A DNA stretch of 64,000 nt from Chitinophaga pinensis (lineage in GTDB: Bacteria; Bacteroidota; Bacteroidia; NS11-12g; UBA9320). The stretch lies in contig CAMDSC010000002.1 of the NCBI GenBank assembly GCA_945907065.1, positions 28,345 to 92,344 on the forward strand, read 5' to 3'. The notes below the pieces were generated by a model that saw nothing but the letters and a program-made list of their open reading frames with translations, was not told the DNA's origin and ran no database searches. Each line of letters opens with the position of its first letter. Position 1 is the first letter of the stretch. A program made the translations under genes and the position numbers. Of the stretch, positions 1 to 64,000 are shown in pieces.

Positions 1-197
1 AGAAAGAATCAGGTATAACCATTCATCTAGTAAATGAAGAGTATGACAAAGGAGAAATACTTTTTCAAGCTAAAGTTAATATAACAGAACAAGAAACAGC
101 TTTAACATTGGCTTACAAAATACATGATTTAGAATATCTATATTTTCCAAAAACAGTCGAAAAATATATAATTCAATTCAATAAAAAAGGCCACTAA
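1..197 (+). CDS. purN: Phosphoribosylglycinamide formyltransferase, C-terminal part (5' truncated by window)
   Basis: Frame from nt 3 reads KESGITIHLVNEEYDKGEILFQAKV...KIHDLEYLYFP, matching the GART SGxTxHxVxxxYDxG motif; TAA at 195-197. Confidence 0.9.
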   Translation, partial: KESGITIHLVNEEYDKGEILFQAKVNITEQETALTLAYKIHDLEYLYFPKTVEKYIIQFNKKGH

Positions 198-211
198 AAG
201 TGACCTTTTTT
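183..211 (-). terminator. Intrinsic terminator between convergent purN and the coiled-coil gene
   Basis: Minus-strand hairpin GGUCAC-UUUUA-GUGGCC flanked by A and T runs. Confidence 0.65.
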
Positions 212-228
212 TATAGCAAATAATATTT

Positions 229-1182
229 CTACTTTAATTTCAAACTTCCTTCCCCTATCATCCATTCATCACAATATACTAATGCACGATAGTTTCCAGT
301 TGACATTCCGGGTATCTTATCAAAGTAAATAATAACCAGACTGCCAGTATTACTGTTAAAATTTACAGTTGCCTTAGAAGTATATAAAGTACTTTCTCCT
401 GCCACATCAAAAGTACCAGAACCTGCATTTTGATTAGCTACGGTTGAACCATTGGGCCCTATCAATCTCAGATAAACTACTTTCTGACCTGCATCCACAA
501 TTTCATTCTTATCTATTGTAAACTGAATTTTTACTTTATCTATTCTACTCAATCGGCTCTTTTCCTTTTCTTTATTGCCTTTCACCATGATTCCCTCAGC
601 CTTAATATTTGTAGCCTTAAGTCTTGAAGCTACTTTAACTTTATCCCCTAACTTTTTATTTTGATCAGCTAAAGTTGAATTGATATTTCTTTGACTCTCA
701 ACTTCTTCTTTCACAGTAGTATTTTCTTCAGTCAGCGTTGTATTGGCTACTTTTAAATCTAAATTTTCTTTAGATAATGAATCAATAATATGAGTGGTTG
801 ATGCAATCTTAGCTCTCAATTTATCCATCTCTCCTTTGGCAGCTTCTAGTTGTGCTTTTGTTATATTGCCTTGGGAAAGCATCTTACGAATTTGTGCAAC
901 CTTAACTGCTATTTCATCATTTTTAATATCAATAATACTGTCCAACTGTGAATTCTTACCTTTATATTCTAATAAAAGAGTTTCTGTTTCATCCAGCATT
1001 TTATCGAGTTGCTGCTTTTCGTTCGTTGTATCTTCTAACTTATTTTCAGTGGTTACAAGTATTTTATCCTTGCTTATTAAATTATAAAGTAAAGCAAAAT
1101 TTATAATAAATAAAACTCCGATAATAATAATCAGGTAGGTTTTGGTTCGTTTGTCTTTGGCAATTTGTTCTTCGTGTTCCAT
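229..1182 (-). CDS. Membrane-anchored coiled-coil protein of unknown function
   Basis: 317 aa; one N-terminal TM helix, long heptad-rich E/K/L/N segment, beta-rich C-terminal domain. Confidence 0.75.
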   Translation of the reverse strand: MEHEEQIAKDKRTKTYLIIIIGVLFIINFALLYNLISKDKILVTTENKLEDTTNEKQQLDKMLDETETLLLEYKGKNSQLDSIIDIKNDEIAVKVAQIRKMLSQGNITKAQLEAAKGEMDKLRAKIASTTHIIDSLSKENLDLKVANTTLTEENTTVKEEVESQRNINSTLADQNKKLGDKVKVASRLKATNIKAEGIMVKGNKEKEKSRLSRIDKVKIQFTIDKNEIVDAGQKVVYLRLIGPNGSTVANQNAGSGTFDVAGESTLYTSKATVNFNSNTGSLVIIYFDKIPGMSTGNYRALVYCDEWMIGEGSLKLK

Positions 1183-1289
1183 AACTATTTTTTTTTCAAA
1201 TTTAGATTAAAATGTAAATTAACTACTTACATTATTAATACATTAACTTACATAATTCCTGTTTTATTGTATATAATTATCTACAATTA

Positions 1290-3554
1290 TTAGAATTGGA
1301 TTTGAGCTCTAATTATATTTAATGCACCACCTGCTTTAAACCATTCTATTTGTTGTTCATTATAGGTATGATTACAATTTATAGTATCTGTTGTTCCATT
1401 TTTATGATTTAAAACTAAACGCAATGGTTTATTTGGCGTGAAGTTGGTTAAACCCAACAAAGTCATAGTATCATCTTCCTGAATTAAATCGTACGCTTCT
1501 TTGTTAGCAAAGGTTAAGGCTAACATTCCTTGCTTTTTTAAGTTGGTTTCATGAATACGGGCAAATGATTTGGTCAAAACAATCCTTACCCCTAAAAATC
1601 TAGGCTCCATTGCAGCATGTTCGCGGCTACTTCCTTCACCATAGTTTTCATCACCAACTACAATTGTACCAATACCAGCTGCTTTGTAGGCTCTTTGAAC
1701 TGCAGGCACTTCTCCATATTCACCGGTCAATTGATTTTTTACGAAATTAGTTTTTTCATTAAAATAATTCAAAGCTCCTATTAACATATTGTTGCTAATA
1801 TTATCCAAGTGTCCACGAAATTTTAACCAAGGCCCAGCCATACTAATATGGTCGGTTGTACATTTTCCTTTAGCTTTTATTAATACTTTTAAACCTTTCA
1901 AATCCGTTCCTTCCCAAGCCTTAAAAGGATCAAGAAGTTGTAATCTATTACTATCTAACGCTACTTTGATAACCACTTTACTTCCATCCTCAGCAGGTGC
2001 CTGATATCCTGCATCTTCTACAGCGTATCCTTTTATTGGCATTTCTATTCCTAATGGCTCAGAAAATTTTATCTTTTCGCCTTTTTCATTGGTTAAAGAA
2101 TCAGTCAATGGATTAAAAGTTAAATCACCCGCTATTGCTAAAGCCGTAACAATTTCAGGAGATGCCACAAAAGCATGAGTATTTGGGTTGCCATCATTTC
2201 GTTTCGCAAAATTTCTATTAAACGAAGTTATAATCGAATTTTTACGATTTGGGTCGGTTGAATGTCTCGCCCATTGGCCTATGCAAGGACCACAAGCATT
2301 TGCGAGTACTACGCCACCCATTTCTTCAAACGTTGCTAAATAACCATCTCTTTCTACCGTATATCTCACTTGCTCTGAGCCAGGGGTAATAGTAAATTCT
2401 GATTTAGCTTTTATACCATTATCAGTAGCTTGTTTTGCTATAGATGCTGCTCTCGTTATATCTTCATACGATGAATTGGTGCATGAACCAATTAATCCAA
2501 CTTCTAATTCAGCCGGCCAATTGTTATCTTTTACTGCCTGGGCAAATTGAGAAATAGGCCATGCCATATCTGGAGTAAAAGGTCCGTTAATATGTGGCTC
2601 TAATTCCGATAAATTTATTTCTATTACTTGGTCAAAGTAGAGTTCAGGATTAGTATAAACTTCAGGGTCTCCTGCTAAATGCTCAGCTATGGCATCAGCC
2701 GCTGAGGCCAATTCAATTCTTCCTGTTCCTTTTAGATAATCCGACATTTTTTCGTCGTATCCAAAGACAGAAGTTGTGGCACCAATTTCAGCCCCCATGT
2801 TACAAATGGTACCCTTTCCTGTGCAGGATAAACTCTTTGCACCTTCACCAAAATATTCAACAATGGCGCCGGTTCCACCTTTTACCGTTAGTATTCCTGC
2901 AACTTTTAATATTACATCTTTCGAAGATGTCCAACCACTTAATTTTCCTGAAAGCTTAACTCCTATTAATTTTGGAAATTTTAACTCCCAAGGCAAACCC
3001 GCCATTACATCACAGGCATCAGCCCCACCAACTCCTATAGCTACCATTCCCAACCCACCAGCATTCACCGTATGACTGTCAGTTCCTATCATCAATCCAC
3101 CGGGAAAAGCATAATTTTCTAATACTACTTGATGAATAATTCCTGCTCCAGGTTTCCAAAACCCAATTCCATATTTATCAGAAACAGACGCTAAAAAATC
3201 AAAGACTTCTTTATTTACTTCTTTTGAAGTAGCCAAATCTTCCTTTGCTCCATCCTTAGCCAATATTAAATGGTCGCAATGAACAGTAGAAGGAACGGCC
3301 ACCTTCTGACGTCCAGCTTGCATAAATTGCAACAACGCCATTTGAGCAGTAGCATCTTGCATGGCCACTCTATCCGGGGCAAAATCCACATAACTATTTC
3401 CACGTTCATTTACAGAACTTGTGGAACCTTCCCACAAATGGGCATATAAAATTTTCTCAGTAAGTGTTAACGGTTTATTAATTAATTTTTTGGCAGCGGC
3501 AACTCGCTCTGGGAAGCGGGAATACACCGCTTTAATCATTTCTAAATCAAACAT
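1290..3554 (-). CDS. acnA: Aconitate hydratase (mitochondrial-like Bacteroidota type)
   Basis: [37 protein letters not shown] (Fe-S Cys), [17 protein letters not shown]. Confidence 0.95.
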
Positions 3555-3576
3555 GAATGGTTTTTGATAATTGTCA

Positions 3577-3584
3577 CAAATTTA
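3577..3584 (-). promoter_or_regulatory. Bacteroidota -7 promoter element for aconitase
   Basis: TAAATTTG 22 nt upstream of ATG (consensus TAnnTTTG). Confidence 0.6.
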
Positions 3585-3665
3585 CTAAAAAGCCTAGGTA
3601 TAAAATAACAAAGTTGAATGATAATTGGTTTAGTTATTAAAACATTATGTTTCTAATTTTTTAAT

Positions 3666-3694
3666 AAAAAAAGAGGAAGCTAAACGCCTCCTCT
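3666..3694 (-). terminator. Intrinsic terminator of the tRNA-Gln-prs-rplY unit
   Basis: AGAGGAGGC-GTTTA-GCTTCCTCT then T run on minus strand. Confidence 0.8.
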
Positions 3695-3719
3695 CATTTT
3701 TATAGAAAATTAATTCTAA

Positions 3720-4301
3720 TTATTTTTTCTTAGCCTCTTCTGTAGCTGCGCTTATACTAGCACGAGTAGCTGATACAGATACAACTGAATTGGCTTTAGT
3801 ATTTAATAATTCTAAACCTTTAATACTAATATCCCCAACTCTGAAATTTTGACCAATTTCAAGTTTATCTACATTTATTTCAATTGCATCAGGAATATCC
3901 TTTATCATTCCTTTTACTGTAAGTTTTTTAATCTTAATTATAAGTCTTCCACCTGCTCTAACACCAGGTGCATTTCCACTAACATTAACAGGTATATCTA
4001 TCGTTAATGGGACATCTAATGATACTTCCATGAAATCGGCATGAATAATTGCTTCAGATACAGGATGAAACTGAATATCCTGCAATTTGGCTAATTTTTT
4101 ACCTTCATCAAGATTTAACTGAACCAAATATGTATTTGGAGTATACACTAGATTTTTAAAATCATACTCATAAACTCCAAAATGACTGTTGCCATTTTTT
4201 CCATAAACTACGCAAGGAACTTTTCCTTCGATACGCAAAGCTTTAGTTGCTTTTTTGCCAGTATCTAATCTGGCATCTCCTTTAAGAACAATTGTCTTCA
4301 T
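3720..4301 (-). CDS. rplY: 50S ribosomal protein L25 / Ctc (long form)
   Basis: GKKATKALR..GKVPCVVYG, DIQFHPV..IIHADF, GVRAGG; directly downstream of prs. Confidence 0.95.
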   Translation of the reverse strand: MKTIVLKGDARLDTGKKATKALRIEGKVPCVVYGKNGNSHFGVYEYDFKNLVYTPNTYLVQLNLDEGKKLAKLQDIQFHPVSEAIIHADFMEVSLDVPLTIDIPVNVSGNAPGVRAGGRLIIKIKKLTVKGMIKDIPDAIEINVDKLEIGQNFRVGDISIKGLELLNTKANSVVSVSATRASISAATEEAKKK

Positions 4302-4308
4302 TTATTTT

Positions 4309-5280
4309 TTATACATTTAATTTTTGTTGGAATGCCTTTTCAATACTAAATAGTGAACTAATCGAATTATGATCTATCACATTACGAATTGCATTAGCAA
4401 ATAATTTTGATGAACTAAGAACTTTTATTTTATTACTTTTATATTGAATTGGTAATGTATCAGTTACTACCAACTCATCTAATTCCGAGTTATCAATATT
4501 TTCATAAGCCTTTCCTGATAATACAGGGTGAGTGCATACAGCCCTGACAGATCTGGCTCCTTTTTCTTTTAACAATTGTGCTGCTTTACAGAGAGTATTA
4601 GCCGTATCACACAAATCATCTATTAATACCATATCATAGCCACTGACATCTCCAATTACTGTCATGGAAGCCACTTCATTTGCAATTTTTCTTTCTTTAT
4701 CACAAATCACCATTTCTACATTCATTGCTTGGGCAAAAAATCTCACCCTTTTTGTTGCACCAACATCCGGTGCTGCCAATTTTAGATTTGGTAATTTTAA
4801 ACTTTGAATATAGGGAATAAAAATAACTGAGGCATCTAAATGATCAACTGGTATGTTAAAAAATCCCTGAATTTGCGGAGCATGAAGATCCATAGTCATT
4901 ACTCTATCAGCACCTACAGCCGTTAATATATCAGCCACCATTTTAGCAGCTATTGGAACACGGGGTTTATCTTTTCTATCCTGACGTGCCAATCCATAAT
5001 AAGGAATAACAGCAACTACCTTATGTGCTGATGCTCGTTTAGCAGCATCAATCATAAGACACAATTCCATAAGATTATCCTGTGGTGGGTTGGTTGATTG
5101 AATAATAAAAATATCAGTTCCTCTTACTGATTCATTAATACTTGTTTGAAATTCGCCATCGCTGAACATTGCACAAGATGCGTCACCTAATGGTTCACCA
5201 AAATCTTCTGCAATTTTTTCTGATAGATACCGAGAGCCTCGGCATGTAAAGAGTTTTACTTTGTTAGATACATTTTCCAT
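4309..5280 (-). CDS. prs: Ribose-phosphate pyrophosphokinase
   Basis: FSDGE, PYYGLARQDRK, DLHAPQIQGFF, PDVGA, LIDDLCDTANTL. Confidence 0.97.
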   Translation of the reverse strand: MENVSNKVKLFTCRGSRYLSEKIAEDFGEPLGDASCAMFSDGEFQTSINESVRGTDIFIIQSTNPPQDNLMELCLMIDAAKRASAHKVVAVIPYYGLARQDRKDKPRVPIAAKMVADILTAVGADRVMTMDLHAPQIQGFFNIPVDHLDASVIFIPYIQSLKLPNLKLAAPDVGATKRVRFFAQAMNVEMVICDKERKIANEVASMTVIGDVSGYDMVLIDDLCDTANTLCKAAQLLKEKGARSVRAVCTHPVLSGKAYENIDNSELDELVVTDTLPIQYKSNKIKVLSSSKLFANAIRNVIDHNSISSLFSIEKAFQQKLNV

Positions 5281-5333
5281 TTTGCTTTACTTTCGTCTCC
5301 CTGGTGTTCGACTATCATAAACTTACTTCTAAG

Positions 5334-5406
5334 TTGTCCGACTAGGGCTCGAACCTAGACTCTCCTGGACCAAAACCAGGCGTGTTGCCAGTTACACCAT
5401 CGGACA
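5334..5406 (-). tRNA. tRNA-Gln (anticodon TTG)
   Basis: Minus strand TGTCCGA...TCGGACA acceptor stem, anticodon arm CCTGG-TTTTGGT-CCAGG, T arm CTAGG-TTCGAGC-CCTAG; 73 nt, CCA not encoded. Confidence 0.97.
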
Positions 5407-5485
5407 ATAAGGCTGCGAAATTAATATTTTTAATTTTTATTTGCCATAGTATTTTCTAAATTTTATTTTAAGTAAAAAAGATAAC

Positions 5486-5516
5486 AAAAAAAAAGCGGAA
5501 CCTATTGAGTTCCGCT
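5486..5516 (-). terminator. Intrinsic terminator after the PKD-repeat gene
   Basis: AGCGGAAC-TCAATAG-GTTCCGCT then T8. Confidence 0.85.
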
Positions 5517-5540
5517 CTTTTAAGAAGTATTAATAAAAAT

Positions 5541-7937
5541 CTATTTTACAAATTTTGTAGACTCAACTTTGCCATCTTGCTCAATACTTACATAGTAAGT
5601 ACCTTTTGGAAGCGTATTTACAATCATATCGATTGATTTATTTTCATTTGGTGTGGCATCATATCTTAAAACTTCAACACCATAAATATCTTTAACTGAT
5701 ATTTTGGCATCTGAAGTAGATAAAGTAACTACCGTCACTTTCGTATCTGCTGGATTTGGATATACACTTAATGCCTCTTTTACATTATCTCCTTCGTTAC
5801 CTATCATTTTTTGAGTTGTGCCTCCAATTTCTATAGTTTTACAAATAGTTTTTGTGCATTTAGTTTTAGTGTCATAAGCCGTCATACATATATAATATTT
5901 TCCTGCAACTTTATAAGTATGATCAACTACTCTGCCTTTATCTCCTAATTTATCTCCCCAACTCCAACCAAATTCAACTCCAGAAAGATTTGTTCCTTCA
6001 ACATTGATTTTATTTCCAACAACTTTAAAAGAAAAATCAGGTTTAAAATCGGCACATGGGTCTGTTGTTTTTCCTTGTACTTCAATTGTAAAGCAAATTG
6101 TTTTTTTACATTTACGTTTGGAATCATACACTGTTACACAAATAGTATATTTACCTGCCTTAGAATAAGTATGGGTAACTGTTCTATCTGTACTTCCCTT
6201 CGTATTGTCACCAAAGTTCCACTCCATAGTAGCTCCTTTTCCACCATCCACATCCAATTTAATCTTTAAACCATCGGTTTGAAAACTAACCTTTGGGTTA
6301 AAATCTTTACAAGGATCTTGAGTTTCTCTTTCTTTAATAACAATTTCTTTGCAAATCTTTTTGGTGCATTTTGTTTTAGGATCAGTGATGTAAACACATG
6401 CAGTATAGGTACCTGGTTTTTTAAAGTCTATTTTAACAATCCTGTCGGTGCTAGTTTGGCTAGAATTACTAAATATCCATTTATACGTGTAATTAGTGCC
6501 ACTTTGTGCTTCAAAAACCACAACATTACCATCAATTTTATAATAATAAGTTGGATTAAAATCTTTGCAAGGATCAGTGTTAGTTCCTGATATTGTTATT
6601 TCCCAACATAATGTTTTCTTACAACCTGTTTTAGAATCATAAATTGTTACACATGGTTTGTAAGTTCCTGGCTTATAAGTATGGTTAGATTGAATACCCG
6701 TTCCTGATGTTCCATCTCCATAATTCCAAACATAAGAATATGTGCTGGTAGTTGTACCAGCTCCCCAGAATGTAACGACTCCATTATCACCAATTTTATA
6801 TTCGTATCTTGGATTAAAATCAGCACATGGATCTTTCTCTTTAACTGTAATTTCTTTACACAATGTTTTGGTACATTTTGTATTTCCACTTGTATATGTA
6901 ATAGTTACACATGGTTTGTATGTCCCAGGCTTATATTGATGTGTTCCATCTTTAGTAGTTGATACTGCTGATCCATCACCAAAATTCCAAGAATATGTTA
7001 ACCCAGTCCCACTCATACCATTATATGTGGCCACACCATTTGCATCAACAGTAAAATCAAATGTAGGATTGAAGTTTATACATGGATCATTTTCTTTAAC
7101 AGTTATTGCTTCAAAACAAATAGTTTTTGTGCATTTAGGGTCTGTGCTTGTAATTGTAACACATGGCTTGTAGGTGCCAGGACTATACGTATGATAACCA
7201 ACACGGTCAGTACTAGTTGTTTTATCTCCAAAATCCCAACTATAGGTATAGTTAGTACCGGCTGATGCCTCAAAAGTTGCGGTTTTACCATCAGTCCCAA
7301 GTTTTATACCACCTGAAAGTGATGCATAAAATTTAGCACATGGATCTTGAACTGTAACAGGATCAAAGCATAAAGTTTTTGTACATTTTGGATTTGAACT
7401 TGTAATGGTTACACATGGCTTATAGGTACCGGCTGAATATGCATGCGTTCCTGTGCGGTCGCCACTAGTTGTATTATCGCCAAAACTCCAAGAATAAGTA
7501 TACGTATTAGACGTGCTATTACTTGCAGCGGCTTCAAAGGTTATTGTTTTTCCGTCCGTTCCTAATTTAATACCTGCTGATGGGGCAAAACTTGCACAAG
7601 GATCCTCAATAGTTATTGTTTTGCAAACCTTAGTGGTACATGGATTGTTGGCATCACGAGGATTTTTAATAATTAGATAAACACAGGGTGTATAACTACC
7701 AGGTTTACTATAATCATGTGTAGGATTTGCATCTTTCGAATTGGCCGTACCATCATTAAAAACCCATTCTTGAGAAGCTACGGTTCCAGTTGATTTAACA
7801 CCTAGATAAACTTTTGTTCCAGAAATCTGAACATAAATTTCAGATTTAACACTGTCGCAATACGTTGGCTTTGTTTGACCGAATAATGTTGAAGATAAGG
7901 ACAACAAAACAATTAATAAAGTAGTAATTTTTTTCAT
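5541..7937 (-). CDS. Secreted Cys/Lys-rich protein with 8 PKD domains and a T9SS type A C-terminal domain
   Basis: Signal peptide; eight WxFGD-type repeats, each with four Cys (DPC...PC...C...C); CTD VYPNP...KGTYYV...KFVK. Confidence 0.85.
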   Translation of the reverse strand: MKKITTLLIVLLSLSSTLFGQTKPTYCDSVKSEIYVQISGTKVYLGVKSTGTVASQEWVFNDGTANSKDANPTHDYSKPGSYTPCVYLIIKNPRDANNPCTTKVCKTITIEDPCASFAPSAGIKLGTDGKTITFEAAASNSTSNTYTYSWSFGDNTTSGDRTGTHAYSAGTYKPCVTITSSNPKCTKTLCFDPVTVQDPCAKFYASLSGGIKLGTDGKTATFEASAGTNYTYSWDFGDKTTSTDRVGYHTYSPGTYKPCVTITSTDPKCTKTICFEAITVKENDPCINFNPTFDFTVDANGVATYNGMSGTGLTYSWNFGDGSAVSTTKDGTHQYKPGTYKPCVTITYTSGNTKCTKTLCKEITVKEKDPCADFNPRYEYKIGDNGVVTFWGAGTTTSTYSYVWNYGDGTSGTGIQSNHTYKPGTYKPCVTIYDSKTGCKKTLCWEITISGTNTDPCKDFNPTYYYKIDGNVVVFEAQSGTNYTYKWIFSNSSQTSTDRIVKIDFKKPGTYTACVYITDPKTKCTKKICKEIVIKERETQDPCKDFNPKVSFQTDGLKIKLDVDGGKGATMEWNFGDNTKGSTDRTVTHTYSKAGKYTICVTVYDSKRKCKKTICFTIEVQGKTTDPCADFKPDFSFKVVGNKINVEGTNLSGVEFGWSWGDKLGDKGRVVDHTYKVAGKYYICMTAYDTKTKCTKTICKTIEIGGTTQKMIGNEGDNVKEALSVYPNPADTKVTVVTLSTSDAKISVKDIYGVEVLRYDATPNENKSIDMIVNTLPKGTYYVSIEQDGKVESTKFVK

Positions 7938-7984
7938 GTTTTTAATTAATAAAGTTTAAATTTATGTTTTTTTTCAATTAGATA

Positions 7985-8011
7985 GACAACATAAGATTTA
8001 GAAATGTGACA
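7985..8011 (-). promoter_or_regulatory. Putative ECF sigma promoter (ECF41-like)
   Basis: TGTCACA-N16-TGTC on minus strand, 47 nt upstream of ATG; no TAnnTTTG in this spacer. Confidence 0.45.
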
Positions 8012-8057
8012 CCTTTAGCTATTTATTTGTCAGATTAAAGTCATTAGGCAATTTTTT

Positions 8058-10091
8058 TTACCAGATAATACTTCTTAATGAAACCGGCATATACATTTTA
8101 TTTTCTTCCTGCACTTTAAATGCCTCATAAAACTCTTGCATGTTACTCATTGGACCAAGTATTCTAAACTTAGCTGGCGAGTGAGGATCAGTGGCTAAAC
8201 GTGTTTTCAATGCCTCTGGCTTAATATTATTTTTCCAACCCTGTGCCCATGAAATAAACAGACGTTGCTCGCCGGTTAATCCATTAATTACTGGAGATGG
8301 TTTACCATTCAATGATTTCTTATAGGCATAATAAGCCATCGTTAAACCCCCAAGGTCGGCAATATTTTCACCTAAAGTAAGTTCACCGTTAACTTTTAAA
8401 GTGTCGATAGCAACATAACTGCTGAATTGTTTTACCAATAATCCTGTTCTCGCTTTAAATTGTTTTTTATCTTCTTCTGTCCACCAGTCTTTCATATTTC
8501 CATCACCATCAAATTGGCTACCTTGATCATCAAATCCGTGGGTTAGTTCATGACCAATAATAGCACCAATACCTCCATAATTGGCGGCATCATCCGCGGT
8601 AGCATCAAAAAACGGTGGTTGCATAATTCCAGCTGGAAATACGATTTCATTTATTGAAGGATTGTAATATGCATTAACCGTAGGAGTGCTCATCCCCCAT
8701 TCTGTTCTATCCACCGGTTTTCCAATTTTATCAAGCATTTCATTGTATCCAAATGTATTGCTTCGCAATACATTCATGCAATAAGAGTCATCGGCAATTT
8801 CCATTTTGCTATGGTCCTTCCACTTGTCGGGATAACCTAATTTTCGAATAATTTTATCCAACTTGGTCAGCGCCTGTTTTTTTGTGGGTTCGCTCATCCA
8901 AGAAAGTTTTTGAATTCTTTCTCTGTATGCAGCAGTAAGATTATCAACCAAAGTATTCACTTTTGCTTTGGCATCGGCACTAAAATATTTCTCTACAAAA
9001 AGTTTTCCAAGAGGTTCACCCAAGCTGCCATCCGTTTTATCCAAAGCACGTTTCCATCTTGGCTTCATTTCCTTTGTCCCACGTAAAACAGTTTCAAAAA
9101 AAGCAAAATCCTGTTTGTCAACATTGCTGCTTAAATAAGCTGCAGTTGCATTTATCAATTGCCAATGCATGTAGGCTTTCCAATCTTCAATACTTACCGA
9201 TTTAATCATTGTATTAAGTTCAGCAGCAAAATTCAATTGCTCAACAACTACATCTGTAAATGCCTTACCACCCAGTTCACTGAAATATAAATCCCAGTTA
9301 ATATTTGAATATTTCTTTTTAAAATCAACGTAAGTTGTTGGGTTGTACTGAGCCTGAATATCTCTTCTTTCGACCGAATTCATGGCTTTAGCTGCCAGTT
9401 TACTTTCTATAGTGTAAGCAGTTTGAGGATTTACTTTTACTTCAGGATTGGCGGCTGAAACCATTTCCATCATTTTTGCAATGTGAGCCATGTATTCATT
9501 ACGAATACTTTCATGCTTTGGGTCAAAGTAATAATCTTTATCGGGTAAATTAAATCCGCCCTGACTTATAAATTGGGTATTTTTCTTACTGTCTTTTAAG
9601 TCAGAAGTTATATAAAAACCAAAAGCTCCCGGAATTCCCATTTTATGAAATCTAGCCATTAGCTTTATTAAATCATCAGTAGTTTTTACCAGATTAATTT
9701 CATCCTGCATTGGATTTATAGGCGCCAATCCATCCTTTTCAGCTTTTACACTATCCATAGCCACTCTGTAAAATGTTCCAACCAATTGGCGGTCAGTTCC
9801 TTTTGCAGCGCCTTTATCAGATGAAACTTCGTTAACTATGGAAAGCAACCGATCGAGGTTTCGGTCTTCTATTTCATTAAAACTACCCCATCGGTTTTCC
9901 GTAGCCGGAACCGGATTCTTTTTTAACCAAACACCATTGGCATATTCGTTAAAATCATCTCCGGGCAATACAGTTGTATCCATATACTCCTGTTTTATTC
10001 CTGCATTTCCACTGGTGTTGCTTTGTTTGCAACTGTCAATTGTTAAACCCAAAACTATTGTTGTTAAAATAATTGTGTAATTTTTTTTCAT
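8058..10091 (-). CDS. pepO: M13 family zinc metalloendopeptidase, lipoprotein
   Basis: Lipobox IDSC; VNAYY, HELTHGFDD, GENIADLGG, DPHSP. Confidence 0.93.
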   Translation of the reverse strand: MKKNYTIILTTIVLGLTIDSCKQSNTSGNAGIKQEYMDTTVLPGDDFNEYANGVWLKKNPVPATENRWGSFNEIEDRNLDRLLSIVNEVSSDKGAAKGTDRQLVGTFYRVAMDSVKAEKDGLAPINPMQDEINLVKTTDDLIKLMARFHKMGIPGAFGFYITSDLKDSKKNTQFISQGGFNLPDKDYYFDPKHESIRNEYMAHIAKMMEMVSAANPEVKVNPQTAYTIESKLAAKAMNSVERRDIQAQYNPTTYVDFKKKYSNINWDLYFSELGGKAFTDVVVEQLNFAAELNTMIKSVSIEDWKAYMHWQLINATAAYLSSNVDKQDFAFFETVLRGTKEMKPRWKRALDKTDGSLGEPLGKLFVEKYFSADAKAKVNTLVDNLTAAYRERIQKLSWMSEPTKKQALTKLDKIIRKLGYPDKWKDHSKMEIADDSYCMNVLRSNTFGYNEMLDKIGKPVDRTEWGMSTPTVNAYYNPSINEIVFPAGIMQPPFFDATADDAANYGGIGAIIGHELTHGFDDQGSQFDGDGNMKDWWTEEDKKQFKARTGLLVKQFSSYVAIDTLKVNGELTLGENIADLGGLTMAYYAYKKSLNGKPSPVINGLTGEQRLFISWAQGWKNNIKPEALKTRLATDPHSPAKFRILGPMSNMQEFYEAFKVQEENKMYMPVSLRSIIW

Positions 10092-10209
10092 AATAACTTT
10101 TTACAAGGGGCAAATATATTTTTTTTGCACCCTAAATACTTGAAGTTTTTTGCGATTAATGAATAGATATAATTGATTTTGACTTTTTTTGCAGTGGAAT
10201 TTAAAATAA

Positions 10210-10710
10210 ATGAAAAATATCAAGTCGCATAGCATTTTTTTAGGATTGGCTTTGGTTGGTATTTTTCTGTTATCCATTCTTGTTTTTTTATCCAAATATC
10301 AGTTAAAATCTGAAAACAGCCCAAAAACAAATGTAGAATTATTTTATAATCACAATCACAATCTAACCGTAGCTAACAATATTATTTTCATCATTCTTTT
10401 GTTTGTAGCCAATCTTATGTTTATTGGTAAAAGGTATTGGGATACTTTCATATGGATAGGAATAATTTTTTTAACATTTACTTTACTTGATTGGTGGTGG
10501 CTGAGTGAGATGGTTTTTCATTATAAAAAATCAAACAATTTATGGGAAGGTGAAAGTAATTTAGCGCCCTTTGCTGGTATTTTTATAGCTTTATTAGGTT
10601 TGGCCGTAACCACATTTAATTATCTTATCCTTAAAAGAATATTTAAGGAAAAAGAAATTAAACCGATTAAATTAATCACAGAAGAAAAACAAGAACTTAA
10701 AAAAAAATAA
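10210..10710 (+). CDS. Hypothetical integral membrane protein (about 4 TM)
   Basis: 166 aa with four hydrophobic stretches and a basic tail; 4 nt before pepP. Confidence 0.65.
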   Translation: MKNIKSHSIFLGLALVGIFLLSILVFLSKYQLKSENSPKTNVELFYNHNHNLTVANNIIFIILLFVANLMFIGKRYWDTFIWIGIIFLTFTLLDWWWLSEMVFHYKKSNNLWEGESNLAPFAGIFIALLGLAVTTFNYLILKRIFKEKEIKPIKLITEEKQELKKK

Positions 10711-10714
10711 TACA

Positions 10715-12010
10715 ATGAAATACGAACAAATAAACAGTCAGCTATTTATTGAAAACCGTGAACGGTTTAAAAAAATATTAAAACCAAATAGCATTGCTAT
10801 TTTTACAAGCAATTATGAATATGTGCTAAACGGCGATGCCTCCCATACCTTTAAACAAAACTCTAACTTATTTTGGCTTTGTGGCATCGACCAGGAAGAT
10901 AGTATTTTAATAATTTACCCCGATTGCGCTATACCCGAATTTCGTGAAGCATTATTTTTAAAACAAACCAACGATAAAATAGCGGTATGGGAAGGGTATA
11001 AATATACCAAGGAACATGCCACAGAAGTATCAGGAATTACGCAAATTAATTGGAATGAAGGTTTTTGGGATACAATAAGACCAATCATCAATATGGCTAA
11101 ATCCATTTATCTTCCTTTGAATGAAAATGACCGGTTTGCATACAAATCGCCTTACAACGAACTTGATTTTGTGAACGAAGTAAAAGCCCGTTTTCCATTG
11201 CACCATTTTGAAAGAAGTTCTACCCATCTCCAGCGTTTGAGAAGTGTAAAATCAAACTTGGAACTAGATTTAACCAGAAAAGCAATCGCTATTTCTAAAA
11301 AAGGATTTGAAAGACTTTTAAAATTTACAAAACCTGGTGTTTGGGAGCATCAAATCGAAGCAGAACTCATTCATGAATATTTGAGTAATAGGGCAACCGG
11401 CCATTCATTTCATCCAATTGTAGCTAGCGGTGCTTCGGCCTGTGTGTTGCATTATGTGGAGAACAACCGCCAGTGCAAAGACGGTGATTTACTATTGGTA
11501 GACTGTGGCGTGGACTATGCCAATTATGCTTCGGATATGACCCGCGTAATACCTGTAAACGGCAAATTTACCCAGCGCCAAAAAGATGTTTACAATGCTG
11601 TTTTGAGAGTAATGCGGGCAGCTTCAAAATTATTGGTGCCCGGCACGATGTTGATGGATTACCACAAAATAGTGGGCAAAGAATTAATGGAAAAGGAATT
11701 GGTGGATTTGGGCTTACTTACTATGGACGACGTTAAAAACGAAGACCCTAACTGGCCAGCTTATAAAAAATACTTTATGCATGGAACCTCTCACTTTTTA
11801 GGAATAGATGTACATGATGTAGGAATGCGCTACGAACCAATGCAAGCCGGCAATCTGTTTACTTGCGAGCCAGGTATTTATATCAAAGAAGAAGGCATTG
11901 GCATTCGTATTGAAAACAATCTTTTGATAACCGAAACCGGCCAATTGGATTTGATGGATGAAATAGGGATGCTGATAGAGGTTGATGAAATTGAGGCGTT
12001 TATGAATTAA
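10715..12010 (+). CDS. pepP: Xaa-Pro aminopeptidase (M24B)
   Basis: LHY, D-CG-x-x-x-x-x-YASDMTR, HGTSHFLGIDVHD, EPGIY, GIRIEN. Confidence 0.93.
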   Translation: MKYEQINSQLFIENRERFKKILKPNSIAIFTSNYEYVLNGDASHTFKQNSNLFWLCGIDQEDSILIIYPDCAIPEFREALFLKQTNDKIAVWEGYKYTKEHATEVSGITQINWNEGFWDTIRPIINMAKSIYLPLNENDRFAYKSPYNELDFVNEVKARFPLHHFERSSTHLQRLRSVKSNLELDLTRKAIAISKKGFERLLKFTKPGVWEHQIEAELIHEYLSNRATGHSFHPIVASGASACVLHYVENNRQCKDGDLLLVDCGVDYANYASDMTRVIPVNGKFTQRQKDVYNAVLRVMRAASKLLVPGTMLMDYHKIVGKELMEKELVDLGLLTMDDVKNEDPNWPAYKKYFMHGTSHFLGIDVHDVGMRYEPMQAGNLFTCEPGIYIKEEGIGIRIENNLLITETGQLDLMDEIGMLIEVDEIEAFMN

Positions 12011-12140
12011 TAAAGGGAAGTTAAAAGTTTAAAACTAAAAGTTAAAAGTTTTGGTTTATTTTTAATTCCAGAGCATGAGAAATCTTTTTATAAATTAGAA
12101 GAAAGAATATGACTATTCACAATAACCGCTTTGCAATCTG

Positions 12141-12752
12141 TCAAATTACACCTTCGACAACTAAATAAAGGAGGACTGTACCATAAAGAATTAATGACAT
12201 AGCGGTACATGATACCGTGCTGATAAAATTAAGACCATGGGCACTCTTTAATACCTCTATTTTGGTAATATCTTTGGCATAAAACATTTTATTATCTAAT
12301 AACTCATTTACGTTTCGACTATTTAACAAAAAATGGACTTGCCTAATTGCCTTCTTATCTATAGCATGTCTCTTCCTTAATTTAAATTGGCCGGTTTCAA
12401 TATTCTCGTAATAGTTTGTTTGCTTCCCATCAGGCCATCGTGTATATTCTGAAAAAACTATTCTATTAAGTGCAGAATCAATTCTAACATTACTTACTCC
12501 ATAAATTATACCTTTATAATGCACAAAATAATTGTATTTTTTTGAAAGCTTTCTGGTTTTGTGATTTATACCCAACGAGTCTTTAGATACCTCGTAATTG
12601 GCAGTAATTACATCAGAATTACGCTCCAAATAGTCTTGAATTTGCAAAGATCCAGACAAGTCTCGTTTTTTATAAAACCGGCAGTTTTCAAACCCAAGAA
12701 CTATAATTAAAAGTAAAAGTAAGGAAACTAATTTTGAATTCAGAATTTTCAT
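12141..12752 (-). CDS. Hypothetical protein, probable lipoprotein with C-terminal hydrophobic helix
   Basis: Hydrophobic N-terminus ending GFENC; C-terminal TM-like segment; no recognised motif. Confidence 0.6.
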   Translation of the reverse strand: MKILNSKLVSLLLLLIIVLGFENCRFYKKRDLSGSLQIQDYLERNSDVITANYEVSKDSLGINHKTRKLSKKYNYFVHYKGIIYGVSNVRIDSALNRIVFSEYTRWPDGKQTNYYENIETGQFKLRKRHAIDKKAIRQVHFLLNSRNVNELLDNKMFYAKDITKIEVLKSAHGLNFISTVSCTAMSLILYGTVLLYLVVEGVI

Positions 12753-12838
12753 AATCTAAGATTTATTTAAATATACTAATTTTTTATAACAATTTTTATG
12801 ATTTTTTGCAAAATCGGGCTAAAAAAAATGTAATTAGT

Positions 12839-14116
12839 TTAATACCCATACTTCTCTCCCCACCTCAGCTTCAAGTATTTTCTTAATTCATCTTCCTTAG
12901 GGTTTTTTCCGGGGTTATAAATAACAGTACCACTTAACATTTCAGGCAAAAATTCCAAATCTACAAAGTTTTGGTCATATTGATGGGCATATTTATAGTC
13001 TTTGCCGTAGCCCATGTTTTTCATTAGTTTGGTTGGGGCGTTTCGCAAATGCAAAGGAACAGGTTGATCGCCCGTTTTGTTTACCAAATCCATAGCCGTT
13101 TCAATAGCGATATACGATGCATTGCTCTTAGCACTCGTCGCTAAATAAATGGCAGTTTGGCTAAGAATAATTCTGGCCTCAGGCATTCCTATCATTTGAA
13201 TGGCCTGAAAACATTGGGTAGCCATGAGTAGTGCGTTGGGATTGGCGTTGCCAATATCTTCGCTCGATAAAATAACCATGCGGCGGGCAATAAATTTTAT
13301 GTCTTCCCCTCCATCTAGCATTCGGGCAAGCCAATAAACGGCCCCGTTGGGGTCGCTGCCTCTGAGGCTTTTAATAAATGCCGAAATGATATCGTAATGT
13401 TGCTCGCCCGACTTATCATACAAAGCCATTTTTTGCTGCAACACTAATTCTACAGCTTTGTTTGTAATATTCACTTTCCCATTCTTTAAAGTGGTTTGCA
13501 CCACCAAATCAAAAAGGTTTAACAATTTTCGTCCATCTCCTCCTGTAAACCGAAACAATGCTTCCTTTTCCTTTAAGTCAATGCTTATAGATTTTAAAAA
13601 ATGATCTTTTTCAATCGCCCGATTCAGAATTTTATCCAAATCCTCTTCATTAAATGCTTTTAAAACATACATCTGACAACGGCTAAGCAAAGCGCTGATA
13701 ACTTCAAAACTTGGATTTTCGGTAGTTGCTCCAATAAGTGTAATAATTCCCTTTTCAACGGCTCCGAGTAACGCGTCTTGCTGAGATTTATTAAACCGGT
13801 GAATCTCATCAATAAACAATAAGGCACCGCCTTGTTCTTTGGCTTTATCAATTACTTCCCTTAATTCTTTTACCCCTGAACTAATGGCACTCAAACTGTA
13901 AAATGGTAATTGCCAAGATTGAGAAAGTAACTGAGCGAGTGTGGTTTTACCAACTCCCGGAGGACCCCATAAAATCAAGCTTCTGGCGGTATGAGTTTCT
14001 GCTAATTTTTGAATGGGCTTCCCTTCGCCCAATAAATGTTCCTGTCCGATAAATTCTTCAAGAGTCATTGGTCTGACTCTTTCTGCAAGCGGTATATTTG
14101 AGGGAGACAATTCCAA
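12839..14116 (-). CDS. rarA: Replication-associated recombination protein A (MgsA/RarA AAA+ ATPase)
   Basis: PLAERVRP, GPPGVGKTT, FIDEIHRF, GATTENP, SAFIKSLRGSD, VPLHLRNAPT. Confidence 0.95.
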   Translation of the reverse strand: MELSPSNIPLAERVRPMTLEEFIGQEHLLGEGKPIQKLAETHTARSLILWGPPGVGKTTLAQLLSQSWQLPFYSLSAISSGVKELREVIDKAKEQGGALLFIDEIHRFNKSQQDALLGAVEKGIITLIGATTENPSFEVISALLSRCQMYVLKAFNEEDLDKILNRAIEKDHFLKSISIDLKEKEALFRFTGGDGRKLLNLFDLVVQTTLKNGKVNITNKAVELVLQQKMALYDKSGEQHYDIISAFIKSLRGSDPNGAVYWLARMLDGGEDIKFIARRMVILSSEDIGNANPNALLMATQCFQAIQMIGMPEARIILSQTAIYLATSAKSNASYIAIETAMDLVNKTGDQPVPLHLRNAPTKLMKNMGYGKDYKYAHQYDQNFVDLEFLPEMLSGTVIYNPGKNPKEDELRKYLKLRWGEKYGY

Positions 14117-14144
14117 ATTTTTAATTTTATGTACGTTGTTTTTT

Positions 14145-14221
14145 TGCCACTAAGTCACCAAAACACTAAGGGGCAAAAAGTTGTTCTTGGTGAAACTTTC
14201 TGTCTTCGTGGCTTGGTGGCA
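14145..14221. repeat. Imperfect inverted repeat built from 8-nt CACnAAG units (REP-like)
   Basis: TGCCACTAAGTCACCAAAACACTAAG versus reverse complement of right arm TGCCACCAAGCCACGAAGACAGAAAG (20/26). Confidence 0.6.
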
Positions 14222-14232
14222 TCTTTTAAAAT

Positions 14233-15198
14233 TTAAAAACTTCTATTATGCAAATAAACCAACAATTCGTTTAAGTCCGATTTTTTTGATTCATCTACTT
14301 TTAAATCCTTTAAATTTTGTGAGGCCAAATCAAAGTATCTTTCAGATAGAGATTTTAAATAAACATCCGATCCGGTTTTTATAAATAGAGTTTTTACCTC
14401 TTCGATTTTATGGGTATCGTCTATTTTTTCATCATTAAATAATCCCTGCATTTTCCCCTTCTCGGTTTCCATGGCTTTTATAACCATGATAGTTTTCTTA
14501 TTTGCCAATATATCCCCTCCTGGTAGTTTGCCTACCAATTCGGGTGTTCCAAAAGCATCCAGATAATCGTCCATTAACTGAAAACCAATGCCCATGTTTA
14601 CTCCAAGGTTATATATTTTTTGAGCTTCTTCTATGGATGCGTCGGCTACAATGGCTCCCATCTGCAAACTACACCCCAATAAAACTGAGGTTTTTAGACG
14701 TATCATTTCCAGATATTCCTTTTCTGTAACATTGGTTTGAGTTTCAAAATTCATGTCCATTTGCTGACCATCACACACCTCAGCTGCTGTTTTATTAAAT
14801 ACCGAAAATAATTCAGGCAAATGGTTTTGTTCCGACTTTTGTAGCATTTCATAAGCCTTTACCAGCATTAAATCCCCTGAGAGAATTGCTATGTTGGTAT
14901 CCCACTTTTCATGCACCGTTGGTTTGCCCCTTCTTACCGGAGCCTTGTCCATAATATCATCATGAATGAGAGAAAAGTTATGGAAAACTTCAACAGTTAA
15001 AGCTGAAGGAATTGCCTTTTCTAGGTTACCAGAATACAACTCACATCCCATCAATGCTAGCACCGGCCTTATTCGTTTACCGCCCAATCCTAGAATATAA
15101 TTTAAAGGGTCATATAAATTTTGAGGAGAACCTTGGTATGGGTTCTTATGGATTTCTTGTTCTATTTTTTTTAATAATTCGGAGTATGATTTTAGCAT
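14233..15198 (-). CDS. Polyprenyl diphosphate synthase (IspA/GGPP synthase family)
   Basis: GGKRIRP, SLIHDDIMD..RRG, GQQMD, KT, FQLMDDYLD. Confidence 0.92.
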   Translation of the reverse strand: MLKSYSELLKKIEQEIHKNPYQGSPQNLYDPLNYILGLGGKRIRPVLALMGCELYSGNLEKAIPSALTVEVFHNFSLIHDDIMDKAPVRRGKPTVHEKWDTNIAILSGDLMLVKAYEMLQKSEQNHLPELFSVFNKTAAEVCDGQQMDMNFETQTNVTEKEYLEMIRLKTSVLLGCSLQMGAIVADASIEEAQKIYNLGVNMGIGFQLMDDYLDAFGTPELVGKLPGGDILANKKTIMVIKAMETEKGKMQGLFNDEKIDDTHKIEEVKTLFIKTGSDVYLKSLSERYFDLASQNLKDLKVDESKKSDLNELLVYLHNRSF

Positions 15199-15223
15199 TT
15201 GTCAATTATTTTCAGGAAGAAAA

Positions 15224-15373
15224 CATCCCCCAACCCCCTTCGAAGGGGGACTTTGGCTTCGACATTTCTTTGTTCGTAATTTTATACTTTTTTAATTTTC
15301 ACTCTTAATAAATTCTTCTTTGTGTCCAATAATCTTGCGTCAGCTCTCCCCCTTTGAAGGGGGTTGGGGGATG
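15224..15373. repeat. REPIN/MITE-like element: two inverted 27-bp GC-rich REP copies around a 96-bp spacer
   Basis: 15224-15250 CATCCCCCAACCCCCTTCGAAGGGGGA and 15347-15373 (reverse complement 26/27 identical); each copy has its own CCCCCTT-NN-AAGGGGG hairpin. Confidence 0.8.
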
Positions 15374-15439
15374 CGTTTGAAAGCAAAACAAAATTTCCAT
15401 GCAAAAACCTTATCCTTAACCACCGGTTTAAACCGTTGG

Positions 15440-17554
15440 CTATATTACAAACTCAAAATCCACCAACCGCTTTGGAATATTTGTCCTTTTAACACGAATT
15501 TTTGTTACATCACCCATTTGGTGTTTTATTCCTTTTCGCATTCCTAATACATAACGGCCTTTTTCAAAAAATTCATAGATATCATCCGTCATGTCTTTCA
15601 AGCGAATCATTCCTTCGCATTTGTTTTCAATTATCTCAACGTAAACACCCCACTCGGTAATTCCGGTAATTATGCCTTCAAATGCTTCCCCGATAAATTG
15701 AGAAATATATTCAGTTTGCTTGTATTTAATTGAAGCCCGCTCTGCTTCAACAGCCTTTTGTTCCCGGTCGCTGCTCCATTTACAGGCCGCCTCGAGATTG
15801 CTTTGATCAATAGGAGTAACTTTATCCAACATTTTGAATAAATGGCGGTGAGCTAGCAAATCCGGGTAACGGCGAATGGGAGATGTAAAATGCGCATAAT
15901 AATCAAAACCCAACCCAAAGTGCCCTGATTTTTTTGTGGTGTAAAATGCCTTTTCCATGCTTCGGATGGCGAGAGGTTGTAGAATTGTAGAGGCTTGTGT
16001 CCCTTCAATTTCAGCCGTCATGGCATTGATACTTTGGATATATTCATCTTCCGAATCTGTATTTATTTGAAACCCAAACCTTGATGCAATGGCCGCAAAT
16101 TCCATCATTTTATTTGGAACCGGTGGCTCGTGTAAACGGTAAGGAATGGAATACGGTTTATATTTGGTATTTACCAAAGTGGCCACCCGTTTATTCGCCA
16201 AAAGCATAAACTCTTCTACTAATTTATGGGCATCCTTCCTAACTTTTTTATAGACTTCGATGGGCTTACCAAGTTTGTCCAGCTTAAATTTCACTTCTTC
16301 CGTTTCAAATGAAATAGCCCCTTGACGGAAGCGTTCTTCTTTTAAATTTTTAGCTATTTTGTTTAAAGTTGTTAGTTCGGTAGCCAATTCACCTTCCCCT
16401 GCTTCCAGTATTTCCTGGGCTTCTTCATAACTGAATCGGCGGTGTGAATGGATAACGGTTTTACCAAACCACTCCTTTAAAATTTTGCCTTTACCATCCA
16501 GTTCAAATACTGCGGCAAAACACAATCTATCCTCATCAGGAACCAAAGAGCACAATTCATTGGAAATTTTTTCAGGCAACATCGGAACAACTCTATCCAC
16601 TAAATACACCGAAGTTGCTCTGGCGTAAGCCTCTTTATCCAATAAGGAACCTTCCGTTACAAAATGCGAAACATCGGCAATATGCACCCCGACTTCATAT
16701 TTATTATCGCCCAAAACCTTAAAAGAAATGGCATCATCAAAATCTTTGGCATCCGCAGGGTCTATAGTAATAGTAAGAGTTTGTCTGAAATCTTTGCGGG
16801 TGGCAATTTCAGCTTCGGGTATTATCACCGGCATTTTATCGGCTTCATCCATAACATCCTTTGGAAATTCAGGATTCAATCCAAATTCCATCAATATGGC
16901 ATGAATCTCGGTATTGTGTTCTCCCGCTTTGCCTAAAACTTTCACCACTTCGGCATTGGGGTTTTTTGCCATTTTAGGCCAATCTGTGATTTTTACAATA
17001 GCCTTATAATTATTTTTAACGCCTCGTAATTTGTCTTTTGGTATAAAAAAATCGGTATGGCTGCGGGTATCATCGGGTACAAAAAAACCAAAACCATCTG
17101 AAACCTGAACTACACCTACATATTCCTGTTTGGCTCGTCTCACTACTTTTATCACACGTCCTTCGGGTTTATCTTTTCTTCGTGTAGAAATCATCTCTAC
17201 CTGAACAATATCCCCGTTCAAAGCTGGCCAGGTCATGCCTGGTGTGATATGAATATCAGCTTCGTCTTCACCGGTCAGTAAATATCCTGCTCCCCGTTTG
17301 TTAAATTCTATTTTACCTTCTAAAAATTCAGAAACTTCTTCAATATAAAAACTCCCTTTGGGTTGTTCAACAATTAATTTTTTGTTTACCAAATCCATTA
17401 ATGCTTCGCCTGCAAGTTCCCTATCAGGCTTAGAATTGAAGCCCAATCGCGATGAAATTTGTTTGTAATTCATGCGTTTGCCGGGTCGTTCGTTCAGCAC
17501 TTCCAGTATTTGCGCCTCTACCCAGTCATTGTGATTGTTATTGCCATTGGCCAT
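15440..17554 (-). CDS. rnr: Ribonuclease R
   Basis: TIDPADAKDFDDAIS, VHIADVS, EEFMLLAN, HFTSPIRRYPDL; N-terminal wHTH/CSD and C-terminal S1. Confidence 0.96.
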   Translation of the reverse strand: MANGNNNHNDWVEAQILEVLNERPGKRMNYKQISSRLGFNSKPDRELAGEALMDLVNKKLIVEQPKGSFYIEEVSEFLEGKIEFNKRGAGYLLTGEDEADIHITPGMTWPALNGDIVQVEMISTRRKDKPEGRVIKVVRRAKQEYVGVVQVSDGFGFFVPDDTRSHTDFFIPKDKLRGVKNNYKAIVKITDWPKMAKNPNAEVVKVLGKAGEHNTEIHAILMEFGLNPEFPKDVMDEADKMPVIIPEAEIATRKDFRQTLTITIDPADAKDFDDAISFKVLGDNKYEVGVHIADVSHFVTEGSLLDKEAYARATSVYLVDRVVPMLPEKISNELCSLVPDEDRLCFAAVFELDGKGKILKEWFGKTVIHSHRRFSYEEAQEILEAGEGELATELTTLNKIAKNLKEERFRQGAISFETEEVKFKLDKLGKPIEVYKKVRKDAHKLVEEFMLLANKRVATLVNTKYKPYSIPYRLHEPPVPNKMMEFAAIASRFGFQINTDSEDEYIQSINAMTAEIEGTQASTILQPLAIRSMEKAFYTTKKSGHFGLGFDYYAHFTSPIRRYPDLLAHRHLFKMLDKVTPIDQSNLEAACKWSSDREQKAVEAERASIKYKQTEYISQFIGEAFEGIITGITEWGVYVEIIENKCEGMIRLKDMTDDIYEFFEKGRYVLGMRKGIKHQMGDVTKIRVKRTNIPKRLVDFEFVI

Positions 17555-17559
17555 AGCTG

Positions 17560-17567
17560 CAAAGGTA
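17560..17567 (-). promoter_or_regulatory. -7 promoter element 5 nt before the rnr start codon
   Basis: TACCTTTG-CAGCT-ATG. Confidence 0.6.
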
Positions 17568-17625
17568 GCGGATTAAATTAACTGTTGGGCTTTAAGCAAG
17601 TTAACTTTAAATCAACATATATTTT

Positions 17626-19143
17626 CTAAAACTGAAAATAAATAAACGGCTGAACCTCGCTACTGGCTACCTGATAGGCTGCTATGATGATGAAAGCTAC
17701 AATTCCAACTTTCAGAACCAAAGGCATTACAGAAAAACGTTCTTCCAAATTTAACTTGAAGCGTTTTGGAATAAAATGTAAGAAGTATCCTATCAAAATA
17801 AAACTAAACACTTTCCAATAGGATTGCGCTTTTAGCATGGCATCAGGCAATGAAAAATTATAAAAAATACGGCTCAACATCATTTTTACAGATGGCACAT
17901 CGTCGGCACGGAAGTAAATCCAACAGAAACATACAAAATGAAAAGTGACCACCCCTGCTATGATGTTGTAAAGTTTGCTGTTTTGTTTATTAGCCCATGG
18001 CACATATTCCAAGTACATTTTATGTAAGGCCAAAGCTCCGCCATGCAGGGCTCCCCAAATAATAAACTTATTGGCAGCCCCGTGCCACAAGCCTCCAAGC
18101 AACATGGTTATTAGTAAATTTATGTATGTACGAATTTTCCCTTTTCGGTTTCCACCTAATGAAATATAAAGGTAATCCTTCAGCCAGGTACTTAATGAAA
18201 TATGCCATCTGCGCCAAAACTCGGTGATGGAAAGGGACACATACGGTGAATTAAAATTGAGTGGCAACCTAAATCCGAGCAACAATGAAATCCCTATAGC
18301 CATATCGCTATATCCTGAAAAATCACAATAGATTTGGATGGCATATCCATACACTGCCATAAGGTTATCAAACCCTGAATATAATTGAGGGTCGTCAAAA
18401 ACCCTGTCTACAAAATTGATACTGATATAATCCGAAATAACTGTTTTCTTTATAAATCCGCCCATAATTAAAAAAATAGCATGGCCAAATTCCCGCTCGG
18501 TAAGACTGAATTTTTTTGCTATTTGAGGAAGAAAGTCGACTGCCCTTACAATTGGACCTGCAATAAGCTGTGGAAAATAGGTCACAAAAAAACCGAAGTC
18601 TAATATGTTTTTTGCCGGTTCAATATGCTTCCTGTAAACATCGATGGTATAGCTTAAGGTTTGAAAGGTAAAGAACGATATACCAACAGGAAGAACAATT
18701 TTTGAGATGTCAAAACCGGTTCCAAACCAATTATTGGAAGCAATGTAAAAAATATTTTTTGGATGAAAATTGGTTCCAATAAGGTCATTGATAATATTGG
18801 CGAAGTAGTTTGTATATTTAAAGAAAACCAAAAGGCCGAGGTTTATACTTAAGCTAATTATTAAAAAAAGTTTCCGTTTAAACTGGCTTTTAGAATAATG
18901 AATTGCGTTGGCCAGATAAAAATCATAAATGGTAGAAAGCACCAACAGGGAAAAAAACCACCCACCCGTTCGGTAATAGAAAAACACACCGAAACAGATG
19001 AGATAAAAACTCCTTAATTGAAGCCTGTCATGGATAAAAGCATACACACCATACATTACAGTGAATATGAAAATAAACAAATACTGGCTGAACAACAGTG
19101 GCGATGTTTCAGAAAAAACAAATATTTCCCGTAGGGTTAGCAT
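17626..19143 (-). CDS. MBOAT O-acyltransferase (AlgI/PatA/DltB family)
   Basis: LPVGISFFTFQ, FPQLIAGPIVR, DFSGYSD, FWRRWHISLS, GLWHGA, FIYFQF C-terminus. Confidence 0.93.
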   Translation of the reverse strand: MLTLREIFVFSETSPLLFSQYLFIFIFTVMYGVYAFIHDRLQLRSFYLICFGVFFYYRTGGWFFSLLVLSTIYDFYLANAIHYSKSQFKRKLFLIISLSINLGLLVFFKYTNYFANIINDLIGTNFHPKNIFYIASNNWFGTGFDISKIVLPVGISFFTFQTLSYTIDVYRKHIEPAKNILDFGFFVTYFPQLIAGPIVRAVDFLPQIAKKFSLTEREFGHAIFLIMGGFIKKTVISDYISINFVDRVFDDPQLYSGFDNLMAVYGYAIQIYCDFSGYSDMAIGISLLLGFRLPLNFNSPYVSLSITEFWRRWHISLSTWLKDYLYISLGGNRKGKIRTYINLLITMLLGGLWHGAANKFIIWGALHGGALALHKMYLEYVPWANKQNSKLYNIIAGVVTFHFVCFCWIYFRADDVPSVKMMLSRIFYNFSLPDAMLKAQSYWKVFSFILIGYFLHFIPKRFKLNLEERFSVMPLVLKVGIVAFIIIAAYQVASSEVQPFIYFQF

Positions 19144-19203
19144 AAATTTATAAACTTCTTAAATCTAAAATCGTTAATCTCATTTTTTTTCTTTTACCTG
19201 CTT

Positions 19204-19233
19204 TGTAAGGGTTCAAAATTTTGAACCCTTACA
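19204..19233. repeat. Perfect 30-bp palindrome between the SGNH and MBOAT genes
   Basis: TGTAAGGGTTCAAAA|TTTTGAACCCTTACA. Confidence 0.85.
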
Positions 19234-19241
19234 TTGAATTA

Positions 19242-20504
19242 TCAATTAAATCGCTTTTCATAAGCATCCATAATTGCCCTATATAATAACTCTCCTTGCA
19301 CTTCATAGCCTTTCTTGGAATAATGCACATAATCATTTCTTGCCAATCCATACTTTACCCAAGCTTTTATAGAATAATCCCCTCCCATCACTGCATTAAA
19401 GTCCCAAACTCCACAATTATATTCTTCTGCTAATTCGTAAAGAATGGCTCGATAACTACCGTTATTATTATTGTGTGTTCCATTTTTTAAATAAAAATCA
19501 CCTGGAGTAACCAATAATATTGATACACCGGGTTTGGAAGCACGAATGTTATCCAACATAGTTCTTAAATTATCCTTAATACAAAAACGACAATATCTAC
19601 TTTCGGGTAAAAAATTATCGTTAGTACCTAAGGAAACAATAACCAAATCGGGTTCTAATGCACTAAGTTCTTTGGTAAACAATGTGCTTTTATTATAGGT
19701 TTTGGTAAATGCTCCATTAAGCCCAATGGCATGATACAGCAGCCCAGGATTATTATTTTCTAAACTCATTCCATAAAACTGAAAATGATTTTGCGCTGGA
19801 AACGATTTTGCCAAACGCATATTTACAGTATCCTGAGGCTTGTTAAAAAAAAACTGGGAATATCCATCTTCAACAGGCTGCTCATCAAAAAAGAAATCGC
19901 GGTCTTTTTTATTTTCAAAAATTGGAGAATAACTATCCTCATCGGTATGATAAAATAATTTAAGACTATTAAAACTGTAGTCCATTCTCCCATTCCTTTC
20001 GGGATCAATAATCATATAAGAATTACTATCGCGAGTGTTTATTTCCAGCCCGTTCAACCCCAAAGTACACCCTTCACCTGATTGTGTAGCCTTGCAATTG
20101 CTCCACTTTCCTCCAAATATTAAACTGTAATTAATAGGATTATTGGTGTTAGCGATGCGAAAAGGGAAAATAAATCCTCGGCCACCATTTCCAAAGGTTT
20201 GTTGAAATAAAGTGCGGGTTTCGTTGGTTAAATAATCGGCTTGTATGTGTGAATCACCAATATGAACAATATTAATTTTACCCATCCGGGTTTTTATAAA
20301 ATGATCTAAATGGTTAAAGAAAGAATAAAGAAATTTATCAGTTCCATTACTAATTGAATTTTTCTCATAATCAATACATGGATAAACATTTTTAAAAATA
20401 ACTAAATCATTTTTCTGGTTAGAAAACGACGTAAATAGCAAAACTAGAAGGATATTGAAAAATATCATTCTAAAACCGCCTGTCATTTTTTTTCCATTGC
20501 TCAA
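19242..20504 (-). CDS. SGNH/GDSL hydrolase-family protein (PatB/AlgJ-like O-acetyltransferase partner)
   Basis: Blocks GDSH, GLNGA, LGTND, DYVH; N-terminal signal; true start may be a downstream ATG. Confidence 0.85.
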   Translation of the reverse strand: MSNGKKMTGGFRMIFFNILLVLLFTSFSNQKNDLVIFKNVYPCIDYEKNSISNGTDKFLYSFFNHLDHFIKTRMGKINIVHIGDSHIQADYLTNETRTLFQQTFGNGGRGFIFPFRIANTNNPINYSLIFGGKWSNCKATQSGEGCTLGLNGLEINTRDSNSYMIIDPERNGRMDYSFNSLKLFYHTDEDSYSPIFENKKDRDFFFDEQPVEDGYSQFFFNKPQDTVNMRLAKSFPAQNHFQFYGMSLENNNPGLLYHAIGLNGAFTKTYNKSTLFTKELSALEPDLVIVSLGTNDNFLPESRYCRFCIKDNLRTMLDNIRASKPGVSILLVTPGDFYLKNGTHNNNNGSYRAILYELAEEYNCGVWDFNAVMGGDYSIKAWVKYGLARNDYVHYSKKGYEVQGELLYRAIMDAYEKRFN

Positions 20505-21584
20505 TTAATTATATTTTCCGTCGAATTTATCCTTAATATCAGAAACAATAAGCCTCACTTCTTGCTCATGTTCCATGTTACAAATTAATATAGCATCATT
20601 GCTTTCGATCACCATTAGATTGTTGACGCCTTGCAACACTATAAGACCTTTTGTAGAATTATAAATAAAACAATTTTGAGTATCTCTATTTATTACATTT
20701 TTTCCGATTATCACATTGCCATCATCACTTGAAGGGGCTATCTCTTTTACCGAACGCCAGGTTCCTAAATCACTCCACCCAAATGATGAGGGTATCACAA
20801 AAACATTTTTAGCCTTTTCAATTATGCCATAATCAATTGAAATTACAGAACAAAGTGGATAGCTTCGGGCTATATATTCTTCCTCTTGCGGGGTATAATA
20901 AAATTTCTTTCCTGCTTTAAATAGTTCATGCAGTTCTGGTAAATATCTTTCAAAAGAATCAATCCATGTTTTGGCACTGCTAACAAATATTCCGGCATTC
21001 CATAAAAAATCACCGCTCTGAATAAATGTTTCTGCAATTTCCAAGGTTGGTTTTTCAGTAAACGTTTTAACTTTAAAAATATTTTCGGTAGCCAAATCTG
21101 TATAATATTGAATATAGCCGTACCCTGTATCGGGCCGGGTTGGATTAATACCTAAAGTAACTATGGCGTCATTACCTGTTACAAAATCGAGGCCTTTTTT
21201 TATTTTTTCTAAAAAAGTTGTTTCGTCAGAAATAAGGTGATCGGAAGGAAGAATGGTAATATTGGCGTTTGGGTATTTCGAATAGATTTTGTAAACCGAA
21301 TAGGCAATACACGGTGCTGTGTTTTTTAAAGCAGGTTCCAATAGAATATTGCATGCTAATACTTTTGGCAATTGCTTTTTTACCAAATCAGAATAATCTG
21401 CATTGGTAACCACATATATTTTATCATTATCAAACAGATGACTTAATCTATCATAAGTCATTTGAATTAGAGTTTTGCCGGTACCAAGTATATCAAGAAA
21501 TTGTTTTGGATTATCAGTCCGGCTAATTGGCCAAAAACGGCTTCCAATGCCGCCGGCCATTATTACAGCAAAATTTTCACTCAT
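20505..21584 (-). CDS. manC: Mannose-1-phosphate guanylyltransferase
   Basis: MAGGIGSRFWP..PKQF, EP..KNTAP, PSDH, FTEKP, WNAGIF, WSDLGTW. Confidence 0.93.
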   Translation of the reverse strand: MSENFAVIMAGGIGSRFWPISRTDNPKQFLDILGTGKTLIQMTYDRLSHLFDNDKIYVVTNADYSDLVKKQLPKVLACNILLEPALKNTAPCIAYSVYKIYSKYPNANITILPSDHLISDETTFLEKIKKGLDFVTGNDAIVTLGINPTRPDTGYGYIQYYTDLATENIFKVKTFTEKPTLEIAETFIQSGDFLWNAGIFVSSAKTWIDSFERYLPELHELFKAGKKFYYTPQEEEYIARSYPLCSVISIDYGIIEKAKNVFVIPSSFGWSDLGTWRSVKEIAPSSDDGNVIIGKNVINRDTQNCFIYNSTKGLIVLQGVNNLMVIESNDAILICNMEHEQEVRLIVSDIKDKFDGKYN

Positions 21585-21593
21585 CTATTCTTT

Positions 21594-22562
21594 CTAACTT
21601 ATTCCTTCTTTGTTTAAATCGTGAAAATGAACTATTCCTGCATAGTTTTCATTTTCAGTAACCAATATCTGTGTAATTTTAAGATCGGTCATTACTGTGG
21701 CGGCTTCGATAGCCATGCAACCTACATCTAAAGTTTTAGGATTAATGCACATTATATCTTTAGCTTTTAATTGCTGTATTGTTATATGCTTCTCAAGCAT
21801 TCGCCTAATATCTCCATCAGTTATCATTCCGGCTATTTTACCTTCGTCATCAATTACTGCAGTAGCACCGAGCCTTCCTTTTGTAATTTCCATGATTACA
21901 TTTTTAATGAAATCATCCGGTTTCACTTTAGGCTTGGCGTTGGTAAAAATAAAATCTTTAAGTGTAAGATACAATTGCTTACCCAATGCCCCGCCCGGGT
22001 GATAACGGGCAAAATCGGCTGATGAAAATCTTCGCGCCTTAAGCAGACAAACCGCCAAAGCATCTCCCATTGCTAACTGGGCAGTGGTACTGGAGGTAGG
22101 AGCCAAATTATTTGGGCATGCTTCTTTTTCTACAGTGGTGTTGATAACAAAATCACTTTGCTTTGCCAAATAGGAATTTACATTTCCAACCATTCCAATT
22201 AAAATATTTTCAGATTTTTTTAATAATGGAATCAAATTTTTTATTTCCGGGGTTTCACCACTTTTAGAAATACAAAGAACAATATCATGGCTCTGAATCA
22301 TTCCCAAATCACCATGAATAGCATCGGCTGCATGCATAAAAAGTGACGGTGTTCCTGTACTGTTAAGCGTTGCCACTATTTTATTAGCAATAATAGCACT
22401 CTTGCCAATTCCAGTAATTACAAGCCTCCCTTTAGATACTAAAATACTATTTACAGCTTCAACAAAATCATCGTTAATAAATTTTACAAGATTTAAGACT
22501 GATTCTGCTTCAATCTGCAAGGTATTTATACCATTTTGTTTTATTTCGCGGATATTTTCCAA
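21594..22562 (-). CDS. kdsD: Arabinose-5-phosphate isomerase (KpsF/GutQ; SIS plus 2 CBS)
   Basis: GIGKS, HGDLG, SKSGET, EACP.NLAPTSST, HPGGALG; start moved to TTG 22562 because TATTTTTG (22584-22591) lies inside the ORF-track extension. Confidence 0.92.
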   Translation of the reverse strand: MENIREIKQNGINTLQIEAESVLNLVKFINDDFVEAVNSILVSKGRLVITGIGKSAIIANKIVATLNSTGTPSLFMHAADAIHGDLGMIQSHDIVLCISKSGETPEIKNLIPLLKKSENILIGMVGNVNSYLAKQSDFVINTTVEKEACPNNLAPTSSTTAQLAMGDALAVCLLKARRFSSADFARYHPGGALGKQLYLTLKDFIFTNAKPKVKPDDFIKNVIMEITKGRLGATAVIDDEGKIAGMITDGDIRRMLEKHITIQQLKAKDIMCINPKTLDVGCMAIEAATVMTDLKITQILVTENENYAGIVHFHDLNKEGIS

Positions 22563-22669
22563 TAAGCCATTTAATTTGGGCTGCAAAAATAAATATAATG
22601 CTTGCAACTTTAGTAATCAATATATTAATTTAGTGGCATAAATAAGAAATAGAAAAGGAGAAGGAAAAA

Positions 22670-24862
22670 ATGAATGTTGAAGTGTTGGATTTAAAAGATA
22701 AATTAAAAGAGTTTTTCGGGTTTGATAGTTATAAAGGCAATCAGGAAAAAGTTATAGAGTCCATAATGAGGGGCGAAGATTGTTTTGTAATAATGCCTAC
22801 AGGAGCAGGCAAATCGCTATGTTATCAGTTGCCTGCATTAATAAATGATGGAACAGCAATTATAATTTCGCCATTAATAGCCTTGATGAAAAATCAAGTG
22901 GATTTAATAAGAGGGTTTGGAGATAATGATGCTGTAGCGCATTTTCTAAATTCATCTTTAACAAAAACAGATTCAACAAAAGTAAAGGCTGATGTAACCT
23001 CAGGAAAAACAAAATTACTTTATGTAGCTCCCGAAACATTGAAAAAAGAAGAAACCGTAGAATTTCTTCGCTCTATTAAAGTATCATTTGTAGCTGTAGA
23101 TGAAGCCCATTGTATTTCTGAGTGGGGACATGACTTTAGGCCTGAATATCGTAGGATAAAACAAATTATTAAATCTATTGATGATGTGCCAATTGTAGCA
23201 TTAACTGCCACTGCTACCCCAAAAGTACAATCTGATATTCAAAAAAATCTTGGGATGAACGATGCCATAGTATATAAATCATCTTTCAATAGAGGCAATT
23301 TGTATTATGAGGTTCGTGAAAAAGGAAAAAAGGATAAAACCCTTAAAGATATTCTTGGAATAATAAATACCCGAAAAGGAAAATCAATAATAATATATTG
23401 TTTAAGCCGCAAAAAGGTAGAAGAAATTTCATCCATACTTGTGGCAAACGGTATAAAATCATTGCCATATCATGCAGGGTTAGATGCTAAAACACGAGTA
23501 ATAAACCAAGATGCCTTTTTAAAAGAAGATGTTGATGTAATTGTTGCAACTATTGCTTTTGGAATGGGTATTGATAAACCAGATATTAGATGTGTTATTC
23601 ACTATGATGTTCCAAAATCGTTAGAAGGATATTATCAGGAAACTGGACGGGCTGGTAGAGATGGCATGGATGGAGAATGTTTTTTATTTTATAATCCTGC
23701 CGATACTGAAAAATTAGAGAAATTCATGAAAGATAAGCCAGTGGCCGAGCGAGAAATCGGTTCACAGCTTATTTTTGAAATGTCGTGCTTTGCAGAATCA
23801 TCACAATGCCGACGAAAAATACTATTACACTATTTTGGGGAAAATTTTGATGAGGAAAATTGCAACAAAATGTGTGATAATTGCAGACACCCAAAAACTA
23901 TGCACGAAGTGACACAAGAACTTAGCGATGTTCTGGAAGCTGTAAAAGAAACAGCTGGAAAAGTGAACCAGGAACACATTATTGATTTAATTAGAGGGGA
24001 AAACTCTGATGAGGTAAAAGCCTATCGACATGATAAGATAGAATCGTTTGGAGTAGGAAAAGATAAAGACGTCAACTTTTGGAAAAGTGTTGTAAGACTT
24101 GCACTTCTTGAAAACTATATTCAAAAAAATATAGAAAATTATGGTTTATTAAGTATTACCGATTTAGGTGAAAAATATTTAAAAAATCCTAAATCACACA
24201 AATTAGCGGCTGACCAAGAGTTTGAAAAAGTTTCAGATGAAGATTTTGAGCAGTTTCAAATTGAAAATGTTTACGACGAAGAACTTTTCATGCGCCTTAA
24301 AGAATTGCAGAAGCAAGTTGCAAAAGCTGAAAACTTGCCACCATATGTTATTTTTCAGGAAACCTCACTTGAAGAAATGGCGACAAAATATCCAATTACT
24401 ATTGAAGAAATTGAAAATATTCAAGGGGTTGGAAAAAATAAAGCCAAAAAATTTGGGGCACCTTTTGTTGAAGTAATAGCTGCTTATGTTGAGGAAAATG
24501 AAATAGAACGACCTCAGGATATGGTGTTAAAAACTGTAGCCAATCGGTCAGGTAAAAAAATTCAGATTATCCAAAATATTGATAAAAAGGCTGACCTTGA
24601 AGACTTATGTATTTCATTAGGTATGAGTTTTGACGAACTTTTAAATGAACTTGAAAATATTGTGTATTCCGGCACCAAAATAAATATCAAATATTTTATT
24701 GATGAACTGATGGACGAAAACATTCAAGCTGATATTTACGAACATTTCAGAAAATCACAAATAGATGATGTAGATGCCGCTGTAAAAGCCTTCGATGGTG
24801 ACTTTACCCATGAAGAACTTGGCCTTATGAGGATTCAATTTATTTCGGATGTAGCTAATTAG
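22670..24862 (+). CDS. recQ: ATP-dependent DNA helicase RecQ
   Basis: MPTGAGKS, DEAHCISEWGHDFRP, QETGRAGRDG, Zn-binding CRR...CDNC, RQC and HRDC domains. Confidence 0.96.
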   Translation: MNVEVLDLKDKLKEFFGFDSYKGNQEKVIESIMRGEDCFVIMPTGAGKSLCYQLPALINDGTAIIISPLIALMKNQVDLIRGFGDNDAVAHFLNSSLTKTDSTKVKADVTSGKTKLLYVAPETLKKEETVEFLRSIKVSFVAVDEAHCISEWGHDFRPEYRRIKQIIKSIDDVPIVALTATATPKVQSDIQKNLGMNDAIVYKSSFNRGNLYYEVREKGKKDKTLKDILGIINTRKGKSIIIYCLSRKKVEEISSILVANGIKSLPYHAGLDAKTRVINQDAFLKEDVDVIVATIAFGMGIDKPDIRCVIHYDVPKSLEGYYQETGRAGRDGMDGECFLFYNPADTEKLEKFMKDKPVAEREIGSQLIFEMSCFAESSQCRRKILLHYFGENFDEENCNKMCDNCRHPKTMHEVTQELSDVLEAVKETAGKVNQEHIIDLIRGENSDEVKAYRHDKIESFGVGKDKDVNFWKSVVRLALLENYIQKNIENYGLLSITDLGEKYLKNPKSHKLAADQEFEKVSDEDFEQFQIENVYDEELFMRLKELQKQVAKAENLPPYVIFQETSLEEMATKYPITIEEIENIQGVGKNKAKKFGAPFVEVIAAYVEENEIERPQDMVLKTVANRSGKKIQIIQNIDKKADLEDLCISLGMSFDELLNELENIVYSGTKINIKYFIDELMDENIQADIYEHFRKSQIDDVDAAVKAFDGDFTHEELGLMRIQFISDVAN

Positions 24863-24938
24863 TGATTGGCAATTAATTATTGAGTTAATAGAATACACGC
24901 AAATAACTTAATAACCCAATAACTTCTAAAATTTAACA

Positions 24939-26225
24939 ATGCCTAAATACAATTTTGTAGAAGAACTTAAATGGCGGCTGATGCTGCATGATATTATGCC
25001 TGGAACCGAAGAATTGCTAAATAGGCAAATGGTTGCAGGATATATTGGTTTTGACCCAACAGCAGATTCATTGGGAGTTGGCAATTTGGTGCAAGTAATG
25101 TTGCTTTTGCATTTTCAACAGGCAGGGCATAAACCTATAGCTTTAGTTGGCGGAGCTACTGGAATGGTAGGCGACCCAAGTGGTAAAAGTCAGGAACGAA
25201 ATCTACTGGATGAAGAAACTCTTAACCACAATTTAGCTTGCCAAAAAGCACAACTTGAAAAATTTCTGGATTTTAATTGCGGAATCAATTCGGCCGAAAT
25301 AATTAATAATTACGATTGGTTTAAAGGATTTAGCTTTCTTGAATTTATTCGTGATGTAGGTAAACACATATCTGTAAACTATATGTTGGCCAAAGACTCT
25401 GTAAAAAATCGTTTGGAAAACGGAATGTCGTTTACCGAGTTCAGTTACCAATTGGTGCAGGGTTATGATTTTTACTGGCTCAATCAGCACAAAGATGTAA
25501 AACTACAAATGGGTGGAAGCGATCAATGGGGCAATATTGTAACCGGTACTGAACTCATCCGACGTAAAAGTCAGGGGGAAGCCTTTGCACTTACAACTCC
25601 GCTTATTAAAAAGGCTGATGGTACCAAATTTGGAAAAACTGAAGGTGGCAATATTTGGTTAGATGCTAAACGAACTTCACCTTACAAATTTTACCAATTT
25701 TGGTTAAATGCTGCTGATGAAGATGCTAAAAATTACATCCGAATTTTTACACTTTTCAGTAAACATGAAATTGAAACTTTTGAAGCCGAACATGCTTTGG
25801 CTCCGCATTTAAGGCTAATTCAAAAAGCAGTTGCAAAAGACATTACTACTCGAGTTCATTCAGAAAAGGAATATATAAATGCAGTAGAAGCTTCTGAAAT
25901 ATTATTTGGAAAAGCCACCTCTGATTCTATTAAGTTTATTAATGAACAAACCTTGTTGGATGTTTTTGAAGGAGTTCCTCAATCTTCTATTTTTAAATCC
26001 GAACTAGAACAAGGCATTAATATTGTTGAACTTTTAGCAGATAAATCAGGTCTTTTTCCTTCTCGTGGCCAAGCTCGTGAATTGATAAAAGCTGGTGGAG
26101 TGAGCATAAATAAAGAAAAAGTAACCGATGCTGAAACTCTCATCTCCACAAAATATTTAATTGCCGATAAATATATCATTGCCCAAAAAGGCAAAAAAAA
26201 CTATCATTTATTGATAGTAGGGTAA
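24939..26225 (+). CDS. tyrS: Tyrosine--tRNA ligase
   Basis: [36 protein letters not shown]; C-terminal S4 domain. Confidence 0.97.
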
Positions 26226-26300
26226 TTGCCAAAATCTCGAATTTTTGCATCATTATTAATAAGAATTTTTTCTTGTTAAATTTACACCATATTTTATGGT

Positions 26301-27902
26301 ATGAAACAAAAACTACGTTACATCACAATTCTTGGAGTTTGCTTTTTTTTTGCGAACCTTTCTAAAGCCAAATTAATAAACGCCACCCCGGCTAACTATA
26401 CAGGATTCTTAACCACTCTGACAGCAGGCGACACGCTTAAACTAACCTCAGGCAATTACACAAGCAACTTAACCCTTAATGGTATCAACGGTACAAACAC
26501 CAAACCAATAGTTATATTAGGAAGTGGTAACTCCACCAATTTTCAGGGACAATCGTGCTGCAATACTATTAGTATTACCCAATGCTCTTATATCGTTATC
26601 AAGAAACTTCAATTGGATGGATTAAATTTAGCTATTGATGCCGTAAAAGCTGAAGGAACCACTGGAAACTGGGCGCATCATATTTCGGTAGAATATCTAA
26701 ACATTATTAATTATGGTTCATCGCAACAAAATGTGGGCATCAGCACAAAATGTCCGGCATGGAACTGGCTAATCCGAAAAAACAGAATTATTGGAGCAGG
26801 AACAGGAATGTACCTTGGAAATTCTGACGGAACTAAACCATTTATTAACGGGATTATTGAATATAATTATATAGCGAACACGATTGGATATAATATTGAG
26901 ATAAAACATCAGATTAACGGACAACGAGAACTTATGCCTCAAACTTCAGTAAACGGCAAAACCATTTTGAGGCACAATGTTTTTACAAAAGATGAAAGTT
27001 CATCTACCGGAGGCAATGCAAGACCTAATTTGTTAGTTGGAGGGTTTCCTACTTTGGGTTATGGGGAAGTGGATTATTATGAAATTTATGGAAACTTTTT
27101 TTACAATAATCCTGTAGAAGCCTTATTTCAAGGAACCGGAAACATTATGCTTTACAACAATATTTTTGTTAATCATTTTGACCCGTCCGGATTTAGGGCG
27201 GTATATATCACTCCTCAAAATGGGGTAAGTCCACAGGATATAAAAGTATTTCATAACACGGTTTGGGCTGCTAATAGTGGAGGTGGAATTCGTTTATACA
27301 CTCCCAATACCGCTTACAAACAATATTGTTATGGCAATGCTGTTTTTGCAGCTTCTGCCATTAGCAATTTTACGGACTCAATGCACAATGTTACAGGAAG
27401 CTATTCCAGTGCAACAAATTTTGTGAATTCTGCCACAACCGATATAAGCACGCTTAATCTTTATCCTAAAACAGGACAACTGACAGGTGCAACAACCCCC
27501 AGCACGTTATTTGTTTTTAATACCAGTTGGGATAAAGATTTTAATAAAAACACTTATAATTGGATATATCGCGGATCCTATTCAGAATATGGTATTAATA
27601 AAGGTTGGAAATTGCAACTCGACACTATGGCAACTCCTGTTCTAGTTTCTATTCATTCAGTATTTAATTCAAATGATTTTGAAATTTTCCCCAACCCTGT
27701 TATTACAAAACTTACTATTTTACAAAACAATTTTACACCTTCATATATTGAAATTATTACCCCTACCGGAGGAAAAATTTATTCATCTTTAGTCAATTCA
27801 TCCCAATCAGTTATTGATTTTATAGATAAACCCAACGGCGTTTATTTTATAACTATAAAAAATGAAAGCCAATCCGTGGTAAAAAAAATAATTAAAAACT
27901 AA
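26301..27902 (+). CDS. Secreted right-handed beta-helix protein (pectin-lyase fold) with T9SS CTD
   Basis: Signal peptide; GDTLKL..GNY start; I/N-rich coils (IRKNRI, IEYNYI, IYGNFF, VFHNTV); CTD IFPNP...NGVYFI...KKIIKN. Confidence 0.75.
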   Translation: MKQKLRYITILGVCFFFANLSKAKLINATPANYTGFLTTLTAGDTLKLTSGNYTSNLTLNGINGTNTKPIVILGSGNSTNFQGQSCCNTISITQCSYIVIKKLQLDGLNLAIDAVKAEGTTGNWAHHISVEYLNIINYGSSQQNVGISTKCPAWNWLIRKNRIIGAGTGMYLGNSDGTKPFINGIIEYNYIANTIGYNIEIKHQINGQRELMPQTSVNGKTILRHNVFTKDESSSTGGNARPNLLVGGFPTLGYGEVDYYEIYGNFFYNNPVEALFQGTGNIMLYNNIFVNHFDPSGFRAVYITPQNGVSPQDIKVFHNTVWAANSGGGIRLYTPNTAYKQYCYGNAVFAASAISNFTDSMHNVTGSYSSATNFVNSATTDISTLNLYPKTGQLTGATTPSTLFVFNTSWDKDFNKNTYNWIYRGSYSEYGINKGWKLQLDTMATPVLVSIHSVFNSNDFEIFPNPVITKLTILQNNFTPSYIEIITPTGGKIYSSLVNSSQSVIDFIDKPNGVYFITIKNESQSVVKKIIKN

Positions 27903-27925
27903 TCACCGATCAAATTTTAAGTAAC

Positions 27926-29335
27926 ATGAAAAATAAATACCTTTTATTACTATTGGTAATTGGCCAACTTGGTTTTGCTAAAACATGGAAAGTAGGCTCA
28001 TCACGAACTTACACAAAGCCAAGTCAGGTATCTACATTGGTGGCCACTGGCGACACCGTAGAAATAGATGCCGGAACCTACAACTCGGATGTAGCCAAAT
28101 GGACTGCCAATAATCTTTTTCTAAAAGGGGTTGGGGGCATGGCTCACCTTCAGGCAAATGGAAATGCTTATGGCGGAAAAGCAATTTGGGTAATTGGTGG
28201 AAACAATAATAGAGTTGAGTCAATCGAATTTTCACTGTGCAATGTGGTTGATAAAAACGGAGCCGGTATAAGGCTGGAGGGACAAAATCTGGCCGTGAGC
28301 CATTGCTATTTTCATAATAATGAAAATGGAATATTGGCTGGAAAAATAAATCCATGTACTATTTTAGTTGAATACACTGAATTTGGATTTAATGGTGCCG
28401 GAGATGGCTATTCTCATAACCTTTATATCGGCAATATTGATACTTTAAAGTTTCAATATAATTATTCGCATCATGCCTCCGTTGGTCATGAGCTAAAAAG
28501 CAGGGCTAATGTTAACTTTATTTTATATAACAAATTAAGTGATGAAACCACAGGAAATGCCAGTCGCAATATTGATTTGCCAAATGGCGGAACAGCTTAC
28601 ATTATTGGTAATGTAATTGAACAAGGACCACAATCTCAAAATTCGAACATCATCGGTTACGGTTTGGAAGGGCTTACTAATACTGCACCCAATGAAGTTT
28701 ATGCCATCAATAATACCCTGATTAATAATAAAACGAATGGTAGTTTTTTTGCGTTTCAAACCGGAACGACTTTGTTTAAATGTTATAATAATATTCTTGC
28801 TGGAGCCGGAAGTTTTGTAACAGGAAGTTTCCCTTCAGGTATAGATACCTCTAACAATCGGGTTTCTGCAACAATCAGTTCGTTTGCTTTTACTAATGTA
28901 GCCAATTATGATTTTCATATTACTGCGGCAAGCACTGCTGTTATTAATAAAGGAAAAAATCCGGGCACTGCCAATTCGTTTTCATTAAGTCCGGTAAAAG
29001 AATATATCCATTCCAATAATACCGCGGCACGATGCAGTTCAGGAACTCTGGATATTGGAGCTTATGAATATTGCAAATCTGCGGGTATTGCCAATTCTGA
29101 AATTCCTGAAATGATTCTTTTTCCAAATCCAAGTCATGGAAAAATAATCCTACAAAATACGAACAGTCAGCTTCAGGAAATCACTATTTATAACCTTTTA
29201 GGTTTATTGATTTATGATTCTGAACTGATAGATAATAAAACGGAGTTGAATCTTAATTTAAATTCAGGCGTTTATATCTATCACATAAAAACAAAGGATG
29301 GTTTAGTTGTTAAAGGCAAATTGATGATGGACTAA
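27926..29335 (+). CDS. Secreted right-handed beta-helix protein with T9SS CTD
   Basis: Signal peptide; GDTVEIDAGTY, NGAGIR, FHNNENGIL, SHNLY, LKSRA; DIGAYE; CTD LFPNP...SGVYIY...GKL. Confidence 0.75.
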   Translation: MKNKYLLLLLVIGQLGFAKTWKVGSSRTYTKPSQVSTLVATGDTVEIDAGTYNSDVAKWTANNLFLKGVGGMAHLQANGNAYGGKAIWVIGGNNNRVESIEFSLCNVVDKNGAGIRLEGQNLAVSHCYFHNNENGILAGKINPCTILVEYTEFGFNGAGDGYSHNLYIGNIDTLKFQYNYSHHASVGHELKSRANVNFILYNKLSDETTGNASRNIDLPNGGTAYIIGNVIEQGPQSQNSNIIGYGLEGLTNTAPNEVYAINNTLINNKTNGSFFAFQTGTTLFKCYNNILAGAGSFVTGSFPSGIDTSNNRVSATISSFAFTNVANYDFHITAASTAVINKGKNPGTANSFSLSPVKEYIHSNNTAARCSSGTLDIGAYEYCKSAGIANSEIPEMILFPNPSHGKIILQNTNSQLQEITIYNLLGLLIYDSELIDNKTELNLNLNSGVYIYHIKTKDGLVVKGKLMMD

Positions 29336-29416
29336 TATAGTTATGAAAAATTAAAATAACCCTAAAACCTAAAATTACACATTTGTCTTTAAATATTTTT
29401 GTCCTTAAAATTATAA

Positions 29417-30528
29417 TTAAAAAGATCTAATGGCTCTTATATAGGCAGGGGAAGTTTTTACATAACTACCGGAGTTTCCAGTGTTAAAATCTTGATAACC
29501 TGCATATACACCATCTGCACCGATCGAATGCCAGTATAAATCTTTTAAAAAATTACCAAATTTTTGTCTATTTTGATATAGAATTAACATTTCATTTCTA
29601 CTACCTAAATACCAATCATCATATCCATTTAATTCAAGATTATAACATATTCTAGCAGCATACTGTCCTTCACCTTCGCTATTAATTATAGCCTCTGTAT
29701 TTTGCTTGCCTGACCCAAAATCAGAGCTTGTGGCTCCAGTAAAAGTATAATAAAATGACCATGGATAATGTCCTTGATCTTCTTCTGCAGCAATTAAACC
29801 GTTTGTTTGGGTACCATCAAGATAAAAAATAATACCACCTTGATATTTTTGTCCAATGCTTAGAGTTACTGGCTGAGCTGCATCGACATTCGATTCTGCA
29901 ATAGGGTTTTCAGTTGGTTGTGCTTCTGCAATTGACGCAAAACTCAGAGCAGTATCATTTGCTGCTTTTTTCATTTGGGGACTGTTTTTAATTTAAATAT
30001 TGAAAAATAAATACTATAAATATTAAAATAGCCAGTCCTCCTATTATAAACCACTTTCTAGTTTTTAAAGATTTAAAAGCTGAAGTATTATTTTTTGCTA
30101 CGCTTGACTTTTCATTATAAATCGGTCCAGTGTCTTTTTCAACAGCAGTTTCAATGACTAAGTGTTGGTTTAATACTTCTAACAATTCACTTAACCCATC
30201 CTTGTAGGCATCTTTAAAATCTATATGTTGCAAACGCTTTAACCTAAATGGCGTATTAAAATCATTCAGCAATATTGGAATTACTGATTTTGTCTTTTCG
30301 AGAGCAAATGAAACCTCATCCATTACATTATTAGAATTTACCGACTCATTAGATAACACTACAATTAGGGTTGAGGCAGATTCAAGTGCTGTTTCAATAG
30401 ATGCATCCTAGCGACTAGCTGGCTTAATATCTAATTGGTCAAGCCAAACATTTGCACCTCTTTTGCTAATTTAAAACAAAGTTTGAGTCTGTTCTAGCAT
30501 AACTGAAAAAAATAGTGTTTTTATCCAT
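29417..30528 (-). pseudogene. Disrupted TIR - TM - Lcl/DUF1566-like fusion gene
   Basis: ATG 30528 MDKNTIFFSYARTDSNFVL, frameshift, GANVWLDQLDIKPASR, TAG 30408-30410 in place of W, ...SNNVMDEV...; TM helix; +1 shift near 29992-29995 into IGQKYQGGIIFY...YDDWYL...YW...IRAIRSF. Confidence 0.8.
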
Positions 30529-30617
30529 ACTTGGTTGCTAAAAATACTAATTATTTTATAAGTATCTTAAACTATTAGTAATGCAATACACAAACAATTA
30601 ATTGCCTTATACAATCA

Positions 30618-31631
30618 TTAATTCTTGATATAACTTGCCACGGTTTCCTCTATAGCAATTTTAATTGGTGTAAACTCAAACGCCAATGCATCTTTAATTT
30701 TTTGATTAGAATACTGAACTGTTTTAAAACTGCTAACAGCAGATTCTTTAGTAATAAGTCCCTTTGTTCCTGAAACAAACCTTACCAAACAAAAACAACG
30801 CCATGCTATTTCAGCCATCATTGGATTAACTTTTATAAAGGGACGTTTTTTTCCGAAGGCATCTGCGATAGTATTCATAAAATCGCGAAGCATTATATTT
30901 TCACTTACCAAAAGAAAACGCTCCTGTGATACAGAGCTTTCAGCCAGCAATATCATAGCTTTCGCCACGTCCTTTACATATACAAAGGCATTACTTCCAT
31001 TAGTATAAAAAGGAAAATTTTTATACCCATTACTAAAAAAACGTCCAGTTGCTTTGCGCCAATCACATGGCCCTATTATCATCGAGGGATTAACAATTAC
31101 AGCATCTAATCCTTCTTCTATTCCTCGCCATACTTCCAACTCGGCATAATATTTACTTATCGAATAATTGGAAGGATATTCTTTTTCATCCCATTGGTTG
31201 GTTTCATTAGTTATTAAATTGTCCTCAGCCTGACCAATGGCGGCTGTGCTGCTTGCATACACCAGTTTTTTACAATCTTTAGCAAGGCAGGCATTTACAA
31301 TATTTTCAGTTCCCTTTATATTTATTAAAAATAATTTTTCACGTTCGGCTTGATGAAAAGAAACCAAAGCAGCACAATGGTAAACCGTTTGGTCTTTTTG
31401 TAACATCTCCTCGATGCTGTCGTATTCAGTGATATCACCATCTACCCATTTTAAATTTTTTACCACCAAACTTTGGTCCTGTCCAAAATAAAGGCCTGAT
31501 ATAAAAGTAAACTCATTCAAAGAAGATTGAGGCCGCTTAAGAGCCTCCACGAGGTAACCCTTTTGCAGTAATGCACATACTAAATGGGCTCCTAAAAAGC
31601 CTGTGGCGCCGGTAACAAAAATGGGTTGCAA
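30618..31631 (-). CDS. NAD-dependent epimerase/dehydratase (extended SDR)
   Basis: VTGATGFLG, HCAA, SS, YSISK (YxxxK), NP. Confidence 0.9.
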   Translation of the reverse strand: MQPIFVTGATGFLGAHLVCALLQKGYLVEALKRPQSSLNEFTFISGLYFGQDQSLVVKNLKWVDGDITEYDSIEEMLQKDQTVYHCAALVSFHQAEREKLFLINIKGTENIVNACLAKDCKKLVYASSTAAIGQAEDNLITNETNQWDEKEYPSNYSISKYYAELEVWRGIEEGLDAVIVNPSMIIGPCDWRKATGRFFSNGYKNFPFYTNGSNAFVYVKDVAKAMILLAESSVSQERFLLVSENIMLRDFMNTIADAFGKKRPFIKVNPMMAEIAWRCFCLVRFVSGTKGLITKESAVSSFKTVQYSNQKIKDALAFEFTPIKIAIEETVASYIKN

Positions 31632-31675
31632 TACTTATAATTTAACTTTGCTAAATTAGTTCATGAAATCCACTC

Positions 31676-32800
31676 ATGCTTAAAGAATTTTTAACCCCAT
31701 ATTTACCAAAAACAGCAAGCTGGAAAGAAACTTCCATTGGCCATCTTACGTGTTTTTATGAAACTGAAATACCAGATTTTGCTGAAACGGATATTGCCAT
31801 TATTGGAATAAATGATGGCCGAAATTCAACAGGAAACGAAAGTTGCAAGCTGGCACCCGATACTATTCGAGATGAATTTTATAAACTCATTCGTCAAAAT
31901 ACCAGACTTCGACTAAGTGACCTTGGAAATATAAATGCTGGCGACACCTTCGAAGATAGTTTAACAGCTCTTAGAATAGTTATCGAAACTCTACTAAAAG
32001 AAAATATTATTCCTATAATATTAGGAGGAAGTATAGAACTGGCATTTGGCCAATATACAGCTAATGAAAAAATTTGCAAAAACCTGGAATATGTATGTGT
32101 AAGCGCTGACTTTGATTTAAAAAATGAAACTTACCTGCGAAAAATTTGCACTTATCAGCCCAATTTTCTTTTTAATATTAACGTACTAGGATTTCAAACT
32201 TATTTGGTAGAAGATGATAGCCTAAGTGTTATTCAAAAACTTTTTTTTGAAGCCAACCGCTTAGGGCCATTAAAAAAAGATATGACGGATGCTGAACCTA
32301 TGATTCGCAATGCAGATATGATTACATTTAATATGTCGGCTATAAAACAAGCCGACGCCCCGGGCCATGCCAATGGAAACCCAAATGGATTTTCGGGAGA
32401 AGAAGCATGTCAAATTGCATGGTATTCAGGCGTGGCCGATAAGGTGAAAACCTTTGGAATTTATGAACTGAATCCTGATTATGACGAATACCGCCAATCT
32501 GCAAAGTTAGCTTCGCAAATGGCTTGGTATTTTGTAGATGGCTATTACAATCGTAAAAATGATAACCCTGTAATGCATCAAGATTTTTTAAAATACCGCT
32601 GCACATTGGGTGAAGGGCAACCAGAAGCAGTATTTTTCAAAAGCAAATTAAGCGACCGTTGGTGGATGGAAATTCCATATCCAAATAATTATGGAGACCA
32701 CAGTGTATTGGTTCCATGTTCGTATAATGATTATCTTATTGCGTCAAAAGGAGAAATGCCTGACCGATTTTGGCGAGGTTTTCAAAAAATAAATATGTAA
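31676..32800 (+). CDS. Arginase/formimidoylglutamase-fold protein with degenerate metal ligands
   Basis: DIAIIG, DLGNI, IILGGS, PNGFSGEEAC, ELNP; C-terminal Bacteroidota extension (RWWME...PCSY.DY). Confidence 0.8.
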   Translation: MLKEFLTPYLPKTASWKETSIGHLTCFYETEIPDFAETDIAIIGINDGRNSTGNESCKLAPDTIRDEFYKLIRQNTRLRLSDLGNINAGDTFEDSLTALRIVIETLLKENIIPIILGGSIELAFGQYTANEKICKNLEYVCVSADFDLKNETYLRKICTYQPNFLFNINVLGFQTYLVEDDSLSVIQKLFFEANRLGPLKKDMTDAEPMIRNADMITFNMSAIKQADAPGHANGNPNGFSGEEACQIAWYSGVADKVKTFGIYELNPDYDEYRQSAKLASQMAWYFVDGYYNRKNDNPVMHQDFLKYRCTLGEGQPEAVFFKSKLSDRWWMEIPYPNNYGDHSVLVPCSYNDYLIASKGEMPDRFWRGFQKINM

Positions 32801-32850
32801 CTTTGAATAATAAATATACCAAAACCATTAAATAACAGTTAACTAATATT

Positions 32851-32988
32851 ATGCAAGGTCTAAAATTTATAAAAATAATCGTTTTAGCGTTAGGAATTCT
32901 ATTATTCCTCGACTCCTGCTCTGCTACAAAAAGCAAACGAGGATGTGATGGTAATAAAAAATCAAAAGTACCTTTTGGGTATATGTAG
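32851..32988 (+). CDS. Small lipoprotein, 45 aa (below ORF-track cutoff)
   Basis: MQGLKFIKIIVLALGILLFLDSC-SATKSKRGCDGNKKSKVPFGYM*; basic n-region, hydrophobic h-region, lipobox LDSC; fills the gap between two convergent genes. Confidence 0.7.
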   Translation: MQGLKFIKIIVLALGILLFLDSCSATKSKRGCDGNKKSKVPFGYM

Positions 32989-32990
32989 AA

Positions 32991-33623
32991 TTACCAAAGA
33001 TGTTCCGTCGAATTTTCAGTAGTTATTTCAAACCTTCCATTACCTAGGTGTTCCAAAACGTAAAGGCATAAATTGGTATGATAAAATTCTTCCATTTTAC
33101 TTAATGGTTGATTCAATAAAAGGCATAAAAAACTTCGGATAGCACGGCCGTGCATGCATACCAATATTATATTTTCATTGTCGGCAGCCATTATTTTTTC
33201 GAGTGCCAATTTTTGACGATTATACATTTGCATGGGCGTTTCACCCTTCTCAATGGCTTTGTCCAAATATCCGGCTTTCCAATCCTCAATCATTTGATGA
33301 TAGTGCAATTGGTTAAGGTTATTGGGAATAGCACCTTCCATTATTCCCCAATTTATTTCGTTAAGTCCCCCTAATTTTTCATAAACAAATTTATCTTCAA
33401 TAAAAGGAGCAACACTTTGATAAGTTCTATTTAACTCTGAAATATAAATTTTATCAAAAGGAATATGCTTGTAAGCCATATAAAATAGCTGTGCTTGATG
33501 CTTTCCTTTATCATTTAAATCTGAATTTATCCCACTGCCCTGAATAATTCCTCGTTTATTATATTCAGTTTCTCCATGTCGTATCAAGTAAATTGTTTTT
33601 TTTGTAGTTAAATTAGATGGCAT
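32991..33623 (-). CDS. Histidine phosphatase / phosphoglycerate mutase family protein
   Basis: YLIRHGET..N, LNE..WG..EG, VCMHG. Confidence 0.9.
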   Translation of the reverse strand: MPSNLTTKKTIYLIRHGETEYNKRGIIQGSGINSDLNDKGKHQAQLFYMAYKHIPFDKIYISELNRTYQSVAPFIEDKFVYEKLGGLNEINWGIMEGAIPNNLNQLHYHQMIEDWKAGYLDKAIEKGETPMQMYNRQKLALEKIMAADNENIILVCMHGRAIRSFLCLLLNQPLSKMEEFYHTNLCLYVLEHLGNGRFEITTENSTEHLW

Positions 33624-34047
33624 GTTTTACAATCACAAAAATATAACACTTGAGGCATTAAATATGCAGCTTCAAAATACTCTTGCATCACATTTAGGCA
33701 TGGAAGTTACCGAAATTGGAAATCATTATTTAATAATGAAAATGCCGGTAGATTATAGAACAATTCAGCCTTCGGGGCAATTGGATGGTGGGGCTAGTAT
33801 GGCTCTGGCTGAGGCTGCGGGAAGCTTGGCCGCTAATATTTCAGTAAGTGAGGACAAATTATGTGTAGGATTAGATATTAACGGAAATCATATTAAATCT
33901 AGCAATTCTGGATTTGTATATGGCAAAGCCATTCCTTTACATCTTGGAAACCGAACCCATGTTTGGGAAATAAAAATAACGGATGAAAATGAAAAGCTAA
34001 TTTGCATTTCCCGATTAACAATGGCTGTAATTGATAAAACAAAGTAA
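33622..34047 (+). CDS. menI: Hotdog-fold thioesterase, probable DHNA-CoA thioesterase
   Basis: MPVD.RT.QP.G.L[D]GGAS.ALAE..GS, NH, VWEI; adjacent to isochorismate synthase. Confidence 0.75.
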   Translation: MFYNHKNITLEALNMQLQNTLASHLGMEVTEIGNHYLIMKMPVDYRTIQPSGQLDGGASMALAEAAGSLAANISVSEDKLCVGLDINGNHIKSSNSGFVYGKAIPLHLGNRTHVWEIKITDENEKLICISRLTMAVIDKTK

Positions 34048-34050
34048 GTA

Positions 34051-35037
34051 ATGACAAATACTTTTTTTATCTATTGGAAACTTCCCGGCAAAAAAGAAAT
34101 TTTTACCATTGAAAATCCTCAAATTAGTAAGATTTCAGAAACGGATTTATCAGAAGAAGGATTTATTTTTCTTCCTTATAATAAAAATCAATTTGGCTAT
34201 TTAATAAAAGGTGAGATAAATAAAACCACTGACTTCAAATTTCCTCCATTATTAAAAAATGAAACCCAGCTAAATTTTCATGATAATCATAAAAATTATC
34301 TTGCAATAGTTACTAAAGCGATTGATCAAATAAAGAACGGGGATTTCAAAAAAGCAGTTTTGGCTCATTCCTTTATTCAAAAATTACCTCCTAATTTCAA
34401 TCTCAATCTATTTTTTGAAAAGCTTTGCAATCAATATCCCAATGCCTTTGTTTACTGCTTATCTATTGAAAATGAAATCTGGATTGGAGCTACACCTGAA
34501 GTATTTCTAAAAAAAGAAAACAATTTATTTTTGACGTATGCCCTTGCCGGAACCAAACAATTAAATGAAGGGATAAAGTTTAGCAACAAGGAACTAGATG
34601 AGCAACTGCTAGTAAAAAATTATATAGTTGACAAGCTAATTAATTTTGAAACTGAGAATATCGAAGTTTCCGAGGTTAGAGAACTCAATACCGGAAATCT
34701 TAAACATTTGATAAATGAAATACGATTTAATACCACAAAACCAATTGATATAATTAATGAGATTCATCCAACACCTGCAGTTTGTGGCACACCATTAATG
34801 CAGGCATCTAATTTTATTAAACAAAATGAAAATCTAGACAGGGAATTTTACTCAGGATTTTTAGGACCTATTTATAAAAATAGAGATTTTTCATTTTGGG
34901 TAAATCTGCGTTGCGCCAAAATTAGTAATGATTTAATAAAATTTTATGCAGGAGCAGGAATTACGGCAAATAGCGTGGCTGAAGCCGAATGGCAGGAAAC
35001 CGAAAAAAAAATAGATACTCTTAGAACTTTACTATAG
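34051..35037 (+). CDS. menF: Isochorismate synthase (chorismate-binding MST family)
   Basis: KAVLA, GATPE, ALAGT, KE..EQ, HPTPAVCG, R.FYSG..G, VNLRC, YAGAGI, ET..K. Confidence 0.85.
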   Translation: MTNTFFIYWKLPGKKEIFTIENPQISKISETDLSEEGFIFLPYNKNQFGYLIKGEINKTTDFKFPPLLKNETQLNFHDNHKNYLAIVTKAIDQIKNGDFKKAVLAHSFIQKLPPNFNLNLFFEKLCNQYPNAFVYCLSIENEIWIGATPEVFLKKENNLFLTYALAGTKQLNEGIKFSNKELDEQLLVKNYIVDKLINFETENIEVSEVRELNTGNLKHLINEIRFNTTKPIDIINEIHPTPAVCGTPLMQASNFIKQNENLDREFYSGFLGPIYKNRDFSFWVNLRCAKISNDLIKFYAGAGITANSVAEAEWQETEKKIDTLRTLL

Positions 35038-35424
35038 ATACTTTTTAATCATATCAGCGGTTGCCATAAGTTCTTCATTGGTTGGTTTCATTTTTTCTTT
35101 CGAAAAATCAATATCAGAAACCGAACTTATTGGAATTAAATGAATATGAGCATGAGGCACCTCAAGACCTATGACCACAACCCCAATTTTTTTACAATCG
35201 ATGGCAGATTTTATTCCTTTGGCTACTTTTTGTGCAAATAAATTTAGTGAAGTGTAGTCATCAGGCGCCATATCAAAAATATAGTCTATAGGTATCTTTG
35301 GTATTACCAATACATGTCCTTGCTTTAATGGGCTGATATCTAAGAAGGCCAAATGATTCGAATCTTCGGCTACTTTATGACAAGGAATTTCACCGCTTAT
35401 TATTTTACTAAAGATACTGGCCAT
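35032..35424 (-). CDS. HIT family nucleotide hydrolase
   Basis: SIFSKII.GEIP, AFLDI.P...GH.LVIPK, VPHAHIHLIP. Confidence 0.93.
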   Translation of the reverse strand: MASIFSKIISGEIPCHKVAEDSNHLAFLDISPLKQGHVLVIPKIPIDYIFDMAPDDYTSLNLFAQKVAKGIKSAIDCKKIGVVVIGLEVPHAHIHLIPISSVSDIDFSKEKMKPTNEELMATADMIKKYL

Positions 35425-35455
35425 TATTAAAAGTTAGAGTTATAGAAAACAAAAT

Positions 35456-35929
35456 TTAAACTACAGAAATATCAAGTATTTCAAAATTTATGGTTCCAGC
35501 AGGCACCATTACTTCAACATGGTCTCCAATTTTTTTACCCATAAGCCCCATAGCTATTGGTGATTTAACTGAAATTTTTCCCAATTTAAGATCGGCTTCT
35601 TTTTCAGAAACAATTGTATAATTAACGCTCGAATTTGTTTTTTTATTTAGTACAGTAACCTTGGTTAATATTCCTACTTTACTTAAATCTACTTTAGTTT
35701 CATCCAATATTCTACTATCTCCTAATATATTTTTAAGTTTGGCTATTTTCATTTCAAGCATTCCCTGAGCTTCTTTGGCAGCATCGTATTCTGCATTTTC
35801 CGAAAGGTCACCTTTTTCCTTTGCTTCTGCTATCTGCCCACTAATACGACGTCTTTCCACTTTTTCCAATTGTTCTATTTCTTTCACTAAGGCATCGTAT
35901 CCTTCCTTGGTCATGTAATTTATAGCCAT
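35456..35929 (-). CDS. greA: Transcription elongation factor GreA
   Basis: GDLSENAEYDAAKE, IS..SPIA; start at ATG 35929 (the ORF-track extension runs through the leader hairpin). Confidence 0.96.
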   Translation of the reverse strand: MAINYMTKEGYDALVKEIEQLEKVERRRISGQIAEAKEKGDLSENAEYDAAKEAQGMLEMKIAKLKNILGDSRILDETKVDLSKVGILTKVTVLNKKTNSSVNYTIVSEKEADLKLGKISVKSPIAMGLMGKKIGDHVEVMVPAGTINFEILDISVV

Positions 35930-35958
35930 AATATTTAAAATTCTATTTAATGTGATAT

Positions 35959-36009
35959 AAAAATAAAGTTGCACCAACCGTATTCGGTTGATGCAACGCT
36001 ACAAATATA
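35959..36009 (-). promoter_or_regulatory. greA promoter followed by a terminator-like leader hairpin
   Basis: TATATTTG (36002-36009), then GUUGCAUCAACCG-AAUA-CGGUUGGUGCAAC and UUUAUUUUU. Confidence 0.7.
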
Positions 36010-36052
36010 ATTTCTTTGTTTTTAAGTCCTAACTTTAGTACTACTAAAATTA

Positions 36053-37174
36053 TTATTCACTTTGATTTCCTAGTGACATTTTTAAACCAATAGAATGAGT
36101 ACCTGAAAAAGGACGAGTATCGCGATATGAATAATCTAAGGCAAAGCGATTGCCATCTTTTCCATATGGCAATTCAAAAGTTACCCCTCCCATTAATCCT
36201 GTACTGGCCGTGCGACGAGTATCGTAACTCATAATACCTTTTTCGTAAGCATAACCGGCACGAACCATAAACATACTTTTGTATATATATTCAGCACCAA
36301 ATGTGGTTTGATTTAATGAAAAGGCATTGTAAGTAAAATTAGCTGCAAGTGATAGAGTATGAAAATTAGTTTCTTCATTCTTATCAAGTTTAATATCATG
36401 GGCACCCCCAATATTAATTAATGCAGGAATATTATACTTAGCTATCCGTTGATTAACTGTAGCTTCCTGATTATCTTTCGGATTAAGTCTTTTAATAGAA
36501 ATACCATCTCCTGAATACTTAACATCCGGTCCAATATTTTTTATTGATACGCCAAAATGAGTATCGTCTGCTGTTTTCCAACTTGTTTTATATTGAATAC
36601 CAGCATCAATGGCAACACCCTGAGCTTTTAAATTGGAAGCATTTTCAGAATATACTCTTAACAAAACACCCCCTGTAATTCGTTCTGTAAATTTCCGGCC
36701 ATATCCTAAACCAATATTAGTTAAACGTGGCGAAAAATTCCCCAGTCCTCCATTTGGTTGTTGCACGGTAGTGATAGGTATATCGCCAAGATCAATAGAA
36801 CTTATGGATAATCCTAGAGCATTATCATTCCCTAGATTTTGAGCAAAACCAAAACTGCTTATGTTAACACCTGAACCTGATAACCAACTTGTTCTGGCAA
36901 AAGCAATATCAGTTTTGGGAGTATTCACCAATCCTCCAATATTCATATACATGGATTCAATTCCTTTTATACTGCTTTGTGAAGCCCAACCTAAACCTGA
37001 TGAACGAGCCCAACCGTTTATTACAAGTTGATTTGCACTGGCCTGCCCACCTCTGTCAGGGTTTCCGGCAAAGGAAGTAACACTTATCAATCCAAGGGCT
37101 ATTATATTTACAATTCTTAATTTACTCATTATTCTATTTTTAAAACTTTTGAATTCGCTAATTTTTGGTTCCAT
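36053..37174 (-). CDS. PorV/PorQ-family outer-membrane beta-barrel
   Basis: Signal peptide from M16 (37129); GNPDRGGQA..L.I...ARS.G, YMN.GGL, DAGIQY, G..IKNIG, G.EY, RAGY, DYSY, H.I.L pattern. Confidence 0.75.
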   Translation of the reverse strand: MEPKISEFKSFKNRIMSKLRIVNIIALGLISVTSFAGNPDRGGQASANQLVINGWARSSGLGWASQSSIKGIESMYMNIGGLVNTPKTDIAFARTSWLSGSGVNISSFGFAQNLGNDNALGLSISSIDLGDIPITTVQQPNGGLGNFSPRLTNIGLGYGRKFTERITGGVLLRVYSENASNLKAQGVAIDAGIQYKTSWKTADDTHFGVSIKNIGPDVKYSGDGISIKRLNPKDNQEATVNQRIAKYNIPALINIGGAHDIKLDKNEETNFHTLSLAANFTYNAFSLNQTTFGAEYIYKSMFMVRAGYAYEKGIMSYDTRRTASTGLMGGVTFELPYGKDGNRFALDYSYRDTRPFSGTHSIGLKMSLGNQSE

Positions 37175-37176
37175 AT
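37127..37176 (-). promoter_or_regulatory. Shared 5' motif, copy B (PorV-like gene)
   Basis: ATATGGAACCAAAAATTAGCGAATTCAAAAGTTTTAAAAATAGAATAATG. Confidence 0.55.
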
Positions 37177-37197
37177 TTTATGAATATTTTAATCTTT

Positions 37198-40100
37198 TTA
37201 AAAGGAATCCAAATCTAATTCGCGCATCACACCCATCCATTTAATTACCTTTTCACCAAGCCCAGGAGCATTCACATGAATAAGATACACACCACTGGCT
37301 ATTGGCACTTTGGCATCATTTTTCATATCCCACAATACATCCGTTGATTGATCATCTTTTTTAATCCTTCTAACTAGAGTGCCATCAATAGTATAAATTG
37401 AAATATCACATCTCATAGGTAAATTGGTAAACTTCACTGTGTTTTCAATAGAGGTATTTTCATAATCAGAATATGCATAATATGGATTAGGAACTACGTT
37501 TATCATATCTAATGCTTTTATTCCATGTTTCGGTGCAACTTCGGTAAATACTTCATTGGTATTAAACTCGTACCGTGGATTATCAAAATTTAAAGTATTA
37601 GCTATGGTATTATAAAATCTATACGGTTTTTTAACCCTAATTTTAAATCGCACTTCAGTTTCAGGCACTGGCATTCCATTTACTTCCTTCATTTTATAAC
37701 CAGTAGCCATATATGTCGGTATAACATACATACACTGATACATCACTTTATTTATAATAGTGGTTCTGGCAGTTTCAGTCATCAAATTATCTGCTGCTTT
37801 AAGTATATCATAATAGGCTTGTCCTTGATCATAAATTGGCAATAATGGCTGCTGAGAAGGAACAATTCCTTGATATGAGCCCATTAAATAAATATAATGA
37901 CGACCACCATTGGCAATTATTCCTGTTCCACCATTTGCATAAAAACCTGCATCTGAAGTTGGATTCCATTTCATATCACGACCATTGTTTGAGTATTGAC
38001 GAGAATCTTCACCAAAGACAATATTCAATCGTTCTCCGGTTTCTACATTTATAGCATATCCAGGAAACCAACTGCGACCAGTTTCTCCAGGTATTTCTGT
38101 TCCATCTATATTTAACGAAGCATGAGCTCTTAAATTAAATTTCTTATTTGCCCCTTCACTTAATATATTGTCATCACTCATTTCAAGCACACAAGAACGG
38201 GTCCATTTCTTTTGATCTGGTGTAATAACAAATTCAATACTCGATAATTGGTTTAATCCCCATTGGCTATTAGTAGGGGTGCCATCAAAAGCGACACCTT
38301 GTATTTGAGTGGCACCAAATTTGGCACCTGCATTACTTGTAAAACGAGAGGCTAAACGATATGGCCCAACGCGACCTTCCCATAATTTTTCATAACTTTC
38401 AAATGGGTCTATTGCATTTCCATTTATAGCATAATCATTTTCTGTAGGATCTTTAAATTGATCTGCTTTGCCATTGGTACCAGAGTGTAACCAATTCCAA
38501 AAAGGTACACCATCAATATCTCTCATACCTGAAAGCCACTCTTTTCCTTTATCGGCAAAAATAACTTCACAACCTAATGAACCATTTGTTTCATCAATAT
38601 CTGGATTTCCAGGGTCTAATACTTGATCAATGGATACTGCCATTCCCCAATCGGCAAGTTTTGCAGGTTCTTTATACCAAGCGGTATCTGTTCTTTTTGA
38701 TGCAAATTGCCATTTATTACCTTTTGTAATTATTTGCTCGTTATGTATATTTATCTTTTCATCAGAAAAAATTGTATCAGGAATTCCTCCTTCATTTTTC
38801 TTAATAAGAATCCATCTGGTAACATGCCCTTTAACTCCTGCTTCACGTTTGCGAATTGCAGAAGCGGTTCCGCTCAAATTTATTGAATCTTTCAATTCAA
38901 TAAGTACAAGTTCAAAATCTCCTTTTGGAACTTTTAATGGATCAACTATGGAAATCTTTACTGGTCCTTTACCTACTTCATAAACAGGATTAAGAACTTT
39001 ATAGGGCGGGGCACTAACAATTTCAAATTCCGTTTCAGGAGTTAAATCAATAATATTACCTCCATTTCCACTTCCTTCAATTCTTTTTATGCGTGGGCCA
39101 CCACCATAGCTTGTATTTAATTTAGCTCCACCTAAGCGAGGTTCAGTATTTCGAGGTGATGCAACTAATATTGCACCCTTTTCTGGCAATTGCCCAAGGA
39201 GGTATTGATCCTCCGTACTTAAAGGAGCCGCAGAATAAGGGAAAATCATATAATAATATGTTTTAAAATTCACTAAAGATTTATTAGAACCGGTTGCAAA
39301 GGCATCTTCTTTAATCGATAATGAATGTACTAATCCTTTATTTGGTGCATCTATCATTAATTTTGGTAATGCTTGCCCTAAGGTTACATCACAAGGTTTA
39401 TTTACCAAGCGAATAACGTTGTTCTTTAAATCGCAAATAAAAATTTCACGAACCTTTTCTGCATCTTCTAAATCTCCAGGACCAGCACTTCCATCTTTAC
39501 ATTGGAATATACGATATCCTTCAAATTTATAAACTTGTGGTTTTTGGTTTGCATCAAGTACTGTTTTACTAAATCCTTCAACATTCTTAGTATTACCCAA
39601 CATTAATATTAATTCATTGTCTAATTCCTGAACTGTTGTAATAACAGCTTCGGGGCCTAGTAATGGAACAAAACAATTATTAAATAATGTTTGTGCTTTA
39701 TCACTGGCTAATTTTAATAATGCCAAAGAACCTTCGGCACCACCGGTACTTGCCCTTGCCCATACAATACCTACGGTAAGTTTATTAAATGCTCCAGACT
39801 TTAGGGTAAATGGTCCGCTGGTTTGCATAAAACGTCTGTCGGCTGCTGGATTTCCAGCGGAACGTTCATTCCAGTTTCCCGTAACTTTAGGGTCTGTATC
39901 AAATGGAAATAAGTAATTGGTACAGTTTGTTCCTGTACGACCGCTTTTTCCATCATTGGTCATACATTTACCATTTTTCCATCTACCGGTTAAATAATAA
40001 TAATAATGAATGGGGCGCTGAGGGTTTCCAAAATCAGTAAAATCATTATCATAGTAAACAAATTTACTCATTCCTAATTCGAAAGTAGTATCTCGTCCAT

Positions 40101-41247
40101 TAATGGTTGTATCCTTTTTAGGTCCTTCAAAAAAATCAACACCAACTGAAGGTGGATTTAAACCATAACCTAATATACCTTCATCGTTATCATCACCGTT
40201 ATAGGCAAATCCTAAACTTCTTCCAACATCGCATCCTACATAGTCATCTTTATAATTTCCTAAGTCAGCATCTACCCACTCTCCAAAATAAGTATCATAA
40301 AGTGTACTTGCTCCACGATTTACAATTCGAGTGGTATAAAATGTCATATTATTTATTTCATCATTTGATGCATATGCAAATGCAGTAGTATGTAATTCCA
40401 ATCCAATAGGCAATGCTCCTGATTCAGCATGATTATTTCCCTTATCGTTATAAACAAAATAGAGCATTTCTGTAGGTTGCCCATCTATTAAATTTTTCAC
40501 TTCATCTTCCTTCGTTGATGGAAAATCTGTAACTTTTTTACCTCTGCACTCATTTTGTAATACAGGAAAATCTCCACTAATAGGATCATACGTTCCATTT
40601 TTATTAGCATCATAGTAAGGTGCCATTGGTGGCATTGTAATACTAGAATTACCTGGCCAACCTGCAATATTCTCAGATAAGGTTGGGACCCCGCTTAAAA
40701 TATTACTACGATGTTCTAAAATTTCAGATTTTAATACTTTATAAATATTATCCCATTTCTTACAAGTCACTTCATCGGTGTTGGATTGATTGTCAAGTGG
40801 TCCTGGCCAAAAGTCGGAACCTCCTTGTCTGTAGGTCATAGCAGCAAGTTTTAACGCACCAGATCCTCCTTTACCATCATAACCTCCCACCCATATAGCT
40901 CCTGAAAACAAAGAATGTTTTCTCACGGTGTTTACATTGGTAGCAATTTTGGGTATCTCATATTTTGGATTGGAGAGATCCCACCACATATCACCACCGT
41001 TCAAAATCTTTGTTCGCACATTGTTCACATCCAAGTCGGCACTAGCAGTAGAAGGATCGCAGGATGCTGCAAATTTCATTAGCTTATGGGGCGGAACTAC
41101 AGGCTTTACAAGTTTTTCTCCGATGTTTTCTTTTGCAATAAGGTTAGTTGCCATTCCTAAAGCAAATAATGAAAACAGTATAAATTTAATTGTTTTATTC
41201 ATTCTATTATTTTTAAAATTATGGTATTCGAAATATTTAGGTTTCAT
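37198..41247 (-). CDS. Large secreted protein of unknown function with T9SS/FlgD-like CTD
   Basis: Signal peptide from M16 (41202); N-domain LDVNNVR...GDMWWD...YRQ...DFWPGP; DANKNGTYD Ca-loop-like motif; CTD VVPNPY...IYTIDG.LVR...WD.KN...ASGVY. Confidence 0.8.
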   Translation of the reverse strand: MKPKYFEYHNFKNNRMNKTIKFILFSLFALGMATNLIAKENIGEKLVKPVVPPHKLMKFAASCDPSTASADLDVNNVRTKILNGGDMWWDLSNPKYEIPKIATNVNTVRKHSLFSGAIWVGGYDGKGGSGALKLAAMTYRQGGSDFWPGPLDNQSNTDEVTCKKWDNIYKVLKSEILEHRSNILSGVPTLSENIAGWPGNSSITMPPMAPYYDANKNGTYDPISGDFPVLQNECRGKKVTDFPSTKEDEVKNLIDGQPTEMLYFVYNDKGNNHAESGALPIGLELHTTAFAYASNDEINNMTFYTTRIVNRGASTLYDTYFGEWVDADLGNYKDDYVGCDVGRSLGFAYNGDDNDEGILGYGLNPPSVGVDFFEGPKKDTTINGRDTTFELGMSKFVYYDNDFTDFGNPQRPIHYYYYLTGRWKNGKCMTNDGKSGRTGTNCTNYLFPFDTDPKVTGNWNERSAGNPAADRRFMQTSGPFTLKSGAFNKLTVGIVWARASTGGAEGSLALLKLASDKAQTLFNNCFVPLLGPEAVITTVQELDNELILMLGNTKNVEGFSKTVLDANQKPQVYKFEGYRIFQCKDGSAGPGDLEDAEKVREIFICDLKNNVIRLVNKPCDVTLGQALPKLMIDAPNKGLVHSLSIKEDAFATGSNKSLVNFKTYYYMIFPYSAAPLSTEDQYLLGQLPEKGAILVASPRNTEPRLGGAKLNTSYGGGPRIKRIEGSGNGGNIIDLTPETEFEIVSAPPYKVLNPVYEVGKGPVKISIVDPLKVPKGDFELVLIELKDSINLSGTASAIRKREAGVKGHVTRWILIKKNEGGIPDTIFSDEKINIHNEQIITKGNKWQFASKRTDTAWYKEPAKLADWGMAVSIDQVLDPGNPDIDETNGSLGCEVIFADKGKEWLSGMRDIDGVPFWNWLHSGTNGKADQFKDPTENDYAINGNAIDPFESYEKLWEGRVGPYRLASRFTSNAGAKFGATQIQGVAFDGTPTNSQWGLNQLSSIEFVITPDQKKWTRSCVLEMSDDNILSEGANKKFNLRAHASLNIDGTEIPGETGRSWFPGYAINVETGERLNIVFGEDSRQYSNNGRDMKWNPTSDAGFYANGGTGIIANGGRHYIYLMGSYQGIVPSQQPLLPIYDQGQAYYDILKAADNLMTETARTTIINKVMYQCMYVIPTYMATGYKMKEVNGMPVPETEVRFKIRVKKPYRFYNTIANTLNFDNPRYEFNTNEVFTEVAPKHGIKALDMINVVPNPYYAYSDYENTSIENTVKFTNLPMRCDISIYTIDGTLVRRIKKDDQSTDVLWDMKNDAKVPIASGVYLIHVNAPGLGEKVIKWMGVMRELDLDSF

Positions 41248-41249
41248 AT
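41200..41249 (-). promoter_or_regulatory. Shared 5' motif, copy A (cargo gene)
   Basis: ATATGAAACCTAAATATTTCGAATACCATAATTTTAAAAATAATAGAATG. Confidence 0.55.
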
Positions 41250-41268
41250 GTTTCTAATCAGTTTGTTA

Positions 41269-44200
41269 TTAAAGCGTGAATCTTACTCCTAAACGCATCA
41301 ATCTTGGTGCAGCATAGTTAAATGGATTATTTACACTGATATTATATAAATCAATAAATGATTGCTGACTTACTTCTTGTGAAATTTTTTGCTGACCTTC
41401 AGGTGAGCTTAAATATCCATCATCGTTAGGCAAACCAGAGAAAGCATAAACACCATTAATAATTTTACTATTGAAAAGATTTTGAACGGTAAAAAACACA
41501 GTCATTCCTGTTACATTAATTCTATCTTCCTTAATTTGTTTCTTCTTAAATTCATGATAGTGTTGGAAATTCACATCAGCCTTTAACTGCCAAGGCATTC
41601 TTGAACCATAAGGATTTCCCTTTATTTGACTACGAGTTACCGTTCCTAAGGCTGATAGGGCGGTGGCGGTAGGGCTTAAATTGGCTGTATATGGTGCACC
41701 TGAACGAGCTACAACAATAAAGCTTGCATCTGAATTTGCAAATATCCTTTTGCCAAACCATACTGGCCCATTATATTCTTTACCGCCTTGATATCCATAA
41801 CTAAATGTGGTATTAAAATTATGACGGAAATCAACATCTAAAGGGTAAAGTGAACGAAGATTGGGTTGATTGGCTTGCAATAATGCGCCTTGTGAATTTA
41901 TATTAGAACCTGTTCCATCAGCAAATAATAAAGTGTAGTTTGCTGACATTTGGAAATTTTTTAAACCTCTATACTGATATTCAGCTCTGAATGCTTTGTT
42001 GGTTGAAAAATCAATGTTGGCATAGCTTGTATAAGATACAGGATATGCTTGACTATAGCGATATTGTCCAAAATCATTTCGTATTTCTGAATAAGACATT
42101 ATTAAACTAATAGAGGAAACGTCATTCAATTTCTGTTTGTAACCCAACTCATACATAGTTTTAATACGTGGCTTTAAAGCTGCATTTGGCAAAAATCTGC
42201 TTTGGTCAGATTCAAGGAAATAATAAGAACTAATTGGTGTAAATGTAGCACCATCAGTAGGCCGCTGGGTTAATACATCATAATTAGCAAAGAAAAGTGC
42301 TTCCTTATTAATTGGAAACGAAAACCAAACACGTGGCAAGATATTGACTTGTGGTTGATAATCTTTAAAAGCTTCTTTTACAATATTCTTATTATTTGCA
42401 TCAACAAGGTAAGGTTGTATAATATTTTTTGAAGTTTGTTGTGCAAGTATTTCAGGATTTGCAACTTCTACACCTTGGGCATCATACCAAGTATTATCTT
42501 TTCTATAACCTAATATAATTGGATTATTCTGATTAGTTACATATACTGAGTAATCATCTTTAATATTATCTGGAATAGGGTTGTTTTTATTTATTTGCTC
42601 AATATTATCTAGTTCTCCAACTGTTTTAATTGGATAAAGTGAATATGGATCTTTTAAAGTTGATTGATTTGCATCATATCTTTCTACCCTTACCCCAACT
42701 CTAAAAATCATATCTTTTATTGCAAATTTATCTTGCAACCAAGCTGCACTGTATATTGGCGCAAATGAACCAATACTGCGATTTTGTTTATCATTAAGGA
42801 AGTCATTTATACTGAATTTTTTGCGGGTTCTATTTCCTAAATAATCGTATCCTGAATAACTCACATATTGATTATTTTTATTATTTAAATCATCAGCACT
42901 AAACATATTAAGATTTAAATCTTGTGGTGATAAAGAATTTACATCTATAAATGATGTCTCTGTAATTTTATTTCCATATGCATCTACTGCTCCTTTTGCT
43001 ATTAATTTAGCTCTTAAATTTTTATCAAATGTTGATTGTTGGTCGGCATCTACTCTTACCTTATATTTTACTGTATCCAAAAATCTTCCATCCTTATCAT
43101 ACGATTGAATACTATTTAAAATGTAATCCCCTTGTTTCAGTTGATCTAAACTGACAATATGCCTATTGGCTATTTGTGGCATTAATATCCAAAGACTATT
43201 GGCGCTTAAACCATAAGAACTTAATATATTTTGTTCATAGGTCATACCGAACTGGATATCGTGCTTATTTTCTTTATTCTTACCTGTATTAATTGAAGCC
43301 TCACCAACAGCATATGCTGAAATTCTTTCTTGTTGGCTTTTACTATAACCAGCCAATAAACTACCCGGATTAGCCCATAATGAATAAGTGGTTGGTAAAG
43401 AATATCCATTTAGCAAACCATTAAATGTAGCAATTGCTCCATCGCTTGGTGCACCATTTAATCCATATGTATTCTTAAAATAATCAAAGGCATTTTCTGT
43501 ATATCTGCTTCTCAATACATTTTTATCACTGGCCTGATAAGTAATCATTGTATCTCTAAATCCCGTAAGTTCTAAATACCCCTGACGAACTACCGTATCC
43601 ATTTTACCATTATTATCAACAATAAATTTCTGTGCTCCTTCTTTATATTCGTATACAGGAGCTCTAAAATGTGTGAATTTACCAATATATCCATAATCAA
43701 AAACATTATCTTGATGCATACTATGCTGGCTTTTACCAATACTAGTTTGATAATCGGCACGAATGGAATAAAATGCATCTGAAACTAAAGGCTTCTTAGC
43801 ATCTTTTTCTTTCTTATCACCACTTTGATACCCTATTTTTTGAGTATATCTTAAATATCCACGGTAAGTTTGATTGCTGTTTGTAGAGTATTCATCATAA
43901 TTTAATAATGATGAAGTATAGCTATAGCCTTTTGATTGCTGAACAGCCCCGGTAGCAAAAAGTGTTAAAACAGATGTTTTAGAAGGGGTATATTCAAATT
44001 TTGCGTTTAAAACTCCTGCATACAATGGAACATTTTGACGGGCTTTATTAAGTACCAAATCGTTTTGAGTTAAAAAAGATGAAGTGGTAATAAAACCTCC
44101 TCCATTTGGATTAGCAGTTAAAGGATTTTCTTTAATATTATTAAGAACATCCTCTTTCACAGTCCATGAACCAAGAACAGTTGGACTTGCATCTTTTTGG

Positions 44201-45054
44201 TATTCTAAATGGCCTGAAATATTATAACCAAAAAGCACTCTTTCTTTATCTCCACCGCCTTTATTAATAATTTTTAAAGGACCTGAATAAGCTAATTCTA
44301 AAGTATTGTAATGCCACTTGTCAAAAAGACTGGAAGTAACATATTCATAATATTGAGACCTTCTTCTGCTAGGGCCTTTAGTTGTAATATTTATTGCTCC
44401 TCCTGTAAGGTCACCAAACATGGCAGGTACACCACTTTGTATAAGGTCAATTTGTTCCTGACCAATTGTTGGCATTGCTGAACTACCTATAACCGCTACA
44501 CCGTCTACAAATAAACGGGTTCCATCTGTTCTGTTACCCAAAAATGAAATCCCACCACCCGAAGAGTTTACACCCGAAGAAGTATTAGCAATAGCACCTA
44601 AACCTCTTTGTGGTAATTTTAAAAGATCTTTTGATGTAAGGGTATTCTTATTGGCATCTTCTTCCACCAATTTTTTTCTATATCGGATAACATCTACTGT
44701 GCCTAAATCTTTACCATCTTCACTAGCTACCGATAATTCAATATTCCAAAAGGTTATTTTGCTACTATTTACAGTTATTCCCTCAGCCATATATTTGGTA
44801 TAGCCAACATAACTTACCTCAATATCATATTCACCCGGATCAATTCCTTTAATAAAATAATTTCCATTATCATCGCTTGAGGTTGAAGCTTTTACTATTC
44901 CTTCTTTTTTTACCACCACAGTGGCATAGTCAAGAGCTGAACGGGTTTTTTTGTCTGTAACTTTTCCTCTTATCTCACCGTAATTAGATTGAGAGTAGCC
45001 CAAACCTGACAAGAGAATTAGTACTAGAATGCTTAAGTAGTGTTTTAAACTCAT
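41269..45054 (-). CDS. TonB-dependent receptor-like protein with N-terminal carboxypeptidase-regulatory-like domain
   Basis: Signal peptide; GEIRGKVTD...GNYFI..IDPGEYDIEVSYVGY; plug FVDGV...GVPAMFGD.TGGAINITTK; barrel RVERYD, PRVWFSFP, YELGY; C-terminus RLGVRFTL. Confidence 0.85.
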   Translation of the reverse strand: MSLKHYLSILVLILLSGLGYSQSNYGEIRGKVTDKKTRSALDYATVVVKKEGIVKASTSSDDNGNYFIKGIDPGEYDIEVSYVGYTKYMAEGITVNSSKITFWNIELSVASEDGKDLGTVDVIRYRKKLVEEDANKNTLTSKDLLKLPQRGLGAIANTSSGVNSSGGGISFLGNRTDGTRLFVDGVAVIGSSAMPTIGQEQIDLIQSGVPAMFGDLTGGAINITTKGPSRRRSQYYEYVTSSLFDKWHYNTLELAYSGPLKIINKGGGDKERVLFGYNISGHLEYQKDASPTVLGSWTVKEDVLNNIKENPLTANPNGGGFITTSSFLTQNDLVLNKARQNVPLYAGVLNAKFEYTPSKTSVLTLFATGAVQQSKGYSYTSSLLNYDEYSTNSNQTYRGYLRYTQKIGYQSGDKKEKDAKKPLVSDAFYSIRADYQTSIGKSQHSMHQDNVFDYGYIGKFTHFRAPVYEYKEGAQKFIVDNNGKMDTVVRQGYLELTGFRDTMITYQASDKNVLRSRYTENAFDYFKNTYGLNGAPSDGAIATFNGLLNGYSLPTTYSLWANPGSLLAGYSKSQQERISAYAVGEASINTGKNKENKHDIQFGMTYEQNILSSYGLSANSLWILMPQIANRHIVSLDQLKQGDYILNSIQSYDKDGRFLDTVKYKVRVDADQQSTFDKNLRAKLIAKGAVDAYGNKITETSFIDVNSLSPQDLNLNMFSADDLNNKNNQYVSYSGYDYLGNRTRKKFSINDFLNDKQNRSIGSFAPIYSAAWLQDKFAIKDMIFRVGVRVERYDANQSTLKDPYSLYPIKTVGELDNIEQINKNNPIPDNIKDDYSVYVTNQNNPIILGYRKDNTWYDAQGVEVANPEILAQQTSKNIIQPYLVDANNKNIVKEAFKDYQPQVNILPRVWFSFPINKEALFFANYDVLTQRPTDGATFTPISSYYFLESDQSRFLPNAALKPRIKTMYELGYKQKLNDVSSISLIMSYSEIRNDFGQYRYSQAYPVSYTSYANIDFSTNKAFRAEYQYRGLKNFQMSANYTLLFADGTGSNINSQGALLQANQPNLRSLYPLDVDFRHNFNTTFSYGYQGGKEYNGPVWFGKRIFANSDASFIVVARSGAPYTANLSPTATALSALGTVTRSQIKGNPYGSRMPWQLKADVNFQHYHEFKKKQIKEDRINVTGMTVFFTVQNLFNSKIINGVYAFSGLPNDDGYLSSPEGQQKISQEVSQQSFIDLYNISVNNPFNYAAPRLMRLGVRFTL

Positions 45055-45140
45055 AATTTTTTTATCTTTTATCTATTATTTAACAAGGGTTTAACGATTT
45101 TTTTACCAAACTTCAATAATTGCTTTTTTAAACTAAATAA

Positions 45141-46133
45141 TCAAGGGAATTTTTGCTCTTCTTTAAATCCTTTTTCAAGGTGGGACGAAAGGTTGTAAAA
45201 TTCTTTAATTTTAGTGGCCAAACTTTCCGAAATCTTTTGATAAGATTGGCGTGTCCAGCCACCGATGTGTGGTGTTAATACTACATTTGATAATGACCTT
45301 AATTTTTCAAATTCGGCCGTTTCTAAATTATTAAGTTGGTTAATTCGTTCGTTTTCGAGCACATCGGCTGCAAAGCCAATGATTTTTTTTGTTTCCAAAG
45401 CTTCCAGCACATCTGCTGTTTTTACTATCATTCCACGTGAGTGATTTAATAAACGGAACGGCTTTGAAAAATTATTAATAAAATTTTTATCTACTAAATA
45501 TTTTGTTTCCGATGTTAAAGGTATATGAAGTGAAACTATATCTGCATTCTGAAAAATTTCATTCATATCGGTTTCTTTTATCTGTGCATTTCCAAAACCT
45601 GATTTATATTTATCATAAGCCAAAATTTGAACTCCAAAACCGCCTAATACTTTTGCAAACCGGCTTCCGGTATTTCCATATCCAATTATCCCAACGGTTT
45701 TCCCTTCCAATTGATCGCCACAGTTTCCTTCTCTATCCCATTTTTGGCTCCTTACTTCTTTGTCAGATTTTGTAATATTAGCCAGCAGGCTTAATAACAT
45801 TCCCAAGGTATGCTCGGCCACAGCCTGACTGTTAGCTTCGGCTGTATTTATATAAGCTATTTCTTTTTTATCCAACCATTCGGTATCTAAATTATCAACT
45901 CCTGAACCTGCTCGGGCCACAAGTTGTAAGTCATTAGCAAATTGGCAAAGTTCACTATTTACAAAAACTTTACTTCTTACAATAAGGATTTGTTTATTGG
46001 TTAAAGCCAAAGGAACATCGGCCGGATTAATAGCTGGCAAATAAGTAATATCAAATTTTTGCAACCCGCTCTGCTCAAAAAAGCAAGGATGCAAATCATC
46101 AATTACTAAAATATTTATTTTATCACTTGCCAT
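45141..46133 (-). CDS. D-isomer-specific 2-hydroxyacid dehydrogenase (SerA-like, no ACT domain)
   Basis: ARAGSGVDN, AVAEH, GIIGYGNTG, SLHIPL, DVLENE, TPHIGG. Confidence 0.88.
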   Translation of the reverse strand: MASDKINILVIDDLHPCFFEQSGLQKFDITYLPAINPADVPLALTNKQILIVRSKVFVNSELCQFANDLQLVARAGSGVDNLDTEWLDKKEIAYINTAEANSQAVAEHTLGMLLSLLANITKSDKEVRSQKWDREGNCGDQLEGKTVGIIGYGNTGSRFAKVLGGFGVQILAYDKYKSGFGNAQIKETDMNEIFQNADIVSLHIPLTSETKYLVDKNFINNFSKPFRLLNHSRGMIVKTADVLEALETKKIIGFAADVLENERINQLNNLETAEFEKLRSLSNVVLTPHIGGWTRQSYQKISESLATKIKEFYNLSSHLEKGFKEEQKFP

Positions 46134-46267
46134 AACTTCGTTCTAAAATCCAATTCGAAAATAATACTCCTTCGATAAACTTCGTTATTTAATTGACTAA
46201 AGGTATTGATGCGGTTTATTAACGGGATTAGTGCAAGCATCAAAAACCACCTTTACCTTACCAATAC

Positions 46268-47095
46268 TCACTTTATCTCAATATGGTTTGATTCTACTTT
46301 ATTTCCAAAAAACAATCCTGCCATTGTATTAAAAGTTTGTGTATCATCTGTGGTATAAAAAGTTCTTGTTGAATTGGTTTCACAGGCTTCCTTTATTTCA
46401 GGATGCCTTGATAAATAATCTTTTAAGCTATCTGCAACAATTGCATCTTGCGATATAATTTTAATATTGGATGGTAAAAACTGTTTTATCTTTTTTAACA
46501 GCATTGGATAATGAGTGCAACCCAAAACTAAGGTATCTATTTCTGATGATTGCTTAAATAACTCATCCAAATATTTTTTAATAAAATAATCAGCTCCTTC
46601 ATTATTAAATTGATTGTTTTCTACCAATGGTACCCACATTGGGCAAGCTTGTTGAAACACCTTAATCTGTGGAAAAAACTTTAAAATTTCAATTGGATAG
46701 GAATCCGAAGCTACTGTGCCTGAAGTTCCAAGAACTCCCACATGCCCTGTTGTTGTATAATTTCCTACAATTTCTGTGGTTGGCCGTATTACGCCTAACA
46801 CCCTTTTATCAGGTGCTACTATAGGCAAATGATTTTGCTGGATAGAACGCAACGCCTTTGCAGATGCAGTATTACAGGCTAATACAACAAGGTTGCATCC
46901 CATATCAAACAATTCCTGAACGCATTGTTGTGTATAATGTGTTACCGTTTCAAAGGAACGATTGCCATAAGGCGAACGAGCATTATCTCCTAAATATATG
47001 TAATCATATTGGGGCAGTTTATTTACCAATTCCTTTAGAATAGTAAGGCCGCCATAGCCCGAATCAAAAACTCCGATTGGGCCAGGCGTTAATAT
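46268..47095 (-). CDS. murI: Glutamate racemase (start uncertain, non-canonical)
   Basis: Frame extends upstream of the ORF-track TTG through PIGVFDSGYGGLT; ACNTAS and LGCTHYP catalytic Cys motifs; no ATG/GTG/TTG between that motif and the in-frame TAA at 47201-47203. Confidence 0.92.
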   Translation of the reverse strand: MLTPGPIGVFDSGYGGLTILKELVNKLPQYDYIYLGDNARSPYGNRSFETVTHYTQQCVQELFDMGCNLVVLACNTASAKALRSIQQNHLPIVAPDKRVLGVIRPTTEIVGNYTTTGHVGVLGTSGTVASDSYPIEILKFFPQIKVFQQACPMWVPLVENNQFNNEGADYFIKKYLDELFKQSSEIDTLVLGCTHYPMLLKKIKQFLPSNIKIISQDAIVADSLKDYLSRHPEIKEACETNSTRTFYTTDDTQTFNTMAGLFFGNKVESNHIEIK

Positions 47096-47179
47096 TTTAG
47101 ATTTTTGATTAATAATTTCAGCTTTAATTTGTGGCTTACGAAAATAGGTAAGGGATTTATTTTTCGAATATTCTTTTAT

Positions 47180-47216
47180 AAAAAAAACTCCGGTATTTAA
47201 TTACACCGGAGTTTTT
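47180..47216 (-). terminator. Intrinsic terminator after the Skp pair
   Basis: AAAAACTCCGGT-loop-ACCGGAGTTTTTTTT. Confidence 0.85.
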
Positions 47217-47239
47217 CAAAAATAAAATTTTATATAAAA

Positions 47240-47743
47240 TTAGTTTATCAATAATTTCTTTTTCACATCATTCATAAGATCATTTGCACTATTGGTTACC
47301 AATACGCCTAATCCTTCCGAACTATCTAAAACATAATCAAAGCCCTTGGCTTTAGCTACATCATTAATTGCAGTTTTAGCCTTTTTATAAATAGGCATAT
47401 AAAGTTCTTCTTTCTTCTTTTGCATATCCTGCTCAGCGGTTTGGCTAAACTGCTGGATATCGGCCTGCAAAGCTTCTAATTTACTTTTCTTAACCTCCAT
47501 TACTACAGGTGGAGAAATGGTATCAGCCACATACTCTTGATACTTAGTTTGAAGTTCGGTTTGCATGGTTTCCAATTGATTACGAAGTACTCCTTCATAA
47601 TCTTTTAGCTTTTTTTCAAAATCTTTCATCTCAGGCATTGCATTCATAAGTTCCGAAGAATTGATATGAGCAATTTTGCTTTGTGCACTAGCTCCAAAAC
47701 ATAAGGCAATGGCTGTAAATACTGTTAAAATTAATCGTTTCAT
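47240..47743 (-). CDS. skp: OmpH/Skp periplasmic chaperone
   Basis: Signal peptide, AQSKIAHINS.EL...MPE, coiled coil, AI..VAK.KGFDYVLD. Confidence 0.88.
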   Translation of the reverse strand: MKRLILTVFTAIALCFGASAQSKIAHINSSELMNAMPEMKDFEKKLKDYEGVLRNQLETMQTELQTKYQEYVADTISPPVVMEVKKSKLEALQADIQQFSQTAEQDMQKKKEELYMPIYKKAKTAINDVAKAKGFDYVLDSSEGLGVLVTNSANDLMNDVKKKLLIN

Positions 47744-47772
47744 TTATTTGTTATTTATATTTATTTGTTATT

Positions 47773-48429
47773 TTATCGTCTTGGTGGTAATCCGTCGGAA
47801 GATGGAGGTAAATCGGTTTTTTGCTTCTCTTTAACTTTTTCCTTTTCTTCCTTTGATGGCGCTACACCAAGTAAAGTAAGAATGTTGTCGCTTTTATCAT
47901 ATTTGGCATTGCTAAAAAGCATAGTCATATCACTTGATTTGTCAAAAATAAAATCCAAAGCATCCTCCTTCGCTATTTTTTGTATGGTTTCAAAAACCTT
48001 GTCTTGAATAGGCTTTACTAATTCCTGACGTTTTTTAAATAATTCACCTTCATATCCAAATTTATCTTGTTGAAATTTTTTGGCTTCTTTTTCCTTATTG
48101 ATTATTTCATCCTCACGCTGTTTTTGCTGATCTGGCGTCAAAAGAATCTTTTCAGCTTGATATTCTTTATACATTTTATCAATCCCTTCATATTTTTCAT
48201 CTACCTCCTTTTGCCATGTTTCAGCTATTTCATTCAGTTTCTTTTGAGCCGATTTATAATCGGGCAATAAGGATAAAATGTACTCTGTATCAACATATGC
48301 AAACTTTTGCGCATAATTAGCAAAGGGTATCATTACCATAAAGACTAATGTTAATACTAGCTTTTGAAATCCTGCTTTACCCATACTACTTTTCAATTTT
48401 GATTGGAATTCGTGAATTTTTAGTTTCAT
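47773..48429 (-). CDS. skp: OmpH/Skp periplasmic chaperone (Omp17-like paralog)
   Basis: AQKFAYVDTEYIL..LPDY, FGYEGELF.KRQEL.KPIQD, DFIFDKS; start ambiguous (48456, 48429 or 48384). Confidence 0.88.
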   Translation of the reverse strand: MKLKIHEFQSKLKSSMGKAGFQKLVLTLVFMVMIPFANYAQKFAYVDTEYILSLLPDYKSAQKKLNEIAETWQKEVDEKYEGIDKMYKEYQAEKILLTPDQQKQREDEIINKEKEAKKFQQDKFGYEGELFKKRQELVKPIQDKVFETIQKIAKEDALDFIFDKSSDMTMLFSNAKYDKSDNILTLLGVAPSKEEKEKVKEKQKTDLPPSSDGLPPRR

Positions 48430-48431
48430 TT
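48382..48431 (-). promoter_or_regulatory. Shared 5' motif, copy C (first skp)
   Basis: AAATGAAACTAAAAATTCACGAATTCCAATCAAAATTGAAAAGTAGTATG. Confidence 0.45.
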
Positions 48432-48583
48432 TTATTTCTAATTTATAGTTAAACATGCTTACAATTTGTCAGCCTAAAAAACATATAACGTAAAATAAGC
48501 GGCAAACATACATATTTTTCAGGGGCTTCAAAAAAAATATTACCTAAATTAAACAACTGCACTTTGACTTTAATTATGGACAG

Positions 48584-49099
48584 TTAGTGTTTCAATTTAA
48601 TTTCGTTGCTTTCTACCACATTGCTTCTATGCAGTTTTCTGTCTATCATTTGACTTATAAATTTTATAGTATCCGGAAATACTCCTGGGTATGGTGATGC
48701 AGGTATTCTTAGATCTAAATTACCGGAAACCATTTTTTTCTTATCACTTAAGTTCAATCTTTGAAATCGTTGATTAAATTGTAAAGTATCTGAACTACCT
48801 GGAACGAGAATACTTTGCCAAACATTATTTTTCTTAATTTTATAGCCAACTAAAAGATTATAAAAGCCATCGCTACCAAAATTAAAAGGAGGAAATGTAT
48901 CTCCAACTGATAAACCCAAATCTCCATCACCATCTTTATAATTTATTGATAAAACTAACATACTATCCTTTCCCTGTATATTTTTGTAAACTGTTACCGA
49001 TTCAAAACCTATTTCAGGCATTTCTGATTCAACTGGATCGGTATTGCACCCAAAAGAAAGCAACATTAATAGTACTGATATATTGAATAATAGTTTCAA
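48584..49099 (-). CDS. Hypothetical lipoprotein
   Basis: TTG 49099 gives MKLLFNISVLLMLLSFGC lipobox; DGDGDLG Ca-loop-like motif. Confidence 0.7.
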   Translation of the reverse strand: MKLLFNISVLLMLLSFGCNTDPVESEMPEIGFESVTVYKNIQGKDSMLVLSINYKDGDGDLGLSVGDTFPPFNFGSDGFYNLLVGYKIKKNNVWQSILVPGSSDTLQFNQRFQRLNLSDKKKMVSGNLDLRIPASPYPGVFPDTIKFISQMIDRKLHRSNVVESNEIKLKH

Positions 49100-50066
49100 A
49101 CAGAGAGTTTTTTTAGCAACCAATACCAATTTTAACGAACTGGCTTTGGAAATATTTTATTACCAGGCCAAATATAATCCCGTTTATTCTAAATTTTTAA
49201 AGTTAATTAATAAACGGCTTGAATACATTTTAGATATTGAAGATATTCCTTATTTACCAATTGATTTTTTTAAAAATCATGCTGTAAGTTGCAATCCTAT
49301 TAACGACAAGACTCCTTTTTTTTCAAGCAGCTCAACCACCGGCCAAGGAGCAAGTCGCCATTATTTACCAGATATTAATCTTTATCATACTGCTTTTACC
49401 AAAAGTTTTGAATTTCAATTTGGCAATATCAAAGACTATACATTTCGTTTTTTATTACCTTCATACATGGAAAGAAGCGGTTCTTCATTGGTTTATATGG
49501 CTGAGAAACTATTAAAAATATCAGGTTCGGGTGGTTTTTATTTAAATAATTTTGCAAAATTGACGGATGATTTAAATGAGGACAAAAAACTGGGACGAAA
49601 AATAATTTTGCTCGGAGTTAGTTTTGCCCTTCTTGATTTTGCAGAACAGTTTTCTTTGGATTTATCAGGTGTTACTATTATGGAAACCGGCGGAATGAAA
49701 GGTCGGCGAAAAGAAATAACACGGCCAGAACTTCACAATTTTTTAAAGCAAAAACTAAATGTAAACCAAATTGCTTCCGAATATGGGATGACGGAGCTTT
49801 TATCACAAGCGTATTCAATTAAGGATGGGATATTTAACTGTCCACCTTGGATGAAGATAAGTATTGGCCAAACCACGGACCCATTGGGGTTAGAAAAAAC
49901 TGGCAAGACTGGCACTTTAAAAATTATTGACTTAGCCAATATTGAGAGTTGTTGTTTTATTAGCACCTCCGATTTGGGGAGAGTTTCCCAAGATGGTTCG
50001 TTTGAAGTTTTGGGAAGATATGATAACAGCGATGTGAGGGGATGCAATCTCCTCACCCCCGAATAA
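49083..50066 (+). CDS. LuxE/PaaK-like acyl-protein synthetase
   Basis: FSSSSTTG, LPSYMER..SSLVYM, METGGMKGRRKE, SEYGMTELLSQAY, RGCNLL; likely TTG start 49083. Confidence 0.85.
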   Translation: MNNSFKQRVFLATNTNFNELALEIFYYQAKYNPVYSKFLKLINKRLEYILDIEDIPYLPIDFFKNHAVSCNPINDKTPFFSSSSTTGQGASRHYLPDINLYHTAFTKSFEFQFGNIKDYTFRFLLPSYMERSGSSLVYMAEKLLKISGSGGFYLNNFAKLTDDLNEDKKLGRKIILLGVSFALLDFAEQFSLDLSGVTIMETGGMKGRRKEITRPELHNFLKQKLNVNQIASEYGMTELLSQAYSIKDGIFNCPPWMKISIGQTTDPLGLEKTGKTGTLKIIDLANIESCCFISTSDLGRVSQDGSFEVLGRYDNSDVRGCNLLTPE

Positions 50067-50132
50067 CTTCAAGATTTTTCATTTTCAAATTTCCAAATTA
50101 TTATCTTTGCACCCTAATCCCCTTAGTGTAAC

Positions 50133-51146
50133 ATGAAATTGCATAACAAGGTAAACAAAGACATTTTAAAACAACAAATTCTGCAATCGGCTGAGCCGCG
50201 AACTACTATTTCTTTTTACAAATATTGGCCTATTGGCAATCCACAAATATTTCGTGATCATATGTATTTATCCCTTGACCCTATTGGGGTACTTGGAAGA
50301 ATATATGTAGCCAAAGAAGGTATAAATGCACAGATAAGTGTACCTACATCTAACCTTCAACTTTTTAAGGAAACTCTTTTTCAGATAACTTTTTTAGAAG
50401 GTGTGAGGCTAAATATAGCTGTGGAGGACAATGGAAAATCGTTTATAAAATTGGGAATAAAAGTAAGGCCAAAAATTGTAGCTGACGGCCTGAACGACCC
50501 CGATTTTAATTCGTGGGATTATGGGCAGCATTTGTCAGCGGAGGATTTCAATAAAAAAATATCAGAACCCGAAACTATTTTGGTAGACATGCGCAACCAT
50601 TACGAAAGTGAGGTTGGGCATTTTGAAAATGCAATAATTCCGGATGTAGATACATTTAAGGAAGAATTGGATTATGTAGTGGATTTATTGGCCGATAAAA
50701 AAGACCAACCGGTGGTGATGTATTGTACCGGAGGAATTCGCTGTGAAAAAGCCAGTGCATGGCTTAAACACAATGGGTTTAAAGATGTGTATCAATTGGA
50801 AGGCGGCATTATAAAATATGCCAAGGATGCTAAAGAACAATCACTTCCAAATAAATTTATAGGCAAAAATTTTGTGTTTGACGAGCGGCTTGGTGAACGA
50901 ATTACCGAGGATATTATCGCCCATTGTCACCAATGCGGAACTTCGTGGGACACTCATGTAAACTGCAAAAATGTTGGCTGTAACTTGCTTTTTTTACAAT
51001 GCCCTATATGTGCTGAAAAATATGATGGATGCTGTTCGGATGAATGTAATACGATTTATCATTTACCTGAAGAAGAACAAAAGGAATATCGCCGAAACAA
51101 AGACAGCGGAATACGAATTTTTTCTAAAGGGAGATTTGGGGGTTAA
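50133..51146 (+). CDS. trhO: Rhodanese-domain tRNA U34 hydroxylase (YceA/TrhO)
   Basis: SFYKY, GRIYVA.EGINAQ, D.RN.YE..VGHF, YCTGGIRCEKAS, L.GGI..Y, FVFDER, Cys-rich tail; TATCTTTG promoter upstream. Confidence 0.92.
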   Translation: MKLHNKVNKDILKQQILQSAEPRTTISFYKYWPIGNPQIFRDHMYLSLDPIGVLGRIYVAKEGINAQISVPTSNLQLFKETLFQITFLEGVRLNIAVEDNGKSFIKLGIKVRPKIVADGLNDPDFNSWDYGQHLSAEDFNKKISEPETILVDMRNHYESEVGHFENAIIPDVDTFKEELDYVVDLLADKKDQPVVMYCTGGIRCEKASAWLKHNGFKDVYQLEGGIIKYAKDAKEQSLPNKFIGKNFVFDERLGERITEDIIAHCHQCGTSWDTHVNCKNVGCNLLFLQCPICAEKYDGCCSDECNTIYHLPEEEQKEYRRNKDSGIRIFSKGRFGG

Positions 51147-51159
51147 TTTTTGGAAATTC

Positions 51160-51831
51160 CTAATTCCTAATCAACCTCCTAATTACTACCAAATGTGACA
51201 GGAAAACTAAAGGAACCACGCAGCCAGGCAACCACACAAACGGGAAATATAAAACAGCAATATTAGGCTGGTCAAAAGCAAATTGCTGAATTGGAAAAGG
51301 GGCTGAAAGAATAGCATTAATAACAATATTCAATAAAAGCCCAAGACAAATAAAATTCCAAATCAGAATTATTTTGGGTGAAAGTTTGTTTTTTACAAAC
51401 CCGAAATACCAAACAAATGGAGCTGTAATACCTGCTATTATATCAAAATTTCGGCCTTCAAAAGTCATCAACTCCGGAATTTTACCTTCCAAAAAAAGTC
51501 CAAACAAAACTAATTCAACAGGAATTCGAATCACATGAAGAAATGTCAATGTTTTAGCATCCAGCTTATCAATAAAAACTTTTCCGTTAGCAGTGATAAA
51601 TAAAAGTGCAATACCAATAAACATTGGGGTAACAGCTAACGCTAACCTTGGCGGCATATTATTAGTAACCGTATAAAATCCTGATACACTTATTACACCA
51701 TGCAACAACAGCCATCCCAAAAGAAGAAGTAAAACAATCCGTGAAGAATTGGCTGCTTTATAAAAAAATAAAACAGTGAGTAGAGTTGTTAGTCCAAAAA
51801 CAATGCTGAGGAATAAAGGTAGATTTTCCAT
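51160..51831 (-). CDS. Hypothetical multi-pass membrane protein
   Basis: 223 aa, about 6-7 TM; H..RIPVE, G.NFDI..G, PFVWLP motifs. Confidence 0.75.
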   Translation of the reverse strand: MENLPLFLSIVFGLTTLLTVLFFYKAANSSRIVLLLLLGWLLLHGVISVSGFYTVTNNMPPRLALAVTPMFIGIALLFITANGKVFIDKLDAKTLTFLHVIRIPVELVLFGLFLEGKIPELMTFEGRNFDIIAGITAPFVWYFGFVKNKLSPKIILIWNFICLGLLLNIVINAILSAPFPIQQFAFDQPNIAVLYFPFVWLPGCVVPLVFLSHLVVIRRLIRN

Positions 51832-51893
51832 AATTCTGTTTTTTAAAGGTTAAACTATTTAACAAATGGATTAGCTAACCCTGATTAATTTAA

Positions 51894-53144
51894 TTACTCC
51901 TCATTCACCACCAGCCTTACCAAATCAATTCGGGCTTCATCAAATTTCAATATTTTAACTTTAAAGCGTTGAATATTTAAGGTTTCTCCTTCCGAAGGAA
52001 TACTGCCATGCTCAGCAATTATATAGCCTGCAAGGGTTTCATAATCGCCATCAGGAATATTAAAAGCGTATTTCTCATTTAAATAATCCACTTCCAATGA
52101 AGCCGATAACTCAAATTCATTTTCAGCAATTTGTTTTTCGGTAATATGGTTATCATCATCGTGCTCATCGTCAATCTCACCCAATATTTCTTCCATAATA
52201 TCTTCTACAGTAATGATACCTGCCGTTCCGCCAAATTCATCCACAACTAGAGCTATACTTTTACGCTTTTTTACAAACTCATTTAGCATTTGTTGAGCCG
52301 AGCGGCTTTCATTGGTAATAAGAATTGGCATTAAAATAGATTTGATAGATTTCGGTTTTTTAAACATATCAATCTGATGGGCATACCCAATAATATTATC
52401 AATAGAATCGCGATAAACCAATATTTTGGAATGGTGCGATTCTAGAAATAAATGTTGAAGACTTTCCATGCTTTCACCTACTTCTAATGCTACAAGGTCG
52501 GTTCTTGGCACAATACAATCTCTCACTTTTACTGTACTAAAATCCAAAGCATTTTTTAAAATCTCAGCATCTACCTCGCTTTTTCTATTGTCTTGCAATG
52601 TTTCTGAAATAAAATGGCCTAAATCAACTTTGGTAAATGCTGGGGCTGTTTCTACAAACACTTGAGATGTAAGCATTCTCAATATTTTTTTTGACATCCA
52701 TATAGTAAACTGAACAATTGGCCAAAGCAAATAATAGAATAATTGAAAAGGGTAAATAAAAATTGAAAGAATAAAATTTGGGTTTATTCTAAACAATGCC
52801 TTTGGCAAAAAATCAGCTGTAAACAAAACTATTATCGTACTAATAATAGTACTTATAAGCAAATTTGCTACTCTAGAATAATGAAAAGGAGTTAAAAAAT
52901 CGTTTAATTGTTTTCCAATAAAAATACCATAAATAACCAATACCACATTATAAGCCACCAATATGGTGCTTATAAACCTAGAAGGGGATTTATAATAATC
53001 AGAAACCAATGCAGCCCATGAACTTCCTTGTTTGCTTTTAAGCTCAATTCTTAATTTATTAGCCGATACAAAAGCAATTTCAAGCCCTGAAAAAAAGGCC
53101 GCCATGGCTAATGAAACGATTATTATTACAATTGGTGTAACCAT
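51894..53144 (-). CDS. CNNM/HlyC-CorC family transporter (hemolysin-like)
   Basis: AFFSGLEIAF, LPK, CBS pair with VVDEFGGTAGIIT.EDI.EEI.GEI.DEHD, CorC tail; start 53144 downstream of TATATTTG (53156-53163). Confidence 0.92.
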   Translation of the reverse strand: MVTPIVIIIVSLAMAAFFSGLEIAFVSANKLRIELKSKQGSSWAALVSDYYKSPSRFISTILVAYNVVLVIYGIFIGKQLNDFLTPFHYSRVANLLISTIISTIIVLFTADFLPKALFRINPNFILSIFIYPFQLFYYLLWPIVQFTIWMSKKILRMLTSQVFVETAPAFTKVDLGHFISETLQDNRKSEVDAEILKNALDFSTVKVRDCIVPRTDLVALEVGESMESLQHLFLESHHSKILVYRDSIDNIIGYAHQIDMFKKPKSIKSILMPILITNESRSAQQMLNEFVKKRKSIALVVDEFGGTAGIITVEDIMEEILGEIDDEHDDDNHITEKQIAENEFELSASLEVDYLNEKYAFNIPDGDYETLAGYIIAEHGSIPSEGETLNIQRFKVKILKFDEARIDLVRLVVNEE

Positions 53145-53229
53145 TATCTTCGCTGCAAATATACTCATTCGTTATATTGCCTTGACAATTTCGTTGTAAA
53201 CACCTTGGTTTGTTGTTAAATTATTTACA

Positions 53230-54787
53230 ATGTCAAATAAAGAAAATTTTCTTACCGAAATAAATACCTCATAAAGTTTCAAGGGTAATTCCATAGTTTT
53301 AGGTGCATCCGTTTTAGATGGTATACCTAATGAAAACAGCTTGGTAAAAGCACCTTTGCAAACCTTTAATTGGCATGGATTAATTGCCGGAGCCACAGGA
53401 ACCGGAAAAACTAAAACACTGCAAATGATAACTGAAAAATTATCATTGAACGGTGTGCCAGCTTTGGTAATGGACATTAAAGGAGATTTGAGCGGAATTT
53501 CGCAGCCAGGAACCTTAAATCCAAAAATAGAAGATCGTATAAAATTATTGGTGAAGATTGGAAACCACGCCAATGCCCTGAGGAATTGTTATCAATTTCA
53601 GATGAGCCGGGTGTAAAATTAAAAGCTACAATTAGTGAATTTGGACCGGTATTACTAAGTAAAATGCTGGAACTTAACGATACCTAAGGCGGGGTAGTTT
53701 CATTAGTTTTTAAATATGCAGATGATAATAAACTTCCGCTTTTAGATATTAAAGACTTTAGAAAAACCCTTCAATTTTTGAGCAATGAGGGAAAAGAAGA
53801 AACCGAAAAAGAATACGGATTGATTAGTACCTCCTCAGTTGGAGCTATTCTTAGAAATTTAATAGCTTTGGAGGAACAAGGTGCTGATGCTTTTTTTGTT
53901 GAACCTACATTTGATGTGGATGACTTACTAAGACTTGACGATAATGGATATGGTTACATAAACGTTTTAAGACTCACAGATATTCAAGGAAAACCAAGAT
54001 TATTTAGCACTTTTATGCTGAGTCTTTTAGATGAAATTTATGAAAGCTTACCTAAAAAAGGGGATATTGAACAACCTGAATTGGTTATTTTTATCGATGA
54101 AGCCCATCTTATTTTTAATGAAGCCTCCAATGCATTACTTGATTAAATTGAAACTATTATTAAGCTTATACGAATCAAAGGGGTTGGCATTTTTTTATAA
54201 CCCAAAATCCGGATGATATTCCTGAATCGGTTTTGGCCCAATTGGGCATGAAAATTCAACATGCTTTAAGAGCTTTTACTGCCAAAGACAGAAAAGCTAT
54301 AAAAATTGCAGCTGAAAATTATCCTCTTTCTGAGTATTATAAAACAGAAGATATCATTACTCAATTAGGAATTGGTGAAGCGTTGATAACGGTTTTAAAT
54401 GAAAATGGGATTCCTACTAGTTTGGTTCATTGCCTGATGAGTCCGCCAAGCACCCGAATGGATGTGATTGCAGAAAAAGAGCAACAATATTTGATTTCGA
54501 AATCAAAAATAATAGACAAGTATAATAAATCCATCGACCGTGAAAGTGCTTATGAATTATTGAACGCCAAGCTTAATGAATTGGATGAAGCTAAAAAAAG
54601 ACAAGAGGATGTAACACAAGAAGAAAAACAAAGCTCGAATGGGAGGAACGAAAAATCTGTATTTGAAACTGTGGCCAATAGTTCTGTTACAAAAACAATA
54701 GTGAGAGAAGTAGCGAGAGGATTATTGGGCATGCTTGGTATTGGAGGAACGCAAAGAAGAACATCCAGAAAAACAGGTTGGTTCTAA
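53230..54787 (+). pseudogene. YjgR/DUF853 HerA-like ATPase pseudogene
   Basis: HGLIAGATGTGKT, D.KGDLSG, FIDEAH, KGVG, QHALRAFT spread over three frames; TAA at 53272, 53685 and 54144; frameshifts near 53550 and 54195. Confidence 0.9.
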
Positions 54788-54820
54788 AATTAATAATAAA
54801 AATTTTACTAATTATTGTAT

Positions 54821-54854
54821 AAAAAAAATCCCGGAAGAATATCTCCCGGGATTT
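54821..54854 (-). terminator. Intrinsic terminator after the giant surface-protein gene
   Basis: AAATCCCGGGAGA-TAT-TCTTCCGGGATTT then T run. Confidence 0.85.
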
Positions 54855-54877
54855 AACATTAGGTATAAGATTACAAT

Positions 54878-57800
54878 TTATTTCTTTACTTCAAATCTTA
54901 AAATAGTGGTTTTACCTGTATCTGTGGAAAGTTTAACAAGATAAATACCAGCTGCAAGGTTATGATTATCAATACTAATTGTAGAGCTAAAACGTTTACC
55001 TTCCATTACTTGACGACCTAACTGATCATAAATAACCATATTAACCATATCTCCCGTGCTCACATCCAAAGTAAAATTATCTGTGCTTGGATTTGGATAT
55101 AAGTTGGCCGCAAAAGCATTTTTTGTAAATGGATTTATTCCTGCAGTTGGAGTAAGGGTAACATTATAATTAGCAGGATTTCCATTACAACCATTTACAC
55201 CTTTTTCTGTTACAGTAACTGTGCCAGTGGCTCCGGTTAAATTCCATTTTACTTGAATCAAACTTGTACCATTATTTTGAACCACACCATTAACCGCCTG
55301 CCAGTTATAAGTAGAACCAGGAGTTGAAGCAACGCTGTAAACTTGGGTACTTCCATTATTAGCTGTAGTTGGTCCGGATATAGTAATAGCCGAAGGATTT
55401 GGCAATACCCTAACAAAATAATAGGCTGAATCCTTGCAAGAGAATGGCGTTGTAACATTTAGTGTTACTTTATAATTGCCAGCCGCAGCATAAGACCTTG
55501 AAGCATTTGGGGTAGATATGGTTGACCCATCTCCCAAATTCCAAAAACTGCTATAGGTTCCTGCTAAAATTGTAGTGTTGGTATAAACATAACTATTACC
55601 ATTTAAGCATTGTGTTTCATTGTTATGAGTAAATTCGGCTATAGGACTTGGATGAACGGTAACTTGTTTTGATATACTATCAATACACCCATCAGCAGAT
55701 ATTACACTTAATCTAAATGTATACGTTCCCGGAGCTGTAAAGTTTTTCACAACATTTATGCCTCCAATACTTGACCCGTCTCCTAAATTCCACACACGTG
55801 TGATTGAACCTTGGCTAATTGATGAAGCATCACTTAACGAAAATAGATGTCCGTTGTAACATTGTGAGTTATTATTAATATTAAAGTTTGCAATAGGTTT
55901 TGGACTTACCATTATAGTGCTCATTGCTGAATCTTTGCAACCGTTATTACCTGTCACAATTAATTTCACATTATAGGCTCCTGAGCTAGCATAATTCTTA
56001 GTTGGATTTGCTGCTGTTGATGTACTTCCATCACCCAAAGCCCAAGCTCTTGTGAATGTTCCGGATGATATTGTTGAATTATCGGTAAAGACAAAATTAT
56101 TACCATTTATACATTGACCAATATCATTAACACTAAATGAAGCTTTAGGTGCAGAAAACACATTCACTGCCTTGGTTACTGAGCTTACACAACCATTAAT
56201 AGATTTTACATTTAATATTACATTGTAAGTTCCAGATGCACTGTAGTTATAAGTTGGATTAAAGCTATTTGAACTACTTCCATCACCAAATTGCCATTGC
56301 GCATCATTTACCCCCGTAGAAGTATTAACAAATACTATGGATTGACCGATACAACGATCCGATGCTGTAAAATTAGCAACAGGATTAGCAAAAATTGTAA
56401 TTGTTCTTGTAATTACTTCTGAGCAGCTATTTGCATTAGTTGCAGTTAATTTTACAGTGTAAGTTCCTGCTGCTGCATATACTTTGGTAGGTGATGCTAT
56501 TGTTGATGTACTTGCATCTCCAAAATCCCATAAATATGTGCTACCTCCAATTGATGTATTGTTAAATGTAACTAACCCCCCTGCACAAACGTTGGTGGCA
56601 TTGAAATTTGGAATTGGTTTAGAATAAACCAACACTGAACTTGTTGCTGAATTTACACAACCTTTATCAGTGGTTACTGTAAGATTTACTGTATAATTTC
56701 CTCCTGAAGCATAGGTGTTGGTTGGATTGGTATTGCTACTAGTATTACCATCACCAAATTTCCATTGATTAGTCATGTTTCCAGCTGAAAGTGATGAGGT
56801 ATTAGTAAACGTTGCCGTTAATCCTACACAGAAACTGGATGGATTAGTAAAGGAAACCGCTGCTCTTGGATGCACTGTAACCGAATTAGTAGTGGTATCT
56901 TTACAACCATTAGGAGAAGTTACTATCAATTTTACACTATAAGTTGATGGACTCGTATATCCTTTTGAAGGATTAGTAGAAGTTGAAGAATTTCCATCTC
57001 CAAAAGTCCATTCATGTCCAACAGCACCTGTTGAGTTACTAGTAAATGAAAGATTATCATTTGTACAGCCATTATTTACAATAAATGAAGCAACCGGTCT
57101 TGGCCAAATAGTAACCGACTTAGTCAATGAATCTTTACAACCATTGCTGCTAACTGATACCAATTTTACGGAATAATTACCAGACACATTGTAAATATTT
57201 GTAGGATTCATAAGTGTGCTTGTATTTGAATTACCAAATGTCCAATTATAGGTTGCCCCATTTGTGGTTGTATTAGTAAAACTCATTAATCCACCGCGAC
57301 AAATTGGATCAGGAGCGGCAGTAAACGAAACTGAAGGACGAGGATAAACTGTAATTGTTTTGGTTACAGAATCTTTGCAACTGTTCACAGAAGTTACTAC
57401 AAGTTTGACGCTATAAGTATTTGCGCTTGCATAAGTATACGTTGGTGAAGTAGCAGCACTTGATTTGCCATCACCAAATTGCCAAACATAAGCATTAGCG
57501 CCGGTTGATTGGTTTGTAAAGCTTACTGCGGTGCCTAAACATTGGTTTGCTGCAGTAAATGCAGGCACAGGCTTAGCATAAATAACAATTGTATTTGTAA
57601 CAGAATCTTTACAGCCAAAAGTATTAGTAACTACAAGTTTTACATTATAATTTCCTGCAGCCGTGTAAGTTTTTGATGGACTACCAACCGTTGAAGTTGT
57701 TGCATCACCAAAATTCCAAGTATTTAAAGAAGCTCCTGTACTTGTATTATTAAAGGTTATACTATTTCCTAAACAAGCATTACTACCCGTAAATAAGGCT

Positions 57801-60800
57801 TTTGGCGAACTATTAACTGTATATGATTTTGCAACTGAATTAACGCAACCGTTGGAAGAAGTTGAAGTTAGTGAAACAGTATAAGTTCCCGCTGTAGGAT
57901 AGGTATAGGTAGGATTGGTTGCAGTAGAACTATTTCCATTTCCAAAATTCCAAGAATAGGTACTTGCACCTGTTGAAGTATTTGTAAAAGTACTTAAAAA
58001 TCCATTACAAACATTGGCAGTAGTAAAGTTGGCCACAGGATTCGGATAAATGGTTACAGTATTTGCTACTGAATCTAAACATCCATTACTAGAGGTAACT
58101 TTCAATTTAACACTATAAGTATTTGCACTGGCATAGCTATTACTTGGATTAACATTTGAAGAAGTATTACCATCACCAAAATTCCAAGAGTAACTAACGG
58201 CTCCGCTCGATGAGTTATTAAAGTTAGTGGTTGTTCCTATACAATTATTGGATACAGAAAAAACTGCTTTTGGTTTACTAAATACATTAATTGATTTAAC
58301 TAATGAGTCTTTACAACCAAAACTAGATGTGGCTACTAACTTAGCGTTATAAGTAGCGGCAACTGAATAGGTTTTAGTAAATGTTGAACTTGTTGTTGCA
58401 CTCGTTGTACCATCGCCAAACGACCATGCCAATGAAGCATAATTGGTAGAATTATTTGTGAATGATGTAGCTTCAGGAAAACAATTATTTGTTGCTGTAA
58501 AGCTTGGTGTTGATTTAATATTAAATGCAACCGTTTTAGTTATTGAATCTTTAAATCCTCCTGGTAATGAAATTTTAAATTTAACATTATACGTTCCTGG
58601 GGAGTTATAGCGTTTACGAGCATTTTGGACATTAGACTTGGTTCCATCACCAAAATCCCAACTATATACAAGACCTGAACCAGCACCGCATGCATATACT
58701 GTATTATCAGTAAATATTGCAGAATCTCCTTGGCATTTTAATACAAAAGTGAACGAAGGTAAAGGTGTAGTTGCTACTATAACTGATTTTGTTAAAGAAT
58801 CCTTACATCCCAAGTTACTAGTACCAACTAAGGTAACGTTATAGGTACCACTTGATGAATATGTTTTATTAGGAACACTTGAGGTACTTGTTCCACCATC
58901 GCCAAATTTCCACAAATACGATAAAGTACCCGAAGATATATTTGAAGTATTGGATAAAGGCATTGGATCATTAAAACAATGGTTTGAAGCCGTAAACACA
59001 ATATTTGGTTTTGCAAGAGTCCTTATTTTTAATGCATTACTTGTTCCATTTGGGCAACCTGTATTGCCAGCTAATCTTTGGAAATAAGTTAATCCTGAAA
59101 CTGCAGGTGATGAATAATTCGATGATGTAGCTCCACTTATGTTATTCCAATTTATACTATCGGTAGAGGACTGCCATTGGAATGTATAACTTCCTGGACC
59201 TCCTGATGGAGCGGAAATTTGTGTAAATCCAGCTGGGGTGTATCCTGCACAAACAGTTTGTCCACTTCCTATTGTTCCTCCTGTAATTGGTGAAAATAAT
59301 TTTATTTTAATACCATTTGTTCCAGCGGTAGGACATGAGCCTGAAGTAACAAGTGAACGGTAATAAGTTACACTTGTAACATTGGTTGGAGTAAAGGTAG
59401 CTCCTGTTTGTCCCGTGATATTACTCCATGTAGATGAATCAGTTGATTGCTGCCATTGATACGTATAGGTTCCAAAAGCTCCTGTTGGTGTTGTAATAAA
59501 ACTTAATGCAGAGCCTGTTCCATTAAAACAAATGGTTTGGGGGGAACCAATAGTGCCTGCAGATAATACAGCACCACACTTAATTCTAACGATATTACTA
59601 AATGATGGCCCACAACCAACAGTTGTTTTTACAGATCTACGATACCATCTATTTGATGTAAGTGTGCCTGGTTGATAATCTATACCAGTTGCTCCACTAA
59701 TATCAGTATATGTTGTACTATCGGTAGAAGATTGCCACTGATAATTATATGAGCCAATACTTCCTGATGCAGCTGAAGAGTTGGTAATTAATGATGGGGC
59801 TGTATTAAAACAAATGGTTTGGTTACTTCCTATTACACCAGCATTGAGATTGGTTAATATTGATACCGCTCGTGATCCGCTATCTATACAACCATTATTG
59901 GATGTTGAAATAATTTTGACAGTATAAGTGCTACCTGCAGTAGCATAAGTACGATTTACAGAGTTACCTGTTCCTGTTCCTCCATCACCAAAACGCCATA
60001 AGTTAGCTGTTATTGTTCCTCCTGATACCGTAGATGTTGAAACAAACTTTACGGCGTTTCCAGCACATGTATCGCTATATGTAAATGTAGGTTTAGGTAA
60101 AGGATTCATATTCATCGTAATTGTTGATGAATCATTCATTCTTACATCCTCATTCGATAAATTGGAAAATGATTTTACGGTATATGTTCCACCTAATGAC
60201 GAGTTAAATGTTCCAGTAAAAGTATATGAAGCTGTTGCATTAGAAGCAAGAGGACCAGTAAATACTTCTGAAATATTTAATGTAGCTCCACCACTAACTA
60301 CTAATCTCACAGGAATATTGCTTTGACTTTGTAAGCCAAAATTCTTTAAGGTTACAGTTATAGCAGTTGCCGGTTTTCCACATGTATTATTTACTGAGGT
60401 AATGGCACTAACCCCAACATCATTTTGGAAAGCTTCGCTTGAGCCAATTGTAGGAGTGGTGGCATTTCTCAACAAATTTGTAAAGTCAGTTGTAATTCCT
60501 GATATTGGAATAGCTTTACCATAAATCATTCCAGCTTCAGTATTAGCTCCTTTCAAGTTAAGATTACCAATAGCAGTATTTTGGAATAAATTAGCTGGAT
60601 TAATTTCGCCAGTTGAAGTACCAGAAGAAATATTTAAGGAGTTTATATCACAATTTGAATTAAGTTTCCAATCGCTAAAATTATAATCAGAAATATTCCA
60701 TAGCCCTATTGGATTGCCTGAAGTGTTGCTTAACAAATTAAAATTACTTGCATTTGGCTGCCATCCTGTTTGAAAGGTTGTAATAACATTTTGGTTTCCA

Positions 60801-63800
60801 AAAGCATAATGCTTTCCTGTTCCACCCTTTCTATCATTCATAAAAATGTTGTTTTTAGAGTTGACAACCGATACGTATGAAGAGGTTACATAATTATTTC
60901 CTCTTAAATATCCAAAAGATGAATGAACTCCAGAGGTGGCAGTACCGCCAATATAAATTGAATTAAAATATGAATTAACTTGGAAGTTACCGGATACAGC
61001 TTGCCAAATTCCTATATACATCGGACTATTTGTTTGTCCCATTCCTAGTGATATTTGGTTATTTCGCATTGTAACCACATTTTGTGGTGTTGAAACCAAA
61101 ATACCTGTAGCAAGGGCTGGCGCATTTATATTGGTATTGGCTGATAAATTAATAATATCATAAATTCTGTTATTAGAGATAGTAACATTATTAGCCAAAT
61201 TTAAAAAAACACCTGTAGCACAAGTAGCTCCATTACCGGTATTATTTGCTCTTAAATTATATACTGTATTATTGGCTATAGTTCCACCCAAAGTAGTTCC
61301 ATAAATTCCTATTCCGCCTATTGCGGTTGGAGGCACTAATGCTGTGTTTGATGAATTAACAGAACAATTAAATACAGTATTGTTTGTGATAGTAGGAATA
61401 GATGTTCCATTGTTTCCATAAACAATTCCTCTCAAGGTAATTCCTGATTCAACACCATAAGAAGTCATATTTGCAACCGTATTACTATCAAACAATACTG
61501 TCGGTGCATTTAATGAAGTCATTTGTCCTTGAATTCCTATAATACTGCCGGTTCCCGAATTTTGTAGGCTGTTAGCTACTGTTGTTGAACCAACTAAGTT
61601 CTTTCTTACTGTGCATTGGCCATTTACAAGGAATATGCATACAAGGTTTTCAGCAACTCCTAGTACTGGACAATTAATTCCCTGCACTGTATTTCCAATA
61701 ATATTGCAATTACCACTTGACTGATGGGATAGAATAGAATGTTGAGCTCCCCCTGAAAGTACAATTGAATTGATATCAGTCGGGTGCCCAATAAGGTTAT
61801 TTAAAATATTTACACTAACCTGATTTTGGGATATTATTCCCAAAAATGTGTTACCGGTACCAATATTAGGTTTTCTGATATTTTGAATAACATTGTTGCT
61901 GATTGTAGAAGGATTAACAAATGATCCTGATGTAAATGAAATAGCTCTAAAATCAACATTAGCATTGTTTACCCATGGCGCACCACCACAATTTTTAGCC
62001 GAACCGCCGATAAAATTCCCAGAGAGAATATGGCCTCCTGAAAAGATTTGAGTTTCAATATAAATTGCATACTGAAAAGCAAAGGCCGGAAATGATAAGT
62101 TTCGGTAAAAACTATTACCTATAACATTCCAATTATTTCCATTTCCAACATTAGATAACCAAACACCATATTGAGAAAAGTTTGTAATTTCATTTCCCGT
62201 AATAACATTAGCTGTATTTTCTTTTCCTACATCACCTAAACTATAAATACCGATAGCAGGTACTCCAATTAAAGGTAAAGTGCCTGTTTGATCATGCCCT
62301 AAAACACAATTGGATACTGTATCCCTGCTGTTTCCATTTGTTTTTGTTGATGTACTAAATTGAATCATACCTGCAGTGGTAGAAGAATTTGCACTCTCAA
62401 TTATTAAATTATTTAATCTATTGTCAACAGCCTCATTTATGAATAAAAATACCTGACCTGCTTTACTTGAATTTCTGAACCTGAGTTTTTTGTCAGTTGA
62501 TGATCCGTTAAAATCTGGAACTCCAGTAAATTTGATCTGGTCAGACCCATCCAATCGTATCATACCTGAACCTACGTTTCCTGAAATAAGTCTTTCAGTG
62601 GTTGTTAAAGAATCTGGTCTAATTGTTACACCATAGGTGCCAGAACCATTCTCACCCAATTGTGATAATGCAACAGTACCTGGCTCAACAGTGTTGGATG
62701 AAATAACTGCAGTGATATTTCCGGCTAATGAAACTGTATTTAGATATTCAAATAATCCACCTGTGCCGGTAAGAGTTGGATAAGTTTTGCCAGTTCCAAC
62801 TCTCAACTTAGTTCCTGCAGCTAAAGATGCTGTTATTCTATAATTAAGTGGAGCAATTGGATAACTAGATATTGTATTTACATCAGATGCAACAGCATAC
62901 AGATTATTCGAAATCAGATTACCTGCATTATCTTGAGCAATTATGAAATAATTGATGGTATCTCCTATAGATACCCCTCCCATTGTTGAATAATTAATTC
63001 CAAACGTTCCTGTTGCATTTGTTGATGTTCCACTCAAAGATGTAGCAGCTGATGAATACCATGTACCTAATTTACCTTTAGAAAAATAAATTCTTGGCAT
63101 AGTTGAACCGGTTAAAGGTATCCCAACATTGTCAGTAATTTTAACATTAGTTAATATACGTGTTCCACTTAAATTACCGTCATTATGAAATGGATTTAAT
63201 GTTATTACAGGGGCAATAATATCAGAAGAAAGGGTAAAATTACCAGAATGGGCACCTATATCCGATGGGGTTCTACTTGATCGTATGTTTCCATCAAAAT
63301 CTTCAGTTGTGGTAACATCAGCATCCATGCTTCCATTACCTTCTGCAGGATTTGAACTGTTAAGATGTAAATCTACTGCAAATGCATTACCTGTAGCATT
63401 TATAAATTTAGGATCACTGCTCCCGCTCTTCAAATCAAGGCCTGATGCTAATTGCCAACTAGATGCTCCGCTTAAGTTCGTATAATTAATGGATGTGCTT
63501 GCTGTTCTTCCACCAGTGCCATTTGCAAACAAGATATTATTATTAGAATATATTAAATTACTACTTCCAATCTGCAGTGCATTATTAATACCCGTTGCAC
63601 TTCCAGTATTGCTCACAGCATTATAAAATATATTATTTTTTATATAAGCCCTAGTTGTAGTTGTTGAATATGTTTGGGGCATAGTAAATGCTCCTGTTTG
63701 TGAACTACCTGACGAAGGGGAGCCACCAACATAAACACTATTATGGTAGTACATACACGGCTGATTAGCAAAATTTTGAAAGATACCATGCACAGTATAG

Positions 63801-64000
63801 GGTCCTGTGAATACTGCTCCAGATGAATCAATTCCCACTCTTACCATATTGTTTTCGTAGGTTGCATAACCCTGATTATTGTATATACCGTATATACCTG
63901 ATGCACCTGTTCCACTCACTTTTAAACTATGCACAAAGTTGCGGGAAATAACTGTAGGGGTTGCCACAGTAGTTCCTGAAAAGAAAAGACCGATAACATT
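54878..64000 (-). CDS. Giant T9SS-secreted surface protein/adhesin (5' end beyond window)
   Basis: Frame open to the window edge (>3040 aa); beta-helix-like N/I/G-rich region, CARDB-like domain, three GxIG..QT[IV]C...YxxQWQxSTD repeats, 16 WxFGD-type PKD domains, CTD LYPNP...AGIYLV. Confidence 0.9.
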   Translation of the reverse strand, partial: NVIGLFFSGTTVATPTVISRNFVHSLKVSGTGASGIYGIYNNQGYATYENNMVRVGIDSSGAVFTGPYTVHGIFQNFANQPCMYYHNSVYVGGSPSSGSSQTGAFTMPQTYSTTTTRAYIKNNIFYNAVSNTGSATGINNALQIGSSNLIYSNNNILFANGTGGRTASTSINYTNLSGASSWQLASGLDLKSGSSDPKFINATGNAFAVDLHLNSSNPAEGNGSMDADVTTTEDFDGNIRSSRTPSDIGAHSGNFTLSSDIIAPVITLNPFHNDGNLSGTRILTNVKITDNVGIPLTGSTMPRIYFSKGKLGTWYSSAATSLSGTSTNATGTFGINYSTMGGVSIGDTINYFIIAQDNAGNLISNNLYAVASDVNTISSYPIAPLNYRITASLAAGTKLRVGTGKTYPTLTGTGGLFEYLNTVSLAGNITAVISSNTVEPGTVALSQLGENGSGTYGVTIRPDSLTTTERLISGNVGSGMIRLDGSDQIKFTGVPDFNGSSTDKKLRFRNSSKAGQVFLFINEAVDNRLNNLIIESANSSTTAGMIQFSTSTKTNGNSRDTVSNCVLGHDQTGTLPLIGVPAIGIYSLGDVGKENTANVITGNEITNFSQYGVWLSNVGNGNNWNVIGNSFYRNLSFPAFAFQYAIYIETQIFSGGHILSGNFIGGSAKNCGGAPWVNNANVDFRAISFTSGSFVNPSTISNNVIQNIRKPNIGTGNTFLGIISQNQVSVNILNNLIGHPTDINSIVLSGGAQHSILSHQSSGNCNIIGNTVQGINCPVLGVAENLVCIFLVNGQCTVRKNLVGSTTVANSLQNSGTGSIIGIQGQMTSLNAPTVLFDSNTVANMTSYGVESGITLRGIVYGNNGTSIPTITNNTVFNCSVNSSNTALVPPTAIGGIGIYGTTLGGTIANNTVYNLRANNTGNGATCATGVFLNLANNVTISNNRIYDIINLSANTNINAPALATGILVSTPQNVVTMRNNQISLGMGQTNSPMYIGIWQAVSGNFQVNSYFNSIYIGGTATSGVHSSFGYLRGNNYVTSSYVSVVNSKNNIFMNDRKGGTGKHYAFGNQNVITTFQTGWQPNASNFNLLSNTSGNPIGLWNISDYNFSDWKLNSNCDINSLNISSGTSTGEINPANLFQNTAIGNLNLKGANTEAGMIYGKAIPISGITTDFTNLLRNATTPTIGSSEAFQNDVGVSAITSVNNTCGKPATAITVTLKNFGLQSQSNIPVRLVVSGGATLNISEVFTGPLASNATASYTFTGTFNSSLGGTYTVKSFSNLSNEDVRMNDSSTITMNMNPLPKPTFTYSDTCAGNAVKFVSTSTVSGGTITANLWRFGDGGTGTGNSVNRTYATAGSTYTVKIISTSNNGCIDSGSRAVSILTNLNAGVIGSNQTICFNTAPSLITNSSAASGSIGSYNYQWQSSTDSTTYTDISGATGIDYQPGTLTSNRWYRRSVKTTVGCGPSFSNIVRIKCGAVLSAGTIGSPQTICFNGTGSALSFITTPTGAFGTYTYQWQQSTDSSTWSNITGQTGATFTPTNVTSVTYYRSLVTSGSCPTAGTNGIKIKLFSPITGGTIGSGQTVCAGYTPAGFTQISAPSGGPGSYTFQWQSSTDSINWNNISGATSSNYSSPAVSGLTYFQRLAGNTGCPNGTSNALKIRTLAKPNIVFTASNHCFNDPMPLSNTSNISSGTLSYLWKFGDGGTSTSSVPNKTYSSSGTYNVTLVGTSNLGCKDSLTKSVIVATTPLPSFTFVLKCQGDSAIFTDNTVYACGAGSGLVYSWDFGDGTKSNVQNARKRYNSPGTYNVKFKISLPGGFKDSITKTVAFNIKSTPSFTATNNCFPEATSFTNNSTNYASLAWSFGDGTTSATTSSTFTKTYSVAATYNAKLVATSSFGCKDSLVKSINVFSKPKAVFSVSNNCIGTTTNFNNSSSGAVSYSWNFGDGNTSSNVNPSNSYASANTYSVKLKVTSSNGCLDSVANTVTIYPNPVANFTTANVCNGFLSTFTNTSTGASTYSWNFGNGNSSTATNPTYTYPTAGTYTVSLTSTSSNGCVNSVAKSYTVNSSPKALFTGSNACLGNSITFNNTSTGASLNTWNFGDATTSTVGSPSKTYTAAGNYNVKLVVTNTFGCKDSVTNTIVIYAKPVPAFTAANQCLGTAVSFTNQSTGANAYVWQFGDGKSSAATSPTYTYASANTYSVKLVVTSVNSCKDSVTKTITVYPRPSVSFTAAPDPICRGGLMSFTNTTTNGATYNWTFGNSNTSTLMNPTNIYNVSGNYSVKLVSVSSNGCKDSLTKSVTIWPRPVASFIVNNGCTNDNLSFTSNSTGAVGHEWTFGDGNSSTSTNPSKGYTSPSTYSVKLIVTSPNGCKDTTTNSVTVHPRAAVSFTNPSSFCVGLTATFTNTSSLSAGNMTNQWKFGDGNTSSNTNPTNTYASGGNYTVNLTVTTDKGCVNSATSSVLVYSKPIPNFNATNVCAGGLVTFNNTSIGGSTYLWDFGDASTSTIASPTKVYAAAGTYTVKLTATNANSCSEVITRTITIFANPVANFTASDRCIGQSIVFVNTSTGVNDAQWQFGDGSSSNSFNPTYNYSASGTYNVILNVKSINGCVSSVTKAVNVFSAPKASFSVNDIGQCINGNNFVFTDNSTISSGTFTRAWALGDGSTSTAANPTKNYASSGAYNVKLIVTGNNGCKDSAMSTIMVSPKPIANFNINNNSQCYNGHLFSLSDASSISQGSITRVWNLGDGSSIGGINVVKNFTAPGTYTFRLSVISADGCIDSISKQVTVHPSPIAEFTHNNETQCLNGNSYVYTNTTILAGTYSSFWNLGDGSTISTPNASRSYAAAGNYKVTLNVTTPFSCKDSAYYFVRVLPNPSAITISGPTTANNGSTQVYSVASTPGSTYNWQAVNGVVQNNGTSLIQVKWNLTGATGTVTVTEKGVNGCNGNPANYNVTLTPTAGINPFTKNAFAANLYPNPSTDNFTLDVSTGDMVNMVIYDQLGRQVMEGKRFSSTISIDNHNLAAGIYLVKLSTDTGKTTILRFEVKK

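Follow-up and report, generated by a model that had tools for sequence, protein, structure and literature searches.

A conserved Bacteroidota locus encoding a TonB-dependent receptor, a large secreted protein with a PorZ/PorU-like C-terminal domain and a PorV/PorQ-family barrel

What does a TonB-dependent receptor do in the outer membrane when its gene is accompanied by no gene for a SusD-like lipoprotein and stands instead next to genes for a very large secreted protein and a PorV/PorQ-family barrel? Uptake across the outer membrane of Bacteroidota is understood almost entirely via SusC/SusD-type receptor–lipoprotein pairs of gut and model species, and the T9SS is regarded as serving export and attachment. 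Three co-directional open reading frames (ORFs) on the minus strand of the window, which is the whole 64,000-nucleotide stretch of DNA analysed here, raise this question (Table 1). The longest ORFs are separated by 21 nt (41248–41268) and 23 nt (37175–37197). The trio and these gaps agree with the preliminary description, and its length of about 1330 residues for the middle protein does not, the longest ORF having 1349 codons for amino acids. Since the nearest relative has ATA in place of the upstream ATG, Met16 at 41202 is the likelier start of gene 2, giving a protein of about 1334 residues. The likely start of gene 3 is also Met16, at 37129, and the signal-peptide-like stretches of both proteins begin at Met16. 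Therefore, the real spacers would be about 66 and 68 nt.

Table 1. Positions of the triad, its domains and its neighbours in the window
Feature	Position	Strand	Remarks
greA and HIT-family gene, downstream neighbours	35032..35977	-	Pfam
Terminator-like hairpin	35968..35997	-	56 nt past gene 3 stop; 13-bp stem, 7 G-C pairs, T-rich tail; consensus match only
Gene 3, PorV/PorQ-family barrel (P0003), 373 aa	36053..37174	-	NF033709 141.3 bits (cut-off 90)
Gene 2, secreted protein (P0002), 1349 aa	37198..41247	-	Signal peptide, no lipobox Cys
Conserved tail, about 9-10 residues past last CTD strand (…MRELDLDSF)	37201..37230	-	In 22/22 aligned family members
PorZ/PorU-like type A CTD, residues 1240-1349	37201..37530	-	PorZ model E 4.5e-6; TIGR04183 21.2 bits (cut-off 23)
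Beta-rich region of about 535 residues (704-1239)	37531..39138	-	Confidently modelled; most variable part across classes
FN3-like domain with insertion, residues 529-703	39139..39663	-	Model mf685b65a98ab, pLDDT 90.7, pTM 0.89
Decorated beta-supersandwich, residues 63-528	39664..41061	-	AF2 model m8f0eeb4e7341, pLDDT 87.1, pTM 0.76
Gene 1, TonB-dependent receptor (P0001), 1261 aa	41269..45054	-	Signal peptide, CarboxypepD_reg, plug, large barrel region
Plug-like region, residues 134-215	44410..44655	-	PF07715 weak alone, 15 bits (cut-off 23.9); clear at family level
CarboxypepD_reg N-terminal extension, residues 28-108	44731..44973	-	PF13620 E 2.6e-14, 53.7 bits (cut-off 32.3)
D-2-hydroxyacid dehydrogenase, upstream neighbour	45141..46133	-	Pfam; next to the triad in 19/20 loci at order level, 5/10 at class level and 3/9 in other classes

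Since the spacers are short and the coding strand has its sole terminator-like hairpin past the end of gene 3, a single transcription unit for the triad is plausible. The terminator scan has found no such site on the minus strand within the triad, and the promoter scan is uninformative, with 58 sites compared with 47.1 ± 7.8 in shuffled sequences. All three genes are covered by freshwater metatranscriptome contigs from four RNA libraries of at least three studies, and a 1675-nt contig spans the junction between genes 1 and 2 with zero mismatch; contigs of RNA libraries may contain DNA and are no proof of a single transcript. The junction between genes 2 and 3 is spanned by none of the RNA contigs listed, which is not evidence of a break. 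A shared 5' motif had been taken as support for co-regulation; it is confined to the source genome and the nearest relative, being absent from the 18 other loci of the order that were compared, and so it no longer serves as such evidence.

The triad is a deeply conserved, probable operon of environmental Bacteroidota. Forty loci were chosen by hand from the best matches, and not at random, within the order, the class and further classes of the phylum; 37 of them keep the order receptor–large protein–barrel and the strand. Of the remaining three, two run into the end of a contig and the third is a second copy that stands by itself. Such recurrence indicates that the arrangement is more than chance, and the similar triads that the preliminary description mentioned from other lineages do occur in further classes of this phylum. 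The best 79 public loci all belong to uncultured genomes, and several single-contig genomes carry the triad as well. The middle protein is found in 120 of 121 genomes of the order and in 253 of 301 sampled genomes of the class, with no match at E<=1e-40 in the other 48. Most carriers among the Bacteroidia have one copy of the triad, which lies within a conserved housekeeping block with genes for a 2-hydroxyacid dehydrogenase, GreA and a HIT-family protein: greA immediately follows the triad in 20/20 loci at order level and 9/10 at class level, and the HIT-family gene is found downstream in 20/20 and 8/10. A genome of another class (G036) has a receptor, a CTD protein and a barrel in this order in nine of the 14 regions around its PorV-family paralogs, and together with one further locus (L047) this gives at least ten triads with middle proteins of 615 to 1285 residues. 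A scan of 19 ORFs neighbouring the triad of the source genome has revealed no SusD, CAZyme, peptidase, regulator or inner-membrane transporter, as the first reading of the sequence had suggested for SusD, CAZymes and regulators, and no SusD/RagB lipoprotein gene lies among these ORFs or between the triad genes.

Gene 1 had been read as an oversized TonB-dependent receptor of 1261 residues, and both the ORF length and the domain matches of its family agree with this. Among 20 members of the receptor family, Pfam finds CarboxypepD_reg in 20, Plug in 16 and TonB_dep_Rec_b-barrel (PF00593) in six, with a best E of 1.3e-26; other barrel models match fewer members (PF25183 4/20, PF14905 3/20). The profile built from these 20 members matches the plug of Cir (2hdf_A) with E 6.9e-16, followed by PirA and PfeA, and it also matches a barrel stretch of PhuR with E 4e-5. 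Judged by these sequence comparisons, the gene 1 family is one of genuine TonB-dependent receptors, the plug being evident at the family level. A candidate assignment of gene 1 to SusC/RagA has been rejected, as there is no TIGR04056 match at E<=0.1. A TonB-box-like stretch can be seen by eye after the N-terminal domain in the translation.

The barrel encoded by gene 3 belongs to the PorV/PorQ family, NF033709 being matched by all 22 triad barrels, and the profile of the barrel family matches PorV of F. johnsoniae (6h3i_F) with E 9.9e-21. The scores of gene 3 lie under the equivalog cut-offs of PorV (68.5 versus 250 bits), PorQ (69.9 versus 220 bits) and PorV2 (30.1 versus 325 bits). In agreement with this, the 24 barrels that adjoin this type of middle protein form one split in the tree (support 100/99) that is separate from PorV, PorQ and PorV2. 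Since the source genome separately encodes a canonical PorU–PorV pair, PorQ, PorZ and PorV2, gene 3 is by homology a private extra paralog dedicated to the triad; elsewhere in this genome, the genuine PorU scores 1187 bits and the genuine PorZ 551 bits. That the barrel might be the sole canonical PorV of the genome, which the preliminary description had named as counting against its reading, is ruled out by this separate paralogy and by its own clade, and all five other genomes checked have a canonical PorV in addition to the triad barrel.

The middle protein carries the VVPNPY motif and the RELDLDSF tail, both confirmed in the translation of gene 2. Its CTD is most like those of PorZ and PorU: it matches the NCBIfam PorU model with E 2.7e-4 in addition to the PorZ model, and the family profile of gene 2 has a single match in the PDB, which is the PorZ CTD (5m11_A, E 0.0022). 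PF18962 matches four of 22 relatives at E<=0.1. The CTD is conserved at nearly the level of the core of the protein, its mean top-residue frequency being 0.60 compared with 0.65 for the best core block. The tail is absent from all 12 barrel-adjacent CTD proteins of G036 and from all 11 other CTD matches of the source genome, PorU and PorZ included. The view of an atypical CTD with an extended tail is therefore borne out, the CTD being PorZ/PorU-like and the tail being universal in the aligned family and found in 0/23 other CTDs. According to a review (PMC10202324), PorZ and PorU are not cleaved at their CTDs, by which they remain attached to PorQ and PorV, respectively. The likeness to these CTDs, the core-level conservation and the family-specific tail suggest that the CTD of gene 2 is a candidate docking module. 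The idea that gene 2 itself encodes a PorU2/PorZ-like sortase has been rejected, since the CTD alone matches: the equivalog matches cover positions 671–741 of 757 in PorZ (25.4 bits versus a cut-off of 260) and positions 987–1076 of 1095 in PorU (18.7 bits versus a cut-off of 420).

At least 2674 full-length relatives of the gene 2 protein exist, and the sources name them hypothetical or T9SS-sorting-domain proteins. The body of the protein matches no Pfam or NCBIfam family, as expected from the preliminary description, which recognised no catalytic family; a sequence search of the PDB gives no match to the body, the family profile gives only the PorZ CTD, and a search of the Atlas finds no named cluster for it. 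The model of residues 63–528 has the glycoside hydrolase/phosphorylase-type N-terminal supersandwich fold. In a VIA-align comparison it matches dextran dextrinase (9ju0, Z 19.0, rmsd 3.2, 254 aligned residues), cellodextrin phosphorylase (8xi1, Z 18.3) and glucodextranase (1ug9, Z 18.1), and the predicted domain resembles the N-domains of GH94, GH15, GH116 and GH65 enzymes over about 250 residues with Z 17–19 and rmsd 3.0–3.8; the fold by itself shows no function. Of all 45 polar or aromatic residues conserved across classes, 28 lie in this domain. It also has an acidic cluster of D326, D328, D334, D335, D352, D355 and D371, kept in at least 21 of 22 aligned rows and probably metal-binding. 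D470-R471-R472 is also located in this domain. The VIA wide search with residues 529–1239 lists FN3 domains aligned to residues 529–703, with the lambda tail tip (8iyk_J) at Z 9.8 (rmsd 2.3, 96 aligned residues) and many FN3 domains at Z of about 8 to 9, and Foldseek gives no match for residues 529–1239 at E<=0.001. No (alpha/alpha)6-barrel-type catalytic domain is among the matches listed, in which residues 704–1239 were searched only jointly with residues 529–703, and the models are mostly beta.

The gene order, protein families and folds observed, the paralogy of the barrel, the conservation of the triad and its contigs in RNA libraries lead to a hypothesis whose chances we judge to be about even, namely that the operon builds an outer-membrane complex in which a CTD-docked surface protein on a private barrel serves the receptor in uptake. 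The large protein would be exported via Sec and then by the T9SS through its PorZ/PorU-like CTD. By analogy with PorZ on PorQ and PorU on PorV, the CTD and its family-specific tail are probably left uncleaved, and the CTD is probably docked on the co-encoded PorV/PorQ-family barrel, so that a 150-kDa protein would be held at the cell surface without a lipid anchor. The supersandwich with its acidic cluster may serve to bind or process a ligand, in all likelihood a glycan, which would be passed to the neighbouring TonB-dependent receptor for energised import. The large protein would thereby take the role that the SusD, RagB and BtuG lipoproteins fill for their receptors. Retention of the CTD, its docking on the barrel, contact with the receptor, the class of ligand and the direction of transport are what we infer. 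The general and diversified nature of the module in another class, like that of uptake loci, favours uptake. Against this, the single-copy, near-universal presence in the order (120/121), the position in a housekeeping block and the neighbourhood free of CAZyme, peptidase, regulator and inner-membrane transporter genes fit a constitutive envelope function equally well, the TIGR04183 score is just under its cut-off, and TonB-dependent-type barrels have links to secretion too, namely PorF and CHU_1606, which co-purified with PorV (PMC8564354).

There is also the possibility, which we consider unlikely, that the middle protein is an ordinary T9SS cargo such as an adhesin, an S-layer-like coat or a secreted enzyme, cleaved and then released or attached to LPS; the barrel would then be a private shuttle from the translocon only, and the receptor would be co-expressed and perhaps take up products, with no complex being formed. 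The type A-like CTD and the large, multi-domain, beta-rich architecture with its FN3-like domain are consistent with such a cargo, and cognate shuttles are known for type B CTDs (PMC12618676). However, the same paper has type A CTDs all recognised by PorV, and it would then have to be explained why a CTD of type A-like kind comes with a barrel of its own. Moreover, the conservation of the CTD and its tail at core level across classes is unusual for a mere export tag, and the strict three-gene order is kept across very long distances.

The closeness of the CTD to those of PorZ and PorU would also fit an accessory or alternative T9SS secretion–attachment module or an outer-membrane biogenesis module, in which a glycolipid or glycan of the cell surface is the ligand of a pair resembling PorZ/PorQ and the set is completed by a TonB-type barrel resembling PorF, the whole serving the secretion or anchoring of other proteins and not import. 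The literature provides parallels: anionic LPS is bound by PorZ (PMC8545088), the T9SS includes PorF, which is of the TonB-dependent type, and in C. hutchinsonii a TonB-dependent receptor has co-purified with PorV (PMC8564354), and in the BAM complex of Bacteroidota large proteins of the surface are held by FadL-like barrels (PMC12578637). The near-universal single copy inside a housekeeping block is in agreement with this. Nevertheless, such a role in secretion or biogenesis is quite improbable: the receptor family has a plug, whereas PG0534 has none according to PMC8564354; the source genome already has the full set of PorU, PorV, PorQ and PorZ, and the PorZ/PorU likeness of the middle protein is confined to the CTD. 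Furthermore, 48 of the 301 sampled class genomes give no match, and many diversified triads per genome in other classes are typical of uptake and not of core machinery. Oar of Myxococcus is said to work outwards, and the receptor might likewise let out a substrate, be it the large protein or a different one, by exporting or releasing it. CarboxypepD_reg with a TonB-type barrel, and the matches of some family members to PF25183 and PF14905 instead of the classical barrel model, would agree with such a direction, but the large protein has its own export signal in the CTD and the genome has a full T9SS, and so we regard outward transport as very improbable.

If the proposed receptor–CTD protein–barrel complex is formed, the module would join uptake and the T9SS and represent a second way to build surface capture machines, and the docking principle of PorZ–PorQ would extend beyond the secretion machine. 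The module is kept in most sampled families of Bacteroidia and is multiplied in another class. A broader and more tentative proposal, which we hold to be somewhat doubtful, is that the triad is an ancient, phylum-wide alternative to SusC/SusD with a T9SS-supplied partner tethered to a barrel via an uncleaved CTD. The tailed version would then be the core, constitutively placed copy of the importer kept by most environmental Bacteroidia, and the tail may provide an additional lock, engaging either the barrel or the receptor. Thousands of proteins of about 1300 residues, named hypothetical by the sources and present in freshwater metatranscriptomes, are flagged here as a family.

A literature search has found no published description of the triad, and several known systems share parts of it. 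SusC/SusD, RagA/RagB and BtuB/BtuG have a CarboxypepD_reg TonB-dependent receptor encoded beside a surface-exposed partner, and the triad, like them, has multiplied and diversified in certain genomes. In contrast to these systems, the triad receptor has no SusC/RagA match, its partner of about 1300 residues is neither a lipoprotein nor SusD-like and is predicted to be exported by the T9SS, and a third gene encodes a barrel of its own. In Flavobacterium johnsoniae, cargo with a type B CTD is linked to a dedicated FadL-like PorP/SprF barrel that determines the fate of the cargo (PMC12618676); the triad differs in its type A-like CTD and in its PorV/PorQ-family barrel, the PorP model being touched by three of 22 triad barrels with a best E of 2.1e-5. 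A likeness to the proposed complex is also seen in BamG–BamH of the Bacteroidota BAM complex, where a FadL-like barrel grips a large extracellular protein by its loops (PMC12578637). However, BamH is a lipoprotein of the cell surface and is mounted, together with BamG, on BamA, and the BamG model is touched by one of 22 triad barrels (E 1.9e-5). The PorZ–PorQ and PorU–PorV pairs of the T9SS attachment complex of Porphyromonas gingivalis resemble the triad in that a PorV/PorQ-family barrel is combined with a large secreted protein whose CTD is type A-like. The likeness to PorZ and PorU lies in the CTD only, the body of the triad protein consisting of the supersandwich, the FN3-like domain and a further beta-rich region and not of a sortase or a propeller; in addition, the triad barrel belongs to a separate clade, the CTD has an extra tail and a TonB-dependent receptor is co-encoded. 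The porU–porV genes of the source genome have the same layout as the corresponding part of the triad, a protein of 1267 residues being followed by one of 412 residues.

The best-supported model for the three-gene set (triad) is that the middle protein, P0002, would be exported to the cell surface by the secretion system of type IX (T9SS), that its uncleaved, tailed C-terminal domain (CTD) would dock on the private barrel P0003 and hold the protein at the surface as PorZ is held on PorQ, and that the surface protein would work with the co-encoded TonB-dependent receptor P0001, most likely capturing a glycan for import. The triad would thus combine known kinds of parts, a TonB receptor with a surface partner being joined here with the proposed docking of a CTD on a PorV-like barrel. 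A search of the main texts of papers found no literature on such a receptor/CTD protein/barrel arrangement.

The ORF listing gives consecutive minus-strand ORFs where the preliminary description had placed three co-directional genes, and its gaps of 21 and 23 nt match the spacers between the longest ORFs. Since 15 residues precede a typical signal peptide in both P0002 and P0003, and the upstream ATG of gene 2 is ATA in the nearest relative (locus L011), Met16 is the likelier start, which leaves P0002 with 1334 aa and widens the spacers to about 66 and 68 nt. Look-alike stretches of about 45 nt (41203-41247 and 37130-37174, minus strand) lie directly 5' of where genes 2 and 3 probably start, so that both longest ORFs open 15 codons early. 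The reading of these stretches as a shared 5' motif with a conserved signalling role is not supported: only this genome and L011 have them at both junctions, all 18 other order-level loci lack them, and so they resemble a small insertion or repeat of recent origin. On the coding strand a terminator-like hairpin is seen just once, 56 nt past gene 3. The stretch is present in 20 of 24 listed runs, six of them freshwater RNA libraries. All three genes are covered by contigs from four RNA runs, and a 1675-nt contig bridges the gene 1/gene 2 junction with 0 mismatches; such contigs cannot prove a single transcript, and DNA is possible in RNA libraries.

Triad genes (ORF listing), conserved neighbours and predicted P0002 structures; the last three columns count loci with the neighbour beside the triad in the order (NS11-12g), the class (Bacteroidia) and other classes of Bacteroidota
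Feature	Position	Strand	Length or model quality	Order	Class	Other classes
Gene 1 (P0001)	41269-45054	minus	1261 aa			
Gene 2 (P0002)	37198-41247	minus	1349 aa			
Gene 3 (P0003)	36053-37174	minus	373 aa			
2-Hydroxyacid dehydrogenase	45141-46133, upstream			19/20	5/10	3/9
greA	within 35032-35977, downstream			20/20	9/10	0/9
HIT	within 35032-35977, downstream			20/20	8/10	not found
Model m8f0eeb4e7341	P0002 residues 40-1239		pLDDT 87.1, pTM 0.76			
Model mf685b65a98ab	P0002 residues 529-1239		pLDDT 90.7, pTM 0.89			

Gene 1 encodes a predicted TonB-dependent receptor. In Pfam, P0001 matches CarboxypepD_reg clearly but Plug only weakly, and the profile of its family (20 members) matches the colicin I receptor plug (E 6.9e-16), followed by PirA and PfeA; of the 20 members, 16 match Pfam Plug and 6 match the classical barrel model. 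A SusC identity is ruled out by the SusC/RagA model, which has no match to P0001. On contig C3 of genome G000, a free-standing 154-aa ORF close to mfd (L010:1-465, minus) is similar to the receptor's N-terminal CarboxypepD_reg part (E 3.9e-36).

Gene 3 is assigned by its sequence to a private PorV/PorQ-family barrel. P0003 passes the PorV/PorQ family model (141 bits vs a cut-off of 90) and is far under the PorV, PorQ and PorV2 equivalog cut-offs. P0003 is not the PorV of this genome, whose other contigs encode a canonical porU-porV pair (1187 and 465 bits) together with PorQ (346 bits), PorZ (551 bits) and PorV2 (468 bits). Canonical PorV accompanies the triad barrel in all five other triad-carrying genomes checked, PorQ being listed in four and PorV2 above cut-off in three; PorV2 of G036, a complete genome of another class, scores 292 vs a cut-off of 325, and G128 has neither PorQ nor PorV2 among the matches listed at the threshold used. 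In an unrooted maximum-likelihood tree of 58 PorV-family barrels, grouped by gene neighbourhood or NCBIfam model independently of the tree, the 24 barrels behind a P0002-type gene form one split (support 100/99; 200/200 bootstrap trees), and PorV, PorQ and PorV2 each fall apart from them. In the single-contig genome G319, canonical PorV is matched in two adjacent frames (C1:352713-353794; model positions 1-164 and 164-326), which suggests a frameshift or sequencing error.

P0002 belongs to a large unnamed family. It has at least 2674 relatives, mostly full-length and named hypothetical where sources name them, apart from one T9SS sorting-domain protein, and its N-terminal 646 residues match 6774 cluster representatives; the body has no Pfam, NCBIfam or PDB sequence match. 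In the predicted structure, residues 63-528 form a decorated beta-supersandwich resembling the domains with which GH94, GH15, GH116 and GH65 enzymes begin at the N-terminus (about 250 residues aligned, Z 17-19), an FN3-like domain takes up residues 529-703 (Z up to 9.8), and residues 704-1239 gave no fold match when searched as part of a larger model. Of the 45 polar or aromatic residues conserved between classes, 28 fall in the supersandwich, an acidic cluster and D470-R471-R472 among them. The N-terminal part has a 499-aa paralog with a type A CTD (G000 contig C3, L009:8542-10041, minus; E 2.1e-25), which comes after an ECF sigma factor and a gene of 437 aa, and ahead of two very large proteins (1553 and 1266 aa) whose CTDs are of type B.

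The middle protein is found in 120 of 121 sampled order genomes, in 253 of 301 class genomes (family profile, E<=1e-40; the tally takes in unpublished genomes G450 and G521) and in 116 of the 251 genomes sampled across the phylum (E<=1e-10), where many weaker matches span only part of it. Conserved synteny is borne out by 40 hand-chosen loci (20 matches from the order and 20 taken from the best class-level and phylum-level matches): in 37 the three genes are all there with their order and strand unchanged, two are cut by contig ends and one is a lone second copy. Of 715 candidate stretches in a scan of public contigs, 709 were confirmed; the best 79 loci all belong to uncultured genomes, with labels such as Bacteroidia, Cryomorphaceae, Crocinitomicaceae, Saprospiraceae, Lewinellaceae and Chitinophagales. 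PorV-family paralogs number 16 in G036, and 9 of the 14 regions around them (L167-L180) have receptor, CTD protein and barrel in order; with locus L047 this makes at least 10 triads, whose middle proteins have 615-1285 aa, three with a P0002-like N-domain. In two regions of G036, a CTD protein is followed by two barrels (L180) and a barrel comes straight after a receptor (L175). Some class genomes carry two full-length middle-protein copies within about 10 kb (G388:C15:28034-37393, G475:C61:7209-17385, G528:C35:30609-40217).

The P0002 CTD matches type A sorting models weakly; it fits best the PorZ and PorU models at their CTD ends, and the PorZ CTD is the sole PDB match of the family profile. 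According to a review, PorU and PorZ retain their CTDs bound to PorV and PorQ, and cognate PorV-like barrels are suggested to shield a CTD from cleavage (PMC10202324). The anchor step of the docking model rests on this analogy and on CTD conservation, which is on par with the best core block (0.60 vs 0.65). A tail of 9-10 residues past the last CTD strand is present in 22/22 aligned P0002 members from several classes, and in none of the 12 barrel-adjacent CTD proteins of G036 or the 11 other CTD hits of this genome, including PorU and PorZ.

Alternatively, the middle protein could be ordinary cargo, with the barrel as its private shuttle; the triad may be an accessory of secretion, attachment or envelope biogenesis, for which the PorF precedent (PMC8564354) and the housekeeping gene context speak; or the receptor may work outwards. 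Coupling of the surface protein to the receptor, as the docking model proposes, is favoured by the strict synteny and the diversified multi-copy form in another class. By Pfam, the 19 neighbouring ORFs are housekeeping genes, among them greA, a HIT gene, a 2-hydroxyacid dehydrogenase, a racemase and two skp/ompH, and hold no SusD, CAZyme or regulator, as first described. Since the surrounding block (2-hydroxyacid dehydrogenase, triad, greA, HIT) is conserved, the Bacteroidia triad is an old, vertically inherited, mostly single-copy locus rather than a mobile substrate-specific cluster. On the minus strand of the window, an ORF of more than 3029 aa (54878-64000) runs past the window end, and a 123-aa ORF within 29417-30359, whose sole match is to a TIR domain's end (E 8.4e-7), adjoins a 185-aa ORF that matches Lcl_C weakly.
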